Positions 1-64,000 of a DNA stretch of 64,000 bases are shown here, in pieces (position 1 is the first letter of the stretch; every line of letters starts with the position of its first letter). Location: NCBI GenBank assembly GCA_018303115.1, contig JAGVYT010000001.1, positions 10,279 to 74,278 on the forward strand, written 5' to 3'. The translations under genes and the position numbers were made by a program. The DNA is from Candidatus Woesearchaeota archaeon. GTDB lineage: Archaea > Nanobdellota > Nanobdellia > Woesearchaeales > UBA10216. The notes under the pieces are model-generated. The model had not been told where the DNA came from. It saw only the letters and a list, made by a program, of their open reading frames with translations, and did not search any database.

Positions 1-548
1 CAAAATACAAGGCAGAATGCGAAAAGGCACTGCAAAAAGAGGAAATGGAATGGGTTGTCATCAGACCGGCAACAGTATGCGGTTATGCGCGCAGGCTAAG
101 GCTTGACCTGGCAGTCAACATACTCACGGTCAACGCGCTCGTGAACAGAAAAATCAAAATCTTCGGGGGAAACCAGCTAAGGCCCAACATAAACATCAAG
201 GATATGGCAAGGTGCTATGAAGCCCTGCTAACAGCGCCCTCTGAAAAAATAAACCACCAAGTATTCAATGCAGGATACCAAAACCTCTCCATCAATAAAA
301 TTGCCAGAGCAGTCAAGAAGCTCTGCGGAGAAGACATTGAAATGGAAGTTGTCCCAACGGATGACAACAGGTCATACCACATCAACTCGGACAAAATTGC
401 AAGAATCCTCAGCTTCAAGCCGGAATTCACAGTAGAAGAGGCAATACAAAGCATCATAGACGCCTTCAAAAAGGGGCTGATTAAAGACGGCCTTAATAAT
501 CCAATATACCACAACATAAAAAGAATGAAAGAGCTTAATCTCAAGTAA
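1..548 (+). CDS. NAD-dependent epimerase/dehydratase family protein, C-terminal part (5' end outside window)
   Basis: ORF 45..548 reads like the C-terminal substrate-binding half of a GalE/RmlB-type SDR enzyme; reading frame is open to position 1. Confidence 0.6.
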   Translation, partial: KYKAECEKALQKEEMEWVVIRPATVCGYARRLRLDLAVNILTVNALVNRKIKIFGGNQLRPNINIKDMARCYEALLTAPSEKINHQVFNAGYQNLSINKIARAVKKLCGEDIEMEVVPTDDNRSYHINSDKIARILSFKPEFTVEEAIQSIIDAFKKGLIKDGLNNPIYHNIKRMKELNLK

Positions 549-2376
549 TCTCAAGAATCCTGTGGTCTTCATCTTCATACAAAACTCTCGCGTGCTCCCG
601 CATCAACCCCTCCATAAGGGACTCGCGGTGCTCAACATTTCCAAGCAAATCCCTTGCCAAATCTGTTTTTCCAAACAGGATGTGAGTGATGCCAAAACCC
701 TTCAATCCTGCATAAAGCTCACCTGCTGAAGAAAACTCATCAAAATCCAGCGTCTGCTGAAAATAGGTATCTGAAAGAAAATACTTACGCTCAAGATGAT
801 AGCTCCTTGTCTCCCGGAAGAAGAGAACATACGCCTCCTCAGAAAGGTTGTTGTTTGCAAACTGCAACGCCTTAAAAGGATTTGAATCCTCTCCGCCAGC
901 AAGGTAATTTTCCTTTGACACAACCCCAAACGCAGCAGGCATGCGCTTTGCAGCAATGCCAGCCCATACCGGAACAGAGAACAGCAGCACAAGAAGAACC
1001 AAGGCGGCAATGACAAGGCGATACCTTGACTTCTCAAGCACCCAAAACACAGAATAAGCAGCCGGCGGCATCAAGACTGCCATGACTGGAAGAAGATAGC
1101 GCAGCCCGGGATTTGTGAACTGCCACGCGAACATTGAAATAAAAAAGATGAGGACTGCATAGCCGGCAAACAGCCGCTTCCCGCCAGGAATGGCACGGGG
1201 GATGAAAAGGGGGAGAAAAACAAGGAAAAAAGGGGTAATGCCCAGAACGCTGTCAAACTTGACAGGGTTAAATGTTATTAGCACAGGAAGGACGGCAAAC
1301 TTTAAAATCCCCTTAACATTGAATGCGTTAAACCCGCTGTCCTCAGCAACTAGGCCTTCCATATGCCGGTTAAGCTCCACAGCCAGGGGGTCGCGAGTGA
1401 TTTTTGACAGGAACGGGTAAACAGGGTCGCCTGTGTTTGAGTAAACCCATGCGAACCATGGCGCTGCAACAAGCAGCATAACAGCACCTGCTGTTAAAGA
1501 ATACCTGGCGAACAGCTTGAAGTTGCTTCTATAACGCAGAATCAGCCACACAACAAAAGCCATAGCGAAAGCAACAGACGCAAATAAAGCGGTTATCTTG
1601 TAAAAAGCAAGCGAAGACGCAAAAACAGAAAACAACAACACCCACTTCATGCCCTGCCTTTCAGAAAAGGAAAGCAGGGAGTAAAAAGCCAGAATGGAAA
1701 AAAAGGCTATTGGAAGGTCTACGAGCGGCTGGGACGCCCACTCAATAAAAACAGGCATGCTGGCAAATGCCAAGCCGGCAAACCATGCCGCCTTTCTGGA
1801 GAAAAAGCGGTAAGTCGCTGCAGCAACAGCCAAAGCAGCCAACGAGCTAATAGTAGCTGCTAAAAGGCTCGGCACTTGCTCACCAACCCCAAATAATTCC
1901 GGCAGCACGTAGAGCATGCTAAAGCCATGGGGAATGCTGGCATGAATGTTATTCGGCATTTCAGAAACAGCGTGCTGCTGCGCGTAAAATTTTGCTATAG
2001 GAAGGTGGTAGTTAAGGGCGTCTATGCTGAACACAGGGGCAAGGGACATAACGAAATTGCCAATAAGAAGGAGCGCCAGGGCAAAAAACAGGAATGCGTT
2101 CAAATCCCACTTTACAGAAAGCCTTATTTTTCCCCAGCTTTTTATTTCACTTACAGAAAGAAGCAGGATAACAAAAGCCACTGCCACGAAAACCGGGCGG
2201 TAAAGCAGCCCGAGCAAGCCAAGATAAAAAATTCCCAGAGTTGCTAAAACAGTTCCCAGCCCGACAGAAAACAAAGCCTTCTCATACCATGCAAGCCCCA
2301 GCTTTGAAAGAACCCTTGAGCCAAGCAAATAAAAAATGGCTACCAAAGCAAGCCAAAAAAATATTTCAGCAATCAT
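541..2376 (-). CDS. integral membrane glycosyltransferase, GT-C fold (polyprenol-phosphate-sugar dependent, ArnT/PMT-like), family uncertain
   Basis: ~610 aa with >10 predicted TM helices followed by a soluble C-terminal domain. Start chosen at internal ATG (MIAEIFFWLAL...) because the upstream extension is Cys/Pro-rich and non-TM. Sits in a glycan cluster. Confidence 0.5.
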   Translation of the reverse strand: MIAEIFFWLALVAIFYLLGSRVLSKLGLAWYEKALFSVGLGTVLATLGIFYLGLLGLLYRPVFVAVAFVILLLSVSEIKSWGKIRLSVKWDLNAFLFFALALLLIGNFVMSLAPVFSIDALNYHLPIAKFYAQQHAVSEMPNNIHASIPHGFSMLYVLPELFGVGEQVPSLLAATISSLAALAVAAATYRFFSRKAAWFAGLAFASMPVFIEWASQPLVDLPIAFFSILAFYSLLSFSERQGMKWVLLFSVFASSLAFYKITALFASVAFAMAFVVWLILRYRSNFKLFARYSLTAGAVMLLVAAPWFAWVYSNTGDPVYPFLSKITRDPLAVELNRHMEGLVAEDSGFNAFNVKGILKFAVLPVLITFNPVKFDSVLGITPFFLVFLPLFIPRAIPGGKRLFAGYAVLIFFISMFAWQFTNPGLRYLLPVMAVLMPPAAYSVFWVLEKSRYRLVIAALVLLVLLFSVPVWAGIAAKRMPAAFGVVSKENYLAGGEDSNPFKALQFANNNLSEEAYVLFFRETRSYHLERKYFLSDTYFQQTLDFDEFSSAGELYAGLKGFGITHILFGKTDLARDLLGNVEHRESLMEGLMREHARVLYEDEDHRILEIT

Positions 2377-2476
2377 GCGTAAAACCCCAGAATTTGAATT
2401 GAGCGGATAACCAGGAAAGCAGCTATAGCTACGACAATCCACAGCAGCAATAACAAGTCAAGCCCTTTACCCATTT

Positions 2477-3139
2477 TCATTCAAAGTAAATAAACTCGTA
2501 ATCGCCCGTATAGCCAAGGCGCTCAAAAAGCCACACCCACTCCTCAGGCCTGAAAAAAGACTCTGCAGTCAGCGCCCAGCACTCAAGGTTAAACAGCTCA
2601 AGCTCATTCCTGTAAGATTCCATTGTAACATACTTATTCCTGCCAACCCTTTCAATCTCACTCAATGCAGTCTGCAATTCAGGGAGGGTAAGGTTATGCA
2701 GGGTGTTAAGGGATATAACCAAATCAAACTCCTTGTCCCCAAACCCGTAAGGCTCCTGCGCCCTGTGCACGAAAAGACTGCTTTTAACCTCCTCCTTGGC
2801 ATTTTTTATGGCATATTCCGAAATGTCAAACCCCTTAACTTCGCATTTTGGAAGCAGCTTCTTAAACTCATAAAGAAGAAACGCCTTTCCGCACCCAACA
2901 TCCAGTATTTTTGCGTTTTCCTGAAGGTTGTAAGCCTCAATAAGCTTTTTCGCGACAGTCTCCCACCTTCCGTCATACCTGTAGCCGCCATAGCCGTATC
3001 TCCTATCCCCGTCCCAGTATTCCCGGCCATACTTCCTGGATATTTTCATGCACTCAACTTTATCATCATTCATTCTTCCGATACAATCCCTTTTCGACCT
3101 TTTATGCAGCGGCGTTATAATAGCCAACAGTTTTCCCAT
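2477..3139 (-). CDS. class I SAM-dependent methyltransferase
   Basis: Motif I LDVGCGKAF, acidic residue at GFDIS, motif II FDLVIS. The ORF caller's start is a GTG; first ATG (MGKLL) used. Confidence 0.65.
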   Translation of the reverse strand: MGKLLAIITPLHKRSKRDCIGRMNDDKVECMKISRKYGREYWDGDRRYGYGGYRYDGRWETVAKKLIEAYNLQENAKILDVGCGKAFLLYEFKKLLPKCEVKGFDISEYAIKNAKEEVKSSLFVHRAQEPYGFGDKEFDLVISLNTLHNLTLPELQTALSEIERVGRNKYVTMESYRNELELFNLECWALTAESFFRPEEWVWLFERLGYTGDYEFIYFE

Positions 3140-3159
3140 ACTTAACACCTCACAACACC

Positions 3160-4080
3160 TCACGGCTTTTTCATAAGCTTTCTTATTTCTGCCAACAGGC
3201 TTCCAGCACTAACCGAATATTTTTCCATCAGACTCGCCTGAGAGCCATAACCATCCGGAAAAATGTCAGGGATGCCGATAATTCTGAACAGCTTGCCAAG
3301 ATTGGCTTCTGCTATGACTTCGGCTACAGCGCTTCCGAGCCCCCCGATAATGCTGTGCTCCTCAATGGTGATTATGCCCGACACTTTCCCGGCATACTTG
3401 AGAATGCTCTCCCTGTCTAAAGGTTTTATAGTGGGAACATGGAGTATCGAAACGTCAATCCCCTCATTTTTAATGGAATCTGCAGCTTCCTTAGCAAGCC
3501 CAAGCGTGATGCCAGTTGTTACAACCAGCACATCCTTTCCCTCCCTCATTGGAATGGCTCTGCCAATCTCAAAAGAATCATTGGAAGTGACTATGGGGTC
3601 AAAGCCCTTGGCAAGCCTTATGTAAATAGGGCCTGGGTAATCAACAGTTAGCGGCATCACCCTGCGCATTTCATCAGCATCAGCAGGGGCTATCACAGTC
3701 ATGTTCGGTATTGCACGCATAATAGCAATATCATCAATCGCCTCATGGGTTGGGCCAAGGGGGGCATACACAAGTCCACCGCCATTGCCAATAAGGCGGA
3801 CAGGCAGGTTATGCAGGCACAAGTCCAGAACAATCTGCTCAAAACAGCGCCTTGTTATAAAAGTTGCAATTGTGTTAACATAAACTATCTTGCCCTCAAG
3901 GGCAAGCCCTGCAGCCATCCCGATAATATTCTGCTCTGACACGCCCTCCATGAAAAAGCGATCAGGCATCTCCTTCTTGAACCTGTCAAGCGTGCCTGCG
4001 CCAAGGTCAGAGCCTATAAAGAATATTCTCCTGTCTTTTTTTGCCAGTTCGTAAACCATTTCCAAGCTTGTCTTGCGCAT
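3160..4080 (-). CDS. transketolase, C-terminal subunit (pyrimidine-binding and C-terminal domains)
   Basis: FFMEGVSEQN..GMAAGLALEGK, GPTHEAIDDIA and the MRAIPNMTVIAPAD block are typical of split transketolase subunit B. 1-nt overlap with upstream subunit. Confidence 0.85.
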   Translation of the reverse strand: MRKTSLEMVYELAKKDRRIFFIGSDLGAGTLDRFKKEMPDRFFMEGVSEQNIIGMAAGLALEGKIVYVNTIATFITRRCFEQIVLDLCLHNLPVRLIGNGGGLVYAPLGPTHEAIDDIAIMRAIPNMTVIAPADADEMRRVMPLTVDYPGPIYIRLAKGFDPIVTSNDSFEIGRAIPMREGKDVLVVTTGITLGLAKEAADSIKNEGIDVSILHVPTIKPLDRESILKYAGKVSGIITIEEHSIIGGLGSAVAEVIAEANLGKLFRIIGIPDIFPDGYGSQASLMEKYSVSAGSLLAEIRKLMKKP

Positions 4081-4892
4081 CAGTATTCCTCCAGCCCCCT
4101 GTAAAGTTCCTTAATTTCACCGTCGTTCAACCCGCTCTTGTGATGCCATTCCATGTTGCCCTCTGCAAACTTAATGCCCTTGCCCTTCATAGTATGACAA
4201 ATGACAACGCTGGGCTTACCCGCATCTACAGGCAGGTTTGAGAACGCAGACTTAAGCTCATCCAAATCATGACCATCCACTTCCCTGACGCCAAACCCAA
4301 AACTCCTCCACTTATCAGCCAAAGGCTCCAGGTCCTGAATGCCAACTGTCGGGCCATAAGACTGATACTTGTTATAATCCATAACAACAACGAGATTGTC
4401 AAGCTTATGCTTCCCGGCAGACAAGGCAGCCTCCCACACGCTGCCCTCATCTGCCTCACCATCTCCAATGACGACAAAAGTGCGGTAACCTGCTTTTTCA
4501 TAGCGCGCATTAAGGGCCATGCCTATCCCCACAGGAAAGCCGTGTCCCAAACTGCCTGTTGAAAACTCAACGCCGGGTATTTTAGGCTCAGGATGACCCC
4601 CAAGAATGCCATCAATCTTACAGAATTTCCATAACTCTGATTCAGGGAAAAACCCTTTCTCTGCAAGAACTGCGTAAAGCGCAAGACAGCCATGACCTTT
4701 GCTGAGGATGAACCTGTCCCGCCCCTCCCATCCGGGGTTTTCGGCTTTGTAACGCAGAACATCATCATACAAAACCCTGATAATTTCCACCAGGGAAAAG
4801 GCAGAGCCCAGGTGCCCGCGCCTGCTGCACTCCAAAATCCTGATTATTGTCCTTCGCAGTTCCTTTGATTTAGCGTCAAGAGGCATCGTCAC
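4080..4892 (-). CDS. transketolase, N-terminal subunit (TPP-binding)
   Basis: GHLGSAFS, SKGHGCLALYA, GSLGHGFPVGIGMA and GDGEADEGSVWEA thiamine-diphosphate motifs. Confidence 0.85.
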   Translation of the reverse strand: MTMPLDAKSKELRRTIIRILECSRRGHLGSAFSLVEIIRVLYDDVLRYKAENPGWEGRDRFILSKGHGCLALYAVLAEKGFFPESELWKFCKIDGILGGHPEPKIPGVEFSTGSLGHGFPVGIGMALNARYEKAGYRTFVVIGDGEADEGSVWEAALSAGKHKLDNLVVVMDYNKYQSYGPTVGIQDLEPLADKWRSFGFGVREVDGHDLDELKSAFSNLPVDAGKPSVVICHTMKGKGIKFAEGNMEWHHKSGLNDGEIKELYRGLEEY

Positions 4893-5950
4893 AACCCATA
4901 AGGAAAGTTCTTATAAACCAGAGAAACTTCGTCAAGAAGCACCCTTGCCTTAACAAGCTGCTCAGCCTGCACCTCCTCTGCCACCAGCGGTTCTCCATAA
5001 GCGAACTGCCTCCTGAGAAAATGCTCGGCAAGGAACTCGTTCAGGATGATAAGGCACCACTTGAGGCCGAAGAGAGGAAAAACAATCCTCAACCTTGCTT
5101 CAAGGGAGCTGTCTTCAGGAAAGCACGAAAGGACATTCCTGACAAAATGTTCCTTAAGCCCGGAACTAAGATTCATCTCCGGGTGAAGCAGAAAATCAGA
5201 AATTGTTTTTGCAGGGTCATCCCAGCCAAAATGCTCAAAATCAAGGAAAACGATAGAGCCGTCGCCTTTCCTCAATGCGTTATGGAATCCGAAGTCAGAC
5301 GGGCTTAGAACCATCCTTCTTTTCTTTATGAAAGAGCCGTATTCCAATTCGCTCCCAAAAAACTCCAGCTCTGACCTGCACCACCTGACAACTGAATTAA
5401 ACAAAGGCAGAAACTCCTCCTCAAGAAACCCGCTCAGGCCGACATCCTCTGAAATCTCAGCCAGCCGGTTATACCTTTTTTCCAAGTTTCCAACTACATC
5501 GCCAACCGAAAAAAAGGCCTCAGAAGCCGGAGAAATGCCGACAGCCTTCTGCCTCAGAGCATTAATCCTCTTAAGAAAATCAGAGGCATAGTCTATATCC
5601 CTCTCTGTTATACCCTGAGAACCAACCTTTGCCCCGTCAATATACTCGTAAATTGCAAAGCGTTGCTCATTATGAATGAAAATAGGCTCAGGGACGTTCC
5701 TTATCCCGTTATTCCAAAGAAAGCGCAAGGCGGAAAACTCCACGCCCATCCTGTCCCTGAAATCAAGCTCATTGGAAAAATAGAATTTACACGCGTATTT
5801 TTTAGAATCATTACACCTAACAAGATAAATCCTGCTGTTACGGCCCTTGGCGATTCTCTCAAAAGAACGCACGCCACTCCCCACTATAGGAAGTATAAGT
5901 GAAATCCTCTTCTGGAAGAACTTATCTTCCTGACCTGAATAAGTGCCCAT
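4889..5950 (-). CDS. aminoglycoside-phosphotransferase-fold kinase (APH/choline-kinase family), probable sugar kinase
   Basis: Catalytic-loop-like SDFGFHN and FLDFEHFGWDDP motifs of the APH/ChoK/AmgK fold. 4-nt overlap with transketolase gene. Confidence 0.6.
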   Translation of the reverse strand: MGTYSGQEDKFFQKRISLILPIVGSGVRSFERIAKGRNSRIYLVRCNDSKKYACKFYFSNELDFRDRMGVEFSALRFLWNNGIRNVPEPIFIHNEQRFAIYEYIDGAKVGSQGITERDIDYASDFLKRINALRQKAVGISPASEAFFSVGDVVGNLEKRYNRLAEISEDVGLSGFLEEEFLPLFNSVVRWCRSELEFFGSELEYGSFIKKRRMVLSPSDFGFHNALRKGDGSIVFLDFEHFGWDDPAKTISDFLLHPEMNLSSGLKEHFVRNVLSCFPEDSSLEARLRIVFPLFGLKWCLIILNEFLAEHFLRRQFAYGEPLVAEEVQAEQLVKARVLLDEVSLVYKNFPYGL

Positions 5951-6545
5951 TTATGCCATCCCAGCTCCTGAAAACCTTAACGCCGTCCAAATGCCCCTGC
6001 CCTCCATAAGGGTCATACAAAATCTTCTCGACCCATTCAGGGAACAGCCTGTCACAAAACGTTTCCTCAAGGTCGTCTATGAAATGCGTGCAGCCAAGCT
6101 GCCTGATTCGCTGCAGCTTCCCTTCCCTTGTAGACTCAAAGTGAACATCCGCTCTTGAAACAGCCAACCCCCCCTCTTTAAAAAAGTTGTTTCTTTCCAT
6201 CCAATCAAGCGCAGCTTTCCTGAAGTTGGAACCGCCCCCGAAGTAATTCGAGAACTCAGTCTTATGGCTGATTATAAAAACCTTAACCCTATTATCCTTA
6301 CACAGCCTGAAAAACCGCTCAACACCGTCTATAAGCTCAGCTTCCCCCATCCTCTGCCCGTAAATAACAGCCTGCACCTCCTGCCATTTTTCATCCCCGT
6401 GAACCTGCCTGACGGCATCGCGGATATGCCTTTTGACCTTCTTAATGCCCTCGCTGACTAAACCCATCTCCAGGGCAACCTTGTGTATCAGGGCATCATA
6501 GCTCACAATAGTGTTGTCCAAGTCCACTCCAATAACATAATCCAT
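5922..6545 (-). CDS. HAD-superfamily phosphatase
   Basis: N-terminal DxD motif (MDYVIGVDLDNTIV) and later FIISHKT / FIDD motifs. Start set at first ATG (ORF caller start is TTG). Confidence 0.6.
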   Translation of the reverse strand: MDYVIGVDLDNTIVSYDALIHKVALEMGLVSEGIKKVKRHIRDAVRQVHGDEKWQEVQAVIYGQRMGEAELIDGVERFFRLCKDNRVKVFIISHKTEFSNYFGGGSNFRKAALDWMERNNFFKEGGLAVSRADVHFESTREGKLQRIRQLGCTHFIDDLEETFCDRLFPEWVEKILYDPYGGQGHLDGVKVFRSWDGINGHLFRSGR

Positions 6546-6643
6546 TGTGTTTTGGTTGAAAAGCAAATCTATATAAATATTCTGACATTCCTCTGCAAAG
6601 GGGTTTAAGCAAAAGCCGCGAATATAAAACAGGCTATAACAAA

Positions 6644-7525
6644 ATGCCTAACGAAATAGACAGGATTGTAATCTTCGGGCACACCGGATTCATAGGCAGG
6701 CATCTTGAGAGGTTCCTGAAAGAAAAACACCCTGAACTGGAAATAATAGGGGCTTCGCTTCCATCAGTTGACCTTACCAAGGACAGTGCTCCCGTAAAAG
6801 GGCTTTTTGGAATGAAAACAGCAGTCATCATGCTGTCTGCGCTTAAGAGGGAACACGGCGACAACCTGGACAATTTCTTAAAGAATGTAAAAATGGCTGT
6901 GAATGTCTGCAAGCAAATTGAAAACAATCCTGTCAAGCGATTCATTTACTTCAGCTCAGCAGCAGTTTACGGGGAGGACGTCCAAAATTTAAGCATCAAC
7001 GAGGACAGCCCGGTAACCCCGACAACATATTACGGGATAGCGAAACACAGCTGTGAAAGACTGCTTAGAAAAGCCACAGGCTCCGGAAAAGGAAGCGCTC
7101 TCACTATTTTGAGGCCGCCGATAATATACGGGCCAGGAGACAACTCAGGCTACAGCCCTTCCGGGTTTGCAAAAACAGCGATGAGAGGCGAAACCATAAA
7201 ATTGTGGGGGGACGGCACTGAAAAAAGGGAGTTTATATTCGTGGAGGATGTTGCGAGGGCAGTAGAGAAGCTTGTCTTAAACAACCACGATTGCACGTTG
7301 AACCTGGCAAGCGGCAAAAGCTACACTTTCGCTGAAATAATAGACGAGCTGTCAAAACTGACTAATTCAGAAATAAAAGTCGAATCAAGGAAGAGAACGA
7401 AAGAAAAGGCTGACCACGGATTTGAAAACACTGCGCTGCTGAAGGTGTTCCCGGAATTTTCGTTCACGCCGTTAAGCGAAGGCCTTAAGAAAACAATTGA
7501 CGCGATAAAAGGGGGAACAGAATGA
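6644..7525 (+). CDS. NAD(P)-dependent sugar epimerase/reductase (SDR family, RmlD/GDP-fucose-synthase-like)
   Basis: N-terminal GHTGFIGRHL Rossmann motif, YGIAKHSCE (YxxxK) active site. TATA-like GAATATAAAA ~22 nt upstream. Confidence 0.65.
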   Translation: MPNEIDRIVIFGHTGFIGRHLERFLKEKHPELEIIGASLPSVDLTKDSAPVKGLFGMKTAVIMLSALKREHGDNLDNFLKNVKMAVNVCKQIENNPVKRFIYFSSAAVYGEDVQNLSINEDSPVTPTTYYGIAKHSCERLLRKATGSGKGSALTILRPPIIYGPGDNSGYSPSGFAKTAMRGETIKLWGDGTEKREFIFVEDVARAVEKLVLNNHDCTLNLASGKSYTFAEIIDELSKLTNSEIKVESRKRTKEKADHGFENTALLKVFPEFSFTPLSEGLKKTIDAIKGGTE

Positions 7526-9264
7526 GGCGCCGCACCTGCCGAAGCTGCCGAAGCGATGAAGTAAGAACCATGCTGGATTTCGGGATGCAGCCCCTTTCCA
7601 ACAGGTTCCTGAAATCCCCTGAAAAAAATGAGCCAAGGCACAGGCTTGCAATCGGGTTCTGCCATGCCTGCGGCGTTTTACAGCTAACTGATACGTTCCC
7701 GGCGAATGAGCTTATACCCCCTCACAAGTGGCTTTCCTACACAGAGCCTGAAAAGCACCTTGACAAACTTGCTGATGCGCTATCAAAACTGCCGGGAATT
7801 GAAAAGGATGCTCCAATATTCGCCATAAGCTACAAAGACGACTCCCTGCTGAGGAGAATGGAGAAACTTGGATTCAAGAACGTGGCCAGGCTTAACCCAA
7901 GAGAAGACTTGGGCGCTGAAGGCGATTACGAAGGGGTTGAGCTTATCCAAAACCTGTTTAGCGCAGAGAAGGCAAGGGGGATTGCAGAAAAAAAGGGGAA
8001 ATTCGGCATAGTCATAGCAAGGCACATCCTGGAACACTCTTACGACACACTAGATTTCATGAATGGGATAAAGGAACTGCTAAAGCCGGGAGGGCACGCT
8101 GTTTTTGAAGTGCCTGACTGCACCCTTTCCATGGAAAAACTTGATTACTCAATGGTCTGGGAAGAGCACCCGTTATACTTAACCCCTGAAACCTTCAGGA
8201 ACTGCCTAGCCATGAGCGGGTTTTCAACCGACAGGCTGGAAACATACCACTACCCGCTGGAGAATTCCCTTGTTGCAATAACAAAAGCAGGCAATACGGC
8301 GTTTTCGCCAGACAAAGAAGCCATCCAAAAAGAAGAGAAAAGGGCAAAAGCGTTTGCGCAGGAATTTGAAAAAAGAAAGGCAATGCTCAAATCGTTCTTT
8401 TCCGGTTACAACGGAAAGATAGCGGTTTTCGGCGCAGGCCACAGCGCAAGCGCCATCATCAACCTTTTCGGGCTGGAAAACATTGCATGCGTTGCAGACG
8501 ACAATGAAAAAAAGCATGGGCTTCTGATGCCAGGCTCACACCTGCCGATAGTCAGTTCAGACGTCCTTGAAAAGGACATCGACCTTTGCGTGCTTAGCGT
8601 CAACCCGGAAGCTGAAGAAAAGATAATAGCCAAGAAAAACCGGTTCAGGGGAAGCTTTCTGTCATTCTCGCCGGCAAGCAGGCGCTCAATATATGCAAAC
8701 CTCGCACACCTTGGAAACCCCGCCAAGTTCAGGGAGGTCAGCAAGGAAGTATACTACACAACAGAAAGCAGTGCCAAGCTCTACAAGGAGGACATAAGCC
8801 TCTTCAAGGAAAAATCAAGGAATAACGAGAGGGGGAAAAGCAGAATATGCACCCACGAAAGCACTGAAAACAAGCTCCATGAGATGTTCATCGTATTCAG
8901 GAAAGGCGCTTACGTAAGGCCGCACAAGCACCTTGACAAGCTGGAGTCGTTCCACGTTGTTGAAGGCAGCGCTTACGTTGTAACCTTTGATGAGCAAGGC
9001 GGAATAACAAACCTGTTTGAAATAGGCGAGTACCAGTCAGGGAAGAATTTTTACTGCAGGATGGCAGGGCCAGCTTACCACACCCTCATAATAAAATCAG
9101 ACTACCTGGCATTCCACGAAGCCACAACAGGGCCTTTCAGGAAATCTGATACTGTCCATCCGGCATGGTCTCCGGAAGAAGGCGACAAAGAAGGCATCAA
9201 AAAATTCATGGATAAGTTAGAGGCTTCGGTTAAGAGGCTTTTAGAGGACAGGAAAAATGGGTAA
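7522..9264 (+). CDS. sugar C-methyltransferase (TylCIII/NovU-like) fused to a C-terminal cupin domain
   Basis: N-terminal Zn-ribbon CRSCRS...CHACG, class I MTase core, a C-methyltransferase C-terminal domain. Last ~150 aa form a cupin-like module (PHKH...FHVVEGSAYVV...YHTLII), WbuC/RmlC/FdtA-like. ATGA overlap with upstream gene. Confidence 0.6.
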   Translation: MRRRTCRSCRSDEVRTMLDFGMQPLSNRFLKSPEKNEPRHRLAIGFCHACGVLQLTDTFPANELIPPHKWLSYTEPEKHLDKLADALSKLPGIEKDAPIFAISYKDDSLLRRMEKLGFKNVARLNPREDLGAEGDYEGVELIQNLFSAEKARGIAEKKGKFGIVIARHILEHSYDTLDFMNGIKELLKPGGHAVFEVPDCTLSMEKLDYSMVWEEHPLYLTPETFRNCLAMSGFSTDRLETYHYPLENSLVAITKAGNTAFSPDKEAIQKEEKRAKAFAQEFEKRKAMLKSFFSGYNGKIAVFGAGHSASAIINLFGLENIACVADDNEKKHGLLMPGSHLPIVSSDVLEKDIDLCVLSVNPEAEEKIIAKKNRFRGSFLSFSPASRRSIYANLAHLGNPAKFREVSKEVYYTTESSAKLYKEDISLFKEKSRNNERGKSRICTHESTENKLHEMFIVFRKGAYVRPHKHLDKLESFHVVEGSAYVVTFDEQGGITNLFEIGEYQSGKNFYCRMAGPAYHTLIIKSDYLAFHEATTGPFRKSDTVHPAWSPEEGDKEGIKKFMDKLEASVKRLLEDRKNG

Positions 9265-10486
9265 ATACACCAGGCGCGGCACGTGCAGGCTCTGCAGCTC
9301 AAAAGAGCTTGAACTTGCCTTTCAGCTTGCGCCAACGCCAATAGGAGATGCATACCTTCCAGTGAAGCAAAAACTAGAAAGCTATCCGGTTGAGCTTTTT
9401 TTGTGCAGAAGCTGCGGCCTTGCGCAACTGCTTGATGTTGTTGAGCCTGAAGAAGTATACCGCCCATACATATACAGGACAGCCGACTCACTGGGGCTGG
9501 TGGAACACTTCAGAAAATACGCTGATGAAGTAATGAAAGCCGTGAATCCCAAAAAAGGCGGCTTAGTGGTTGACATAGGCGGCAATGACGGCTCATTCCT
9601 GAAGTTTTTCAGAAATCATGGCATGAAAGTCCTTGGCGTTGACCCTGCAACCAAAATAGCCCGCGAAGCAACTGAATCCGGAATAAAAACACTGCCTGCC
9701 TTCTTCACGCCAGAACTCGCAAGCGAAATAAGGAAAGAGAACGGGAATGCCTCCATCATAACCGCAAACAACACAATGGCAAACATAGACGACCTGCAAG
9801 GCATGATGGACGGGGTAAAAAAGCTTTTAGCCCCTGACGGGGTGTTTGTGTTTGAAACAGGTTATGTGCTTGACCTGCTGCAGAAAAAAATCATTGACAA
9901 CATCTACCACGAGCACATAAGCTATTTCTCAGTAAAACCCCTTGAAAACTTTTTTCGGAATAATAGCCTGGAGCTCATAGACGCAAAGCGGGTGGCGACA
10001 AAAGGAGGCTCATTGAGATGCACAGTGCAGCTTAAAGGAGGTCCAAGGAAGCGCTCACCAGCAGCAGACGAGCTGATTAAGCTTGAGGCAGAAAGCAGAA
10101 TACACAACCACGAAACGTTCAGGGCATTTGCTTCCGAGCTGGAAAACATAAAAAACGAGCTGACTAAGCTGCTAAACGGGTTAAAGGCAAAAGGCAAGCT
10201 CATTGCAGGGTATGGGGCATCAGTAGGGGTAACCACCATACTGCATAATTTCGGACTAAACAAAAACCTGATAAGCTTCCTTGTTGATGACAACCCAAAC
10301 AGACAAAACTTATATAGCCCGGGCTTAAACATCCCAGTATTGAACCCAAAAGCGTTATACGAGAAAAAGCCGGACTACGTGGTCATCCTGGCCTGGCAAT
10401 ACGCAAAACCAATATTGGACAAGAACAAGGCTTATCTTAAACATGGGCGTTTCATAAACATAATCCCGAAAGTAGAGGTGGCATAA
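9257..10486 (+). CDS. sugar C-methyltransferase paralogue (TylCIII-like), no cupin
   Basis: Same architecture as the upstream gene: Zn-ribbon CRLCSS...CRSCG, MTase core VVDIGGNDGSF, C-terminal C-MT domain. 8-nt overlap with upstream gene. Confidence 0.65.
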   Translation: MGKYTRRGTCRLCSSKELELAFQLAPTPIGDAYLPVKQKLESYPVELFLCRSCGLAQLLDVVEPEEVYRPYIYRTADSLGLVEHFRKYADEVMKAVNPKKGGLVVDIGGNDGSFLKFFRNHGMKVLGVDPATKIAREATESGIKTLPAFFTPELASEIRKENGNASIITANNTMANIDDLQGMMDGVKKLLAPDGVFVFETGYVLDLLQKKIIDNIYHEHISYFSVKPLENFFRNNSLELIDAKRVATKGGSLRCTVQLKGGPRKRSPAADELIKLEAESRIHNHETFRAFASELENIKNELTKLLNGLKAKGKLIAGYGASVGVTTILHNFGLNKNLISFLVDDNPNRQNLYSPGLNIPVLNPKALYEKKPDYVVILAWQYAKPILDKNKAYLKHGRFINIIPKVEVA

Positions 10487-10487
10487 G

Positions 10488-11573
10488 ATGGGCAACAAAA
10501 TCAGCTGGTTCAGGAATTCATTCGGCGAGGAAGAGCTGAAAAAGCTGGGCGAGTCTGTAGCCCAAGAGCACATAAGCCTTGGCCCTGTCACAGCAGAGCT
10601 TGAAGCACAGTTTGCAAAGGAACTGAACATCCCTTACGCAGTGGCTGTGCCAAGCGGCAGCGTCGCACTCCTCATCTCCCTAATTGCATGCGGAATCTCG
10701 CCTGAGGATGAGGTCATCATGCCGAACCGAAGCTGGATTGCCACGGCAAACGCCCCGATTATCCTCGGAGCAAAAGCTGTCCTCGTGGATGTGCAGGAAG
10801 ACCTGCCACTAATCGACGCATCGCAAATCAGGGAAAAAATCACCCCAAAAACCAAGGCAATAATACCTGTGCACCTGAACGGCAGAAGCTCGGACATGGA
10901 AGCCATCAACAAAATAGCAAAAGAACACAGCCTGTTTGTAATAGAAGACGCATGCCAGGCAATGTTTTCAAAAAATTCCTCCGGATTCCTGGGGACACAG
11001 TCTGACATGGGATGCTATTCCCTTGGGGTAACAAAGCTTATCTCAACAGGCCAGGGAGGGATGATTGTAACAAGGAACAAAGAGCTTTACGAAAAACTAA
11101 AACTAATCCGCAACAACGGAACACCAGACCATTTCATCCCGGAATACACCACAGTAGGACTAAACTTTAAGTTCACAGACATGCTCGCTTCAATCGGCCT
11201 TGTGCACCTGTCACAATTAAAGGAAAGACTAAAGCACGTCAATAAGGTGTATGAAAAATATGCAGAGGCGCTCAAGGAAATGCCATACCTCAAAATGATT
11301 CCAGTAAACGTAAAACAGGGAGAGGTGCCAATCTATGTTGAAGTCCTGTGCGAGAAACGCGATGAGCTAATCAGTTTCCTCGCTTCAGAAGGCATTGAAA
11401 CCAGGCCATTCCTCCCAAACCTTGAAATGGCGCCTTACATTGAAAGCGGATATTTCCCAAACTCAAAGATTTTCGAGGAACAGGGCCTGTTCCTTCCTTC
11501 CGGCCCCTCACAGCCACTTGAGAATGTTGACAAGGTGATAGAAGCGTTAAAGCAGTTCGGGAGAGAATTATGA
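10488..11573 (+). CDS. DegT/DnrJ/EryC1/StrS-family PLP-dependent sugar aminotransferase
   Basis: Fold-type I sugar aminotransferase pattern with the lysine-containing GVTKLISTGQGG motif and IIPVHLNG block. Confidence 0.8.
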   Translation: MGNKISWFRNSFGEEELKKLGESVAQEHISLGPVTAELEAQFAKELNIPYAVAVPSGSVALLISLIACGISPEDEVIMPNRSWIATANAPIILGAKAVLVDVQEDLPLIDASQIREKITPKTKAIIPVHLNGRSSDMEAINKIAKEHSLFVIEDACQAMFSKNSSGFLGTQSDMGCYSLGVTKLISTGQGGMIVTRNKELYEKLKLIRNNGTPDHFIPEYTTVGLNFKFTDMLASIGLVHLSQLKERLKHVNKVYEKYAEALKEMPYLKMIPVNVKQGEVPIYVEVLCEKRDELISFLASEGIETRPFLPNLEMAPYIESGYFPNSKIFEEQGLFLPSGPSQPLENVDKVIEALKQFGREL

Positions 11574-12520
11574 AATTCATAGTCTTGGGAACAACAGAAT
11601 TCACGCTAAGATGCGCCCAGGCCCTTCTGGACAGCGGGGCTGAATTGCGCCTTCTTGTCTCAATGCCTGAACGCTCACGCCCAATCAATTCAGCAGACGT
11701 TTCGGGTTTTGCGCAATCCCATAAAATCCTCTACCATGAAACGGAAGACATAAACTCGCCCGAATCCTTATCTGCAATAAAGAAACAACAGGCAGATTAC
11801 ATCCTGGCATCCTGGCCAGCCATAATAAAAAGGGAAGTTCTAGGGGCAGCAAGGATGTGCATAGGCTCGCACCCTACAGACCTGCCGCACAACAGGGGCA
11901 GGCACCCCTTGCACTGGCTGATAACGCTAGGATTCAAGGAGTCAAAACTAAGCTTTTTCAGAATGAATGAAGGCATAGACTCGGGAAACATACTGCTTAA
12001 GATTCCATTCAGGATTGGCAAAAAGGACTCCATCATGGAGGTTGTTGCAGAACTGAACGATGCAGCATACAAGGGAACAAAGGGGCTTTACAGGCTGCTA
12101 AAGCGGTCAGTGCCCGAAGGAACAGAACAGGAGCATAAAGAAGCCAATTACTGGAGGAAAAGAAGCGTGCATGACGTGATTCTGGACTTAAGAATGCCAT
12201 CAGACACGATAATCAGGACTGTAAGGTCGTTTTCAACGCCATACCCATGCGCCAAGCTTATCTTTGAAGACAGCATCATTGCAGTATCAAAGGCAGAAGT
12301 TGCGCAAACACCGCTTTCTAAAGAGGAAATAATGAGGACAGAACCTGGAAAAATCATCAGCGCTGAAGGAAAAAGAATGCTGGTTAAAGCAGAAGACAAA
12401 ATCATGCTTTTAGAAACTGACGGGCTTCCACAGAAGATATTAGAGGCAAAATACATCCACCCCCCGTCAAAATACATTGCCGGATGGTCGCAGAATCAGC
12501 TCAAAAGACTAGAAAACTAG
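11570..12520 (+). CDS. sugar N-formyltransferase (formyl_trans_N family, QdtF/FdtF/ArnA-N-like)
   Basis: SHPTDLPHNRGRHPLHW matches the formyltransferase HxSLLPxxRG-type catalytic motif. 4-nt overlap with the aminotransferase gene. Confidence 0.7.
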   Translation: MKFIVLGTTEFTLRCAQALLDSGAELRLLVSMPERSRPINSADVSGFAQSHKILYHETEDINSPESLSAIKKQQADYILASWPAIIKREVLGAARMCIGSHPTDLPHNRGRHPLHWLITLGFKESKLSFFRMNEGIDSGNILLKIPFRIGKKDSIMEVVAELNDAAYKGTKGLYRLLKRSVPEGTEQEHKEANYWRKRSVHDVILDLRMPSDTIIRTVRSFSTPYPCAKLIFEDSIIAVSKAEVAQTPLSKEEIMRTEPGKIISAEGKRMLVKAEDKIMLLETDGLPQKILEAKYIHPPSKYIAGWSQNQLKRLEN

Positions 12521-12584
12521 AAGCACTAAGCCAGTATCTCCGAAAGCAGCTGTTCGCTGGCTGCGCCCAAGCTGCTTGCTTTGT

Positions 12585-12626
12585 TTAGCTTCTCTCCACT
12601 TAACTTGCGTAGGGGAGAGAAGCTAA
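12585..12626 (+). repeat. hairpin family member a (13-bp perfect stem TTAGCTTCTCTCC/GGAGAGAAGCTAA, loop ACTTAACTTGCGTAGG)
   Basis: Read directly. Lies between convergent gene ends. An additional 8-bp hairpin AAGCAGCT/AGCTGCTT at 12544-12577. Confidence 0.7.
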
Positions 12627-12737
12627 GTTAGGAGAACCTCAGCCAGCAAATGGGCACTTGAAAAGTTTACTTAACACAAGGGGAAAGAAGAAAAAGCAGA
12701 AAGAACAACAGTCATCACATAACTTCACTTTACCAAA

Positions 12738-13766
12738 TCAGCACATCTTGATTACGCATCTAATAACCCTGCCTTCGCGAAGTTCCTGTATTGCGGCATT
12801 AATCTCACCCAGACTGCATACCTTTGTCACCATCTTTTCAAGGCTAAACCTGCCAGACTCCTGCAGCCTCAGCAGCCTTGGTATGTCATACGCTGGATTG
12901 CTGTCCCCGCCGTGAGAACCGGTTATCTTCTTTTTGAAGTGCAACTTAAATGAATCTATGCACATCTTTTCCCCCGCTTTTGGAACGCCAACAAGAATTG
13001 TGCGCCCCTCCCTGCCGCTGACTTCGTAAGCAAGCTCCCTGATTTCCTTAATCCCAGTCGTATCAACGGCAACGTCGGCATCAGAGGAAAGATACTCGCT
13101 GATTTTCTGCCTTGCGTCTTCCCTTGAAGAATTAATGACATGCGTAGCGCCAAACCGTCTGGCATTTTCCAACTTAAAATCATTAATGTCAACCGCAATT
13201 ACCGGGTATGCTGAAGCCAAAGAGGAGGCAAGAATGATTGATGTCCCGGTGCCGCCTGCCCCAAAAACAACCAAGGACTCCCCGCTTTTCACGCCAGCAT
13301 CGTTCTGAACCACCCCAAAACCAGTAGTAACTGCACAGCCGTAAAGGGAAGCCAGCTTCATGTCAAAACTTTTTGGAATAGGGGTTATGCGATTTTCCGA
13401 AACGACAGCAGACTCATTAAAAGTAGTAACCCAGCCTGCATTAACCGTCCTGCCGCCAAGCTTATACACAGGGGTGGAAGACTCGACCCCCTTTCCTTTC
13501 CTCCAGTGCAAGACCACATGGTCGCCTTCCTTTACATTGGTGACGCCAGGGCCAACGCCTTCCACAACCCCGCTTCCCTCGTGCCCAAGAAGATGCGGCA
13601 GGAACCTATCAGGGCCCTTAACGCCTTCAATCTCATTAATCTGCGAGCCGCACAGCCCGCTGTAGTGCACCTTAACAAGAACCTGGCCGTAATGAAGAAC
13701 CTCAGGAATTTGAACTTCATCAACCACCAGAGGGGATTTCTGCTTCACTAAAATAGCCGCTTTCAT
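12738..13766 (-). CDS. zinc-dependent alcohol dehydrogenase (MDR family)
   Basis: GHEGSGVVEGVG and CGSQ zinc-ligand motifs, GAGGTG nucleotide-binding motif. Confidence 0.8.
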   Translation of the reverse strand: MKAAILVKQKSPLVVDEVQIPEVLHYGQVLVKVHYSGLCGSQINEIEGVKGPDRFLPHLLGHEGSGVVEGVGPGVTNVKEGDHVVLHWRKGKGVESSTPVYKLGGRTVNAGWVTTFNESAVVSENRITPIPKSFDMKLASLYGCAVTTGFGVVQNDAGVKSGESLVVFGAGGTGTSIILASSLASAYPVIAVDINDFKLENARRFGATHVINSSREDARQKISEYLSSDADVAVDTTGIKEIRELAYEVSGREGRTILVGVPKAGEKMCIDSFKLHFKKKITGSHGGDSNPAYDIPRLLRLQESGRFSLEKMVTKVCSLGEINAAIQELREGRVIRCVIKMC

Positions 13767-13879
13767 ATTTTACTCCAAACTCCTTAACATTTGGCAAAGC
13801 AGGCAGTTTAAAAAATTTTTGCAACATCAGTAAGCGACAAAAATAAGTCGCAGCATTGCCTTCACACGCCAAGGAAAAA

Positions 13880-13887
13880 TTTAAATA
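13880..13887 (+). promoter_or_regulatory. archaeal TATA box (TTTAAATA) 23 nt upstream of ATG 13911; leaderless-type promoter
   Basis: Same octamer and spacing recur at 20275-20282 (ATG 20305), 29812-29819 (ATG 29843) and 51957-51964 (ATG 51989). Variants occur at 17688-17695, 22685-22692 and 55695-55702. Confidence 0.55.
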
Positions 13888-13910
13888 GACTCTTCTTCCG
13901 CCAAAGAAAA

Positions 13911-14900
13911 ATGGGCAAGATTGTTGTAATCGGGAGCAATTCCTTTGCAGGCTCACATTTTATAGACTACCTTTTGTCAAACACGGACAGCTCCATCATA
14001 GGCATAAGCAGAAGGGATGAGAAAAAAGACGTATTTCTCCCGTATAAGAAAAACAGGAACCTTGAGCGGTTCAGGTTCCAAAGGTTCGACCTTAACAAGA
14101 ACATGGCTGAGCTTCTGAAATTCCTGGACGATGAAAAGCCGGAGGTAATTGTCAACTATGCCGCGCAAAGCGAAGTGGCGCCAAGTTGGGAAAACCCGCT
14201 TAACTGGTATGACACAAATGTTTCGGCTGTTGTAAAGCTGACTAACCATTTGAAAGGCCAGAAATACCTGAAGAATTACGTGCATGTCTCATCACCTGAA
14301 ATATACGGAACATGCTACATGGAAGTTTACGAGGACCACTCATACAACCCCAGCACCCCTTACGCCGCTTCAAAGGCAGCCGGGGACATGTTCATACAGC
14401 TGCTTGCCAAAAACTTCAATTTCCCTGCTATTATTGTCAGGCCGACAAACTATTACGGTCCATGCCAGCAGCTTTTCAAGATAATACCAAAGTCAATAAT
14501 ATACCTCAAGAAAGGCGAAAAGATTCCTCTTCACGGGGGAGGCAGGGCAGTAAAATCATTCATTCACATAAGAGACGTGTGCGACGGCATGCTTAAAATA
14601 GTGGAAAAGGGGAAAGCAGGAGAGATTTACCACCTCTCCCAATCTTCAGGCTACTCTGTCAGGAAGATAGTAGAAAAAATCTGCAGTAAAATGGGGAAAA
14701 AATTCAATGAAGCAACTGACATCGTTGAAGAGCGGCTTGGCCAGGATGCATCCTACATAATAAGTTCCTACAAAGCAAGAAAGCTGAACTGGGAGCCCAA
14801 AATAGGAATAGACGAGGGCCTTGCAGAATGCATCAAATGGGTGGAAGACAACTGGAGCGAAATAAAAACTGAACCCCTCAAATACATACACGAGGCGTGA
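13911..14900 (+). CDS. NDP-hexose 4,6-dehydratase (RmlB-like SDR)
   Basis: GSNSFAGSHF Rossmann motif, YAASKAAGD (YxxxK). TTTAAATA box at 13880-13887, 23 nt upstream of the ATG. Confidence 0.7.
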   Translation: MGKIVVIGSNSFAGSHFIDYLLSNTDSSIIGISRRDEKKDVFLPYKKNRNLERFRFQRFDLNKNMAELLKFLDDEKPEVIVNYAAQSEVAPSWENPLNWYDTNVSAVVKLTNHLKGQKYLKNYVHVSSPEIYGTCYMEVYEDHSYNPSTPYAASKAAGDMFIQLLAKNFNFPAIIVRPTNYYGPCQQLFKIIPKSIIYLKKGEKIPLHGGGRAVKSFIHIRDVCDGMLKIVEKGKAGEIYHLSQSSGYSVRKIVEKICSKMGKKFNEATDIVEERLGQDASYIISSYKARKLNWEPKIGIDEGLAECIKWVEDNWSEIKTEPLKYIHEA

Positions 14901-16114
14901 TAAAAATACCTGCAAAGAAGGAAATAACACAGCACTGGTATTTCGAGAAAAAGGGAATCATTTCACAACACCGCAACCTAAAATCGCAAAGCGACCTTGA
15001 TTCCTACGAGCAGGAAAGAAGAGACCTGTTTACAGATAAGCTTGCGCTGCCGCCAAGCGCCTTTACCAACTCGCAATTGCTTGAGTTCGGGCCTTCTGCA
15101 GGGGAAAACGCCATTGTGTTTGCAATGTGGGGGGCTTCATGCACGCTTGTTGAGCCAAACCTCAAAGCACACCCCTGCATCAAAAAATATTTCGAGCAGT
15201 TCAAACTTGCACAAAAGCTTGTCGAAGTAGACGGCTCAACACTGGAAAGCTACTCCAAACGCCAAATACCTGACAAGAAATTTGACTTCATAGTTGCCGA
15301 AGGATTCATCTACCTAGTGAAGCCAGACCCCATGTGGATTGGCTTCTTTTCCAGAATCATAAAGAACAACGGGTTTGTCATCCTGAACTACTGCGAGACA
15401 TTCGGCAACTTTCAGGAGCTGTTCCTGAAAGCAATTCACAGCAGAATGTGCAAACTCACAGGGATGGGCTCTGTGGAAGCTGCGGGGAAATGGTTTGGAG
15501 CCAAGTGGAATTCCATACCGCACACCACAACAATGGAGTCCTGGGTGGCTGACGTTTTAGACAACCCAACTGTCCGGCTAGCGCGATTTTACGAACTGAA
15601 AGAGCTGTGCACAAACCTCTGCAACTCTGGATTTTACCTATACTCTTCCTGGCCACCGTATAAGAACAGCCTTGAGGTGTATTGGGCCAAGAAAATGCCA
15701 AAACCAAAAGAGCAGCTTGAATCACAGAACGAATTTATCGAAAGAAGCAGGCTTAGCCACATGTTCGGCAGGAAGCATTTCCTTCTAAAGACTGGCCCAG
15801 AAATGGAACCCTCCATTAAAGAGCTTCTTACCCTCACAGACAGCCTGATAGACGAATTTGACAGGGACAAGGCAGAGAAATGCATCGAGCACCTTGGCAG
15901 CATAGAGAGGCTCATAGGCTCGGACGCAGTAATTTCAGAGCCCAAAGACGTTAAAGAAACGCTTAACGCGATTAAAAGCATAAAGCACATCCTTAACCTG
16001 CTTATTGCAGGAAACGCAGACGACATAGCAGCATTCTGCAGCAGCGACAAGGCATTCATCAAAAGCTGGGGAATGCCCACGCATTACGCTGTCTTCAGAA
16101 AAGGAAGCGAATAG
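14897..16114 (+). CDS. hypothetical protein with N-terminal class I methyltransferase-like domain
   Basis: LEFGPSAGENAI (GxG), FDFIVAEGF and NNGFVIL resemble MTase motifs I-III. C-terminal ~200 aa helical and unassigned. ATGA overlap upstream. Confidence 0.35.
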   Translation: MIKIPAKKEITQHWYFEKKGIISQHRNLKSQSDLDSYEQERRDLFTDKLALPPSAFTNSQLLEFGPSAGENAIVFAMWGASCTLVEPNLKAHPCIKKYFEQFKLAQKLVEVDGSTLESYSKRQIPDKKFDFIVAEGFIYLVKPDPMWIGFFSRIIKNNGFVILNYCETFGNFQELFLKAIHSRMCKLTGMGSVEAAGKWFGAKWNSIPHTTTMESWVADVLDNPTVRLARFYELKELCTNLCNSGFYLYSSWPPYKNSLEVYWAKKMPKPKEQLESQNEFIERSRLSHMFGRKHFLLKTGPEMEPSIKELLTLTDSLIDEFDRDKAEKCIEHLGSIERLIGSDAVISEPKDVKETLNAIKSIKHILNLLIAGNADDIAAFCSSDKAFIKSWGMPTHYAVFRKGSE

Positions 16115-16805
16115 ACTTCAAGCGCACCCTGAAGAACAGCCTAAAAACCGTGCTTACGATTCCAAAAACATTCCTGAGGCGCAGGGCAGTAGTTGAGCTG
16201 GTTTCCTGCAGCGCCATAATTGGAACTTCCTTTACAGAATGCCCCGCCTTCACGAGCCGTATAAGAATCTCAGGATAAACCCCGAAGCTGCTGGTTGTGA
16301 TGCTCACTTTCCCAACAAGGCTTTTTTCATACATCTGCATGCCAAAATAATACTTCAGGCGAAGTCCGAACAAAAGGTTCAGGAAAGCGGAAACAACAGC
16401 GGAAATGACCCGGCGGTGAAGAAGCCTGACCTTCTTGTTTCCGCTGTAGGAAATAACAACATCCGCCTGACCAATCTTGCCCATGTAATTCTCAAGAGAA
16501 TCCGGGGTCAGGCTGTCAGGGCCTGGAAGCAGCATCACGTATTCCTTGGAAGCGTGCCTAATGCCAAGAGCGTAGCTGTAACCAACATTCATGTTCCTCC
16601 TGTTATGAAACACCCTTATCCTGGAATTCCTTTTTGCAAGCCTGTCAACAATTTCCCCTGTCCTGTCACTGCTCCCGTCCTCAAAAATAAGCAGCTCGTA
16701 ATCTGAAAACAGCTTAGCGGCAATTCTACTGACACCCCTTACAGAAGATGCAATAGTCTGCTCATCGTTATACGCCGGTATTATGATGCTGACTGACTTT
16801 TTCAT
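16095..16805 (-). CDS. GT2 glycosyltransferase (ArnC/DPM1-like polyprenol-phosphate sugar transferase candidate)
   Basis: SIIIPAYNDEQTI and the FEDGSSD (DxD-type) motif. Start at internal MKKSVSIII. Confidence 0.7.
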   Translation of the reverse strand: MKKSVSIIIPAYNDEQTIASSVRGVSRIAAKLFSDYELLIFEDGSSDRTGEIVDRLAKRNSRIRVFHNRRNMNVGYSYALGIRHASKEYVMLLPGPDSLTPDSLENYMGKIGQADVVISYSGNKKVRLLHRRVISAVVSAFLNLLFGLRLKYYFGMQMYEKSLVGKVSITTSSFGVYPEILIRLVKAGHSVKEVPIMALQETSSTTALRLRNVFGIVSTVFRLFFRVRLKSIRFLF

Positions 16806-17182
16806 GCCCACACCGCGGAGTAGCCCATCATTGCCACCCCAAACACTATGGCGGCTATCCCAAGCCACTTATACTTATTCATGCGCTCCCCCAAAAACCT
16901 CACCGACAGCAGCGAAACCCAAACAAAAGTCAAGGCATTTGTGGGAAAGACAACCGCCAGGTCCGCATTTTTTAACGCCCACAAGTAAAAGGGCATAGGC
17001 AGCAGGTAAAAAAAGACGCCAAGCATAAGCTTATAGTTACGCAGCTGCTCAGCAACGCTAAAAGAAAACTTCACCGAGCCAAGCTTAAAAAACAGGGCAC
17101 CAAAAGCCACTGAAACCGTCAAAACCGCCACAATGCCAACTACAACGATTGTCTCAACCATGTTCAGCACCATAACCAACAA
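16802..17182 (-). CDS. small EamA/SMR-like 4-TM protein (ArnE/ArnF-like flippase subunit candidate)
   Basis: 126 aa, four hydrophobic helices, 4-nt overlap with the GT2 gene. Confidence 0.55.
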   Translation of the reverse strand: MLVMVLNMVETIVVVGIVAVLTVSVAFGALFFKLGSVKFSFSVAEQLRNYKLMLGVFFYLLPMPFYLWALKNADLAVVFPTNALTFVWVSLLSVRFLGERMNKYKWLGIAAIVFGVAMMGYSAVWA

Positions 17183-17513
17183 GGCTTATCCCCGCAGCAA
17201 TAAAAAATATGCCAAGCCAGTTAATCAAAAGCAGCACTTCATTCAAAACAAACAGGGCTACCAAAGCCACCCATACGTAACTTAATGCAAAAAAAGGGTA
17301 TGCGACAGACAATTCCGCCTTTTTAAGAGCAAAAAGCACAAGCATAGCCCCAAGGGCGTAAAAAAACAGTCCAAGAAATATGTTATAGTTGGTTATTATG
17401 GCCTGCACATTCAGCTCAAGAGCGGCTGCCCCTGTCTTATAGAAGTATTGGGCTGCTACAGAAAATACGGTAAAAATAACAATAAGCAAAATTGCTGCAG
17501 GACTGGTTTTCAT
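17154..17513 (-). CDS. small EamA/SMR-like 4-TM protein, second subunit
   Basis: ~120 aa from MKTSPAAILLIV, four TM helices, overlaps the partner gene. The longer ORF-caller start includes a non-TM extension that overlaps hairpin element e. Confidence 0.5.
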   Translation of the reverse strand: MKTSPAAILLIVIFTVFSVAAQYFYKTGAAALELNVQAIITNYNIFLGLFFYALGAMLVLFALKKAELSVAYPFFALSYVWVALVALFVLNEVLLLINWLGIFFIAAGISLVGYGAEHG

Positions 17514-17578
17514 CAAAAAGCGGAAACGCGACATGTTTTTAAAGATTTGCGTTGACTGGTTCCAAATCTGAACATATT

Positions 17579-17622
17579 CCACTTTCCTCACCCTAATCCA
17601 GTTAAGGGGGAGGAAAGTGAGG
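17579..17622 (+). repeat. hairpin family member e (stem CCACTTTCCTCACCC/GGGGGAGGAAAGTGAGG with one mismatch, loop TAATCCAGTTAA)
   Basis: Read directly, in divergent region between EamA gene (-) and pfkB kinase gene (+). Confidence 0.65.
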
Positions 17623-17717
17623 AAGCAGCAGGGCAAAGCAAATTGCATCGCAAGCTAACTTTTCAATAGCGCCAGAGAAGGATTAAATTTAAAAAGTAAC
17701 AGGGAATCGTTCTAAAC

Positions 17718-18758
17718 ATGGAAGAATCGTATATTGAGGGAATTAAAAGAAAGTATTCTATTGAAAAGCTGAAGGAAGCGCTGTCACAATTTAAAAGAAT
17801 AAAAATCCTCGTGATAGGCGACACCATAATTGATGAATACCATTTTACACGCCCGAAAGGCAGGGCAACCAAAGACCCGATTCTTTCAGTTGACTATGTC
17901 AACCATGAGGTTTACGGAGGGGGCATACTGGCTGTTGCAAATCATGTAAGCAATTTTGCAGATGAAGTAACATGCATTACGGCAATTGGAGACAGGAACG
18001 ACCGGAAAGACTTCATCACCGGCGCCCTCAACAAAAACGTAGACTTGAAACTTCTCGTAAAAAAGGACTCGCCAACTACAATAAAAAAGAGGTATTTGGA
18101 CAACATAAGGAATGAAAAACTGTTCAAGGTAGAGTTCATTAACGAAGCCCCAATTGATGAAGAAACTGAAAAAAAGCTTATTGGATTCCTAGAGCAGGAG
18201 CTGCCTAAAAACGACTTGGTCCTCCTTGGAGACTTCGGGCACGGCTTAATAACTGAAAAGGTCATAAAGCTACTGGAAGAAAAGTCAAAATACCTGGCAG
18301 TAAATGCGCAATGCAACAGCGCAAACCTCGGCTTTAATTTTGTAACCAAGTATAGCAAACCAAAATACATAACCATGGACATTACCGAACTGCAGTATGC
18401 TGTTTCGGACCGCTTCAGCACAGTGGATGTCCTGATGAAAAAGCTCAGGGACAAAACAGGCTTCAGCAATTTCCTGGTAACAATGGGAAAGGAAGGCGCA
18501 GGATACTTCAACAACAACAACATTAGATTCAGCCCTGCCTTTGTCACAAGGCCAAAGGACACAGTAGGGGCAGGGGACGCCGTCTTCAGCGTCACTTCCC
18601 TTTTTTCCTGCCTTGGAATGAAAGAGCTAATCCCGTTCATAGCAAACTGCGCAGGCGGCATTGCAGTGTCGTACCTCGGTAACAAGGAGAGCATAAATAA
18701 AGAGAAACTTCTGGAGTTCATCAGCCAGGCATACAATGGCGAGATTAAAGCAGTGTAG
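17718..18758 (+). CDS. pfkB-family sugar kinase, HldE kinase-domain-like (heptose 7-phosphate kinase candidate)
   Basis: ILVIGDTIIDEY N-terminal motif and GAGDAV near the C-terminus as in RfaE/HldE domain I. TTTAAAAA box 22 nt upstream. Confidence 0.65.
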   Translation: MEESYIEGIKRKYSIEKLKEALSQFKRIKILVIGDTIIDEYHFTRPKGRATKDPILSVDYVNHEVYGGGILAVANHVSNFADEVTCITAIGDRNDRKDFITGALNKNVDLKLLVKKDSPTTIKKRYLDNIRNEKLFKVEFINEAPIDEETEKKLIGFLEQELPKNDLVLLGDFGHGLITEKVIKLLEEKSKYLAVNAQCNSANLGFNFVTKYSKPKYITMDITELQYAVSDRFSTVDVLMKKLRDKTGFSNFLVTMGKEGAGYFNNNNIRFSPAFVTRPKDTVGAGDAVFSVTSLFSCLGMKELIPFIANCAGGIAVSYLGNKESINKEKLLEFISQAYNGEIKAV

Positions 18759-19815
18759 AAAACTCTTTCTTCATAGCCTCATAGCTTTTGCTGTTAACGT
18801 CAATAAATTCGGCATTGATGTTTTCAGCCAGTTCAGCATCATTTCGGCTGTCGCCAATAACAACAGCCATATCAAAATCACCGGGAGTCATGTTAAGCTC
18901 CTTCAGAGCCTGAAGAACCATTCCAGGGCTAGGCTTTCTCATGGCCTTATCCTTTACAAAGTCAGGATTAAACTGAACCCCATTTGCCGAAGCCGCATAC
19001 ACTTTATCAACGTCAGGGCAGAACTGCCAGTTATCTATAACAACACCCTTCTCCCTTAAAAATTCCGCAATGCAGCCGTTAACATCAGCCACAGTCTTAA
19101 GCGCAAAATAATTGCGCGCTACGCCCTGCTGATTTGAGATAACAATCTTGACAGTGTCATACTTTGTCTGAACATAAGAAATTAGGTCTATAACAGGCTT
19201 CTGCAGCTTAACCTGCCCCATCCAGTTCTCATCCCTGCCAAGAAAATCAACGTGCTCCACAAGAGTGCCGTCCCTGTCTATTACAAGAAGGATTTTTTCG
19301 CGCTTAACGTTATCCTTTATGTGGTTTATTATTTCAGTTGATGAAAATTTCTGGTCTGCCGTGTATTTCACCTCTCCGCCAGCCGCCTCAATAGCCCTGC
19401 GCTCTGCAGTTATGCCGGGGGTTGTCTTATTGACAAAATCAGGCCCCTTTATGTAAAATGATGGCTTAAGCCTCTCCACGACGTGAACAGCCCGCTCAAA
19501 ATCGCTGACGACCACGAAGTCAACAAAATTAAGGGCTGCTACGGAGTAGGCGCGCAAAAGCTCTGAAAAAATTGGCCTGCCGCTGCCCTTCCTTGCCGTT
19601 ACAAACCTGTCAGAAGTTATTGAAACAAACAAATAATCGCACAACTTCGCTGCAGACTCAAGATGCTTAATGTGCCCGGGATGGAGCAGGTCAAAACCCC
19701 CATGGCAAAGCCCAACAGTTTTATTCGCCTGTTTGAACTCTGAAATTTTCTTAACAGCAGCGCCAAAACCGATAATTTTGTCCGAGCTGAAATCGTTATC
19801 TTCCGCCTTAAACAT
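18745..19815 (-). CDS. bifunctional cytidylyl/adenylyltransferase-like domain (HldE domain II-like) fused to a GmhB-like HAD phosphatase
   Basis: N-terminal GLCHGGFDLLHPGHIKHL (nucleotidyltransferase HxGH-type motif). C-terminal LVIDRDGTLV ... IGDSRNDAELA HAD motifs as in heptose-1,7-bisphosphate phosphatase. Start 19815 preferred over 19875 because a TTTTATAT box lies ~30 nt upstream on the coding strand. Confidence 0.6.
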   Translation of the reverse strand: MFKAEDNDFSSDKIIGFGAAVKKISEFKQANKTVGLCHGGFDLLHPGHIKHLESAAKLCDYLFVSITSDRFVTARKGSGRPIFSELLRAYSVAALNFVDFVVVSDFERAVHVVERLKPSFYIKGPDFVNKTTPGITAERRAIEAAGGEVKYTADQKFSSTEIINHIKDNVKREKILLVIDRDGTLVEHVDFLGRDENWMGQVKLQKPVIDLISYVQTKYDTVKIVISNQQGVARNYFALKTVADVNGCIAEFLREKGVVIDNWQFCPDVDKVYAASANGVQFNPDFVKDKAMRKPSPGMVLQALKELNMTPGDFDMAVVIGDSRNDAELAENINAEFIDVNSKSYEAMKKEFSTLL

Positions 19816-20159
19816 GTTAACCAATGCCAGAGGCAACCCGGAAGAGAATATAAAAGTTTTGCTATAGCGGAACATTCACAGTGACCATTACCAGTCAATT
19901 TCCTGCTTAACTTGGGACTCCCTGCTAAGCCAGACAAGGGTCTTCAGGGGTTGTCCTGAATCCTGTTCGTGTAGCTACTGCATACCCTCAAACCTGTTCT
20001 CCAAAACTTCTATGACCACTCTATGACTCACATACGGCAGAGCAGGAGGGAGGGAAGTAGAAAGGAAGCGATAAACATGCGAGAAAGCCCTTTTAGGACA
20101 GCGCCGGGTCTTCAGGCATTGTTGAAAGTCTTGCCTGCTTGCTTATTCGCCCTTTCTTT

Positions 20160-20200
20160 TTTTCCTTCTCCCCTTAACTTGTTAGAGGGGGGAAGGAAAA
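20160..20200 (+). repeat. hairpin family member b (stem TTTTCCTTCTCCCC/GGGGGGAAGGAAAA with one T-G, loop TTAACTTGTTAGA)
   Basis: Read directly, in the 430-bp divergent region upstream of the surface protein gene. Flanked by further imperfect pairing (TTATTCGCCC / GGGCAAATAA). Confidence 0.7.
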
Positions 20201-20274
20201 TTGGAGGAAGAAGCGACAGCAGCAAAACGGGCAAATAACGACTTTTTCAACAGAGCCCCGGGTCTTCAGCAACA

Positions 20275-20282
20275 TTTAAATA
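20275..20282 (+). promoter_or_regulatory. archaeal TATA box (TTTAAATA) 22 nt upstream of the surface protein ATG
   Basis: Read directly. No SD-like sequence between box and ATG. Confidence 0.55.
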
Positions 20283-20304
20283 GTTATAAAACGGTTTTGC
20301 GGTT

Positions 20305-22677
20305 ATGAAAAAGAGGTTAATGGCAGTCCTGTCAATGCTGCTGTTTTTTGCAACAGTAAAGCCGGCAATTGCCGCAATCTCAATAACCTCCCCGGAATTC
20401 GGAGTAGCACAGGAACTCACTTTTGACCTTGAACTGAATACAGACTCAAGCGTATCGTGCAGGTTCAGCACCACCTTTGCAAAACCGTTCAATGAAATGG
20501 ATGAAGTCACCACAACAGGAAACACTCTTCACACAATAGAAGGCATCACACTGCCTGCGTTTGGAACAGAATACAACTACTTCATTAACTGCTCGTCCGG
20601 AACTGAAGCGTCGGATATCAAACTAAAAGCGGACAACACAGAGCCTTCAATTCTAAATGCTGTTGCAGAGCCTGAAAAGGTTCTGCAATCCCCGCTTGAA
20701 ACAACACTCAGTGTAAAAACAGGCGAGAATACAAGCTGCAAATACGACCAAACTTTTGAAGAGTATGACAGCATGGCCAATTTTTTTATCGGAAGCGACA
20801 GCGACAAAAACAACTACAAAAACTCACACGAAAAGCCCCTTACACGCCTTAGCGACAACACTGACTACACTTTCAACGTGATGTGCCGCGACTTATCAGG
20901 AAGGAAAACGACCCTTGCAAAAATCAGTTTCAAAGTCAACACAAGCACAGAGCCGGAAATAATTGACTTTACGCCAAAAGACGGCTCTTACAAGGGTGAG
21001 GAGAACGTTGTCATTTCCATAACCACAAACAAAAACAGCATTTGCAAATACGGAAGCGAATCGCCTCCAACAAGGGAGTCGGGAAATTTCAATGTCCAGG
21101 GAACACTGCACGAAACAACACTGCAGCTGGATGAAGGAAGCCACACTTATTATTTCAAGTGCGTGTTTGAAGGCCCTAAAGAACGCACAGCACAAACAAC
21201 ATTCACGATAGACAAGACAAAACCGGCAGTTTTGCTTGTGGATGACGACCAGAAACTTGACGATGCGCCTGACGGCTACACATACTACACAAACAGGCTA
21301 AAAGCAAGGTGGGAAGCAAAAGACAACGAATCAGGCATTAAAGACTACAATTACTCAATAATCTCGGGGAGCATGACGGTAGTAAACTGGAGCACAACAA
21401 CATCTGACGAAGTAACCGCAAGAGACCTTGAGCTGCAGGACGGAAGGGAGTATGTTTTCAGGGTTAAGGCGCGAAACAACGCAGGGCTATGGAGCGAGAC
21501 AAAGGAAAGCGACGGGGTAAGGGTTGACATAAGCCTGAACGCAGAGCAGGCCTGCAAGAACGAAGTAAAAGACGGGGACGAAACAGACGTGGACTGCGGA
21601 GGAAGCTGCGCAAGAAAATGCTTACTGAAAGAAAGCTGTGAAATCACTGACGACTGCTCAAGCGGATACTGCTCAGAGGGAAAATGCGCAAAGGGAAGCT
21701 GCGATGACGGCGTAAAAAACCAGGACGAAACAGACGTGGACTGCGGAGGAAGCTGCGAGGCCTGCCTTGAAGGGGATAAGTGCAAAGAAAGCATTGACTG
21801 CGAAAGCGGCATATGCGCAGAAGATATATGCATCTCAAAAGGCCCGTGCTACAACGGGGTGCTTGACCCAAAAGAAACAGACGTGGACTGCGGAGGGGTT
21901 TGCGCTGAACTGAAATCCATAAAATGCCAGCTAGGCAAAAAATGCTCTGGTGACGAAGACTGCAGAAGCAGAACTTGCGGCATAGACGGAAAGTGCGCTG
22001 CCATGAATGACGGGGATTATGATTCAGTAGTTGACGATAAAGACAACTGCCAGCGGGCTTACAATCCAAAACAGGAAGACACTGACAAAGACGGCTTTGG
22101 AGACTCATGCGATGACGACAGCGATAACGACGGCATGGCAGATGAGTGGGAGAAGAGCTACGGCCTTAATTTCATGAGCCCTGGCGACGCACTGCTTGAC
22201 AACGACGGCGACACGCTTTCAAACCTTAAAGAATCACACCTGAAAACAAACCCGCTGATGGCTGACAGCGACAGGGACGGGTATGACGACGCAGAAGAGG
22301 TTGAAAAAGGAACAGATCCAAACGATGCAGGGTCAAAGCTAAAGAAAAGCAGGCTGCTGACATTCTTTGCATGGATGCTTTTGTTCCTTGCAATATTTGC
22401 AGCAATAGCTTACTTTTATTACAGAAAGCTTACAGGCCCTGTGCTGGAAACAAAAAGGGAACAGGAAAGAAGGGCATCCCATTACGAACCGCCAAGAGCC
22501 GTTCAAGAACCCAAGCAAGAGCGCAAATACAGGCCAGAGCCGATATACAGGCCAACACCTCCTGAAAGAAGGCACACCACAGGAGACCTTGACGAAATCA
22601 GAAGGCACCACTCAAGCCTTTCAGGGGAAGAAGTGTTTGAAAGGCTAAAAAGGCATACGAGAAGGAGGCGACACTAA
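20305..22677 (+). CDS. surface (S-layer-like) glycoprotein candidate: signal peptide, Ig-like region, three Cys-rich repeats, TSP3-like Ca-binding repeats, C-terminal TM anchor with basic tail
   Basis: N-terminal MKKRLMAVLSMLLFFATVKPAIA. Three ~45-aa repeats with ETDVDCGGxC. D-rich DxDxDG repeats. TM helix LLTFFAWMLLFLAIFAAIAYFYY then a Pro/Arg/Glu-rich cytoplasmic tail. Many N-x-S/T sequons. TTTAAATA box at 20275-20282. Confidence 0.6.
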   Translation: MKKRLMAVLSMLLFFATVKPAIAAISITSPEFGVAQELTFDLELNTDSSVSCRFSTTFAKPFNEMDEVTTTGNTLHTIEGITLPAFGTEYNYFINCSSGTEASDIKLKADNTEPSILNAVAEPEKVLQSPLETTLSVKTGENTSCKYDQTFEEYDSMANFFIGSDSDKNNYKNSHEKPLTRLSDNTDYTFNVMCRDLSGRKTTLAKISFKVNTSTEPEIIDFTPKDGSYKGEENVVISITTNKNSICKYGSESPPTRESGNFNVQGTLHETTLQLDEGSHTYYFKCVFEGPKERTAQTTFTIDKTKPAVLLVDDDQKLDDAPDGYTYYTNRLKARWEAKDNESGIKDYNYSIISGSMTVVNWSTTTSDEVTARDLELQDGREYVFRVKARNNAGLWSETKESDGVRVDISLNAEQACKNEVKDGDETDVDCGGSCARKCLLKESCEITDDCSSGYCSEGKCAKGSCDDGVKNQDETDVDCGGSCEACLEGDKCKESIDCESGICAEDICISKGPCYNGVLDPKETDVDCGGVCAELKSIKCQLGKKCSGDEDCRSRTCGIDGKCAAMNDGDYDSVVDDKDNCQRAYNPKQEDTDKDGFGDSCDDDSDNDGMADEWEKSYGLNFMSPGDALLDNDGDTLSNLKESHLKTNPLMADSDRDGYDDAEEVEKGTDPNDAGSKLKKSRLLTFFAWMLLFLAIFAAIAYFYYRKLTGPVLETKREQERRASHYEPPRAVQEPKQERKYRPEPIYRPTPPERRHTTGDLDEIRRHHSSLSGEEVFERLKRHTRRRRH

Positions 22678-22714
22678 CAAAACTTTTATAATAATGCCAG
22701 ATTAACTGCGGCAT

Positions 22715-24454
22715 ATGCAAAAGCTTGACGCTGCAGCTGTGCTTGTTTTGGCGATTTTTTCTGCCATTCTTCTAAACGTTTCAGCGCAAAACTCAGCCAC
22801 CTTCGAGGAAAACAACCACCTCTCAACAGGCTATTACTTTCTGCTGACAAACGATTACCGCCTTGGGCCTGGCCACCCGCCCCTCACTTACAAGCTGGCT
22901 GCGGCACCGCTGCTTTTTTCAGGAGCAGACTTCCCTTTTGAAAACGATTACTGCAAAAACTTTCTTTATTACGGCTGCGCGCAGGAACTTCTATACAACT
23001 CAGGACTTAACAGCCAGCTTTTAACATTTCTAGGAAGACTCCCATTCACAGCGCTGGCTGCACTTACAGGGCTTGTAGTTTACCTCTGGTCAAAGCAGCT
23101 TTACGGAAGGAAGGCAGGCGTTCTTTCACTCCTCCTTTACTCCTTTAGCCCAGCAGTGCTCGGATGGTCTGCGCTGATAATGACTGACTTTTCTGCTGCA
23201 GCCTTTGCATTCACCAGCGTTTACTTTCTCTGGCGGCTTATGAGAAAGCCAAACACGCTCAACCTGCTTCTTACAGGGCTTTTCTTCGGCCTTGCCGTAT
23301 CGTCAAAATTCACTGCCGTTTTGTTCTTACCAATATACCTCTGCATAGCAGTTTTCTGGTTCTTTTCAGGAAAACCCTACAGCTTTTCCAGGCTGAAAAG
23401 GCATTTGCCAAAAATACTGCGCAACAGAGAAGCCTCATTTATAGCAAGCATAACAATAATAGCCGGTATTGCGTTCCTCGTTGTCTGGGCTGTTTACGGG
23501 TTTGACACAGGAAGCTACTCAAGCGGGGCTCCTGAGCGCTACACAGACTTGGTTTACGAAAACGTTCCTGCAAAGTTTGAGAACACGGCATCCTTCCTGA
23601 TTGAAAAAATGCCTTTGCCTTTCCCATCACTCTTTGTGGGAGTTTCCCAGCAAATATTTACGTCAGCAACAGGCTCAAAGCCATCCTTCCTTTTAGGCAA
23701 CACTTACGAAGGCGGCGTCTGGTACTTCCACATCATAGAGTTCCTCGTCAAGGTTCCAGCGGCATTCATTATCCTGCTTTTGCTCAGCATTTCAATGCTT
23801 TTAATCAACAGGAAAAGCTACCAAAACGACACCCTGTTCCTGCTTGTCCCTGCACTGACATACTACGCTGCTTTTGCCGTGATAATAAACATTGGCTCAG
23901 GCATACAGCACATACTTCCGGTTTTCCTTTTCCTGTTTGTCTTTGTTGGAAGAACAGCACTATCAAAAAAGCCGATGCAATGGCTTGTATACGGACTTGC
24001 CGCCTGGTATGTCATAGCATCATTATCAGCATTCCCACACTACATCTCATACTTCAACGAGTATGTTGACGATGACGAGGGCTACAAATACTTTCTTGGA
24101 GCAAACCTCGACATGGGACAGGACCTGAAAGCCCTTTCCACTTATGTGAAAGAAAATAACCTGGACATAAAACTCAGCTATTTCGGGACAACCGACCCCG
24201 CAGCCTATCTTGACTATGAATACCTGCCCTCACCGTTTTTCCAGGCATGGGCGCCTGGGTTCGCACATTCAAAAAATGACTTGAATGCCAATTACACTGA
24301 AAACTGCGGCAGGACAGAAGGCATCATAGCCGTCAGCATAACCAACAGGGAAGGGGCTTTTATGCTTAACAGCTCATGCTACGACTGGCTTAAAGAATAC
24401 GAGCCAACAGAAGTCATAGGGCACACAATATTCGTTTACAACATTACGCAATGA
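22715..24454 (+). CDS. GT-C membrane glycosyltransferase, PMT_2 / GT39-GT83 (ArnT-like) family
   Basis: Multi-TM protein with the conserved first-loop GHPPLTYKL motif typical of the ArnT/PMT family. TATA-like TTTTATAA 22 nt upstream. Confidence 0.65.
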   Translation: MQKLDAAAVLVLAIFSAILLNVSAQNSATFEENNHLSTGYYFLLTNDYRLGPGHPPLTYKLAAAPLLFSGADFPFENDYCKNFLYYGCAQELLYNSGLNSQLLTFLGRLPFTALAALTGLVVYLWSKQLYGRKAGVLSLLLYSFSPAVLGWSALIMTDFSAAAFAFTSVYFLWRLMRKPNTLNLLLTGLFFGLAVSSKFTAVLFLPIYLCIAVFWFFSGKPYSFSRLKRHLPKILRNREASFIASITIIAGIAFLVVWAVYGFDTGSYSSGAPERYTDLVYENVPAKFENTASFLIEKMPLPFPSLFVGVSQQIFTSATGSKPSFLLGNTYEGGVWYFHIIEFLVKVPAAFIILLLLSISMLLINRKSYQNDTLFLLVPALTYYAAFAVIINIGSGIQHILPVFLFLFVFVGRTALSKKPMQWLVYGLAAWYVIASLSAFPHYISYFNEYVDDDEGYKYFLGANLDMGQDLKALSTYVKENNLDIKLSYFGTTDPAAYLDYEYLPSPFFQAWAPGFAHSKNDLNANYTENCGRTEGIIAVSITNREGAFMLNSSCYDWLKEYEPTEVIGHTIFVYNITQ

Positions 24455-24489
24455 GCAGCGTTAGCCACTAACTGCTGCGGTTATTGTGA

Positions 24490-25446
24490 TTAAACAACTA
24501 AGGAACTGCTTTCCCTATACCACTTTACGAATTCTTCCATTCCCTGCTCAACAGAAACCGAAGGCTTAAAGCCAATAAGAAGGGAAGCCTTGCTTATGTC
24601 CGCATAAGTCGCTTTCATATCGCCGGGCTGCTCGCCTTCAACAGCAACATCTGCTTTCTTCCCAAGAAGCTTCTCTATAACACCTATAAAATCAACAAGC
24701 TTAAGCGGCTTTGAACTGCCAATGTTAATCACCTCAAAACCCATATCAGCTTCCATTGCCTTTACCAAGCCGGCAACAGCATCCTTAACATAAGTGTAGT
24801 CCCGCATGCTAGAGCCATCGCCAAAAACCCTGACAGGCAGCTGCCTGCTGATTCTGTCTGTAAAAATATAAGGAGCCATGTCAGGCCTTCCACGAGGCCC
24901 GTAAACTGTAAAGAACCTCAGACAAACAGACTTAATACCGTAAAGGTTATGGTAAATCCTGCAGATATGCTCTGCTGCAAGCTTGCTGACGCCATAAGGC
25001 GAATCAGGAACAGTCAAGCCGCTTTCCGAAAATGGAATCCTCGCAGAGCCGTAAACGCTTGACGAGGATGCAAACACAAACTTTTTTACTTTGCTTTTGA
25101 CGCACGCGTCAAGAACATTTATTGTGCCGTTAACATTTGTGCCAAAATAAGATACCGGGTCATTAACAGAAGGCCTAACCCCTGTTTTTGCAGCTATATG
25201 AAAAACATAATTTATCTTATGCTGCCGAAATACACCACTAACATCTTCTTTTTTCCTTACGTCACCCTCCACCAAAACAAAATTCTTATCGTCCAACAGC
25301 CCTCTTATGTTGGCTTCCTTTACGGATTTAGGATAGTTTTCCTCAAAATTATCAAAGCACACTACTTTCATCCCCCTGCCCAGAAGTTCCTCGCATAAGT
25401 GAGAGCCTATAAAGCCCGCACCGCCGGTTACAAGAGCTGTTTCCAT
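24490..25446 (-). CDS. NAD-dependent nucleotide-sugar epimerase (GalE/WbpP-like)
   Basis: [10 protein letters not shown] Rossmann motif, YGVSKLAAE (YxxxK). Confidence 0.75.
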   Translation of the reverse strand: METALVTGGAGFIGSHLCEELLGRGMKVVCFDNFEENYPKSVKEANIRGLLDDKNFVLVEGDVRKKEDVSGVFRQHKINYVFHIAAKTGVRPSVNDPVSYFGTNVNGTINVLDACVKSKVKKFVFASSSSVYGSARIPFSESGLTVPDSPYGVSKLAAEHICRIYHNLYGIKSVCLRFFTVYGPRGRPDMAPYIFTDRISRQLPVRVFGDGSSMRDYTYVKDAVAGLVKAMEADMGFEVINIGSSKPLKLVDFIGVIEKLLGKKADVAVEGEQPGDMKATYADISKASLLIGFKPSVSVEQGMEEFVKWYRESSSLVV

Positions 25447-25555
25447 AACCAGCAGGGTTTCAGCAGGGTATAAATATGTTTTTCTTTCCGATAAAGTATC
25501 TACGAACCTACAAACTCGAAAGCATATTAAATATCGTTTTTTACCCTAATCAACG

Positions 25556-25586
25556 CCATTAAGCGAATATTTATCTCGCTTAATGG
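25556..25586. repeat. perfect 11-bp palindromic hairpin CCATTAAGCGA-N9-TCGCTTAATGG at left edge of AT-rich island
   Basis: Read directly. Confidence 0.7.
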
Positions 25587-25656
25587 GTGTTATGCTCAAT
25601 TCAGAATTCAGGTTTGAAGCGTTACATTTATATCTTTAAAGATTTTCAAGTTAAAT

Positions 25657-26043
25657 ATGAAACCAGAAGATTACTTCAGAAATGGCAAAGTGTATGTTTG
25701 GAAAGAAACTTTTGCCGTTGTGAAATCAAAGAAAACATATCTCAATGCTTTTGCTAATATCATTGATAAGAATGAAACAACTGTAATTATTGACCAATCC
25801 AAATTCAATGAGAAAGACGCAATTGAAATTGAAAGAGATTGGAAGATATTAACTTTTGATATGGTTTTACCATTTGGATTGGTAGGATTTATGGCAAAAG
25901 TTTCTCAAGCCCTCGCAGATGAAAAAATATCTATTTTTGCCATTTCTGCCTATTCAACAGACCATATTCTTGTGAAAGAAAAAGACGTAACAAAAGCAAT
26001 AAAGAAACTTGAAAATCTTGGTTGCATCGTTGAAAAGAAGTAA
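25657..26043 (+). CDS. ACT-domain-like small protein (function unknown)
   Basis: 128 aa, weak resemblance to ACT/RAM-type ligand-binding folds. Located in the AT-rich island. Confidence 0.3.
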   Translation: MKPEDYFRNGKVYVWKETFAVVKSKKTYLNAFANIIDKNETTVIIDQSKFNEKDAIEIERDWKILTFDMVLPFGLVGFMAKVSQALADEKISIFAISAYSTDHILVKEKDVTKAIKKLENLGCIVEKK

Positions 26044-26060
26044 CGCCCGAATTCTGAACT

Positions 26061-26098
26061 CGAAATTTTTGCCTTCGGCATCGTTGCACTAAATTTTA
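26061..26098 (+). repeat. island direct repeat A, copy 1 (CGAAATTTTTGCCTTCGGCATCGTTGCACTAAATTTTA)
   Basis: 38-nt exact match with 27730-27767. Contains UUCG-loop hairpin TGCC-TTCG-GCA. Confidence 0.8.
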
Positions 26099-26122
26099 TT
26101 CCTAACGGAGAGCATAACACGC

Positions 26123-26767
26123 ATGCGATACGTTAAGTTCAATAATTTCAGGGGCTTTACGATAATGGGGCGGTTTTCAATTCGAAATATTTTAACACCT
26201 ATTCAATATTTTAAAATTATGGATAGTAAGAATAAGCCAAAATACGAATTTACTAATAAAATTACCGGTTCTTCTCTTCCCACTGATACTTTTCTAGAAA
26301 AATTAAGAGAATTCCTAACCAATAATAGCTTTTCTTGTTCTCAGACAAAAGAAAAGACTGGAGAAGCAAAAACCACAGGAGTCGGAGTAACAATGGAAGG
26401 AGACTTGGGTGGAGGTATTGCTCATTCAGATATTATCACAAATAAATGGAATCCGTTTAATATTAAATGCGGTGGAAAAACATGTTCTTTCTTAGGTAGA
26501 TTTAAAGGAAATATTAAACTGACAGAAATGGCTAAATATAGTAAAAAGAAAAGAGATATACATTATGAATTAAAAGATTACAATTTAACAGGCAATATTG
26601 ATTTTTCACCATACGGTTTTTGGATGTTTATTTTATTCTGCGTAGGTATATACCTCAGTTTTAAATTTTCAACTGGTTTTTGGATTGGGAAAAAGAGTTT
26701 ATGGAAAGATGGATACCTTGGGCTTTTGGAGTTGCTTCTATACTATTCGCTTTTGTTGGTGGAATGA
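26123..26767 (+). CDS. hypothetical protein with C-terminal TM segment
   Basis: AT-rich ORF. C-terminal hydrophobic stretch. 3' end overlaps the next ORF by 88 nt in another frame (possible frameshift). Confidence 0.3.
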   Translation: MRYVKFNNFRGFTIMGRFSIRNILTPIQYFKIMDSKNKPKYEFTNKITGSSLPTDTFLEKLREFLTNNSFSCSQTKEKTGEAKTTGVGVTMEGDLGGGIAHSDIITNKWNPFNIKCGGKTCSFLGRFKGNIKLTEMAKYSKKKRDIHYELKDYNLTGNIDFSPYGFWMFILFCVGIYLSFKFSTGFWIGKKSLWKDGYLGLLELLLYYSLLLVE

Positions 26768-26868
26768 CTATAAGAGATATAGTTGGTCTGATAAAGGATA
26801 AGCATGAAAAATTATTAAAAGATGCTGTAAAAGAGATAGACAAAGAAACCAAACGTTCAACAAAATAA
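26680..26868 (+). CDS. small membrane protein (single TM)
   Basis: 62 aa with WIPWAFGVASILFAFVGG helix and a charged tail. May be the displaced C-terminus of the upstream ORF. Confidence 0.3.
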   Translation: MDWEKEFMERWIPWAFGVASILFAFVGGMTIRDIVGLIKDKHEKLLKDAVKEIDKETKRSTK

Positions 26869-26881
26869 TAAAACGACTGCT

Positions 26882-26906
26882 CACTAACTTTACAGTCCTT
26901 CGGACA
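26882..26906 (+). repeat. island repeat C, copy 1 (CACTAACTTTACAGTCCTTCGGACA; GTCC-TTCG-GAC tetraloop hairpin)
   Basis: Shares CAGTCCTTCGGACA with 27622-27635 and CTAACTTTACAG with 29783-29794. Confidence 0.65.
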
Positions 26907-26915
26907 TTTACAAAA

Positions 26916-27314
26916 TCAATCCATCTTAACCAATTCTTCCGTAGAATAAACCCGAATTGTATTTTGCTTTTCTTTCAAATCCCTATCATTGCTCCACAAA
27001 TTGCATCTTAATTTTAGGGCAAGAGCCAAATATGGGACATCTTTTGGGTCTGGAGAAATCTTTTCGGCTTTTTCGATGAAAGGCTCAATTTCTTTTTTTG
27101 GCATTAGCATAACATTTCGTTCAAACAAATCAAAAAGGTCGTTAAAATTTTCCTCATTCCTTTTGGTCTTTCCTTCCAGATAGTCCTTGTATTTTCTGAA
27201 TTCCTCAAAAATAAATTCAGGTGCATAGAGTTTATGCTTAAACAGAATGTCTGATGTTCCGCTTTCTTTCAGCAAAGCTGCAAAAAGAACATTTGAATCT
27301 ATCACTAAATCCAT
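26916..27314 (-). CDS. vapC: PIN-domain ribonuclease toxin (VapC-like)
   Basis: N-terminal VIDSNVLFAAL with conserved Asp, later acidic residues (PDPKDVPYLALAL, SNDRD). Confidence 0.7.
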   Translation of the reverse strand: MDLVIDSNVLFAALLKESGTSDILFKHKLYAPEFIFEEFRKYKDYLEGKTKRNEENFNDLFDLFERNVMLMPKKEIEPFIEKAEKISPDPKDVPYLALALKLRCNLWSNDRDLKEKQNTIRVYSTEELVKMD

Positions 27315-27316
27315 GA

Positions 27317-27556
27317 TTAAGCCTTTTTGTATCTTTTAGCTAGATTTTTGTTTAGTTCTCTTCCTAATCTTAATGCATCTTCCTCAGTCAGAGTACTATC
27401 GGACTTGAATTTTTTCAAAAATTCCAAATCCTTTATTCTTTGCATAAATGCTTGCCTGGCTATCTCAGACCAATTCATCTCTGGGAATGTTTCCATTTTA
27501 TGTTTCAGTTCTGATGGAACTGCTAAAGTCATAGTTGTCATGTTCTTTACCTCCAA
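27317..27556 (-). CDS. vapB: VapB-like antitoxin
   Basis: 79-aa ORF immediately upstream of the PIN gene on the same strand (2-nt gap). Confidence 0.5.
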   Translation of the reverse strand: MEVKNMTTMTLAVPSELKHKMETFPEMNWSEIARQAFMQRIKDLEFLKKFKSDSTLTEEDALRLGRELNKNLAKRYKKA

Positions 27557-27613
27557 TTATGTGTAAATATGTATAATATGTTCAAATATATAAAACTTAC
27601 TATTTCTGCCCCT

Positions 27614-27635
27614 CAACTTTTCAGTCCTTCGGACA
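27614..27635 (+). repeat. island repeat C, copy 2 (CAACTTTTCAGTCCTTCGGACA); followed by a third UUCG hairpin TCTGC-TTCG-GCAGA at ~27643-27656
   Basis: Read directly. Confidence 0.65.
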
Positions 27636-27729
27636 GCTACTCTGCTTCGCAGAAATTCATGCAATTCGGTGACAATCTTTAAAAAATAATAAAAACGGCT
27701 GTCCCGCCGTCCTAAAGTTCGCTTTAACC

Positions 27730-27767
27730 CGAAATTTTTGCCTTCGGCATCGTTGCACTAAATTTTA
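27730..27767 (+). repeat. island direct repeat A, copy 2
   Basis: Exact 38-nt repeat of 26061-26098. Confidence 0.8.
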
Positions 27768-27844
27768 GTCCCTGCAAGTATTCGGGAGAGATTAACAGCG
27801 ATCGCATACGTTCAACGCAATAAAATTTAAGTTTCCTAGAAAAC

Positions 27845-27879
27845 GGGAATTCTCAGAGGTCATTCGCAAACTTCAGTTA
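27845..27879 (+). repeat. island direct repeat B, copy 1 (GGGAATTCTCAGAGGTCATTCGCAAACTTCAGTTA)
   Basis: 35-nt exact match with 29616-29650. Confidence 0.8.
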
Positions 27880-28115
27880 AGTCCGATTTTTGCGGACAAC
27901 TCAAAACCCTCTTCAGTAAGCCTTGTTTTCAGGTCAGAGCATTACTTTCTTGCCCTTCCGCTTTCTGTCAATGCTTCTACAATGTCTACTACTGAGAACC
28001 ACCATCCATCATTAAACCAAGTTCTTCTGATTTTTTTGCCTTAAAATACTACTAGAGCATTATTTTGGTTAGTCATTTTATTACTTCAACTGCATTATTT
28101 CCATTCATAGCATTA

Positions 28116-28991
28116 TCAATCTGCCTCAGAAAATATTTGGCTAATGATTTCATTTTCTTTTTGCGTAAAAGGTATATCTGGATTGTCATGGAAATAAAGA
28201 GAACGATTAGAACGATTATTAATAAGGTGGGTGTATCCAACTATTAGGTTCACTCTTCTATAAACTTCTTTTTGCTCAAAGAATCCTTTTTCCCTTCTAT
28301 TCCCATCTATGTATCCAATTTGCCGGCCATCTTTTTCAATTTGGCAATAACCCTTTATAGCATTTCGAAGGCTAGACACATCAGCAAATAATGTATTTAT
28401 AATAAGAATATTCTTAAATCCTTTTCTCAATTGCCGTGTTTTTCCTTTTAATAAATCATACAGTCTATAACAATCACTATTTTGTGTTACCTCATTGACT
28501 ACAAAATGCCCGCTTAATTTATTTCCCGATTTAAATTCTTCTAACATTGCAGTAATCTTATCTGTTACATGTTTATCTTCATTTAATACAGCTACCTCTA
28601 CTATAATATCCTCTTGGTCTAGTTTTATCAAGAAATCAGGGTTTTTATCAAAACCATCTATTTTTGGCTGATAACAAACATAAGGAATATTAATCTTCTT
28701 TAAATAAGCCCAAACATCAATTTCTGATATTATTCCGTATACTTGCGCAACTCCTCCTTTAAGATATTCAAGTATATGTTTCTTATGCGGATTAATTTCA
28801 TCTGCACCCAAATCATTTAAGTTACTTTCTAAATGCTGTAACTTTGGTTCTCTGTGTTTTATCAACCAGATTAAAGCTGATGGTTTATTTTTTCCTGATT
28901 CTTCATTAATCCAATTATCAGTGATAAGACTTTTTAGTAAGGGTAAACTATTTACATTAATATTAATTGTTTGTTTATCAAATTGGTTCAT
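28116..28991 (-). CDS. hypothetical protein, co-transcribed downstream of the RelE/AbrB pair
   Basis: 291 aa, AT-rich, no recognisable motif. ATGA-type 4-nt overlap with the RelE gene. Confidence 0.4.
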   Translation of the reverse strand: MNQFDKQTININVNSLPLLKSLITDNWINEESGKNKPSALIWLIKHREPKLQHLESNLNDLGADEINPHKKHILEYLKGGVAQVYGIISEIDVWAYLKKINIPYVCYQPKIDGFDKNPDFLIKLDQEDIIVEVAVLNEDKHVTDKITAMLEEFKSGNKLSGHFVVNEVTQNSDCYRLYDLLKGKTRQLRKGFKNILIINTLFADVSSLRNAIKGYCQIEKDGRQIGYIDGNRREKGFFEQKEVYRRVNLIVGYTHLINNRSNRSLYFHDNPDIPFTQKENEIISQIFSEAD

Positions 28992-29233
28992 TTGTAAACA
29001 TCCTTTCGGTGATCAAAACAATTTATTATGATACTATCTTTTTCTAATCTGTAAATTATCCTATAAGGGGGAATTCTTATACTTCGATGCCCTTTTAGCT
29101 GATACTGCAATGGTTTTCCTGATTCTGGAAGTTCGCCCAGTTTCCTAATATTTTTAATGAGTTTCAATCTCGTAGGCTTATCTTTAATCTTTCTGAATTC
29201 TTTCTTAAATTCTTCAGAAAATATTATCTGCAT
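28988..29233 (-). CDS. RelE/ParE-family toxin
   Basis: YRIIYRLEKDSIIINCFDHRKDVY matches the RelE/ParE C-terminal signature. Confidence 0.75.
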   Translation of the reverse strand: MQIIFSEEFKKEFRKIKDKPTRLKLIKNIRKLGELPESGKPLQYQLKGHRSIRIPPYRIIYRLEKDSIIINCFDHRKDVYK

Positions 29234-29234
29234 T

Positions 29235-29519
29235 TTAAGCCATCAACAAATCGTCTATATCTTCATCACTCATTTTAGTATCTATTTTAACTACTCTGCC
29301 TTTCTTAATTTGTTCTTCGCTTCTCTTAATTTTATCTATTAATACCATATCTTCTCTTAAAGCTTCTTTTTTAACTTGCTTTAACATAATATTCCCACCT
29401 TCATTAAATACAATAAACTTAGTTGATGGCTTTATGCCTGCATCTTTCCTTATTTCAGATGGTATTACAATCTGCCCATTCTGAGATATCCTAGTCATAG
29501 CAACTTCCATTTTTATCAC
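29235..29519 (-). CDS. AbrB/MazE/SpoVT-type antitoxin
   Basis: ISQNGQIVIPSEIRK swapped-hairpin motif. 1-nt spacing to the RelE gene. Confidence 0.65.
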   Translation of the reverse strand: MIKMEVAMTRISQNGQIVIPSEIRKDAGIKPSTKFIVFNEGGNIMLKQVKKEALREDMVLIDKIKRSEEQIKKGRVVKIDTKMSDEDIDDLLMA

Positions 29520-29615
29520 CTACAATATATTTTAATATTAAAACATATTTTATATATAAACCTTTTGGTTTTTGGGCTCCAAATTCTATTGTTCCTGGGC
29601 AACCTCCGCTCACGA

Positions 29616-29650
29616 GGGAATTCTCAGAGGTCATTCGCAAACTTCAGTTA
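29616..29650 (+). repeat. island direct repeat B, copy 2
   Basis: Exact 35-nt repeat of 27845-27879. Confidence 0.8.
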
Positions 29651-29651
29651 T

Positions 29652-29757
29652 ATCAAGTTGAGTAAATAGAGGAACTTGATTGCATCCATTGTTGCTACCG
29701 GACTCAACTTGATTATTAGGAAGTTGACCATGAAGTTCCAATATTTCGTCAACTTCC
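29652..29757. repeat. cluster of inverted repeats built on a CAACTTGA-like core (ATCAAGTTGAG/CTCAACTTGAT 29652-62/29703-13; GGAAGTTGAC/GTCAACTTCC 29719-28/29748-57)
   Basis: Read directly. Lies at right edge of AT-rich island, upstream of the GT2 gene at 29843. Confidence 0.6.
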
Positions 29758-29842
29758 CATAAGTCCGATGTTATACCAGTCGCTAACTTTACAGCTCACG
29801 TATTCCAAAAATTTAAATACTCTCCCAAGACACCGCTGCAAG

Positions 29843-30772
29843 ATGGCAACCGAGCTCTCTGTTGTAATCCCGGCGTATAACGAACAGGATAACATCCAGC
29901 CCCTCACTCAGGAGCTCATAAGCGTTCTTAATTCATACGGAAAGCCTTACGAAATAATTTTTATTGACGACGGCAGCACTGATGCCACTGCCGAGAAAAT
30001 CGCACTCCTCCATGAAAAAAACAGGAACATCCGCCTAATACAGTTCAGGAAAAACTTCGGGCAAACCGCAGCCCTTGATGCAGGCTTTAAGAATGCCAAC
30101 GGAAAGATTATCATTCCGATGGATTCGGACCTGCAAAACGACCCTGCAGACATACCAAGGCTTCTTTCAGGGCTTAACAATTCAGATGCCGTTGTCGGAT
30201 GGCGCAAAGACAGAAAAGACGCATTGCCAAAACGCCTTTTTTCAAGGCTGGCGAACGCCATGCGAAAGGCGCTTACAGGCGAGCGCATACACGACTCAGG
30301 GTGCACGCTGAAAGCCATCCGGAAGGAAGCAGTGGAGGAGCTTGACCTTTACGGGGAAATGCACCGCTTCATCCCTGCACTGCTTATGTGGAAGGGCTTT
30401 AAGGTTACGGAAGCTGTTGTCAGGCACCGCCCGCGCCATTCAGGAAAAACAAAATACAACTTCAAGCGCCTGCTCAAGGGATTCCTGGACTTGCTTGTGG
30501 TAAAGTTCTGGATGCAATACTCAACCAGGCCGATACACCTCTTCGGGGGATTGGGCATGTTTTTCAGCCTGCTTGGCGTTATCATGGGGCTACACTTAAC
30601 ATTCCTTAAAATATTCAGGGGGGAGCAGCTGGCAAACAGGCCAATGCTTTTGCTGGCAGTGCTACTCGTTGTCCTTGGAACTCAGTTCGTTCTTTTCGGC
30701 TTTATAGCAGACATACTGATAAAAACGCACTACAAGGGAAAGCCGCCTTACTCAATCAAGAGAACGCTCTGA
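29843..30772 (+). CDS. GT2 polyprenol-phosphate hexose synthase (GtrB/DPM1/ArnC-like) with two C-terminal TM helices
   Basis: VVIPAYNEQDNI and the IFIDDGSTD (DxD-type) motif, C-terminal TM pair. TTTAAATA box at 29812-29819. Start at MATELS. Confidence 0.75.
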   Translation: MATELSVVIPAYNEQDNIQPLTQELISVLNSYGKPYEIIFIDDGSTDATAEKIALLHEKNRNIRLIQFRKNFGQTAALDAGFKNANGKIIIPMDSDLQNDPADIPRLLSGLNNSDAVVGWRKDRKDALPKRLFSRLANAMRKALTGERIHDSGCTLKAIRKEAVEELDLYGEMHRFIPALLMWKGFKVTEAVVRHRPRHSGKTKYNFKRLLKGFLDLLVVKFWMQYSTRPIHLFGGLGMFFSLLGVIMGLHLTFLKIFRGEQLANRPMLLLAVLLVVLGTQFVLFGFIADILIKTHYKGKPPYSIKRTL

Positions 30773-30783
30773 CTCCGGTTAAG

Positions 30784-31392
30784 ATGAAACTATTCAATAT
30801 TCTGCGAAACCTCCCAATAGACTTGGGACAGGAGGGTATGCGCTCAAAAACCAAAGGGAAGATTATAGCGCGAAGCCTTGTTCCACAAGCAAAAGAAGGG
30901 CAAACTGCACTTGACTTAGGCTGCAGGGAAGGGACACAGTCAAAATGGCTTGAGAAAAAGGGCTACAAGGTAACAAGCATCGACATAGAAAAAAATTACG
31001 AAAAATGCCTGATAGTTGACTGCAATAAGAAACTGCCATTCAAAACAGGCAGCTTTAACCTCGTCTGGTGCAGCGAGGTCGTTGAACACCTTGAAAACCC
31101 CGGAAAATCCGTTAAGGAAATGAAGCGAGTCCTGAAACCCGGCGGATTGCTTTTGGTTACAACCCCGAACAGCAGGTGCTGGTTTTACAGAATACTATCC
31201 CTGGCGGGCTTTAAGCCGAAAAAAATACAGAACCCCGACCACAAACACTTTTTTGGGGAAAAAGACGTGAAAAGCCTCTTCCAGGACGCAAAAATACTCG
31301 GCTACTTCCCGTATGCGATTTACAAAGCAACCATCGGGAGAAGCCTTAATTTTTTAACACCCACCTTCGTAGTTATTTGGAGAAAATCGTGA
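30784..31392 (+). CDS. class I SAM-dependent methyltransferase (Methyltransf_11-like)
   Basis: ALDLGCREG motif I, VVEHLENP, LKPGGLLLVTTPN. Confidence 0.7.
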   Translation: MKLFNILRNLPIDLGQEGMRSKTKGKIIARSLVPQAKEGQTALDLGCREGTQSKWLEKKGYKVTSIDIEKNYEKCLIVDCNKKLPFKTGSFNLVWCSEVVEHLENPGKSVKEMKRVLKPGGLLLVTTPNSRCWFYRILSLAGFKPKKIQNPDHKHFFGEKDVKSLFQDAKILGYFPYAIYKATIGRSLNFLTPTFVVIWRKS

Positions 31393-31793
31393 GAGAAATG
31401 AAAAGATACCTCATTTTCCTTATGGGAGGAGGAATAGGCTTTCTTCTTACAATCCTTACCACGACTATGCTGACAGAAGTTTTCAGCCTCTGGTATGCGC
31501 TCTCTTATGCGTTTGGGCTTGCTGTTGGAACCATTTTCAAGTTCCTATACCACCGAAGGATAACCTTTAACAAGCCGAGCAAATGGAAAACCCGCTTCCT
31601 GAAGTTCATAATGCTTGTTGCTATTATGACCATAGTAAACTGGCTGTTGGTATATGCCAGCTCAGAAACATTGGCAAGAATCTTCCAAGGAGAGGTAAAA
31701 ACACTGCATTACTTGGCAAGCATCTTTTTTGTCAGCGGACTCCTGTCCCTTGTCAACTTCTGGTTTAACAAGCACTGGGTATTCAGGAGCTAA
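31377..31793 (+). CDS. GtrA-family 4-TM protein (lipid-linked sugar flippase-like)
   Basis: Small 4-TM protein with [11 protein letters not shown] and [10 protein letters not shown] motifs typical of GtrA. Alternative start at 31398 (MKRYL) avoids the overlap. Confidence 0.65.
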
Positions 31794-32709
31794 ACCACTC
31801 AATGGTCTTCTTCAAGCCCTCGTCAACGCCAACCTCGGGCTCCCATTTGAGGAGCTGTTTTGCCCTGCTTATGTCAGGGCACCTTGTCTTAGGGTCGTCC
31901 GCAGGCAAAGGCCTGAAAACTATCCTGCTTTTAGAGCCGGTTAATTCAATAATTTTTTCAGCCAAATCAAGAATAGTGAACTCATCCGGGTTCCCGATAT
32001 TGACGGGCTCGTTAACATCCGACAGCATCAGTTTGTAAATGCCTTCAATCATGTCGGAAATATAACAAAAGCTTCTGGTCTGCGAGCCGTCGCCGTAAAC
32101 AGTAATCGGCCTGTTTGCAAGAGCCTGCGTTATGAAATTGGGAACAGCCCTGCCGTCCTTTTTCCTCATCTGGGGACCGTAAGTGTTGAAAATGCGGGCA
32201 ATCTTTGCATCCGTATTATGCACCCTGTGGTAAGCGACAGTAAGGGCTTCAGCATAACGCTTCGCCTCGTCGTACACTCCGCGAGGTCCAATGGCATTAA
32301 CATTTCCCCAATAGCTCTCAGGCTGCGGATGAACTTTGGGGTCGCCGTAAACCTCAGACGTTGAGGCAAGCATGAAAACAGCCTTCTTGGAGCGGGCAAT
32401 CCCCAGGGCATTATGGGTTCCCAAAGCGCCAACCTTCAGTGTCTGGATGGGAAGCTGGGCATAATCAACAGGAGAAGCAGGACTCGCGAAGTGCAAAACG
32501 TAATCAACATCTTCTTTCAGCTCTAAAGGAAGCGATATGTCGTGGACAATCAATTTGAAATTCGGATTTGATTTAAAGCCTTCAATATTAGCCCTGTCGC
32601 CGGTAAGAAAGTTATCAACGCAAATTATTCTGTAACCTTTTTCAAGCAGGAACCTGCACAAATGGCACCCGATAAATCCTGCACCGCCGGTGATAAGGGC
32701 TGTTTTCAT
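31783..32709 (-). CDS. uxs: UDP-glucuronate decarboxylase (UDP-xylose synthase)
   Basis: [42 protein letters not shown] closely follow the UXS pattern. Confidence 0.8.
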
Positions 32710-33440
32710 TCTCCAAACCCCTGCCTCGCCTCTTCCAGAGCCTCAATCCAGCCAATGTCAAACCACCTCTCAAAATAAACGTGGCCGTAAACCTTTTCCA
32801 GATTCATCAGCCATGCAAGGAAGTAGCCCATCTTGTCAGCATTGTTCTTTTCATCAATGTAACGCTTAATCAACTCCAGTTTTTTCTGCGGAAAAAAGTA
32901 AATTCCCAAGGAAAGCAGCGTTGACTTCGGATTGGAGGCCTTTTCCATAAACTCTGAAAAGGAGTTGTCATCGTTCAAAACGACAGAGCCGGACTCGCGG
33001 GCAGCCTTGTAGGACTTTGACTCCCACAGCGGATTTATTATATTTGAAGCGCTTTTGAAAACATTAAAAGCGGGAACCAGGGAGAAATCAAAAATGTTGT
33101 CGCCGGCAACAACAAGAACGTCATCGTTAATGCCCCCCTTCTCAATGACGAACTGTATATCGCCAACCTGACCAAGCCGGTCGTCATTGCTTGCAGTGCC
33201 GTCATTCAGAATCTCAACAGGCACCTTAAAGGATTTGCCCTGAAGCCACTTCTCAAAATTTTTGTAAAACTTATCATTGGTAACAATGTAAATTCCATCA
33301 ACTTCGGGAATCTCAACAACCTTGTCTATAATGTGCTCAACAATCGGCCTGCCATTTACTTCAAGCAGGGGCTTTGGAGTCTCCTTTGTCAAAGGCCAAA
33401 GCCGTGATGCATAACCAGCGCAAGTCAGAACAGCTTTCAT
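32706..33440 (-). CDS. sugar-1-phosphate nucleotidylyltransferase
   Basis: N-terminal [14 protein letters not shown](K) nucleotidyltransferase G-loop. VVAGDNIF. Confidence 0.7.
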
Positions 33441-34735
33441 CGCCCCACCCCGATATAATTGAAACCCCTAGACTTCAAATCCTCAGGCTCGTAAATGTTC
33501 CTGCCGTCAATAATGTTAGGAACTGCCATCAGCGCCTTCATCTTTTCCTTGTCCAACTCACGGAACAAATCCCATTCAGTCGCAATAACAAGGGCGTGCG
33601 CATTTTCCAAAGCGCCCAAGGGGGTCTCCGAGAAAGCCACGCCCTTAACAACCTTCTTGGCTGTCTGCTCAGCGACAGGGTCAAAAGCGGTAATCACCGC
33701 CCCCAGCTTCTGCAGCTCATTAATAACGGTGATTGAAGGGGCTTCCCTCATGTCATCCGTTTTCGGCTTGAAGGACAAACCCCAAACAGCTATTTTTTTG
33801 CCATTCAAGTCAGGAACAAGCTTCTTAACTTTTGGAATAAGCGAAAGCTTCTGCCTTTCATTAACAGATTCGATGGCATTAAGCATGTCAGCATTGCAAC
33901 CATGCTCTTTAAAGATCTGTGTTAAAGCCCTGAGATCCTTCGGAAAGCAGCTTCCCCCGTAACCGGCGCCAGCCTGCAAAAACCTCGGGCCAATCCTGTT
34001 ATCCAAGCCAACCCCGCGGGCAACCATCTTGACATCCGCCCCGACCCTCTCGCACAAATGCGAAAGCTCATTCATGAAAGAAATGCGCGAGGCGAGCATG
34101 GCGTTGCTTGCATACTTTATAAGCTCTGACGTCTTAACATCTGTAAAGAAAATAGGCCTGCCGGTTCTTTCAATCGCCTTGTAAAGCGAATTCATGGTTT
34201 CCTTTGCCTTGCCATTGTCTGCGCCGATAACAATCCTGTCAGGAACCATGAAGTCCTGGACAGCCTCGCCCTCGCGCAAAAACTCGGGGTTGGAAACAAC
34301 GTCAAACTCATGCTTTTGCTTCATCTTTTCTTTTAAGCGCTCCTTAAGCTTGTGAGAAGTGCCAACGGGAACTGTGCTCTTCATAACAACAACCTTGTAG
34401 CCGTTAATGAACCTCGCTATGTCATCCGCAACCTGAAATACGGCAGACAAATCTGCCTTTCCATCACTATCAGAAGGCGTGCCGACAGCTATGAAAATAA
34501 TCTCCGAATTCTCAATAGCCAGCTGCGAATCAGTTGTGAACATAAGCCGTTTCTGAGCAGTGTTAGTCTCCACAATTTCGCGAAGCCCAGGCTCAAAAAA
34601 GGGCATGACGCCTCTCCTCAGATTGGAGATGCGCTCATCGTCGATGTCAACACAAATAACGTCATTTCCAAGGTTGGCAAGGCAGGCGCCTGTGACCAGC
34701 CCGACATAACCGGTTCCAACAACAGAGATTTTCAT
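33437..34735 (-). CDS. ugd: UDP-glucose 6-dehydrogenase
   Basis: MKISVVGTGYVGLVTGACLA N-terminal Rossmann, GGSCFPKD catalytic-Cys block. Confidence 0.85.
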   Translation of the reverse strand: MKISVVGTGYVGLVTGACLANLGNDVICVDIDDERISNLRRGVMPFFEPGLREIVETNTAQKRLMFTTDSQLAIENSEIIFIAVGTPSDSDGKADLSAVFQVADDIARFINGYKVVVMKSTVPVGTSHKLKERLKEKMKQKHEFDVVSNPEFLREGEAVQDFMVPDRIVIGADNGKAKETMNSLYKAIERTGRPIFFTDVKTSELIKYASNAMLASRISFMNELSHLCERVGADVKMVARGVGLDNRIGPRFLQAGAGYGGSCFPKDLRALTQIFKEHGCNADMLNAIESVNERQKLSLIPKVKKLVPDLNGKKIAVWGLSFKPKTDDMREAPSITVINELQKLGAVITAFDPVAEQTAKKVVKGVAFSETPLGALENAHALVIATEWDLFRELDKEKMKALMAVPNIIDGRNIYEPEDLKSRGFNYIGVGR

Positions 34736-34830
34736 GGCGAGACAGAATATAAACGGTCAATATAAATATCTTACCATTATCCTACCTTATCCGATAAGTT
34801 TATATATTATTGGTGTATAACACTTTCCGG

Positions 34831-34925
34831 AGCTGCCACGATTCAGCTTAGCTGAATTTATTTTCTCCCCCTTAACCAGTTAGAGAGGGGGAAAATAAGC
34901 CTTGCGCAGCAAGGGCGTGGCAGCT
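34831..34925 (+). other. 95-nt four-helix (cloverleaf-like) structured element, probable 5' leader of the gene at 34943; contains hairpin family member c
   Basis: Outer stem AGCTGCCACG/CGTGGCAGCT (34831-40 / 34916-25) encloses three hairpins: ATTCAGC-TTA-GCTGAAT (34841-57), TTATTTTCTCCCCC-loop-GGGGGAAAATAA (34858-98), CCTTGC-GCA-GCAAGG (34901-15). TTTATATA box at ~34798-34805 places a transcription start near 34830. Confidence 0.45.
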
Positions 34926-34942
34926 AAAGGGGAGAAGCAATC

Positions 34943-35740
34943 ATGAAACGCAAAATCAGTGTAACTCTTGACGAGAACATCCTGAAGGCCGTAGACGGGA
35001 TGATAGACAACATAATCATAAGAAACCGCTCGCAGGCGCTTGAGTTTCTTGCGAAAAATGCCCTTGGCGAGAACAAGACAGCAGTGATTCTTAGCGGAGG
35101 GGAGGAGTCAAGGCTGGAAATATCCCGGGGCGAATACAGGATTACAGCCAGAATAAAAAGCTCCACAGTGATAGAGCGCTCAATCAAGAAACTGCGTGAG
35201 AACGGCTTCAAGGAGATTTATGTCATAGCGAGGAAAAACGTCCTGACCAAAGTTTTTGACGTTGTAAAAGACGGCAGCGATTACAGCGTCAAGGTCAACT
35301 ACGTAGAGGAAAAGGAAAGCAAGGGAAGCGCTGACTCGCTGAAGCTTGCAAAGGGAAAGATAAACAACGACTTTCTCGTAGTTTACGGGCACGTTCTTTT
35401 TGAGAAAATAAACCTGGAAGCTTTATGGGGCAAGCACATGAAGCAGAATTCAGTAGCCACCTTAATGCTTACCACAGCAGCAAACCCGAGCGAGAAAGGC
35501 ACGGTGGCAATGGAAGGGGACAAGATACTGGAGTTCAAGCAGAAGCCCAGGAAGACAGACGTTTACCTTGTTTTTTCGGCGATATTCGCGGCAAGCCCTG
35601 ACATTTTCAACTACACCGAAGGAAGCCTTGAATACGATGTTTTCCCGCTGCTTGCCAGCAGGGGCCTGCTGTCAGGCCACGTCTCTGCAGAAAAGGAACT
35701 GCACATACACAGCGCAGATGACGTGAGGAAAGTGAAATAG
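34943..35740 (+). CDS. ribbon-helix-helix (CopG-like) DNA-binding domain fused to a sugar-phosphate nucleotidyltransferase-like domain
   Basis: N-terminal KISVTLDENILKAVDGMIDN..NRSQALEFLAK RHH pattern, then AVILSGGEESRL nucleotidyltransferase-like G-loop. Confidence 0.5.
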   Translation: MKRKISVTLDENILKAVDGMIDNIIIRNRSQALEFLAKNALGENKTAVILSGGEESRLEISRGEYRITARIKSSTVIERSIKKLRENGFKEIYVIARKNVLTKVFDVVKDGSDYSVKVNYVEEKESKGSADSLKLAKGKINNDFLVVYGHVLFEKINLEALWGKHMKQNSVATLMLTTAANPSEKGTVAMEGDKILEFKQKPRKTDVYLVFSAIFAASPDIFNYTEGSLEYDVFPLLASRGLLSGHVSAEKELHIHSADDVRKVK

Positions 35741-35790
35741 CCGTCAGATGCCAGAAAGGTTTTTATATAAGTTACCACTATTAAGTTAAT

Positions 35791-36543
35791 ATGAATCTTG
35801 GGGGCGTTGTTGCGGACGAGCAAAAGCAGCAGAGGAGCAAAACACTAGCGTTGTTTGACATAGGCGCAGTGCTCCTTGAATTGGATTATAGCACGTTTTT
35901 CAGGGAAGCCGCAAAGCTGTCAGCAGACGGCAAAAGCCCTGAAGATTTTAAGGAAGCCTACATAGCTGCAAATTTAGAGCCGAGATTTCACGCCGGCCAG
36001 ATGAGCAGCGGGAGCTACTTGAATGAGCTTCAAAGGCTTATAAACCCTGGCAGGAATCTATCTGAGGAAGAGCTGACAGCACTTGTTGGGATGCGGTACA
36101 CAGGAGCAATAGATGAAGTAGTTGAAATAAAAAGAAGGGCGCATGAGGCAGGCTATGCAGTTGGCTTGTTTTCAACCACATGCGAACTTGATGTGCGAAT
36201 ATTTAATGCGAGATATCCGGAAATGATGGAAACCTTCAGGCCGTCAAATCCGAGAATATTCTCTTTTAATGCAGGTTCCTGCAAGCCTGAACCACCAATG
36301 TATCAACGAGTTCAAGAGTTTGGGTTTGAGCGGGTTATTTTTATAGACGACAAACCAAGCCATATAAGGGCAGGCGTGGAAGAGTTTGGCTGGAAGGGAA
36401 TCCTGTTCACGCCTTATGTTGACCAGGCAGAGGCGATGAGGGCTGTCCACAGCGACACAACAATGCCCCAAAAGGATTTCAGAGTGGCTGACTCGGTAGG
36501 GGAATTAATTGACGCCTTAAGGTGTTTTGGAGTTGAGGTTTAA
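35791..36543 (+). CDS. HAD-superfamily hydrolase
   Basis: LFDIGAVLLE (motif I), SCKPEP (motif III Lys), FIDDKPS (motif IV). Confidence 0.55.
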   Translation: MNLGGVVADEQKQQRSKTLALFDIGAVLLELDYSTFFREAAKLSADGKSPEDFKEAYIAANLEPRFHAGQMSSGSYLNELQRLINPGRNLSEEELTALVGMRYTGAIDEVVEIKRRAHEAGYAVGLFSTTCELDVRIFNARYPEMMETFRPSNPRIFSFNAGSCKPEPPMYQRVQEFGFERVIFIDDKPSHIRAGVEEFGWKGILFTPYVDQAEAMRAVHSDTTMPQKDFRVADSVGELIDALRCFGVEV

Positions 36544-36544
36544 G

Positions 36545-37342
36545 ATGAGAGAGTCTGCGTATGGAAGGCAGGTTGTCTTCTACTGGGAAGGCCTGAAAGG
36601 AATTGATGATGTAGTAATAACGCCAGTGGCTTCGACACTGACACATACAGGTGAAGAACAAAAAGAGATAGATGCAAAAGCAAAAGAGCTTCAGGAAGAC
36701 CCTTTTAGGTTTAACGGTTATTTGTGGAGATTTGAAGGCGTAAACGAAACAGGCAGGAAACTCATGCTAAAGGTAAGCCCGATAAGGTATGCAGAACACG
36801 ATGCGTTAAGAAGGAAGAAACTGGCAATGAAAGACTATCCAAATCCGCTTGGAGTAACTGTTGGCCAGGAAACAGCTGACGGATACTTCCCGTTAGGGGT
36901 GCAAGGAACAGGCGATAACAGGGAACTGGTCTTATTGGGCTCCGGGTTTATAGAAAGGACAAAGGATGGAACCAGTTTAGAGGCTGCAGTAAGAAGGGAA
37001 TGCTTCTCAGAAGAAACAAGCTATGGCGGCAACAAATTTTATGACGCACCTGAATTCCTTGAAAACACTGCACAGGTGGTGGCTATAACTTTTGGCTCAA
37101 GAAAGGACACCGGAGTGGTTATGCGCCTACCACTACCTGTAACGAGTAGGGAAGTAGGATTAGGCGATGAAGAACATTCAGACCTGCTTTTCTTACCTAA
37201 TAGTCCTGCCATAGTCACGGAAGTTATGGGAAATGGAAGTTATAAAAGTATTCCTGCCACAGACCAGTTAATAGGCTTTCTAGAAAGGTATTCTAGCCTG
37301 AAAGAAACTGGAAGATTAGTAAGTGCTTATCAGCATCAATAA
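36545..37342 (+). CDS. hypothetical protein
   Basis: Start set at ATG directly after the upstream stop. No recognisable motifs. Confidence 0.4.
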   Translation: MRESAYGRQVVFYWEGLKGIDDVVITPVASTLTHTGEEQKEIDAKAKELQEDPFRFNGYLWRFEGVNETGRKLMLKVSPIRYAEHDALRRKKLAMKDYPNPLGVTVGQETADGYFPLGVQGTGDNRELVLLGSGFIERTKDGTSLEAAVRRECFSEETSYGGNKFYDAPEFLENTAQVVAITFGSRKDTGVVMRLPLPVTSREVGLGDEEHSDLLFLPNSPAIVTEVMGNGSYKSIPATDQLIGFLERYSSLKETGRLVSAYQHQ

Positions 37343-37379
37343 CAGTTAATTTTATAAATCAGCCGAGAATCCTGTGTCC

Positions 37380-37498
37380 TGATGAACGGCCATGGCCGCC
37401 CGGGTACACCCGATCCCATTTCGAACTCGGAAGTTAAGCGGGCGCACGTTCCTAAGTGTACTGCACATCGTGTGGGAAATTAGGATCGCTGTTCATCA
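37380..37498 (+). rRNA. rrf: 5S ribosomal RNA
   Basis: Terminal helix TGATGAAC.../...GTTCATCA. Internal CCCGATCCCATTTCGAACTCGGAAGTTAAGC matches the universal 5S loop B/helix III core. ~119 nt. Not adjacent to 16S/23S in this window. Confidence 0.8.
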
Positions 37499-37520
37499 CT
37501 TATTTTCTAAAGAAACACAA

Positions 37521-38519
37521 TCACTTGACAGCGTGGAATGCTGTCATGCCAGCATAAACCATGCCCTCGTCAAAGCGGGCTTCCAGGCCAGCACGAATCT
37601 CAGACGACAGCTGAGGTTCGGATTCCTTTAGTTCCCTGTAAGAATCGGGGTGAAGCTGCCTAACCCAGGAAAACAAATCAGCGAGATAAAAATCTGCTGT
37701 ACTTACTGCCTCTGCAAAGCCAAATTCTCTTTTGAAATGAACCGGCGAAACGACTGAAAAGCCTGCATGGTTAAGGCCGGAGATAACAAGGCGCTCTATG
37801 GCTGAAGAGGGTATCGGCTCCTTCCTTACTTTATCCAGTGAGGGGAGGTTAAATACCCTTCCAAAGGCCTGGGCTATCGGGTATATGCAGTCGTCCTCCT
37901 CAGGGAGCCAGTCACCGCCTAACGTAAGCGGAAGGTCAAAAAGGAACTCGCCACCGGGCTTTAAAACAGCATGGACGCTATTAAAAACAGAAGGCTGGTC
38001 TTGCAGGCGCACATAGCGCATCCCGGACTTCATAAAAACAAGGTCTGCAGGCGGAAGCTGCAAACTTTGTAAATCCTCCACACGCGCTTCAAGGTATTCA
38101 ATGCGGGTTTTACCGCCAACCTCTGCCAGATGCCCCTTTGCCACTTCAAGTGCTTCGGGAGCGCTATCTATGAGGATTAACCTCTCGGGCCTCAGAAAAT
38201 TCAAAACAACAGCTGAAGAATAGCCTGGCCCGCTGCACAAATCAACAGCAACTTCAGGTTGCTTGTTTTTGAGCAGGTAATAAAACAGTCCGAGCATCTG
38301 GGAAGTTCTTCCCAATTCCTTGCTGCGCTTCAGAAAATCTGCAAAGTACTCCCGCATATCAATAAAAGGCCTGACAGTGGAATAATGACTTGCAGCAGCG
38401 TCGCTGCCGATAGCTCTCGTCTCGTCGTAAAACCTGAGCGCCTCCAGAACAGCAGCCTCAGCTGAAGGCGAAAGAATTATTTTTTCCTCTGGTTTCGTAA
38501 TTTGCGCCATAGCAAACAA
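37521..38519 (-). CDS. class I SAM-dependent methyltransferase (substrate unknown)
   Basis: VAVDLCSGPGYSS motif I, LILIDSAPEAL, DLVFMKSG, LKPGGEFLFD. Confidence 0.6.
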   Translation of the reverse strand: MFAMAQITKPEEKIILSPSAEAAVLEALRFYDETRAIGSDAAASHYSTVRPFIDMREYFADFLKRSKELGRTSQMLGLFYYLLKNKQPEVAVDLCSGPGYSSAVVLNFLRPERLILIDSAPEALEVAKGHLAEVGGKTRIEYLEARVEDLQSLQLPPADLVFMKSGMRYVRLQDQPSVFNSVHAVLKPGGEFLFDLPLTLGGDWLPEEDDCIYPIAQAFGRVFNLPSLDKVRKEPIPSSAIERLVISGLNHAGFSVVSPVHFKREFGFAEAVSTADFYLADLFSWVRQLHPDSYRELKESEPQLSSEIRAGLEARFDEGMVYAGMTAFHAVK

Positions 38520-38551
38520 GCAAACCTATAATCAAATAAAAAACTATGTAT

Positions 38552-38676
38552 CGGGTAAAGTCAAGTTAAATGTGTTTTGTCTGCCTACTGTTATTTTCCC
38601 TCTCCTTGCCTAGTCGAGGAGAGGAGAAAATAAGCAGTGGGCTGGGAAAGTAACACCGGTTAGTTGACTTTACCCG
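38552..38676 (+). repeat. hairpin family member d embedded in a 125-nt nested inverted repeat (outer 13-bp stem CGGGTAAAGTCAA/TTGACTTTACCCG)
   Basis: Inner hairpin TTATTTTCCCTCTCC-TTGCCTAGTCGA-GGAGAGGAGAAAATAA at 38591-38633. A TATA-like CTATAATCAAATAAAAAAC lies just upstream (~38524-38546), so the element may be transcribed as the leader of the gene at 38704. Confidence 0.6.
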
Positions 38677-38703
38677 CCTATCGCAAATGTTAAATATCAC
38701 CTA

Positions 38704-39249
38704 GTGCCTAAAACCGGTATGGCTTTTGTAAGGGTTAAAAGAATAAGCGGAGGGGAATACGCTTACCTTGTGGAGAACTCATGGACTGAAAAGGGGGCAA
38801 GGCAGAAAGTCGGGAAGTATTTGGGCAAGGTTCACAAGCCGGAGAAGGTGAAAAGTGAGGGTTTAGGGGCGTTTTTGGGCATTCCTGACGTTGGAAAGCA
38901 CGTGCGCAGCAGCGACTTTAAAAGGGTAGCAGCTGACCTGATAAGGCTTGAGCTGCACAACCACGACGTGAAAAGTGATGAAATAACTGCGGATTTTGAG
39001 GGTTTTAGCGTTAAAAACCGCAGCGGCAAGAATGTTGTGGTAGCGATGAACAACGGCTTCCTGTGCAGCCACACAATGAAAAGCCTAGCAGGGTATGATG
39101 CTGACAAGGACTATTCAGGCTATCTTCTGGCTGACCTGATAACAGCTGCCGGAATAGTCCCGGAACAGGACGTGTTCATAGAACTTTACGGCAAATTCAG
39201 GGCAAAGCATGAAGCTGCAGCAGCAAGGAAGTTTGAGTTTTACTACTGA
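38704..39249 (+). CDS. hypothetical protein
   Basis: 181-aa ORF preceded by the 125-nt nested inverted-repeat element d. No motifs recognised. Confidence 0.4.
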   Translation: MPKTGMAFVRVKRISGGEYAYLVENSWTEKGARQKVGKYLGKVHKPEKVKSEGLGAFLGIPDVGKHVRSSDFKRVAADLIRLELHNHDVKSDEITADFEGFSVKNRSGKNVVVAMNNGFLCSHTMKSLAGYDADKDYSGYLLADLITAAGIVPEQDVFIELYGKFRAKHEAAAARKFEFYY

Positions 39250-39294
39250 AGTTTTTGCAAAGATATTAAAGGGCAAATCAATTCTCGAATACAC

Positions 39295-39600
39295 ATGACA
39301 TGGAACTGGCTGAAGGGTTATGGTGGCTGGCTTTTGCCTCGCGCTTATACTCCTGAAACTGGAGATGCGGAGAGGCTGCTGGGCAGTTCAGGACGCCTCT
39401 TGCGAATGCAGCGAGAAACCGGGCTGGGGGATAGTGACTTTGAAGAGTATTTGGGGCATTTGGAAGCTCGCAGGGCTTTGGCAAATCAACTCGGAAAAAG
39501 CCCTGACTCAGAACTTGAAGCTAAGATAAGAGAAACAGACGAAAAGATTGACAGACTATTACGGTTTGGTGCTGCCATGCAGCCTTTTCCGCGCTATTAA
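39295..39600 (+). CDS. hypothetical small protein
   Basis: 101-aa ORF, Gly/Arg/Glu-rich. Weak. Confidence 0.25.
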   Translation: MTWNWLKGYGGWLLPRAYTPETGDAERLLGSSGRLLRMQRETGLGDSDFEEYLGHLEARRALANQLGKSPDSELEAKIRETDEKIDRLLRFGAAMQPFPRY

Positions 39601-40697
39601 AAATCCATTGTTATCTTCCCTGTTTTCTCGTCTACAAACTTGATTCTGCGGTTGTCTTTCTGAAGCTGTTTTACAGCCTCCCAGCCGCCTTGCTTTCTGG
39701 CTGCGTTCACTGCTTCCAGAAGCTGTTTTATTTCTTGGTAATTCTCGTAAATTAATTCGCCGCTGCGACGGTTTTTTTCAATAAGATTCTTTGAAGCAGC
39801 GATAGCTTCCTCCTGGTGCTGTATGACGGCTTTCAGGCGGGAAATTTCCGAGTCATAGCGGGAAGGCATCTCAGCGGCAGTTGCGGAGAAGAAATCTTCC
39901 AAGGCTTCGCTGTAGCTGTCGAAGCTCTTTTTTTCGTAATTTTCATAGTATTTGAGACTGATGGGAACAGCGTCAATCGCTGCCTTGTTTTCGTAAATTA
40001 CCAACGGAAAAGGCTTGCTGTTCAGGAGCTTTTTGAGCGACTGGAGGATTTTTTGGGCGCTAGCAGATGTAACTGTGGCAGGCGCTGTTTTTTTGTTGAG
40101 CCCTGAGAGAAGGCAAAGCTCCTCGGCATACAAACCGCCTAAGGATAATTCAAGGGCAAAAAACCTGACCAAGTCTGTTTTGTTAGTGGATTTCAGCATC
40201 TGCAACAGCTGTTCATCACTGAAAGCCCTTGGGTCTGCAACAGCAGGGGGAAGCTTGTAAGGCCTTCCTGCAGCCATCTCGCGGGTGCTCCAGGCCTGTT
40301 TTTCTGCTACTGCAAGTATTTTCCCCTCATGGACGAGAATGATGTTACCCTTGCTGAAAAGCTCCAAAAACAGGCTAAAAAGGCTGTTTTTTGAGGAAAA
40401 ATCGAGCTGCAGGATTCTCTCAAAACCCGGCTGGCTCAGTGCTTTCAGGGTGCTGTTATTGAGTTTTTTCCGCAATAGCGAACAAAAGCCGGCTGCAGCA
40501 GACTGCTCCTTCTCTGAAGCCACATAACAGGCGTATGGAACCCTCACTTTTAGCATTGCGCGGCCCTTGCCTGTCATGTAAAACTGCAGAATAAGCCCCT
40601 TTCTGCCCTGCTGGTATATCTGGCTAAGCCTCGCCTTTATAAGCTTCTGCAGCTCACTAGCCAAATAAAGTATTTCAACAGCTGAAAATTGCTTCAT
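39597..40697 (-). CDS. NFACT-family protein (FbpA/Rqc2/Tae2 homologue, ribosome quality control)
   Basis: N-terminal FSAVEILYLASELQKLIKARLSQIYQ...LILQF is the NFACT-N signature, followed by coiled coil and NFACT-R-like region. Confidence 0.65.
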   Translation of the reverse strand: MKQFSAVEILYLASELQKLIKARLSQIYQQGRKGLILQFYMTGKGRAMLKVRVPYACYVASEKEQSAAAGFCSLLRKKLNNSTLKALSQPGFERILQLDFSSKNSLFSLFLELFSKGNIILVHEGKILAVAEKQAWSTREMAAGRPYKLPPAVADPRAFSDEQLLQMLKSTNKTDLVRFFALELSLGGLYAEELCLLSGLNKKTAPATVTSASAQKILQSLKKLLNSKPFPLVIYENKAAIDAVPISLKYYENYEKKSFDSYSEALEDFFSATAAEMPSRYDSEISRLKAVIQHQEEAIAASKNLIEKNRRSGELIYENYQEIKQLLEAVNAARKQGGWEAVKQLQKDNRRIKFVDEKTGKITMDF

Positions 40698-40738
40698 AAA
40701 ACCTCACTTTTGACTCATAGGAAAGTATTTAAATAAGT

Positions 40739-41332
40739 TTGCCCTTAAAAAGCTGCATGTGGAATCCTTTACGGGTATTCTTTGAGCATGACTACCGCTG
40801 GAACGAGCTTGACAAAACCCTCACAGACGCCTTTGAAAAAGTGAAGGCTGAGCGAAGCCTTGTTTTTTCCTGGCTGAATTATTTCAGGAAAAAGGACAAT
40901 GAAAATGAAAAACTGCAGCAGAAGGTGCAATACGCCCTTGGAAAGCACGATGCGGAAATTGATGCAATAAAAAATGAGATAAAAGGGCTTAAAGAAGCGG
41001 TAAAATCAGCCAAAATCAGTCCGTTTCCGGACCAAATCCGGACTAAGTCCGGACTAGAAAGCGGACTAGTTTCCGGACCTAAATTCCAGGGCGGCTTTGT
41101 GAACAGGATTGTGGCAATGGTAAGGCCCCAAAGGAAGGAATTTGTAATGCAAAAGATACTTGACATGGTTGAAAAAGGGGCATATACGACAAAGCAAGTT
41201 GAGACGGTAATTGTTCGCGAAAAGGGCCTTTGCGGGAGAACCGCGTTCTACGATTACATGAAAGAGCTAAAATACCAGAACCTGGTAAGGACTGCGCAGA
41301 AAAAGGGGAGAAAAATACTGATTTCTGAATAA
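40739..41332 (+). CDS. hypothetical coiled-coil protein with C-terminal winged-helix-like domain; contains an in-frame CCGGAC tandem-repeat array
   Basis: N-terminal heptad-rich region. Linker encoded by repeat array 41018-41079. C-terminal RIVAMVRPQRKEF..ILDMVEKGAYTTKQVE resembles wHTH. Confidence 0.4.
   Translation: MPLKSCMWNPLRVFFEHDYRWNELDKTLTDAFEKVKAERSLVFSWLNYFRKKDNENEKLQQKVQYALGKHDAEIDAIKNEIKGLKEAVKSAKISPFPDQIRTKSGLESGLVSGPKFQGGFVNRIVAMVRPQRKEFVMQKILDMVEKGAYTTKQVETVIVREKGLCGRTAFYDYMKELKYQNLVRTAQKKGRKILISE
41018..41079. repeat. tandem ~11-nt iteron-like array containing palindromic TCCGGA/GTCCGGAC cores (5 units), inside the CDS
   Basis: agtccgtttccggac|caaatccggac|taagtccggac|tagaaagcggac|tagtttccggac, read directly. 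Confidence 0.7.
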
Positions 41333-41337
41333 TTTTC

Positions 41338-41392
41338 AAGTCCGTTTCCGGACTAGTTTCCGGACTAAGTCCGGACCGAACCCGGACTAAAG
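41338..41392. repeat. second copy of the CCGGAC iteron-like array, filling the convergent intergenic space
   Basis: aagtccgtttccggac|tagtttccggac|taagtccggac|cgaacccggac. Shares a 15-nt exact block and unit order with the copy at 41018. Confidence 0.7.
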
Positions 41393-41902
41393 CTTTTTGA
41401 TGCGGTTAGCAAGCTTTTTGATGTCTGTTTCCTTAACTTTTGTCGCATCAAATTTGATTATGCGATGAGCTTTTTCTGTTGTCTCAACCAAGATAACATC
41501 AAATATTTCAGCATCAAGGTTTTCCCTTACCTTGGCCCTGCCATAGCCCCTTTTGGTGAGCCTGCGCTTAAGCTCCGGGATACTGCAGCTCAGCACAACA
41601 CAGGCAGATACCGCCTTATTAGGGAGAAAGTGAGAAAGGTGGGAATCCACAATAAGGCCCTTTTTGCCCTTTTTGGCAGCCGAATCCCTCACTTTCAGGA
41701 CTGCACGAGTGAAAAGTGAGGGGTCTACTATGGCGGTTTTACGCCTTTTATCGTATTTCTCAGCCAAATTGGCTTTTTTTATGAGCGCTGAGCCGGATAA
41801 GTACGCATAATCCAGAAAAAGTGAGAGTCTTTTTGCTATTACAGACTTGCCTGTGCCTGGAGTTCCTGTTACAACTATCACTTTTAGGCTGTTTTTGGCC
41901 AT
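41387..41902 (-). CDS. Fap7/adenylate kinase isoenzyme 6-like nucleoside-triphosphatase
   Basis: P-loop VTGTPGTGKS, LIVDSHLSHF, and VLSCSIPELKRRLTKRGY...KVRENLDAEIF resemble AK6/Fap7. Confidence 0.6.
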   Translation of the reverse strand: MAKNSLKVIVVTGTPGTGKSVIAKRLSLFLDYAYLSGSALIKKANLAEKYDKRRKTAIVDPSLFTRAVLKVRDSAAKKGKKGLIVDSHLSHFLPNKAVSACVVLSCSIPELKRRLTKRGYGRAKVRENLDAEIFDVILVETTEKAHRIIKFDATKVKETDIKKLANRIKKL

Positions 41903-41908
41903 TTTGCC

Positions 41909-42313
41909 TTATTTTCCCACCAATTCCACGATTATACGCCGTTCCTGCCTTGGGCCGTCAAACTCGCAGAACATAATCGCCTGCCACTTACCAAGAACAA
42001 GGGCGCCATCTTTAAAAGTTAGCGTTTCACTAGGTCCTAGCATGGCTGATTTGATGTGGGCAGCTGCGTTGTTGTCAACCTTGTCATGCTTGTAATCAGC
42101 GTGTTTAGGCACCATGCGGGAAAGTGAGAGCAGAATGTCTTCGCATATGTTACGATCCCAGTTTTCATTCACAATTACGGCTGCTGTAGCGTGCGGTGTA
42201 TAGACTAAACACAGCCCTGCCTTCAATTTTGACTGCCTCACTATGCCGTTTACCCTGCCTGTGATGTCTATCATCTCCTCGCTCCTCGTGGTTGAAAGGC
42301 TGAATTCAGACAT
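41909..42313 (-). CDS. YjbQ/UPF0047-family protein (secondary thiamine-phosphate synthase-like)
   Basis: IDIT..V...G.C.VY.PHATAA..INEN.D......D, AAHIKSAMLG, LVLGKWQAI, EFDG match the UPF0047 pattern. Confidence 0.7.
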   Translation of the reverse strand: MSEFSLSTTRSEEMIDITGRVNGIVRQSKLKAGLCLVYTPHATAAVIVNENWDRNICEDILLSLSRMVPKHADYKHDKVDNNAAAHIKSAMLGPSETLTFKDGALVLGKWQAIMFCEFDGPRQERRIIVELVGK

Positions 42314-42366
42314 TTTGAGCGGGTAATACGATTAAATATTTATAATTAAGCAGAATCTTTGCTTTT

Positions 42367-42693
42367 ATGAGATTTTTCTTATTAATAATACTTGTAGTTT
42401 TACTTGTAGTTTTAGCAACAATTACAGCCGGTTGCAGGAGTGAAAATGGGGATGACACCCCTGATGTGAACTCGGAGGCTGAATGCAACAGCGATGGTGA
42501 CTGCGCAACTGCAGGGTGTTCGGGACAGCTTTGCGTTAAAGCCGAAGATGCAGCCGGTATAATAACAACGTGCGAATACAAGGAAGAATACCGCTGCCTT
42601 CAGCTCACAAGCTGCGGCTGCAATGATGGAAGCTGCGGATGGGCGCAAACAGACGAATACATATCATGCCTGAAAGATTATCAGAAAAAATAA
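42367..42693 (+). CDS. small secreted/lipobox-like cysteine-rich protein
   Basis: N-terminal hydrophobic helix ending ITAGC (lipobox-like), then 10 Cys in ~80 aa. Confidence 0.45.
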   Translation: MRFFLLIILVVLLVVLATITAGCRSENGDDTPDVNSEAECNSDGDCATAGCSGQLCVKAEDAAGIITTCEYKEEYRCLQLTSCGCNDGSCGWAQTDEYISCLKDYQKK

Positions 42694-42725
42694 ATAACAA
42701 AGGCTGCTAAAGGAACAGGAGTTCT

Positions 42726-43175
42726 ATGAACTGCGACATGTGTGGCAAGGAAGCAGAAATGTATAAGTCAATCATAGAAGGCACTGAGCTTACTGTGTGC
42801 ATCAACTGCAGCAAATACGGGAAGCTTATAGGGAAGGCAACGCCTGCTGAAGCATTCAGGGAAAAGATTCCTGTTCTTGAACGCCAGCCTGAAATGGCGG
42901 AAACGGTTGCAAGCAACTTTGGCGAACTCCTGAAAAGGAAAAGGGAGGGGCTCGGGCTGAAGCAGAAGGAGTTTGCAAAGAAGATAGCAGAGAAGGAATC
43001 AACACTCCATAAGCTTGAAACCGGAACCATTAAGCCTACGCTGGAAAGGGCGAGGAAACTGGAAAAAATGCTTGGCTTGAAGCTTGTTGAGGAGCTTAAA
43101 GAAGAGCCTGTTGAGCAGAAAAAGGACAGCTCTGTGATGACGCTTGGGGACGTGGTCAAAATAAAAAAAAGGTGA
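42726..43175 (+). CDS. mbf1: archaeal multiprotein bridging factor 1 (Zn-ribbon + HTH_XRE)
   Basis: N-terminal CDMCG...CINCS zinc ribbon, C-terminal LLKRKREGLGLKQKEFAKKIAEKESTLHKLETG HTH. Confidence 0.7.
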   Translation: MNCDMCGKEAEMYKSIIEGTELTVCINCSKYGKLIGKATPAEAFREKIPVLERQPEMAETVASNFGELLKRKREGLGLKQKEFAKKIAEKESTLHKLETGTIKPTLERARKLEKMLGLKLVEELKEEPVEQKKDSSVMTLGDVVKIKKR

Positions 43176-43209
43176 TTAATTTATTGGCATAGAAACTTCT
43201 TCTGCAATT

Positions 43210-43899
43210 ATGGATTATGGGGATTTAACAGTAATAATACCAACGCTGAATGAAGAAAGAAACATAAAGGAGCTAATTAAGATAATCCGTAATAGTTATA
43301 AGGGAATAAAAGTGGTTGTAGCTGACGACGGTTCAACTGACAATACTGCCGCAATTGTTAAAAAATTCGGCATGAGCGATAAAAATATAAAACTGCTTGA
43401 CAGGGGCAGAGAAAAGACGCATGGATTGACGGCAAGCGTCATAGATGCAGTGAAAAATACGAAAACAGGGCTTCTCATCGTCATAGACGGCGATTTGCAG
43501 CACCCGCCAGAAAAAATAGCAGAGATAACTGCAAAGCTAAGGGATGGAAATGATTTGGTCATAGGGACAAGGGAAAAGGTGGAGGGGGAATGGCCGCTGC
43601 AGCGCAGGCTGATGTCAGTTATTGCCACAAACATTGCAAGGCTAAGGCTTATGAAGGCTGTTAAGGACCCGATGTCAGGGTTTTTCGGGGTAAGGAGCGA
43701 GCTTTTCAAAAAGGCGCTGGCAGCCAAGGAAAAAAGGTTTGAGAAAAGGGGCTACAAGGTCATGTTTGACCTGCTCAAGTGCGCTCCAATGGCAAGAACG
43801 GCAAACGTTTACTACACTTTCGGGAAGCGCAGTGGGGGGGAGTCCAAGATAGGGGTAAAGCAGGTTATTTGCTTCCTTAAGTCAGTTGCAAAGCCATAG
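43210..43899 (+). CDS. GT2 glycosyltransferase, dolichyl-phosphate mannose/glucose synthase-like (soluble)
   Basis: TVIIPTLNEERNI, VVVADDGSTDNT, VIDGDLQHPPE. Confidence 0.7.
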   Translation: MDYGDLTVIIPTLNEERNIKELIKIIRNSYKGIKVVVADDGSTDNTAAIVKKFGMSDKNIKLLDRGREKTHGLTASVIDAVKNTKTGLLIVIDGDLQHPPEKIAEITAKLRDGNDLVIGTREKVEGEWPLQRRLMSVIATNIARLRLMKAVKDPMSGFFGVRSELFKKALAAKEKRFEKRGYKVMFDLLKCAPMARTANVYYTFGKRSGGESKIGVKQVICFLKSVAKP

Positions 43900-43968
43900 C
43901 GCCTGCCTGGCTGCATTAACAGAACTTTTAAAAACTAACTGTTTCACTGAATTGCTAGGTGCAAAGGC

Positions 43969-45207
43969 ATGTCTGGAAACCTGCTTACTTACGCGGCATT
44001 GTATTTCGGCCTATTCACAGCGCTTTTCTTCATGGTAACCTTTTTTGAAAACAGCGGCAGACTCAAAAACCCGGAGCCAAGGATGTTCCCAAAGGTTACG
44101 GTAGCCGTGGCTGTCTACAACGGCGAAGACCACATAAGCAAGACCGTTGAATCGCTTCTCAACATTGACTGGCCAAGGGAAAAGCTTGAGGTAATCATCG
44201 TGGATGACGGCAGCACGGACAACTCCTACACGGCTGCCAAAAAATACGCCAGTGACAAAAGAGTGGTGCTGCTGCAACAGGAAAACAGGGGGAAGAACAA
44301 GGCGGTCAATGTTGCGCTAAAGCTGGCGACAGGCGAGTTCTTCGGGGTCCTAGACGTTGACTCCTTCGTGGAAAGGGACTGCCTGCGAAAGATGATGGGC
44401 TACTTTGAAAACGAGCGCGTCATGGCAGTTACACCATCCCTTAAGGTTTACGGCGCAAAGACGTGGCTGCAGAAAATCCAGATGATGGAGTTCCTGCTGG
44501 GGGTTTACCTGAGGAAGGTGTTCTCCTTCCTGGGGGCAATTCACGTAACCCCGGGCTGCTTTTCAATCTACAGAAAGGCCTTCTTTGACCGGACAGGGCC
44601 TTACGATGAGGAAAACCTCACTGAGGACATAGAGGTTGCATGCAGGATACAGTGCAATGACTACGCCATAGAGAACGCAATAGACGCCAACGTTTATACG
44701 CAGGGGTTCAAAAAATTCGGGCTGCTGTATAACCAACGGCTCAGGTGGTATAAGGGCTTCATTGACAACGTGATAAGCTACAAGAGAATGCTGCACCCGA
44801 AGTTCGGCAATCTTGGAATGTTCGTCCTTCCATCGGCATTCCTTTCAGTTTTCCTCACCTCACTTTTGTCGGCATACATGCTGGTAAAACTCGGGCAGGG
44901 CCTCTGGAAACAGTTCACAGTCCTGAAGTATACCGGTTTCGACCTGACACAATACCTGCACTATGACTTTGACCTGTTCTATATTTCAAACTTCAACGCA
45001 ATCCTGATACTGAACCTGATAGCACTCGCCTGGAGCATAACGGCCGTATACCTCGCCAAGAAACACTCGGGGGAAAAGAGTTCCATAATCCTCCCATTTG
45101 TAATATTCATGTTCACGTATGTTTTCCTCTACCCATTCTGGTGGGCCGGCGCAGGGTACTGCCGATTAACTGGAAAAAAGATACGCTGGGGAAACAGATA
45201 CCTATGA
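43969..45207 (+). CDS. membrane-embedded processive GT2 synthase (cellulose/chitin/hyaluronan-synthase-like; QxxRW motif)
   Basis: N-terminal TM, VIIVDDGSTDNS, VLDVDSF, QRLRWYKG (Q-x-x-R-W), multiple C-terminal TM helices. Confidence 0.7.
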   Translation: MSGNLLTYAALYFGLFTALFFMVTFFENSGRLKNPEPRMFPKVTVAVAVYNGEDHISKTVESLLNIDWPREKLEVIIVDDGSTDNSYTAAKKYASDKRVVLLQQENRGKNKAVNVALKLATGEFFGVLDVDSFVERDCLRKMMGYFENERVMAVTPSLKVYGAKTWLQKIQMMEFLLGVYLRKVFSFLGAIHVTPGCFSIYRKAFFDRTGPYDEENLTEDIEVACRIQCNDYAIENAIDANVYTQGFKKFGLLYNQRLRWYKGFIDNVISYKRMLHPKFGNLGMFVLPSAFLSVFLTSLLSAYMLVKLGQGLWKQFTVLKYTGFDLTQYLHYDFDLFYISNFNAILILNLIALAWSITAVYLAKKHSGEKSSIILPFVIFMFTYVFLYPFWWAGAGYCRLTGKKIRWGNRYL

Positions 45208-45959
45208 ACGAGCGCAGAATCAACAAGCACAAATACGCAGCAGTGTTTGCCATAACAACGCTGATTTTCATCCTTGGAATTGCTGCCGGGAATTACTACA
45301 GCGGCAAAAAGCTTTCAGAGCTCTCCGAGCTTTCACAGGCCATCCAGTTGGACACGCTTGGAGCAGAGCTGCAGTTCCTGCTAATAGCCTATGAGCCATG
45401 CAGACTGTTTAACGTAACTACGCTTGGCAACGAACTTTATTCAATAGGAAGCAAGGTTGACTTCATGGAAAGTGAGCTTGGCAGCGACAACAAGGAATTG
45501 CTTGGCCTGAAGGCATACTACAACCTGCTTGAGCTGAGGCACTGGCTCCTGCTTAAGCAGGCAGGCGGGCAGTGCAACCAGAAGTTTGACCGCATCCTTT
45601 ACTTCTACTCAAACAAGGGGGACTGCGACAGGTGCGAAGACGAGGGAGGCGTGCTTACTTACCTGCGCCGCAAGCACCCAACGCTCAGCATATACTCTTT
45701 TGACATCAACATAGACAACCCAGCCCTGCTCACAATAAAGCAGCTTTACAACGTAGGCGGAGAGCTGCCAGTGCTTGTCATAAACGATAAGACCTACAAC
45801 GGGTTCATGGACAGCAAAGAAATTGAGGAAGGGCTCTCAATTAGCACGCTGCAGCAGCGGGCCGTGCCGGAAGGAATCACTTCCCCCAGCTTCCAACAAA
45901 AACAAGCGCAATCATTTTCTCTTCTCCCATTGAGAACTGCATTTTTGAGGAAAGCTTAA
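45204..45959 (+). CDS. membrane-anchored thioredoxin-like (CxxC) protein, translationally coupled to the GT2 synthase
   Basis: ATGA overlap with the synthase. N-terminal TM helix. YFYSNKGDCDRCEDEGG (CxxC) in a Trx-fold-like context. 3' end overlaps convergent Trm14 gene by ~80 nt, so the exact end is uncertain. Confidence 0.4.
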   Translation: MNERRINKHKYAAVFAITTLIFILGIAAGNYYSGKKLSELSELSQAIQLDTLGAELQFLLIAYEPCRLFNVTTLGNELYSIGSKVDFMESELGSDNKELLGLKAYYNLLELRHWLLLKQAGGQCNQKFDRILYFYSNKGDCDRCEDEGGVLTYLRRKHPTLSIYSFDINIDNPALLTIKQLYNVGGELPVLVINDKTYNGFMDSKEIEEGLSISTLQQRAVPEGITSPSFQQKQAQSFSLLPLRTAFLRKA

Positions 45960-47031
45960 AATCATGCTTGGCGGCAGCCTCGGTTAATGCATCTGCATCA
46001 TGAGCAGCCACTACTATTCTGCCTTTCTTTGACAAGATAAGGCTTGCCTGATAGAAAAATTCCGGATAAAGCCGTTTTATTTTCGATGCGTCAGTGCTTT
46101 TTGACAACAAAGGCGGATAGGAAACAATATCGTCAACAGTGCCGTGTTCAAACTTCAGCTCAAGCCACTCCAGGTCAACCCTTGCAAAATTTATCACCTT
46201 GTTTATGCCGGCTATCTTGGCGTTTTTTTCTGATGAACGCACATTGGCGATGGAGGGGCTGTAGTTGAAAATCTTCAGCTTTTCAGTTTCAATTTTTTTA
46301 TCAACTGCTGCAAAAAAACTTTTGAAATTTATTGGCGAAAAAGGCTTTAGATTCAGGAACGAAAAGGAGTCTTTGCGATAGTAGTTTACAGGAAATCCTG
46401 AGCCAAACAAGGCTGCCTCAATCGCTATCGCTCCAGAACGGCAAAAAGGGTCCAAAAGGGCTGTGCTGCGCTTGAAGCCAGCCATCCTAAGCATGGCGTA
46501 AGCCACCGTGGCTTTCAAGTCAGATGAATGGCCGAAAATCCTGTAATCGCGCTTGCTTAAATCAAATCCTGCAACATCAATACCAAAAAAGCCCTTGTTG
46601 TCATTTATGCAGCAGAAAAATCGCAGCGATGGCGATTTGAAGTTAACATTGTCATTGCCGCTGATTTCAGAAATCAGGTTATTCGCAGCAATAGAAAAAT
46701 CGTGACTGTTAAAATCATGCTTTCCACGGCGCTCGCACTCAACAACAAAATCCTTTTCAGCCCAATCGCTGATTTTGAAATTCCGTAGTTTTAGTTTTAG
46801 ATTTTTAATAGCGGCAACAAGAGACGTTGCTGCTTCAAATTCACAAATTGAATAACAAAGCCTTGACAGTGACTGTGAACGGTAAGCCAACACACAGAAG
46901 TCCTTGAAATCCTTAATATCAAAAGTTACTACGCTGCTACTGCCACGAATATTTGCAGCAATAACGAGTTCTTTAATTTCAGCAGCGGCTATATCCTCAA
47001 TACCCGCGTTAGTAAGTGCAAATGCGTTCAT
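45877..47031 (-). CDS. THUMP-domain tRNA (guanine-N2) methyltransferase-like (Trm14/TrmN family)
   Basis: N-terminal ferredoxin-like/THUMP region, then class I MTase core (LLDPFCRSGAIAIEAA, ..SYPP.. DPPY-type motif). Confidence 0.55.
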   Translation of the reverse strand: MNAFALTNAGIEDIAAAEIKELVIAANIRGSSSVVTFDIKDFKDFCVLAYRSQSLSRLCYSICEFEAATSLVAAIKNLKLKLRNFKISDWAEKDFVVECERRGKHDFNSHDFSIAANNLISEISGNDNVNFKSPSLRFFCCINDNKGFFGIDVAGFDLSKRDYRIFGHSSDLKATVAYAMLRMAGFKRSTALLDPFCRSGAIAIEAALFGSGFPVNYYRKDSFSFLNLKPFSPINFKSFFAAVDKKIETEKLKIFNYSPSIANVRSSEKNAKIAGINKVINFARVDLEWLELKFEHGTVDDIVSYPPLLSKSTDASKIKRLYPEFFYQASLILSKKGRIVVAAHDADALTEAAAKHDFKLSSKMQFSMGEEKMIALVFVGSWGK

Positions 47032-47066
47032 AAAAAACGGAAAATAAGTTTAGTTTAAAAGGTTAA

Positions 47067-47588
47067 TCATGCGGATTTAACAGCAAGGCATGCATACGAG
47101 TAATCGGTAAGCCTTTCAATTTTACCTTTGAAACCTGTTTTTCCTAACAGGGCTTCAAGTTTTTGCGGAGAGCTCCTGCCGCACTTCACATCAACGCCTT
47201 CATCGCTGCGTACATGAACATAATCATCAGTTGTTTCAACAACATGGGGAAAACCCACACTAGCGCAGTGCTCTAATTGAACATCAAGGGCATTCTCAGA
47301 CCACGTAGTAACAATAAGCCTTCCATCAGGAACTAATAATTGGTTTACACTCCCTAGAACCTCTAATTGCGACTCCCCAGATGGTTCATTTAAGGAGTTA
47401 ATGGTGTTATAGGAAATAATCACTAAATCATACCAATTATAAGGCAAAGGAGGCCTACGAGCATCGCCAAGGACTAAAGCAGTTTTGTCTCTATATTTAG
47501 CAGTGTTTCTGGCTGCTTCCTCAAATTGTACACGGCTGTAATCTAAACCAGTGAAATGAGCTGCATGCGCAGCTAAAACCTTCAGCAA
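47067..47588 (-). pseudogene. class I methyltransferase fragment lacking SAM-binding motif I (5'-truncated or unconventional TTG start)
   Basis: Begins (TTG) at ...LKVLAAHAAHFTGLDYS, which is the post-motif-I region. An in-frame stop lies immediately upstream. Motifs II/III present (LVLGD, LLVPDGRLIV). Confidence 0.4.
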
Positions 47589-47629
47589 AAGTCATCAGCT
47601 ATCACTTAAAGAGATTAAAAAAAGAAAGG

Positions 47630-47941
47630 GTGATTCTGGGTTACCGTCCAAGGATTAACAACGAGCTGCTGGGTTTTAGTTCTTACAAAGTTTTTTTCTA
47701 TCTTAAAAATGTTTCAAAAGAAAGCTTTGTAAAGTTTAAAAATTATTTGAAGTCGCTGCCTGAAACAATATACATACTAGAGGAAGTCGGCATTACAGAT
47801 GTTGACATAGAGCTTATGCTGCCTACCGGAGAAAGTGTTTTTCAGTTTGTAGATAAAATTCGCTTTGATTTCCCAACGCTAATAAGGGATTACGAAGCAT
47901 TCTCGATAAAAAACTTAAAAGTAGAACTCCTGCCGTTTTAA
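47630..47941 (+). CDS. stand-alone Lrp/AsnC C-terminal (RAM) ligand-binding domain protein
   Basis: 103 aa matching the regulatory beta-alpha-beta-beta-alpha-beta part of Lrp/AsnC without the HTH. Confidence 0.45.
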   Translation: MILGYRPRINNELLGFSSYKVFFYLKNVSKESFVKFKNYLKSLPETIYILEEVGITDVDIELMLPTGESVFQFVDKIRFDFPTLIRDYEAFSIKNLKVELLPF

Positions 47942-48027
47942 GAAGCGGTATCACTTACTCTTTCGTCATCCCGCAACACAGAGCCAACCGCAAACTTTAA
48001 ATATCAGTTGATAACTATAGTTATCAA

Positions 48028-48555
48028 ATGATAACTGAAGATAACAATTTAAGGGCGGTAAGGCTTTTTTTTGAAAGCCCTGAAAAGAAGTTCCACATAA
48101 GGCAGATAGCCAGGCTCACGGGCATGTCCAGCACAGGCGTAATTAAAATAGTAAAGAGGCTAAAAAAATGCGGTTTGTTGAAATCAAAGAAGGAACGGAT
48201 GGTTGAAGAGGTTGAAGCAGACTTTGAAGGAAGGTTTCTGCAGCTGAAAAGGGCTTACAACCTTCTTTCTGTTTACGATTGCGGCTTAGTGAAGATGCTG
48301 AGGGATTTCTATGAAGAACCGCAGTCAATCGTGCTTTTCGGCAGCTATGGGGAAGGGACAGACACCTCAAAAAGCGATATAGATATAGCGGTTGTAACAA
48401 AAAAAAATGAACTTCCAAACGTGGATAAATTTGAAAAAAAACTCCGCAGAAAGATAAAGCTCATGGCCGTATCTCTGGAAAAGTCCACGCCGGAATTTAA
48501 AAATTCTCTCAGCAACGGGATTGTCCTGAGCGGATATTTGGAAGCGATAAAATGA
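48028..48555 (+). CDS. wHTH + minimal nucleotidyltransferase (MNT) protein, antitoxin-like
   Basis: N-terminal HTH (IARLTGMSSTGVIKIVKRL), then LFGSYGEGTDTSKSDIDIAV (GS...DxD of minimal nucleotidyltransferases). Confidence 0.65.
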   Translation: MITEDNNLRAVRLFFESPEKKFHIRQIARLTGMSSTGVIKIVKRLKKCGLLKSKKERMVEEVEADFEGRFLQLKRAYNLLSVYDCGLVKMLRDFYEEPQSIVLFGSYGEGTDTSKSDIDIAVVTKKNELPNVDKFEKKLRRKIKLMAVSLEKSTPEFKNSLSNGIVLSGYLEAIK

Positions 48556-48998
48556 CGCGCGAGTTTGAGTATTATCTGGAAAAGAACTTGGCAAAGAGGT
48601 CTGTTATAAATCGGTCTTTAGCAAAATCGCTTATGGAAAAAGCAGAACTCAGGCTCAAGCTATTGAACGAGGACAAGATAACAGATGAGATGGCTTCAAT
48701 AATGTTTGAGGAAGCGTATGAAGCTGTAAGGGAAGCCTCACAGTCACTAATGCAGGTTAAAGGATTTAAGCCATATTCGCATGATGCATTGATAGCGTTT
48801 TTAATAAAAGAAAAACTGATGCCCGAGCAGTTTATAAAATCATTTGACAGGTATAGGATATTAAGAAACAAATCGGTTTACGAAGCACAAAGGGTATCAA
48901 TAGAAACTTGTAAAGAAGCGCTTCAATTTGCAAAAAGGCGTATTCCTGAAGTTAAAAACAAGCTTTTTTCGCTATTAAACTCCAATATTATGCAGTAG
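48552..48998 (+). CDS. HEPN-domain protein, partner of the MNT gene
   Basis: ATGA overlap with the MNT gene. Helical 148-aa protein with R-x(4-6)-[HY]-like RNKSVYE segment. Confidence 0.5.
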
Positions 48999-51435
48999 AA
49001 TCAGTGTTGTTGTTCTCCTTCGCTATCTTCGCAACCGCAACAACCTCATCATTTTCTCCAAGGCGCATTATCCTTGCTCCCTGGGTGTTCCTTCCGATAA
49101 CTGAAATGTCCTTGGAGGGAACTCTAATCATGATGCCGTGCCTGCTCATGAACATAATCCCGTCATCATCAGAAACAGAAGCGATGCCAACCACCTTGCC
49201 GTTTCTCTCAGAAGTTTGTATGTTTATTACGCCATAGCCGCCACGGTTAATCAAGCGGTAGTCAGATACCGGAGTTCGCTTGCCATATCCCATTCTGCAG
49301 ACTGTAAGAAGGCTTTTTTGCTCTTCTGCAACAACCATGCCGATTACAGCATCCCCTCTCAGCTTAATGCCTCTAACCCCCTTTGAAGAACGGCCTGTAA
49401 TCCGGATGTCCGATTCCTTAAACCTCACTGCATAACCGTTCTGAGTTGCAAGAATAATCTGCTTTGTGCCGTCAGTCAGCTTAACGCTAACCAATTCATC
49501 ACCCTCGTCAAGCGTGATTGCAATTATACCACCTTTTCTTGGGTTTGAGTAAGCGTCCAGCCTTGTCTTCTTTATAGTGCCGTTCTTTGTTGCCATGACA
49601 ACATAGCCCTTGAAGTCTGCTACAGGAACAAATGCCGTAACCTGCTCGCCCTCACTAAGGTTGAGAAGGTTCACGATAGCCTTGCCTCTAGCATTGCGCC
49701 CTGCGTCAGGAATCTCATAAACCTTCAGCCAGTGCACCACACCGTGGTTTGTGAAGAAAAGAATGAAGGAATGCGTGTTTGCAACAAAAAGGTGCTCTAC
49801 AAAATCGTCCTCCCTAGTTGAAGCAGCAATAACCCCCTTTCCGCCGCGGTGCTGCTGCCTGTATTCAGTTAGCAAAGTGCGCTTGGCGTAGCCGGAATGG
49901 CTGACTGTTATGGCAACCTCCTCAGGCTTTATAAGGTCCTCATGCACGAAATCATCCTCCTTAACATCCTCTATCTGAGTCCTTCTTCCATCGCCATACT
50001 TATCCTTAATCTCCCTTAGCTCTGATTTTATTATGTCCAGTATCTTCTGGGGCGAGCCAAGAATGTCCCTGAGCTCTGCTATTTGGGATTTAAGCTGCGA
50101 GTCCTCATCGCGCAAAGCCAGCTGCTCAAGTGAGGAAAGCTTCTGCAGCCTCATCTCAAGAACTGCAACAGACTGCTTCTCGCTAAGAGTGAATTTTTGC
50201 ATCAGCGAAGTTTTGGCAGCAGCAGCATCCCTGGATTCTTTTATTGCCTTTACAACAGCGTCTATGTTCTTCAACGCAGCAACAAGGCCCTCAACTATGT
50301 GGAGCCTTTCCAAAGCACGGTTAAGCTCAAACTCGCATCTTTTTGTAACAACGCTTTTTCGGTGCCCTATAAACCCCAAGAGAAGCCTGTCCAGGCTTAC
50401 GGTCATTGGCATTCCGTCGACCAGACAAATCAGCGCAACAGAGATTGTTAATTCGAGCCGGGAATGGCTGAAGAGCTGATTCAAAACAACAGCTGAATTG
50501 GAGTTTTTCTTCAGCTCTATAACTATGCGCATGCCCTCCCTGTCGCTCTCATCCCTTATGTCTGAAATATCGCGCACTGTCCTATTCTTGACAAGCTCTG
50601 CAATCTCCTCAAGAAGAAGGGACTTGTTAACCTGGTAGGGAATCTCTGAAACTATTATGCACTCATGGTCCTTTTTCACCTCTACGAAAGTGCGCCCCCT
50701 TACCTTTAGCAGGCCCCTGCCTGTGCTGTATGCAGCCATTATTCCGGACCTGCCCCTGATTACGCCTCCTGTAGGAAAATCAGGGCCTGGCATAACATTC
50801 ATAAGCTCGTTAATCGGGGCATCAGGCCTGTCAATCTTCATAATCACAGCATCAGTAGCTTCAGAAAGGTTGTGCGGCGGTATGTTTGTAGCCATGCCAA
50901 CAGCTATGCCAGAGCTGCCGTTAACTAACAGGTTTGGGAACTTTGAGGGCAGGACAACCGGCTCTGTAACTGAGTTGTCAAAGTTAGGAACAAAGTCTAC
51001 TGTCTTTTTGTCAATATCCAAAAGAAGCTCTTCTGAAAGCGCTCTAAGGCGGGCTTCTGTATAGCGAAACGCAGCTGCCCTATCCCCATCAATAGAACCC
51101 CAATTGCCCTGCCCGTCAACCAAAGGGTATCTCAAAGAGAAGTCCTGCGCCATCCTCACAAGCGCATCGTAAATGGCAGCATCCCCGTGCGGATGATAGC
51201 GAGCCATGGCGTTGCCAATAATAGTAGCGGACTTGCGGAACGCTTTGCTATGCAGCAATCCAAGCCTGTACATGGTATACAAAACGCGCCTTTGGACAGG
51301 CTTCAGGCCATCCCTTATGTCAGGCAAGGCTCTGGAAACCAGCACAGACATAGCGTAATCTAGGTAAGAAACCTTCATCTCGTCTTCAATTTCACGATGC
51401 AAAACCCTCTGGTTCTGTTCTGTTTGAGGCGCCAT
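48988..51435 (-). CDS. gyrA: DNA gyrase subunit A
   Basis: [34 protein letters not shown], active-site AAFRYTE, six C-terminal beta-pinwheel repeats. Start at MAPQTEQN. Confidence 0.9.
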
Positions 51436-51571
51436 TTTTAAGCCAAAAATTAGGTGGAAAAACAGCCGTTTTCCCGACGACAAACATAAAGGAAGGGGTG
51501 TTTAAAAAGGTTTGGGTAATTTAAGCAGTTTTGCGTTCATTTTCAGCAACGACCGCGGCAATGGCAGAAAA

Positions 51572-51718
51572 TCACTCAAAAATCTCACGTAAAACAGACT
51601 TCCTTACATCCATGCTGAAATTGCAGTAAACACAGGCCTTGCGCTTGCCGATAACGCTTGAGTTAGTCTGGTATTTCATCCGGTTGCCGCATCGCTGGCA
51701 CTTAAGGAGGAACATCAT
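51572..51718 (-). CDS. 48-aa zinc-ribbon small protein (unannotated in ORF track)
   Basis: MMFLLKCQRCGNRMKYQTNSSVIGKRKACVYCNFSMDVRKSVLREIFE has two CxxC pairs ~18 aa apart. Below the 60-aa ORF cutoff. Confidence 0.4.
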   Translation of the reverse strand: MMFLLKCQRCGNRMKYQTNSSVIGKRKACVYCNFSMDVRKSVLREIFE

Positions 51719-51788
51719 GGAAAGAACACTGGGCGCATGGGTTTTTAATTTTAATTAAAAACTGGCATGCAGATATCCTGGGCTTGCT

Positions 51789-51830
51789 CAAATTTCTCCA
51801 CCCTTGCCTTGGCGTTGGTGGAGAAATTTG
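51789..51830 (+). repeat. hairpin family member f (14-bp perfect stem CAAATTTCTCCACC/GGTGGAGAAATTTG, loop CTTGCCTTGGCGTT)
   Basis: Read directly, in the 500-bp divergent region between gyrA and the gene at 51989. Confidence 0.7.
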
Positions 51831-51988
51831 GTATTGGACAATGGGCAGGATACAGGAATAGCCAAACAGCAAAGGGTTACTAAGCCTAAAAAACACAGGC
51901 ACAGAAGGCAGGCTTCTGCATTAAGCAATAGTGGTATATATTCTATATACAACAGGTTTAAATAGCAGGGTTTACAGTTTCTACTCTC

Positions 51989-52333
51989 ATGGGACAACAA
52001 ACATACCAGTATGGTGTATTAATGCGGACTTATGGCGATGCAAAAAAGGCTTCTGCTGAAGGAAATACCAGAATTGCTGAGCTTTTATACCCGGAAACAC
52101 TTAGAATGGCTCAAGAGAGACTGAAGTTTCTTGGAAGGGAAAGGGCTCCCCACCTGGTTCAAGAAAGAAAAGACCTTGGGCTGTTAATTGAAGCCCTGGG
52201 AAGAAGGTATGAAGAGGGATATAGGTTACCGGATTTAACCGAGGAGTCTAGAGAAGACTCCCCCCTAGACGCGCTTACAAGAAAGGAAATAAAACACTTA
52301 GTTGCAATGTCAACCTTTCCTAAGGAGATGTAG
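51989..52333 (+). CDS. hypothetical protein
   Basis: 114-aa ORF with TTTAAATA box at 51957-51964, 24 nt upstream. Confidence 0.4.
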   Translation: MGQQTYQYGVLMRTYGDAKKASAEGNTRIAELLYPETLRMAQERLKFLGRERAPHLVQERKDLGLLIEALGRRYEEGYRLPDLTEESREDSPLDALTRKEIKHLVAMSTFPKEM

Positions 52334-52955
52334 TCCTATCGCTGCCCTGCGCTTTCCCTGAATAATTTCTTTCTTCAGAATCCCGGCTTTCGCCCTCTGG
52401 AGAAACTTGCTGAACGTTTTCAGAAGAAGCTGCTTGGGGCTCCCCTTTTGCCTCTTCCACCCTGAACTTTTCCTTAACCTCCTCAGCGTTTCTCAGGTCA
52501 AAGTAGTTGAAGAAGCGCTCAGTCAGCCTGAGCAGCTTGGTTCTGCCGTGCTTTTCCCTTGAGATGAAACCAGAACTTTCCAATTCGCGAAGGTGGTCGT
52601 AAGCCTTGTTTGTCCTTACTTTAATAATGCCGGACTGCAAAACAGGCGCCTTCCATGCTATAACTGCAAGCGTTTCCATCATTGTTTTCGTAAGCTCTGT
52701 CTCTGCCACTATTTTCCTAACTACGCTTGAGTATTGCTCTCTTACAGTGAGCTTCCAGCCATCGCCCTCGTCAATAAGCAGCAGTGAGGAATTTTTAGAG
52801 TCGTAATCATTTTTTAATTCTTGCAGTTGCTGTATGATAGTAACGGCAGTAGTGCGACATAGCCTTGCTATTTCCTCTACGCTCATCTTTTTGCCTGAGG
52901 AGAACAACACGGCCTCAACCTTGTTTTTCAGCTCTTCCATTTTGGATTCGTGCAT
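52320..52955 (-). CDS. scpB: segregation and condensation protein B
   Basis: Two winged-helix repeats (EAVLFSSGKKMSVEEIARL..., ETLAVIAWKAPVLQSGIIKVRTNKAYDHLRELESSGFI). Start at MHESKMEE. Confidence 0.7.
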   Translation of the reverse strand: MHESKMEELKNKVEAVLFSSGKKMSVEEIARLCRTTAVTIIQQLQELKNDYDSKNSSLLLIDEGDGWKLTVREQYSSVVRKIVAETELTKTMMETLAVIAWKAPVLQSGIIKVRTNKAYDHLRELESSGFISREKHGRTKLLRLTERFFNYFDLRNAEEVKEKFRVEEAKGEPQAASSENVQQVSPEGESRDSEERNYSGKAQGSDRTTSP

Positions 52956-52965
52956 TTTCGTTCTG

Positions 52966-53364
52966 TTAATGGCGTTTAGTTTTAATTTTTTGCTTATCAG
53001 AACGATTAACTCTGGAGCGCTTTGCATCCTTTAGAATTTTTCTTAGTTTCTGCTTAAGCCCCGGCAAGTCTTTCTTGATAACATCCCAAGTCAAATCAAG
53101 GTCTATCCCAAAATACATGTGGATTAATATATCCCTAAAACCTGCAATTTGGCGCCAGCTTATTTCTGGATACTTATCCCGAAAATTTTTGGGAATGTTT
53201 TTAGCCGCCTCTCCAATAATTTCCAAATTTCTAATAACAGCATCCTGAATTATTTTTGATTTAAGAAACCCCTGCCTCGAAATTCCCTCAGTATATTTTT
53301 CTGCTTTCTGAATGCTGTCCAAAATGTGCCCTACGAAAACAGCAGGGTCTTTAGGAAGATTCAT
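52966..53364 (-). CDS. hepT: HEPN/DUF86 toxin (HepT-like)
   Basis: RQIAGFRDILIHMYFGIDLD contains R-x4-H. 4-nt overlap with upstream MNT gene. Confidence 0.7.
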   Translation of the reverse strand: MNLPKDPAVFVGHILDSIQKAEKYTEGISRQGFLKSKIIQDAVIRNLEIIGEAAKNIPKNFRDKYPEISWRQIAGFRDILIHMYFGIDLDLTWDVIKKDLPGLKQKLRKILKDAKRSRVNRSDKQKIKTKRH

Positions 53365-53654
53365 AATAGCCTAACCTCTTCCTTAAGCACCCTTTTTCTA
53401 AGCAGCGGATGGACGGACTTATAGGTTAAAACGTCAACTTCCCTCCTTAAACTGTCCTCCAGCTCCTGCTTCAGTCTTATAAGGTCCAGCAAAGTCTTTC
53501 TTCCCTTAAACCTGATTAAAACATCAACATCACTGCCTTTTTTAGCAGAGCCTCTCGCGTGAGAGCCGAACAATCCCGCTTTTGCCACTTCATGCCTGTT
53601 TAACACCGAAATGATAGCACTCTTCAAGTCGGATTTTTTAATCTGCTTTCCCAT
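53361..53654 (-). CDS. mntA: minimal nucleotidyltransferase antitoxin (MntA-like)
   Basis: GLFGSHARGSAKKGSDVDVLI (GS-x9-DxD). Confidence 0.7.
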   Translation of the reverse strand: MGKQIKKSDLKSAIISVLNRHEVAKAGLFGSHARGSAKKGSDVDVLIRFKGRKTLLDLIRLKQELEDSLRREVDVLTYKSVHPLLRKRVLKEEVRLL

Positions 53655-53816
53655 TCAAATCACCTGCCAACAATAATGCAACAGCCTATTTAAAAGTTTG
53701 CCTGAAAATTTTAGAGCAACGCAGGACAGCAACAGTTTTCTAACTACTAGCAAGTACTAAAACAAAAAGTTTATAAATGCCTTCTTTTTTCTTTTACAAA
53801 CAGGTACGGCTACAAA

Positions 53817-54707
53817 ATGGCAACAATACTTGACAATCCCAGAACAAAAGCAGGGCTTAACGACCCGTCAACCTCCTATTATGAAGGGTTTCTGGGAAGC
53901 CACAATTGGCAGATGCCCTTGCTTATCGATGCAGGCATGACACCGATTTCTTTCAAAGGCGTGTGGCAAAGGCGCTTGGAGGTTATCAGAAGGCTTAAGG
54001 AAGCCTTGGAAATGCATGAGCCAGAAGAACGAATAAAGGCGTGGGAAAGCCTGCAAACTGAATGGGTTGACACACACATTGGTTCTGGAGATGGCGCTGT
54101 AAGGCACAGCAGCGGCAGCGCAAAGATAGCGCCTGATGCGAATTACTTGAGACTTCTTACGCCTGAAACTCCGCTTAGAAACGGCAGTGTGCGATTAAGT
54201 GGCGGGGACTTCATAAGGTTGTATGGAGAACACTTCACCCCAGGACAAGTTGAAAGATACTTTGAGAAGTCATTAACAAGAGAAGAAGTCAAAGAAAGCC
54301 CGGTATGGCGCGCCTTAATGAGGGGAGACCAAGCACTGCTTAACCACGTTGCTGACACTGCTTTCGCACAAGCCGAAGAAAGGTTCCCGTACAGACCTAG
54401 ATATGACAGAGATGAAGGCAAGATGATGAGAGTTTACATTCAGAATGCTCCAAGCGAAGGCGCAGCCGGGCGCCTGTGGACTGCGAGCAGTCTTGTCAAC
54501 AACGCCTACGCCGGTAGCAGACGCTTAGACGATGTTGGGTGGTTGGTCGCGGTAGCGTCTGCGCCGAAGGCGCGTGTCGAAACAGGGGTTACGCTTGAGC
54601 AAAGAGTGAAGGCAGTTCTTGCAGCAACCAAGGGGCAAATTGGAATAGAAAACCTAGCCGGATACGAAATGCAAGTGCGTGACGCCCTACGGATTCTTGA
54701 GCAGTAA
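53817..54707 (+). CDS. hypothetical protein (compositionally GC-richer than surroundings)
   Basis: 296-aa ORF, Arg/Ala/Gly-rich, no motif recognised. Confidence 0.4.
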   Translation: MATILDNPRTKAGLNDPSTSYYEGFLGSHNWQMPLLIDAGMTPISFKGVWQRRLEVIRRLKEALEMHEPEERIKAWESLQTEWVDTHIGSGDGAVRHSSGSAKIAPDANYLRLLTPETPLRNGSVRLSGGDFIRLYGEHFTPGQVERYFEKSLTREEVKESPVWRALMRGDQALLNHVADTAFAQAEERFPYRPRYDRDEGKMMRVYIQNAPSEGAAGRLWTASSLVNNAYAGSRRLDDVGWLVAVASAPKARVETGVTLEQRVKAVLAATKGQIGIENLAGYEMQVRDALRILEQ

Positions 54708-54863
54708 AACAAAGGATTGGAATACATTTTTATAACTCGGATTTCTTCCAGTTTAAGTCCCAGCGTGCAACCGAGCAATGAGTTGTTTAGCTTGGACCTA
54801 CACGCCTCCATGCCAGGGCAGCTTTGCCTGCCATGAAATACAGCCGCGACAGAAATTAAGCGG

Positions 54864-55457
54864 TTAACTACACTTCTCCCAAAGCTCGCCGCTCTTCCTT
54901 ATCAGCCCCTCTTTTGTAAATGCCTGCATGAACGGCTCAAGCTGCTCGGGCTTTATGCCGACAAGTTTTGATACTTCTCCAATGGGTTTTCTGCCTGAGC
55001 TGAGCATTATCAGCAGGAAGTTTTTCAGGAGGTTTGCAGAGTTTCTCTCAAGAAGCTGGTTGGCAGCGTTAACGTCCTTAAGCTTGAAGTCAATGCCATG
55101 AAGCATTGCAAGCGTATCGCTGACAAAGTTCGACAGCTCAAGCGAAGACATCTTGAAATTTTCAGGCTTAACAATTTCAAGAGAAGATGGAAGGTAGTCG
55201 AAGCATATCCTTGTCAGGACAACGAAATCCTTAAACAGCAGTTCCACCTCCGCGAATGTTGAGAAAAGCTTGTCCTTTTCCTCTGCAGGGTGAACCTTGT
55301 CAGAGATAACATCGACGTCTTTTTCCTCCCTTAACTTCTTAAGAACCAGAGCGAGAGTGCCCTCAACGTGCTGCTTTGGGGCGCCGAGGATCTCAATCAT
55401 TATGCGGCAATGCAAATAACCCTTGTCCAGCTTCTCGTCAATAGCCTCCTGCTCCAT
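54864..55457 (-). CDS. hypothetical protein with C-terminal winged-helix-like segment
   Basis: EVSKLVGIKPEQLEPFMQAFTKEGLIRK resembles a wHTH. Remainder unassigned. Confidence 0.35.
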   Translation of the reverse strand: MEQEAIDEKLDKGYLHCRIMIEILGAPKQHVEGTLALVLKKLREEKDVDVISDKVHPAEEKDKLFSTFAEVELLFKDFVVLTRICFDYLPSSLEIVKPENFKMSSLELSNFVSDTLAMLHGIDFKLKDVNAANQLLERNSANLLKNFLLIMLSSGRKPIGEVSKLVGIKPEQLEPFMQAFTKEGLIRKSGELWEKCS

Positions 55458-55728
55458 AACCAGATGACAATTATAAGGTGTTTTTATAGTTTGCTGAAAA
55501 TAAAGAGTGTCAGAAATCGAAGATTTCTGAGCATGCTCAGAAGCTTCGCTTCTGACATCCCGGCAGCGGCATAATAATACTTCCCAAATAGTTCGGATGC
55601 GTCAATCCTGAAGAAAATAGCTACACACTCTCTGCACAGGTTATACAAAAAGGCGACGGATTATAAAAAGCTTTCCCTCAAGGCAATGATTAACTTTATA
55701 TAACATCAGAAATCCTGATTTCTTTTTA

Positions 55729-56790
55729 ATGGCTAAGCTAATACTAAGCGACAACACAACATTTGAAGGGAAACCCTTCGGCGCTGACGCTTCTGTCTTT
55801 GGAGAGGTCGTGTTCAACACCGGCATGGTTGGCTATCCCGAGAGCCTGACAGACCCGAGCTATCGCGGCCAAATACTGGTGCTTACATACCCCCTGATTG
55901 GAAACTACGGCGTTCCCGGCGATGAAAAGGACGAATTTGGGCTGGTGAAAAATTTTGAATCGGAAAAGATACAGGTCTCCGGATTGATAATTTCCGATTA
56001 CTCAGAGAAATACAGCCACTGGAACGCGAAAAAATCCCTTTCTGACTGGCTGAAAGAGCATAATGTCCTTGGAATTTACGGAATAGATACGAGAATGCTT
56101 ACGAAGAAATTGAGGGAAAATGGCGTAATGCTCGGGAAAATAATTAACGGCAGCGGTTACGTTGAGCTTTCCGACCCGAACCTGAGAAATTTGGTCGCAG
56201 AAGTGTCTGTAAAGGACAAGACGGTGTATAATAAAGGCGGAGGCAAAAAAATAGTGCTGGTTGACTGCGGTGCAAAGCTGAACATAATAAGGAGCCTGAT
56301 AAAAAGGGGCTGTGAAGTAATAAGGGTGCCGTGGAATTACGATTTTCCTAAGGAAGAGTTTGACGGGCTTCTAATCAGCAACGGCCCCGGAGACCCCAAA
56401 ATGGCAGATATTACAATAAAGAACGTTGCTGCTGCAATGGAAAAAGACATTCCGGTATTTGGCATCTGCCTTGGAAATCAGATAATGGCGCTGGCAGCGG
56501 GAGGAAATACCTACAAGATGAAATACGGCCACAGGAGCCAGAACCAGCCGTGCATAGAGAACGGAAGCAAGCGCTGCTACATCACAACGCAAAACCACGG
56601 CTATGCGGTTGACATGAAAAGCCTTGGCAACGGCTGGGAAGAATGGTTTGTTAACGCAAATGACGGAACGAATGAAGGGCTTAGGCACAGGACAAAGCCT
56701 TTCATGTCAGTGCAGTTCCACCCTGAAGCGGCCCCTGGCCCTGTTGATGCAGAATGGATTTTTGACAAGTTCCTGGAGATGGTGAAATGA
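55729..56790 (+). CDS. carA: carbamoyl-phosphate synthase small (glutaminase) subunit
   Basis: N-terminal CPSase_sm domain, GIC(L)GNQ catalytic Cys, HPEA. TTTATATA box 26 nt upstream. Confidence 0.9.
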   Translation: MAKLILSDNTTFEGKPFGADASVFGEVVFNTGMVGYPESLTDPSYRGQILVLTYPLIGNYGVPGDEKDEFGLVKNFESEKIQVSGLIISDYSEKYSHWNAKKSLSDWLKEHNVLGIYGIDTRMLTKKLRENGVMLGKIINGSGYVELSDPNLRNLVAEVSVKDKTVYNKGGGKKIVLVDCGAKLNIIRSLIKRGCEVIRVPWNYDFPKEEFDGLLISNGPGDPKMADITIKNVAAAMEKDIPVFGICLGNQIMALAAGGNTYKMKYGHRSQNQPCIENGSKRCYITTQNHGYAVDMKSLGNGWEEWFVNANDGTNEGLRHRTKPFMSVQFHPEAAPGPVDAEWIFDKFLEMVK

Positions 56791-57287
56791 GCGAGGAAAT
56801 GATTGATGTTTTGGATGAGGAAGACAAATTTGTAAGAAAAGCCTCTAGAGGCGATGTCAGGAAAAATGCGTTATTGCACAAGACAATTCACGTGGTTATT
56901 TTGAATGAAAAAGGGAAATTCTTTGTTCAAAAAAGGGCTGCCAACAAAGACATTTGGCCAAGATTTTATGAGGTAGGGGTTGGAGAGACTGTCATTGCCA
57001 ACGAGGATTATGATGAAGCTGCCGAGAGGGGGCTAAGGGAAGAAATAGGGATAAATGCAAAGCCGCAATTACTGTTTGAAACAAAGTTTCGCTCAGAAGA
57101 AAACAATGCAAACATAAGGGTCTATAAGTGCGTCATTAAAGAAGGCGTAACGTTTGTAGATAAAGAAGTCAGCGAAGGCTTTTTTGTTTCTGAAGAAAAG
57201 CTCAGAGGGATGGTTGAAGGAAAAGACTTTACACCGGATAGCGTGCATGTGATGAAAAAATACTGGGGGCTGAAAAATGCACGATAA
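56787..57287 (+). CDS. Nudix hydrolase
   Basis: Nudix box GETVIANEDYDEAAERGLREEIGI. ATGA overlap with carA. Confidence 0.75.
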   Translation: MSEEMIDVLDEEDKFVRKASRGDVRKNALLHKTIHVVILNEKGKFFVQKRAANKDIWPRFYEVGVGETVIANEDYDEAAERGLREEIGINAKPQLLFETKFRSEENNANIRVYKCVIKEGVTFVDKEVSEGFFVSEEKLRGMVEGKDFTPDSVHVMKKYWGLKNAR

Positions 57288-57774
57288 ATACGTCGCTATT
57301 GCTGACGAGGACGACAACGTCATAGGCAAAGCCACCTGGAAAGAGGCTCATGAGAAAGGCATGATTACAAGGGCTGCTAACGTGCTGGTGTTCAACTCAA
57401 AAGGCGAGCTTTTAGTGCACAAAAGAAGCCGGAGCCTCCCGACATTTCCGGGAATGTATGACATAAAGCTTGGCGGGGTGGTCGACGATGGCGAGGGTTA
57501 CGAGGAAACCGCCCTGCGGGAACTGAAAGAGGAGGCGGGGATAGAAAATGCCAAGCTGAAATTCTTATTTTACTTCAAATACAGAAGCGACGAATACAAA
57601 AATAACAGGAAAGTTTACAGCTGCATATACAACGGCAAAGTCAGGCTTCAGGAAGAGGAGATTGAGGAAGGAAAGTTCGTGACGCTGGATGAGGCAAAGA
57701 AGCTTGTTGCGGGAAGTGATGTTTCACCGTCAGCTGCAGAGGTGTTTTGGGAGTTTTTGAAAAGAAATGAATAA
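57277..57774 (+). CDS. Nudix hydrolase (paralogue)
   Basis: Nudix box GGVVDDGEGYEETALRELKEEAGI. Confidence 0.75.
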   Translation: MHDKYVAIADEDDNVIGKATWKEAHEKGMITRAANVLVFNSKGELLVHKRSRSLPTFPGMYDIKLGGVVDDGEGYEETALRELKEEAGIENAKLKFLFYFKYRSDEYKNNRKVYSCIYNGKVRLQEEEIEEGKFVTLDEAKKLVAGSDVSPSAAEVFWEFLKRNE

Positions 57775-60700
57775 GCCAAAGAAGGTTTTGGTGCTTGGAA
57801 GCGGCGCCATAAAAATTGGGGAAGCCGGGGAGTTTGATTTTTCAGGCTCGCAAGCCCTCAAAAGTTTGCGGGAGGAGAGGATTGAAACGGTGTTGGTGAA
57901 TCCAAATATCGCGACAATTCAGACTGACAGCAGGATTGCTGACAGAATCTACTTCCTGCCGGTAACGCATTACTTTGTCGAAAAGGTAATAGAGAAGGAA
58001 AAGCCAGACGGGATACTGCTGGGCTTCGGCGGGCAGACTGCACTGAACTGCGGCGTTGAACTTTACGACAGCGGAGTGCTGAAAAAACACGGGGTGAGGG
58101 TGCTTGGAACGCCTGTTGAGACGATAAAAGCCACTGAGGACCGCGAGCTGTTCGTAAAAAAACTTACTGAAATTGAATTGAAAACGCCAAAAGGAATAGC
58201 TGTTGACGGCATTGGGCTTGCATTGAAAGCAGCAGAGGTAATAGGCTATCCGGTCATGGTAAGGTCTGCCTATGCGCTTGGAGGCTTGGGAAGCAGGCTC
58301 TGCCGCAACAGCGGCGAATTAAAGGAGGCTGCAGAGATGGCTTTTTCTCACACCAAGCAAATCCTCGTGGAAGAATACCTGAACAAGTGGAAAGAGGTTG
58401 AGTATGAGATTGTCCGCGATGCGTATGACAACTGCATCACTGTGTGCAACATGGAAAACCTTGACCCGATGGGAATACACACCGGCGACAGCATAGTGGT
58501 TGCTCCATCGCAGACGCTTACCAACAACGAGTATCACAAGTTAAGGGCTATTTCAATCAAGCTGATAAGGCATCTCGGAATAGTCGGGGAATGCAATATA
58601 CAATTTGCGCTGGAGCCTTCAAGCGATGACTACCGAATTATTGAAGTGAACGCGCGACTCTCAAGAAGCTCTGCCCTGGCGAGCAAGGCGACAGGCTATC
58701 CGCTTGCATTTGTAGCTGCAAAGCTGGCATTGGGATACTCGCTCACTGAAATAAAGAATTCAATCACAAAAAAAACCATTGCCTGCTTTGAGCCATCCCT
58801 TGATTACGTTGTTGTGAAAATGCCAAGGTGGGACTTGAAAAAATTCAGGAACATCTCGCGCAGAATAGGAAGCCAGATGAAATCAGTTGGGGAAGTAATG
58901 GCTATCGGAAGGAAATTTGAGGAAGCGCTGCAAAAGGCAGTCAGAATGACTGATATAGGGGCGCATGGAATCGTCTGCAATGACTTCAGCTACGACATTG
59001 AAAGGGAGCTTGCAGAGCCAAGCGATGAAAGGATATTTGCGGTAGCGGAGGCAGTCAAAATCGGCTATAGCTGCGAGGAAATATCAAAGCTTACAGGCAT
59101 AGACGAGTGGTTTCTGCACAAAATAAAAAACATCACCGAGTTTGAAGAAAAGCTAAGAAAAAATGATTTTGACGGAACCGGCAGGGAGCTTCTTCTTCAG
59201 GCCAAGCAGCTGGGCTTTTCAGACAAGCAGCTTTCAATAATCTTCAATGTAAGCTACCTCGATGTGAAGAGGAAAAGGGACGAGTTAGGGATAAGGCCTG
59301 CGGTTAAGCAGATAGACACCCTTGCAGCAGAATACCCTGCACAGACAAACTACCTCTACCTGACTTACAATAGCGATGAGGACGACGTCAAATTCGAGGA
59401 AAAGAAGAAAGTAATTGTCCTTGGCAGCGGCGTTTACAGAATTGGGAGCAGCGTTGAGTTTGACTGGTGCTGCGTGAATGCAGTGCTAACGCTGAAGGAT
59501 TTGGGATACACAACTATCATGATAAACTACAACCCTGAAACAGTCTCAACAGACTATGACGTCTGCGACAAGCTCTACTTTGAGGAGATAAGCTTTGAAA
59601 CTGTGATTGAAATCTATGAAAAAGAGAATCCTGACGGGATTATTGTTTCCATGGGCGGCCAGATACCAAACAATATTGCAGTAAAGCTTGAGAATTATGG
59701 CGCAAAAATAATCGGAACACCTGCCAAGAGCATAGACAACGCAGAGGACCGCTACAAGTTTTCAAAACTTCTTGACGAACTGGGAATAGCGCAGCCTGAA
59801 TGGAAGGGGCTGACCAATTATGAAGAAGCCAGGGGCTTTGCAAACAGGGTTGGCTACCCTATACTTGTAAGGCCTTCCTATGTTTTGAGCGGTGCTGCCA
59901 TGAACGTTGCTTTCACTGATGCCGACCTTGAGACATACCTGACACGAGCCTCAAAAGTCAGCCAGGAACACCCTGTTGTCATAAGCAAATTCATGGTCAA
60001 TTCAAAGGAGATAGAGATAGATGCCGTAGCAAAAAACGGGGAAATCGTTGCCGAGGCAATAACAGAGCACGTGGAAAATGCAGGGGTTCATTCAGGAGAT
60101 GCCACCATGGTTTATCCAGGGCATGAGCTTTATGAGGACAGTGTTGAAAAGGTGAAAAGCATATCTGCGGCCATTGCAGGCAGGCTGAGGATAACCGGGC
60201 CTTTTAACATCCAGTTCCTAGCCAAGGAAAATGAGGTGATGGTGATAGAGTGCAACCTGCGCGCTTCAAGAAGCTTTCCGTTTGTATCAAAAGTCGGGAA
60301 GAACAACATGATAGAAACAGCGACAAAGGTAATGATGGGCGTAGATGTGAACTGCAAAGCCGCTGACATTAAGCATGTAGGCATAAAATCCCCCCAGTTT
60401 TCCTTCTCAAGGCTTACAGGAGCAGACCCAATCTCGACAGTTGAAATGGCATCAACCGGAGAAGTTGCCTGCCTTGGCGATGACGTGAACGGGGCTTTTC
60501 TTAAGGCGCTGATGGCAGCCGGGTTCAAACTGCCGAAGAAGAACGTGCTGCTCAGTTTAGGAGGTGAAGTCAACAAAGAGAAGTTACTGGAAAGCGCGAA
60601 GAAGCTGGAAGGAATGGGCTACAACCTTTTTGCAACGCACAAAACCTCAACATTTCTCAAAGAGAATAATATAGAAAACACCATGCTCCACAAAATAGGC

Positions 60701-60937
60701 GAGGACACCTCTCCAAACATAAAGGAATACCTAAGCAAAGACAAGCTGGACCTCATAATAAACATTCCAATAGAGTATACTGCCAGCGAGCTGGCAGACG
60801 GCTACACAATGAGAAGGAAGGCTGCAGACTTCGCAATACCCCTGATTACAAACAGGCAGCTGGCAAGGCTTTTCGTGGATGCGCTAAGCAGCAAAAAGAT
60901 TGAGGAGCTGGACATAAAGGCGTGGAATGAATACTGA
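57767..60937 (+). CDS. carB: carbamoyl-phosphate synthase large subunit
   Basis: Duplicated ATP-grasp halves, oligomerisation and MGS-like domains, 1056 aa. Confidence 0.9.
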   Translation: MNKPKKVLVLGSGAIKIGEAGEFDFSGSQALKSLREERIETVLVNPNIATIQTDSRIADRIYFLPVTHYFVEKVIEKEKPDGILLGFGGQTALNCGVELYDSGVLKKHGVRVLGTPVETIKATEDRELFVKKLTEIELKTPKGIAVDGIGLALKAAEVIGYPVMVRSAYALGGLGSRLCRNSGELKEAAEMAFSHTKQILVEEYLNKWKEVEYEIVRDAYDNCITVCNMENLDPMGIHTGDSIVVAPSQTLTNNEYHKLRAISIKLIRHLGIVGECNIQFALEPSSDDYRIIEVNARLSRSSALASKATGYPLAFVAAKLALGYSLTEIKNSITKKTIACFEPSLDYVVVKMPRWDLKKFRNISRRIGSQMKSVGEVMAIGRKFEEALQKAVRMTDIGAHGIVCNDFSYDIERELAEPSDERIFAVAEAVKIGYSCEEISKLTGIDEWFLHKIKNITEFEEKLRKNDFDGTGRELLLQAKQLGFSDKQLSIIFNVSYLDVKRKRDELGIRPAVKQIDTLAAEYPAQTNYLYLTYNSDEDDVKFEEKKKVIVLGSGVYRIGSSVEFDWCCVNAVLTLKDLGYTTIMINYNPETVSTDYDVCDKLYFEEISFETVIEIYEKENPDGIIVSMGGQIPNNIAVKLENYGAKIIGTPAKSIDNAEDRYKFSKLLDELGIAQPEWKGLTNYEEARGFANRVGYPILVRPSYVLSGAAMNVAFTDADLETYLTRASKVSQEHPVVISKFMVNSKEIEIDAVAKNGEIVAEAITEHVENAGVHSGDATMVYPGHELYEDSVEKVKSISAAIAGRLRITGPFNIQFLAKENEVMVIECNLRASRSFPFVSKVGKNNMIETATKVMMGVDVNCKAADIKHVGIKSPQFSFSRLTGADPISTVEMASTGEVACLGDDVNGAFLKALMAAGFKLPKKNVLLSLGGEVNKEKLLESAKKLEGMGYNLFATHKTSTFLKENNIENTMLHKIGEDTSPNIKEYLSKDKLDLIINIPIEYTASELADGYTMRRKAADFAIPLITNRQLARLFVDALSSKKIEELDIKAWNEY

Positions 60938-60976
60938 CAAAATAATTTATAAAAGCGGGAAATTAACGATTCGGAG

Positions 60977-61852
60977 TTGGGAAAAATGGCTGACATCGGA
61001 GTGAATCTTTGCGGGCTGAAGCTTGCGAATCCCACTGTGCTGGCTTCAGGAATTGTAGGAATAAGCAAGGCTTCGGTAAGCTATGCTGTAAAAAACGGGG
61101 CAGGGGGGGTAATACTCACTTACGAAGGCGGAATGCTGAATTCAGTCGGATACCCAAACCCTGGCATAGACAACATAGCAGAAGAGTTTTCCAACCTGAA
61201 AAGCGTGGGAGCGCCTGTGATAGGAAGCATAACAGGGAAAAATGCAGAAGAATTTGCGATGCTTGCAGGGAAGATAAACAAAATGGACTTTGCGGCAATA
61301 GAAATTGTAATGAGCTGCCCCCACACCCCGGGCTACGGCACAATGGCAGGGCAAAGCACGCCTGAGATAACCGAGGAAATAACAAAAGCAGTAAGGGCAA
61401 AGGTTACCAAACCGCTGTTTGTAAAACTTTCCCCAAACGTGATGGCAATATCAGAGATTGCAAAAGCTGCTGAAAAAGGAGGGGCTGATGCGATAACAGC
61501 TGTTAACACGCTAGGCCCAGGAATGGTTATAGACATAAAAAGCCGAAAGCCGGTTCTTGGAGGAAAAATAGGAGGGCTGAGCGGAGATGCGTTAAGGCCT
61601 GTTGCTGTCAGGTGCGTTTACGACATTTACAAGTCTGTAAAGATTCCAATCATAGGAACAGGCGGAGTGCTAACAGGGGAGCACGCGGTTGAGATGATAA
61701 TGGCAGGGGCAACAGCTGTGGGAATAGGAACTGGCGTTTACAACCGCGGAATAAGCGTTTTCAGGAAGGTTACTAGGGAGATTACGGCTTTCATGAAAGA
61801 GAATAACTACTCCACTTTGGAAGAAATGAGGGGGAAGGCGCATGAAGAATGA
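60977..61852 (+). CDS. pyrD: dihydroorotate dehydrogenase 1B catalytic subunit
   Basis: TIM-barrel DHOD motifs (GIVGISKAS, NTLGPGM, IIGTGGV). Confidence 0.85.
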   Translation: MGKMADIGVNLCGLKLANPTVLASGIVGISKASVSYAVKNGAGGVILTYEGGMLNSVGYPNPGIDNIAEEFSNLKSVGAPVIGSITGKNAEEFAMLAGKINKMDFAAIEIVMSCPHTPGYGTMAGQSTPEITEEITKAVRAKVTKPLFVKLSPNVMAISEIAKAAEKGGADAITAVNTLGPGMVIDIKSRKPVLGGKIGGLSGDALRPVAVRCVYDIYKSVKIPIIGTGGVLTGEHAVEMIMAGATAVGIGTGVYNRGISVFRKVTREITAFMKENNYSTLEEMRGKAHEE

Positions 61853-62648
61853 GATGCCTGTAACAGTGCCAATAAAGAAAGTGATAGACGAAGCTAATGG
61901 GATAAAAAGCGTAATTCTCCCTTACAGGCTTAATGCAAAGCCAGGGCAGTTTGCAATGATATGGCTGCCGGGGGTGGATTTAAAACCTGTTGGTGTTTCT
62001 TACCAGGACGAAAGCTCTTTTGGAATAACGGTATCTGCTGTAGGGGCATGGTCGAAAAAGATTTGTGAAATGAAGGCGGGAGAGCTTCTTGGGGTCATGG
62101 GGCCTTACGGAAAAGCATTCAAGCTTGAGGGAAAAAATATCGTCCTTATAGGAGGCGGGTACGGGGCTGCATCGCTGATGATGTTGGCAGAGAGAGCGCT
62201 TAAGGAAGAAACTAACGCCACTATGATTATTGGCGCCCGCAGCAGTGATTGCTTGATTTACAGAGAGCGTGTTAAACAGCTTGGTTTGAAAACAATCTTC
62301 ACAACAGACGACGGCAGCTTCGGGGAGAAAGGCTTTACTACAGATGTCCTGCAGAAAATCCTGAAAGAAGAGAAAGCGGATAAGGTCTTTGCAGTTGGAC
62401 CTGAACTGATGGAGAAGAGAGTAGCGGAGATTTGCCTCGAGAATAATGTGCCTTGCGAGATAAGCATTGAGAGGTATATGAAATGCGGCTTCGGGGTTTG
62501 CGGGGCGTGCAGCGTTGATGACGAAGGCAAACGCGTCTGCGTTGAAGGAACTGTCTTTAGCGGCGAGGAAGCGCTTAAAATAAGGGAATTTGGAAAATAC
62601 CATCGTGACGGAAGCGCACTAAAAAAAGAGTTTGGAGGGAAAAAATGA
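61842..62648 (+). CDS. pyrK: dihydroorotate dehydrogenase electron-transfer subunit
   Basis: FAD/NAD-binding fold plus C-terminal CGFGVCGAC 2Fe-2S ligands. Confidence 0.8.
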   Translation: MKNEMPVTVPIKKVIDEANGIKSVILPYRLNAKPGQFAMIWLPGVDLKPVGVSYQDESSFGITVSAVGAWSKKICEMKAGELLGVMGPYGKAFKLEGKNIVLIGGGYGAASLMMLAERALKEETNATMIIGARSSDCLIYRERVKQLGLKTIFTTDDGSFGEKGFTTDVLQKILKEEKADKVFAVGPELMEKRVAEICLENNVPCEISIERYMKCGFGVCGACSVDDEGKRVCVEGTVFSGEEALKIREFGKYHRDGSALKKEFGGKK

Positions 62649-63568
62649 GCTTTGAAGGCCGTCACATACTGGCAATAAGCGATTTTACAAAAGAAGAGCT
62701 GCTCAGGATAATAAAAGTTGCAGGCGAGGTGGACAAAGACAGGGAAAAGCATAAGGACCTGCTAAGAGGAAAAATAGCTGCCACGCTCTTCTTCGAGGCA
62801 TCCACAAGGACAAGAATGTCATTCCAGGCGGCAATGCAGCGCCTAGGCGGCTCAATAATAGGCTTCTCCGACGTCTCAATGACGTCAATAAAAAAAGGAG
62901 AGAGCCTCCCTGACACAATCAAGATAGTGAGCGGCTATTGCGACGTAATTATAATGAGGCACCCCGAATCCGGAAGCGTTGCAGAGGCTGCAAAGGATGC
63001 AGCAGTTCCCGTAATCAACGCTGGAGACGGCACAAACGAGCACCCCACCCAGACAATCCTCGACCTTTACACCATAAAGAAGGAGCTTGGAAGACTTGAA
63101 GGGCTAAAAGTGGGCTTTGTGGGAGACTCAAAGTACGGAAGGACAGTCCACTCACTAGTAAGGGCGCTCAGCAATTTCAACCCGGAGTTTTATTTCATTT
63201 CCCACCCTTTGTTAAAAATGCCTGAAGAGTATCTGGAAGGGCTTAACAAAAAAGGCATAAAATACTTTGAGGAAACTGACTTGTTCAAAGTAAGCAAAGA
63301 GCTTGACGTCCTTTACGTAACAAGAATACAGAAAGAGAGGTTTGAAAGCGAAGAAGAATACAAAAAGGTAAAAGGGGCTTACCGGCTCGGCAAGTCTCTT
63401 GCAAAACACATAAGAAGCGACGCAAAAATACTGCACCCCCTTCCAAGAGTGGATGAACTGGACCCAGAACTGGACGAGCTTCCCCAAAGCATATACTTCA
63501 AGCAGGCCCATAACGGCATTCCAGTCAGGATGGCGCTGCTCGGGCTGGTGCTTGGGAAATTAAAATGA
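62645..63568 (+). CDS. pyrB: aspartate carbamoyltransferase catalytic subunit
   Basis: STRTR, HPTQ, HPLP motifs. Confidence 0.9.
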   Translation: MSFEGRHILAISDFTKEELLRIIKVAGEVDKDREKHKDLLRGKIAATLFFEASTRTRMSFQAAMQRLGGSIIGFSDVSMTSIKKGESLPDTIKIVSGYCDVIIMRHPESGSVAEAAKDAAVPVINAGDGTNEHPTQTILDLYTIKKELGRLEGLKVGFVGDSKYGRTVHSLVRALSNFNPEFYFISHPLLKMPEEYLEGLNKKGIKYFEETDLFKVSKELDVLYVTRIQKERFESEEEYKKVKGAYRLGKSLAKHIRSDAKILHPLPRVDELDPELDELPQSIYFKQAHNGIPVRMALLGLVLGKLK

Positions 63569-63786
63569 GCGAAAAGCTTAAGTTAACTTCAGCAGAGAAG
63601 AAAAAATACCTTTTGCCGACAAAGGCTGATTTTGAAATTTTAGACAAATGCAAACAACTTGAAAAATCGGGCTTGACGAAATATGACCGATTCTTGGCGA
63701 ATTTCATCAAAACCCAGTTAGAGAAGGACTGGAGAAAAACGCTGCTAAAAGAACTGAACAGGCTTTTGAGAAAATACAAAAGGTAA
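63565..63786 (+). CDS. hypothetical small basic helical protein in the position usually occupied by pyrI
   Basis: 73 aa, ATGA overlap with pyrB, no Zn-binding Cys as in PyrI. Confidence 0.35.
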   Translation: MSEKLKLTSAEKKKYLLPTKADFEILDKCKQLEKSGLTKYDRFLANFIKTQLEKDWRKTLLKELNRLLRKYKR

Positions 63787-63802
63787 CCAATTGTTGTGAA
63801 AG

Positions 63803-64000
63803 ATGACGTTAGCAATTGTCAACGGAAAAGTAATGGTAAACGGAAAGCTGGAAGACAAAAACATATTGATAGAAAATGGAAAGATAACTAAAATTACTGC
63901 GGATAAAATCAGCAGCAGCGATAGACTTGACGCTTCTGGAAAGATTGTGCTGCCAGGGCTGATTGACGTGCATGTTCACCTTCGCGAACCGGGACTTACG
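63803..64000 (+). CDS. pyrC: dihydroorotase, N-terminal part (3' end outside window)
   Basis: GLIDVHVHLREPG metal-binding HxH motif. Confidence 0.8.
   Translation, partial: MTLAIVNGKVMVNGKLEDKNILIENGKITKITADKISSSDRLDASGKIVLPGLIDVHVHLREPGLT

Follow-up and report, generated by a model that had tools for sequence, protein, structure and literature searches.

Why should one short repeat array occur twice at a single locus of a Woesearchaeota chromosome, once translated in frame within a gene and once immediately behind the stop codon of the same gene? The locus lies in a stretch of 64 kb of DNA (hereafter the window), and the gene encodes a small protein with a predicted coiled coil and a predicted winged helix–turn–helix (wHTH) domain. 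A preliminary description of the sequence had offered two answers: either a MITE-like mobile repeat had inserted in frame, or the repeats are arrays of operators to which the wHTH protein itself binds.

Two arrays in and behind a coiled-coil/winged-helix gene

Both arrays, termed A1 and A2, share the same layout: a head palindrome of the form GTCCG-N4-CGGAC is followed by 3–4 direct TCCGRAC units at steps of 11–12 bp, each array extends over ~55–60 bp, and TAA spacers alternate with GC-rich cores (Table 1). This bears out the preliminary description, which had located two tandem arrays here with a periodicity of ~11 bp and palindromic cores; TRF returns a repeat period of 11–12, and a perfect 17-bp palindrome is common to A1 and A2. 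The genetic context had likewise been described correctly. A1 encodes the linker between the long helix and the winged helix of the protein, whereas A2, which begins 8 bp past the TAA stop codon of the wHTH gene (41330–41332), fills the gap to a convergent gene and holds the stop codon of the latter (CTA, 41387–41389) in its last unit. The sequence TCCGGAC occurs 11 times in the 64 kb against 3.0 expected, a count reached in 0 of 100 shuffles, and 9 of these 11 sites fall in A1 and A2. Runs of at least three CCGRAC-type units (regular expression C[CG]G[AG]AC) are confined within the window to the two arrays (0.03 per shuffle).

Table 1 Features of the wHTH locus, in window coordinates
Feature	Position	Strand	Details
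NFACT_N (Rqc2-like) gene	39597..40697	-	divergent; Pfam NFACT_N 1e-49
Putative TATA-like element TATTTAAATA	40726-40735		palindromic; NFACT_N/wHTH promoter region
Coiled-coil/wHTH gene	40757..41332	+	191 aa; ORF call
Array A1	41019-41078	+	inside CDS; encodes linker residues 88-108 (SPFPDQIRTKSGLESGLVSGP)
A1 head palindrome GTCCGTTTCCGGAC	41019-41032	+	14 bp
A1 units	41026, 41037, 41048, 41072 (TCCGGAC); 41060 (AGCGGAC)		after the head: 41037, 41048, 41060, 41072; steps 11, 11, 12, 12
17-bp palindrome TCCGGACT-A-AGTCCGGA	41037-41053 (A1); 41359-41375 (A2)		perfect; copies identical
Array A2	41340-41389	+	non-coding for wHTH gene; fills gap to convergent gene
A2 head palindrome	41340-41353	+	14 bp; identical to A1 head
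A2 units	41347, 41359, 41370 (TCCGGAC); 41376 (CCGAAC); 41382 (CCGGAC)		
AAA_18/Fap7-like P-loop kinase gene	41387..41902	-	convergent; Pfam AAA_18 4e-21

The encoded protein corresponds to NCBI entry J4470_00265 of Candidatus Woesearchaeota (100% identity and coverage), which is annotated as hypothetical. Its AlphaFold model comprises a long helix or coiled coil (residues 4–85), a disordered linker (86–112) and a helix followed by a winged HTH (113–190); the linker residues encoded by A1 have pLDDT values below 50 and are predicted to be disordered. Searches of Pfam, NCBIfam, PHROG and PDB sequences assign the protein to no family, no wHTH match in Pfam (PadR, MarR, ArsR and HTH_Mga families) rises above the gathering threshold, and Foldseek finds only weak wHTH fold matches (PadR, SSV1 F-93, ArsR, MarR) at E ~1e-2. 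The family to which it belongs is widespread and comprises 600 clusters at 50% identity. The N-terminal coiled coil is conserved and variable in length; in some members it is SMC-like and very long, reaching 412 aa. Viral contigs and plasmid collections yielded no relatives.

Neighbouring genes in the window encode NFACT_N, AAA_18/Fap7-like, UPF0047 and MBF1-like proteins. The Fap7-like product also matches NCBIfam PRK03839 ('putative kinase') at 9e-26, which is under the curated cut-off. The NFACT_N and wHTH genes have a common promoter region of 59 bp, in which the palindromic TATTTAAATA probably represents a TATA-like element. A second embedded motif, AAAGTGAGG, clusters around the wHTH locus and is conserved, and sites of this motif are also embedded in neighbouring essential genes. 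Its interpretation as a Shine–Dalgarno sequence was rejected, as it is not enriched before start codons; most genes are leaderless and have a TATA box ~30 nt upstream. We also considered an internal promoter or start that would give rise to a short wHTH-only product and turn A1 into its upstream operator, and discarded it because there is no conserved TATA-like element and the post-linker Met is absent in many orthologues. An archaeal origin of the ORB plus Orc1/Cdc6 type was set aside as well, no Orc1/Cdc6 gene being present among the 36 window ORFs scanned or among the called genes of related loci; GC skew across the 64 kb is uninformative on this point.

Conservation and DNA-level constraint of the arrays

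The array census covered the 64-kb window and 24 loci of about 12 kb. Of the 24 orthologous loci, the proteins of which are 35–82% identical, 22 carry both arrays in the places where they lie in the window. The position of the internal array within the protein is unchanged in all intact orthologues found, including those with 35% identity, the post-stop array is kept in 22 of 24, and the order of NFACT, wHTH gene and convergent Fap7 is conserved. The alignment of orthologues, originally suggested as a means of deciding whether the linker is a lineage-specific insertion, has a twofold outcome: distant relatives keep the linker, contrary to that idea, yet they also keep the repeat at the nucleotide level. 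A genome-wide count of the unit had been proposed as well; no further array was found in the window or in ~250 kb of orthologous flanks (about 300 kb in total). A metagenome scan for CCGGAC-N5-CCGGAC-N5-CCGGAC gave at least 120 matches, which lie mostly on high-GC contigs and are uninformative on Woesearchaeota genomes; among the matches listed, no contig encodes family or neighbour genes. One extra site cluster was seen outside the gene (L024, 2622–2643), and one locus, L020, carries a single hybrid array in a gene without the wHTH segment (P0042, 130 aa), the ORF of which enters the 3′ end of Fap7.

The arrays obey a strict geometry. In the heads, which follow the consensus GTYCG-N4-CGRAC, the N4 spacing is invariant, and the palindromes covary symmetrically (15 CG, 12 UA, 3 UG and 9 unpaired stem pairs). 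The inter-unit spacing is 11 bp in 107 and 12 bp in 33 of 147 cases (140/147 combined). A GTCCG-N7-CGGAC hairpin at 27881, to which the preliminary description had drawn attention as a relative of the arrays, does exist, but it is probably unrelated because its spacing is N7 in place of the N4 of every array head. The 17-bp palindrome is not conserved as such: Lys97 is encoded by AAA in 56% of orthologues, which breaks it, and the direct units persist.

How is a repeat of this kind accommodated within a reading frame? The A1 unit is translated as PD, RT, SGL, GL and SGP, and is therefore read in all three frames. Identity at third codon positions amounts to 0.77 in A1 compared to 0.55 in the rest of the gene, arginine is encoded by CGG or CGA inside the array and by AGG elsewhere, and the serine codon in the array is TCC in 100% of cases. 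The array-encoded residues are the most conserved of the protein, with R95 and T96 invariant. In L013–L019 the peptide differs (SELNPDRKRT instead of SGLESGPVSEP) and the units persist. A1 and A2 are moreover colinear, and their similarity within a genome (0.62) exceeds that between genomes (0.49), with 0 of 5000 permutations as high; in L009, for example, TACGGAC is present in both arrays, and its presence in A1 turns Ser98 into Tyr. Within any one genome, the evolution of the two arrays is concerted. Taken together, the comparisons tie the arrays to this gene family and establish, at the level of sequence, that they are conserved cis-elements on which selection acts through the DNA.

The repeat unit follows the type of wHTH domain. 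Type 1 (LCGRTAFYDY wHTH) is accompanied by the unit CCGRAC, type 2 (HTH_Mga-like wHTH) by RGGACA (both arrays, 5 of 5 loci), and type 3 (GLCSKSSFYRIL wHTH) by GGGACTAT (3 of 3 loci). Types 1 and 2 have the N-terminal domain in common and differ in both the wHTH domain and the unit; the type-2 relative in L024 alone reaches HTH_Mga (25.5 bits, cut-off 23). The Fap7-like gene is a conserved neighbour in all type-1 and type-2 loci, whereas in the type-3 loci and in L157, a type-1 variant, all neighbours differ and the arrays still accompany the family gene. In these latter loci the arrays lie just upstream of the TATA box of the gene itself, and in L149 the sites lie between the TATA box and the ATG; all of these are classical autoregulatory positions. 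Beside the type-3 arrays runs a T-rich stretch, a weak lead toward an unwinding element.

What reads the arrays

With a probability that we place somewhat above even, the arrays are iteron-like binding sites for the encoded coiled-coil/winged-helix protein, likely serving its negative autoregulation. Of the two answers initially offered, this is the one that fits all of the comparative evidence: the constraint on the DNA, the concerted evolution of A1 and A2, the change of unit with wHTH subtype and the promoter arrays of sister subfamilies. From this we infer that the arrays are read by the encoded protein. A dimer would bind the head palindrome GTYCG-N4-CGRAC and further copies would occupy the 2–4 direct TCCGRAC units (11–12 bp), which would place several protein copies per array on one face of the helix; the 11/12-bp spacing and the symmetric covariation of the heads are what dimers bound in this way would be expected to show. 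The result would be two equivalent nucleoprotein complexes, ~320 bp apart, on either side of the segment that encodes the DNA-binding domain. A linker peptide that is disordered and tolerates change would leave room for the internal sites within the coding sequence, as a dual code. Since the arrays in the window lie inside and after the gene instead of at its promoter, the putative repression requires a roadblock: the product bound to A1 would block RNA polymerase ahead of the transcription of the DNA-binding domain, while the A2 complex, possibly paired with A1 via the coiled coils, would shut off the 3′ end that the two convergent genes share. Roadblock, looping and the autoregulation step itself are conjecture. 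As counterpoints, lineage divergence of another factor could account for part of the correspondence between unit and wHTH type, a dedicated autoregulator without any other target has no obvious purpose, and the members with SMC-like coiled coils look structural more than regulatory.

An alternative that we deem unlikely, though not negligible, is that the locus is centromere-like or anchors the chromosome, the protein being a centromere-binding or kinetochore-like factor and autoregulation secondary. A segrosome would be built from the iteron blocks, and the N-terminal coiled coil would make contact with a motor or with the cell envelope, with ParR–parC, TubR–tubC and RacA–ram as analogues. 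R1 parC and the split tubC are indeed built in this way, with two helically phased iteron blocks beside the gene for a small DNA-binding protein; the present locus has two blocks of 4–5 units, with 11/12-bp spacing in 140 of 147 cases, next to the gene for a protein with a predicted wHTH fold. The family is widespread (600 clusters) and syntenic, a single array-bearing locus is present per stretch examined, the coiled coil is conserved, of variable length and sometimes SMC-like, the second conserved motif AAAGTGAGG clusters at the same locus, and genes for ScpB and GyrA lie ~10 kb away. However, no ParA, ParM, TubZ or SegA-like motor gene is adjacent, and the actin, tubulin and ParA families are absent from every locus examined. 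No membership of the protein in ParR, TubR or ParB was found, by sequence or by a convincing fold, and the type-3 promoter arrays are equally well explained by plain autoregulation. Just as doubtful is the broader proposition that the NFACT/wHTH/Fap7 locus is a chromosomal landmark, either centromere/kinetochore-like or involved in unconventional replication control, in Woesearchaeota and other Nanoarchaeota. The protein would in that case sit on the paired iteron blocks and a second factor on the AAAGTGAGG sites, the cis-elements would be overprinted on coding sequence in compact genomes, and A1, the DNA-binding domain and A2 would make up a self-contained specificity cassette swapped between subfamilies.

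The arrays might instead bind or position something other than the encoded protein, for instance archaeal histones, a second transcription factor or a factor for termination, with a purely positional linkage to the gene. This is improbable in our view, even though the encoded protein is so far only the predicted reader. An array of ~55–60 bp with AT/GC alternation at roughly 11 bp resembles the footprint of a histone tetramer, and a terminator-associated factor could act at 3′ ends, where the arrays are located. On the other hand, the arrays accompany the gene family even where all neighbours are different (type 3 and L157), the unit switches with the wHTH subtype, and the conserved cores and head palindromes far exceed a signal of dinucleotide periodicity.

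A role at the RNA level, in which GUCC/GGAC hairpins would act as a bidirectional terminator, a stability element or an RNA target of the protein, we rate as distinctly improbable. On each strand the predicted folds of A1 and A2 are more stable than those of shuffled sequences (z -3.0 to -3.9), and the head stem displays compensatory C-G to U-A changes. A bacterial scan yields terminator-like consensus matches at 41368–41388 (+) and 41035–41016 (-), the T runs lying in the Lys-rich 3′ coding end of Fap7. Hairpins are not known to be required for termination in archaea. What is conserved is the direct 11-bp repeat and not any single pairing, as the 56% of orthologues with a broken 17-bp palindrome illustrate. 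The mismatches in the heads are C·A on one strand or the other depending on the locus, and consequently neither transcript is consistently favoured. The type-3 and L157 arrays are not transcribed with the gene at all because they lie upstream of the TATA box, and Rfam matches only 5S rRNA in the window and nothing in four related loci.

Recombination offers a still poorer account: the arrays would be sites for programmed or frequent deletion of the wHTH segment, or the borders of a swappable cassette of domain and cognate site, and we hold this to be very improbable. The single hybrid array of L020 is the product expected from recombination between A1 and A2, and types 1 and 2 combine a common N-terminal domain with different wHTH domains and units. 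Against this, L020 is the one deletion variant seen and stems from a MAG, such that it may be an artefact of assembly; there is no recombinase gene in the vicinity, a palindrome with 5-bp arms is far below the size of known core sites, and the full-length gene is kept in nearly all genomes.

The remaining two readings have next to no probability. A MITE-like repeat that inserted in frame and then again downstream might account for the short inverted repeat that opens each array and for two similar copies close together, but is refuted by the orthologue comparison: the arrays occupy the same two positions in 22 of 24 loci across deep divergence, there are no dispersed copies in about 300 kb, no target-site duplications and no relatives in viral or plasmid collections, and the encoded residues are the most conserved of the protein. 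Equally untenable is a by-product of selection on a repeated linker peptide, for which a loose SG-x-x pattern (SGLESGLVSGP) could be cited; one hexamer is translated three ways (PD, RT, SG), synonymous sites are frozen, the units recur in unaltered order in A2, which is non-coding, and the peptide changes where the unit spacing does while the units persist.

Relation to known systems and significance

Several known systems come close to this locus. The parC locus of R1 consists of two sets of five 11-bp iterons that are also operators (PMC2241845). As in ParR–parC, two separate blocks of short direct repeats with 11-bp phasing lie beside the gene for a small DNA-binding protein; ParR dimers bind cooperatively and their sites double as autoregulatory operators, while in the present case binding is only predicted. 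The window protein consists of a coiled coil and a winged helix, in contrast to the ribbon-helix-helix of ParR. The parC blocks flank a 39-bp promoter, whereas A1 and A2 flank ~260 bp coding for the DNA-binding domain and A1 is itself translated. There is furthermore no ParM-like motor gene, and the locus is chromosomal and belongs to DPANN archaea. TubR–tubC has a split centromere of iteron clusters near the gene, and the complex controls the operon, the promoter of which it covers (PMC6009700). An HTH protein gene with split iteron clusters nearby is common to both systems, but TubZ is missing here and the unit sequence and its gene-internal location differ. The helix–turn–helix of TubR is classed as winged; TubR is found neither among the top 50 Foldseek matches in the PDB nor in the PDB sequence search.

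Sites within or directly behind the gene for their own binder are known from partition systems. A parS site lies inside spo0J of B. subtilis, and sopC of F and parS of P1 directly follow sopB and parB, respectively; the arrays share this location relative to the gene of their putative binder. Spo0J, SopB and ParB are ParB-family proteins that work with a ParA partner, neither of which applies to the window protein. The spo0J parS is a single 16-bp palindrome as opposed to a phased array read in three frames, and in the plasmid cases the sites are not translated, unlike A1. Iteron-binding Rep proteins (RepE, RepA, pi) are winged-helix proteins that bind phased direct repeats by their own gene and repress that gene through an inverted repeat. 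The arrays recall this layout in that direct units come after a head palindrome; yet Rep proteins contain two WH domains instead of one wHTH and a coiled coil, and the locus has chromosomal synteny in place of a plasmid context, with ordinary coding sequence and no AT-rich unwinding element between A1 and A2. Intragenic operators and roadblocks, including lac O2 in lacZ, the PurR site in purB and sites for CodY and CcpA, block elongation or aid looping. These are single auxiliary sites in target genes, in contrast to a whole array in the regulator's own linker that is present family-wide. Our literature searches found nothing relevant on DPANN iterons, on Woesearchaeota winged-helix coiled-coil proteins or on DPANN centromeres, and the arrangement appears not to have been described before.

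The locus represents a natural case of dual coding, in which the best conserved peptide of a protein is kept because the underlying DNA is a putative binding-site array and not because of a function of the peptide; functional annotation based on conservation would misread such a segment. The analysis also defines a large, unannotated DPANN family for which neither Pfam nor NCBIfam has a model, and predicts the cognate DNA motif of three of its subtypes. These predicted motifs provide a direct handle on gene regulation or chromosome organisation in organisms that can barely be cultivated. If the reading as a centromere- or origin-like landmark were true, no earlier element acting in cis in chromosome maintenance would precede the arrays in this group of archaea.

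Two phased arrays around the winged-helix coding segment

The wHTH gene encodes a 191-aa coiled-coil/winged-helix protein and is accompanied by two arrays of approximately 11-bp units, A1 within its coding sequence and A2 past its stop codon. In the window TCCGGAC occurs 11 times against 3.0 expected, a count reached by no shuffle; nine of the 11 sites fall within A1 and A2, and runs of at least three units are confined to these arrays (0.03 per shuffled window). A census of the unit over about 300 kb found no further array. TRF reports a repeat period of 11-12 for the arrays, and unit spacing is 11 bp in 107 of 147 intervals and 12 bp in 33. The head-to-head distance between A1 and A2 ranges from 295 to 332 bp depending on the locus, so that the two do not keep a strict helical phase to each other. 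A2 starts 8 bp past the TAA of the wHTH gene, and its last bases form the stop codon of the convergent AAA_18/Fap7-like gene.

A Candidatus Woesearchaeota MAG encodes a hypothetical protein identical to the 191-aa product, which has no relative among Pfam, NCBIfam, PHROG or PDB sequences. In an AlphaFold model, for which the input alignment held 25 sequences, residues 4-85 are predicted to form a single long helix (block-mean pLDDT 88-96 across 11-80), residues 86-112 are disordered (pLDDT below 50 for 92-112) and residues 113-190 comprise a helix and a winged helix-turn-helix. Foldseek searches against the PDB returned only generic wHTH repressors (PadR Rv3488, SSV1 F-93, ArsR/NolR and MarR) at E about 1e-2. 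A1 encodes residues 88-108 and, because these fall in the disordered stretch, it encodes the disordered linker; in the protein alignment this is the best conserved segment, with R95 and T96 invariant and K97, S98 and G99 above 90%. The preliminary description had placed one array in frame, between coiled-coil and wHTH, and a second past the stop and overlapping that of the Fap7-like gene, all of which the sequence and the model bear out. It had also related a hairpin in a low-GC island to the arrays, a kinship that does not hold, the spacing being N7 there and N4 in the array heads.

Positions of features in the window and at related loci (L-numbers; positions on their own contigs)
Feature	Position	Remarks
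A1	41019-41078	within ORF 40757-41332; opens with GTCCGTTTCCGGAC
A1 units after head	TCCGGAC 41037, 41048, 41072; AGCGGAC 41060	
A2	41340-41389	opens with the same 14-mer as A1
A2 units after head	TCCGGAC 41359, 41370; CCGAAC 41376; CCGGAC 41382	
Second motif AAAGTGAG(R)(G)TT	38852(+), 40542(-), 40702(-), 41627(+), 41687(-), 41713(+), 41818(+), 42121(+)	
TATA-like element	40726-40735	palindromic TATTTAAATA, in the 59-bp gap of the divergent NFACT/wHTH genes
NFACT (Rqc2-like) protein	39597-40697	366 aa
Inverted repeat	41684-41722	10-bp stem, within Fap7
GTCCG-N7-CGGAC hairpin	27881	inside low-GC island
Low-GC island	about 24000-31000	GC 0.34-0.40, elsewhere about 0.46; glycosyltransferase and unannotated ORFs
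5S rRNA gene	37382-37497	78.9 bits; stand-alone, 16S/23S not close by
GyrA and ScpB genes	48988-51483, 52320-53027	8-12 kb downstream of the wHTH locus
L020 (JACPTE010000022.1)	6278-6393	wHTH-coding segment gone, single hybrid array left; 130-aa ORF (P0042) extends into Fap7 3' end
L151	3001-3470	ORF covers C-terminal half only (P0064, 125 aa)
L155	3100-3163	downstream array translated as C-terminal tail
L149	2919-3002	three GACATGTCCC-type sites between the wHTH gene's TATA box and ATG
L024	2622-2643	type-2 unit cluster (GGGACATGTCCTAAGGACATGAGGACA) close to and upstream of the TATA box serving an unrelated ORF (137 aa)

Conservation of the locus and of its DNA

A genome scan recovered 24 loci in Woesearchaeota and Nanoarchaeia, every genome compared being a MAG. 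All 24 share the order of divergent NFACT_N gene, wHTH gene and convergent Fap7-like gene and, because this order is kept throughout, the wHTH locus is by this comparison a stable chromosomal one; genes for UPF0047 and MBF1-like proteins are usually close to it. An array lies 0-45 bp past the stop codon in 22 of the 24, the internal array occupies the same protein position in all intact genes of the window's subfamily (type 1), and the head GTYCG-N4-CGRAC opens both arrays and is absent elsewhere in the flanks (expectation 0.38 per 64 kb). The suggestion that a MITE-like element had inserted in frame is refuted by these matching positions across orthologues with conserved gene order.

To judge from the alignments, the constraint on the arrays demonstrably acts on DNA rather than on peptide. 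CCGGAC is read as P-D, R-T and S-G inside a single array, and in L013-L019 the later units lie in other frames, giving the peptide SELNPDRKRT with the units kept. Identity at third codon positions reaches 0.77 within the array, against 0.55 in other parts of the gene; arginine codons are CGG or CGA in the array and mostly AGG elsewhere, the Ser98 codon is TCC in all sequences, and positions between the cores vary freely (for example AAA/AAG at Lys97). The non-coding A2 mirrors the A1 of its own genome in unit identity and order, with a similarity of 0.62 within genomes against 0.49 between them, a value as high as which arose in 0 of 5000 permutations. At one locus (L009) TACGGAC stands in both arrays and the otherwise 95% conserved Ser98 has become Tyr.

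In some orthologues (L155, P0041, P0053) translation continues through the downstream array to give a C-terminal tail, such as STDIVRTKYG or NRFVSEPNSY, that overlaps the convergent Fap7 3' end. At L151 both arrays are enlarged to 6-7 units and the array region is translated in another frame (LVRFRTKSGLSPDLSPDQNPNQFPNQF); an indel error is possible for its half-ORF, the contig coverage being low (4x).

wHTH subtypes and a second motif

Searching 1.84 billion representative proteins with a profile gave 600 clusters at E <=1e-3 and 199 at E <=1e-10. The family shares an N-terminal domain with the motif SW..YL..KD, in which W39 is invariant, and ends in one of three wHTH types, and at the level of sequence the array unit follows the subtype. 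Type 1, found in the window, combines the wHTH LCGRTAFYDY with the unit CCGRAC, in the linker and past the stop. Type 2 (L024, L145, L146, L148 and L149) has an HTH_Mga-like wHTH and the unit RGGACA in 10-12 bp steps, likewise in the linker and past the stop, ahead of the convergent Fap7-like gene. Type 3 (L153, L154 and L156), with the wHTH GLCSKSSFYRIL, carries 10-14 units of GGGACTAT at 10-11 bp immediately upstream of its own TATA box, without a Fap7 neighbour. The VRT-type linker is missing from two type-1 variants, with both arrays downstream in one (L152) and upstream of the promoter in the other (L157). In all cases examined the gene has phased GGAC-core iterons no more than about 150 bp away, and all that differs is where they stand with respect to the coding sequence.

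Long, perfect 11-bp-phased CCGGAC arrays also occur on four unrelated, mostly high-GC metagenome contigs (L033, L034, L062 and L085, the last reaching at least nine registers), and no family protein was seen near them among the matches listed in the metagenome scan, whose search pattern, phased CCGGAC, is frequent in high-GC DNA. Such arrays are tandem repeats of another kind.

For AAAGTGAGR the window has 10 sites where 1.7 are expected, eight of them within 38.8-42.2 kb. In 33 family loci drawn from L001-L024 and L145-L157, AAAGTGAG has a density of 0.69 per kb, the expectation being about 0.03. Within the NFACT and Fap7 genes the copies recur at conserved offsets in coding sequence, being translated as LKVR, PSLF or LSLF, and their orientations on one side of the wHTH gene tend to mirror those on the other; type-3 loci hold 5-9 copies in an 800-bp non-coding upstream region, with the iteron arrays and a T-rich stretch alongside. 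With this clustering it becomes likelier that the locus is not simply a gene under autoregulation. A role as a general Shine-Dalgarno sequence was rejected.

The NFACT protein is similarly short in related loci (364-369 aa), and NFACT_N is its sole significant Pfam match, the RNA-binding and C-terminal NFACT domains not being returned. ARAGORN found no tRNA genes in the 64 kb.

Proposed mode of action and alternatives

The simplest account, which we infer to be probable, is that the encoded protein binds the arrays as its cognate sites. On the head palindrome it would sit as a dimer, with further copies on the direct units, along a single helix face. Covariation in the head (pair 7-16: CG 15, UA 12, UG 3, other 9; pair 4-19: AU 13, GC 10, GU 3, other 13), with a score matched by one of 500 shuffles, is symmetric and is compatible with a symmetric dimer site as well as with base pairing. 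Because arrays are promoter-located in type 3, L157 and L149, comparison across the family points to autoregulation as the putative ancestral role. In the window, product bound to A1 would stop elongation ahead of the segment encoding the DNA-binding domain, and the A2 complex would shut the 3' end that the convergent genes share, perhaps looping to A1 via the coiled coils. This combination of roadblock and autoregulation is a conjecture that we advance tentatively. The NFACT and wHTH genes, which both appear leaderless or almost so, could share TATTTAAATA as a promoter element.

The arrays may alternatively constitute a centromere-like or other landmark, for which the binding step is the same: their geometry equals that of R1 parC, in which 11-bp iterons form two sets of five (PMC2241845), and is reminiscent of the split tubC centromere (PMC6009700), and the coiled coils of some family members are very long and SMC-like; however, among the ORFs scanned neither a motor gene nor an Orc1/Cdc6 gene is close by. 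The nearby GyrA and ScpB genes may matter only should the locus have a part in chromosome organisation. Recombination between A1 and A2 is suggested by the L020 allele, which lost the wHTH segment and kept one hybrid array, but this is a single allele and possibly an assembly artefact (collapse). That the palindromes act as RNA hairpins is very improbable, for while both strands of the arrays give stable folds (z from -3.0 to -3.9) and two terminator-like consensus matches exist, the 17-bp palindrome is disrupted in 56% of orthologues, head mismatches favour neither strand, type-3 arrays precede the TATA box and there is no Rfam match.

As cognate sites, A1 and A2 would work like the iteron or operator arrays of other small DNA-binding proteins. 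By sequence and by fold the wHTH protein falls outside the ParR, TubR, ParB and Rep families, and those systems have motor or origin partners, whereas the wHTH locus has none. We found no description of the A1/A2 arrangement in the literature. What appears to be new is a whole array of candidate binding sites overprinted on the linker-coding part of the putative binder's own gene, with a matching second array past the stop, so that the pair brackets the segment encoding the DNA-binding domain; also apparently new are the maintenance of this layout throughout a large family and a unit that co-varies with the wHTH subtype.
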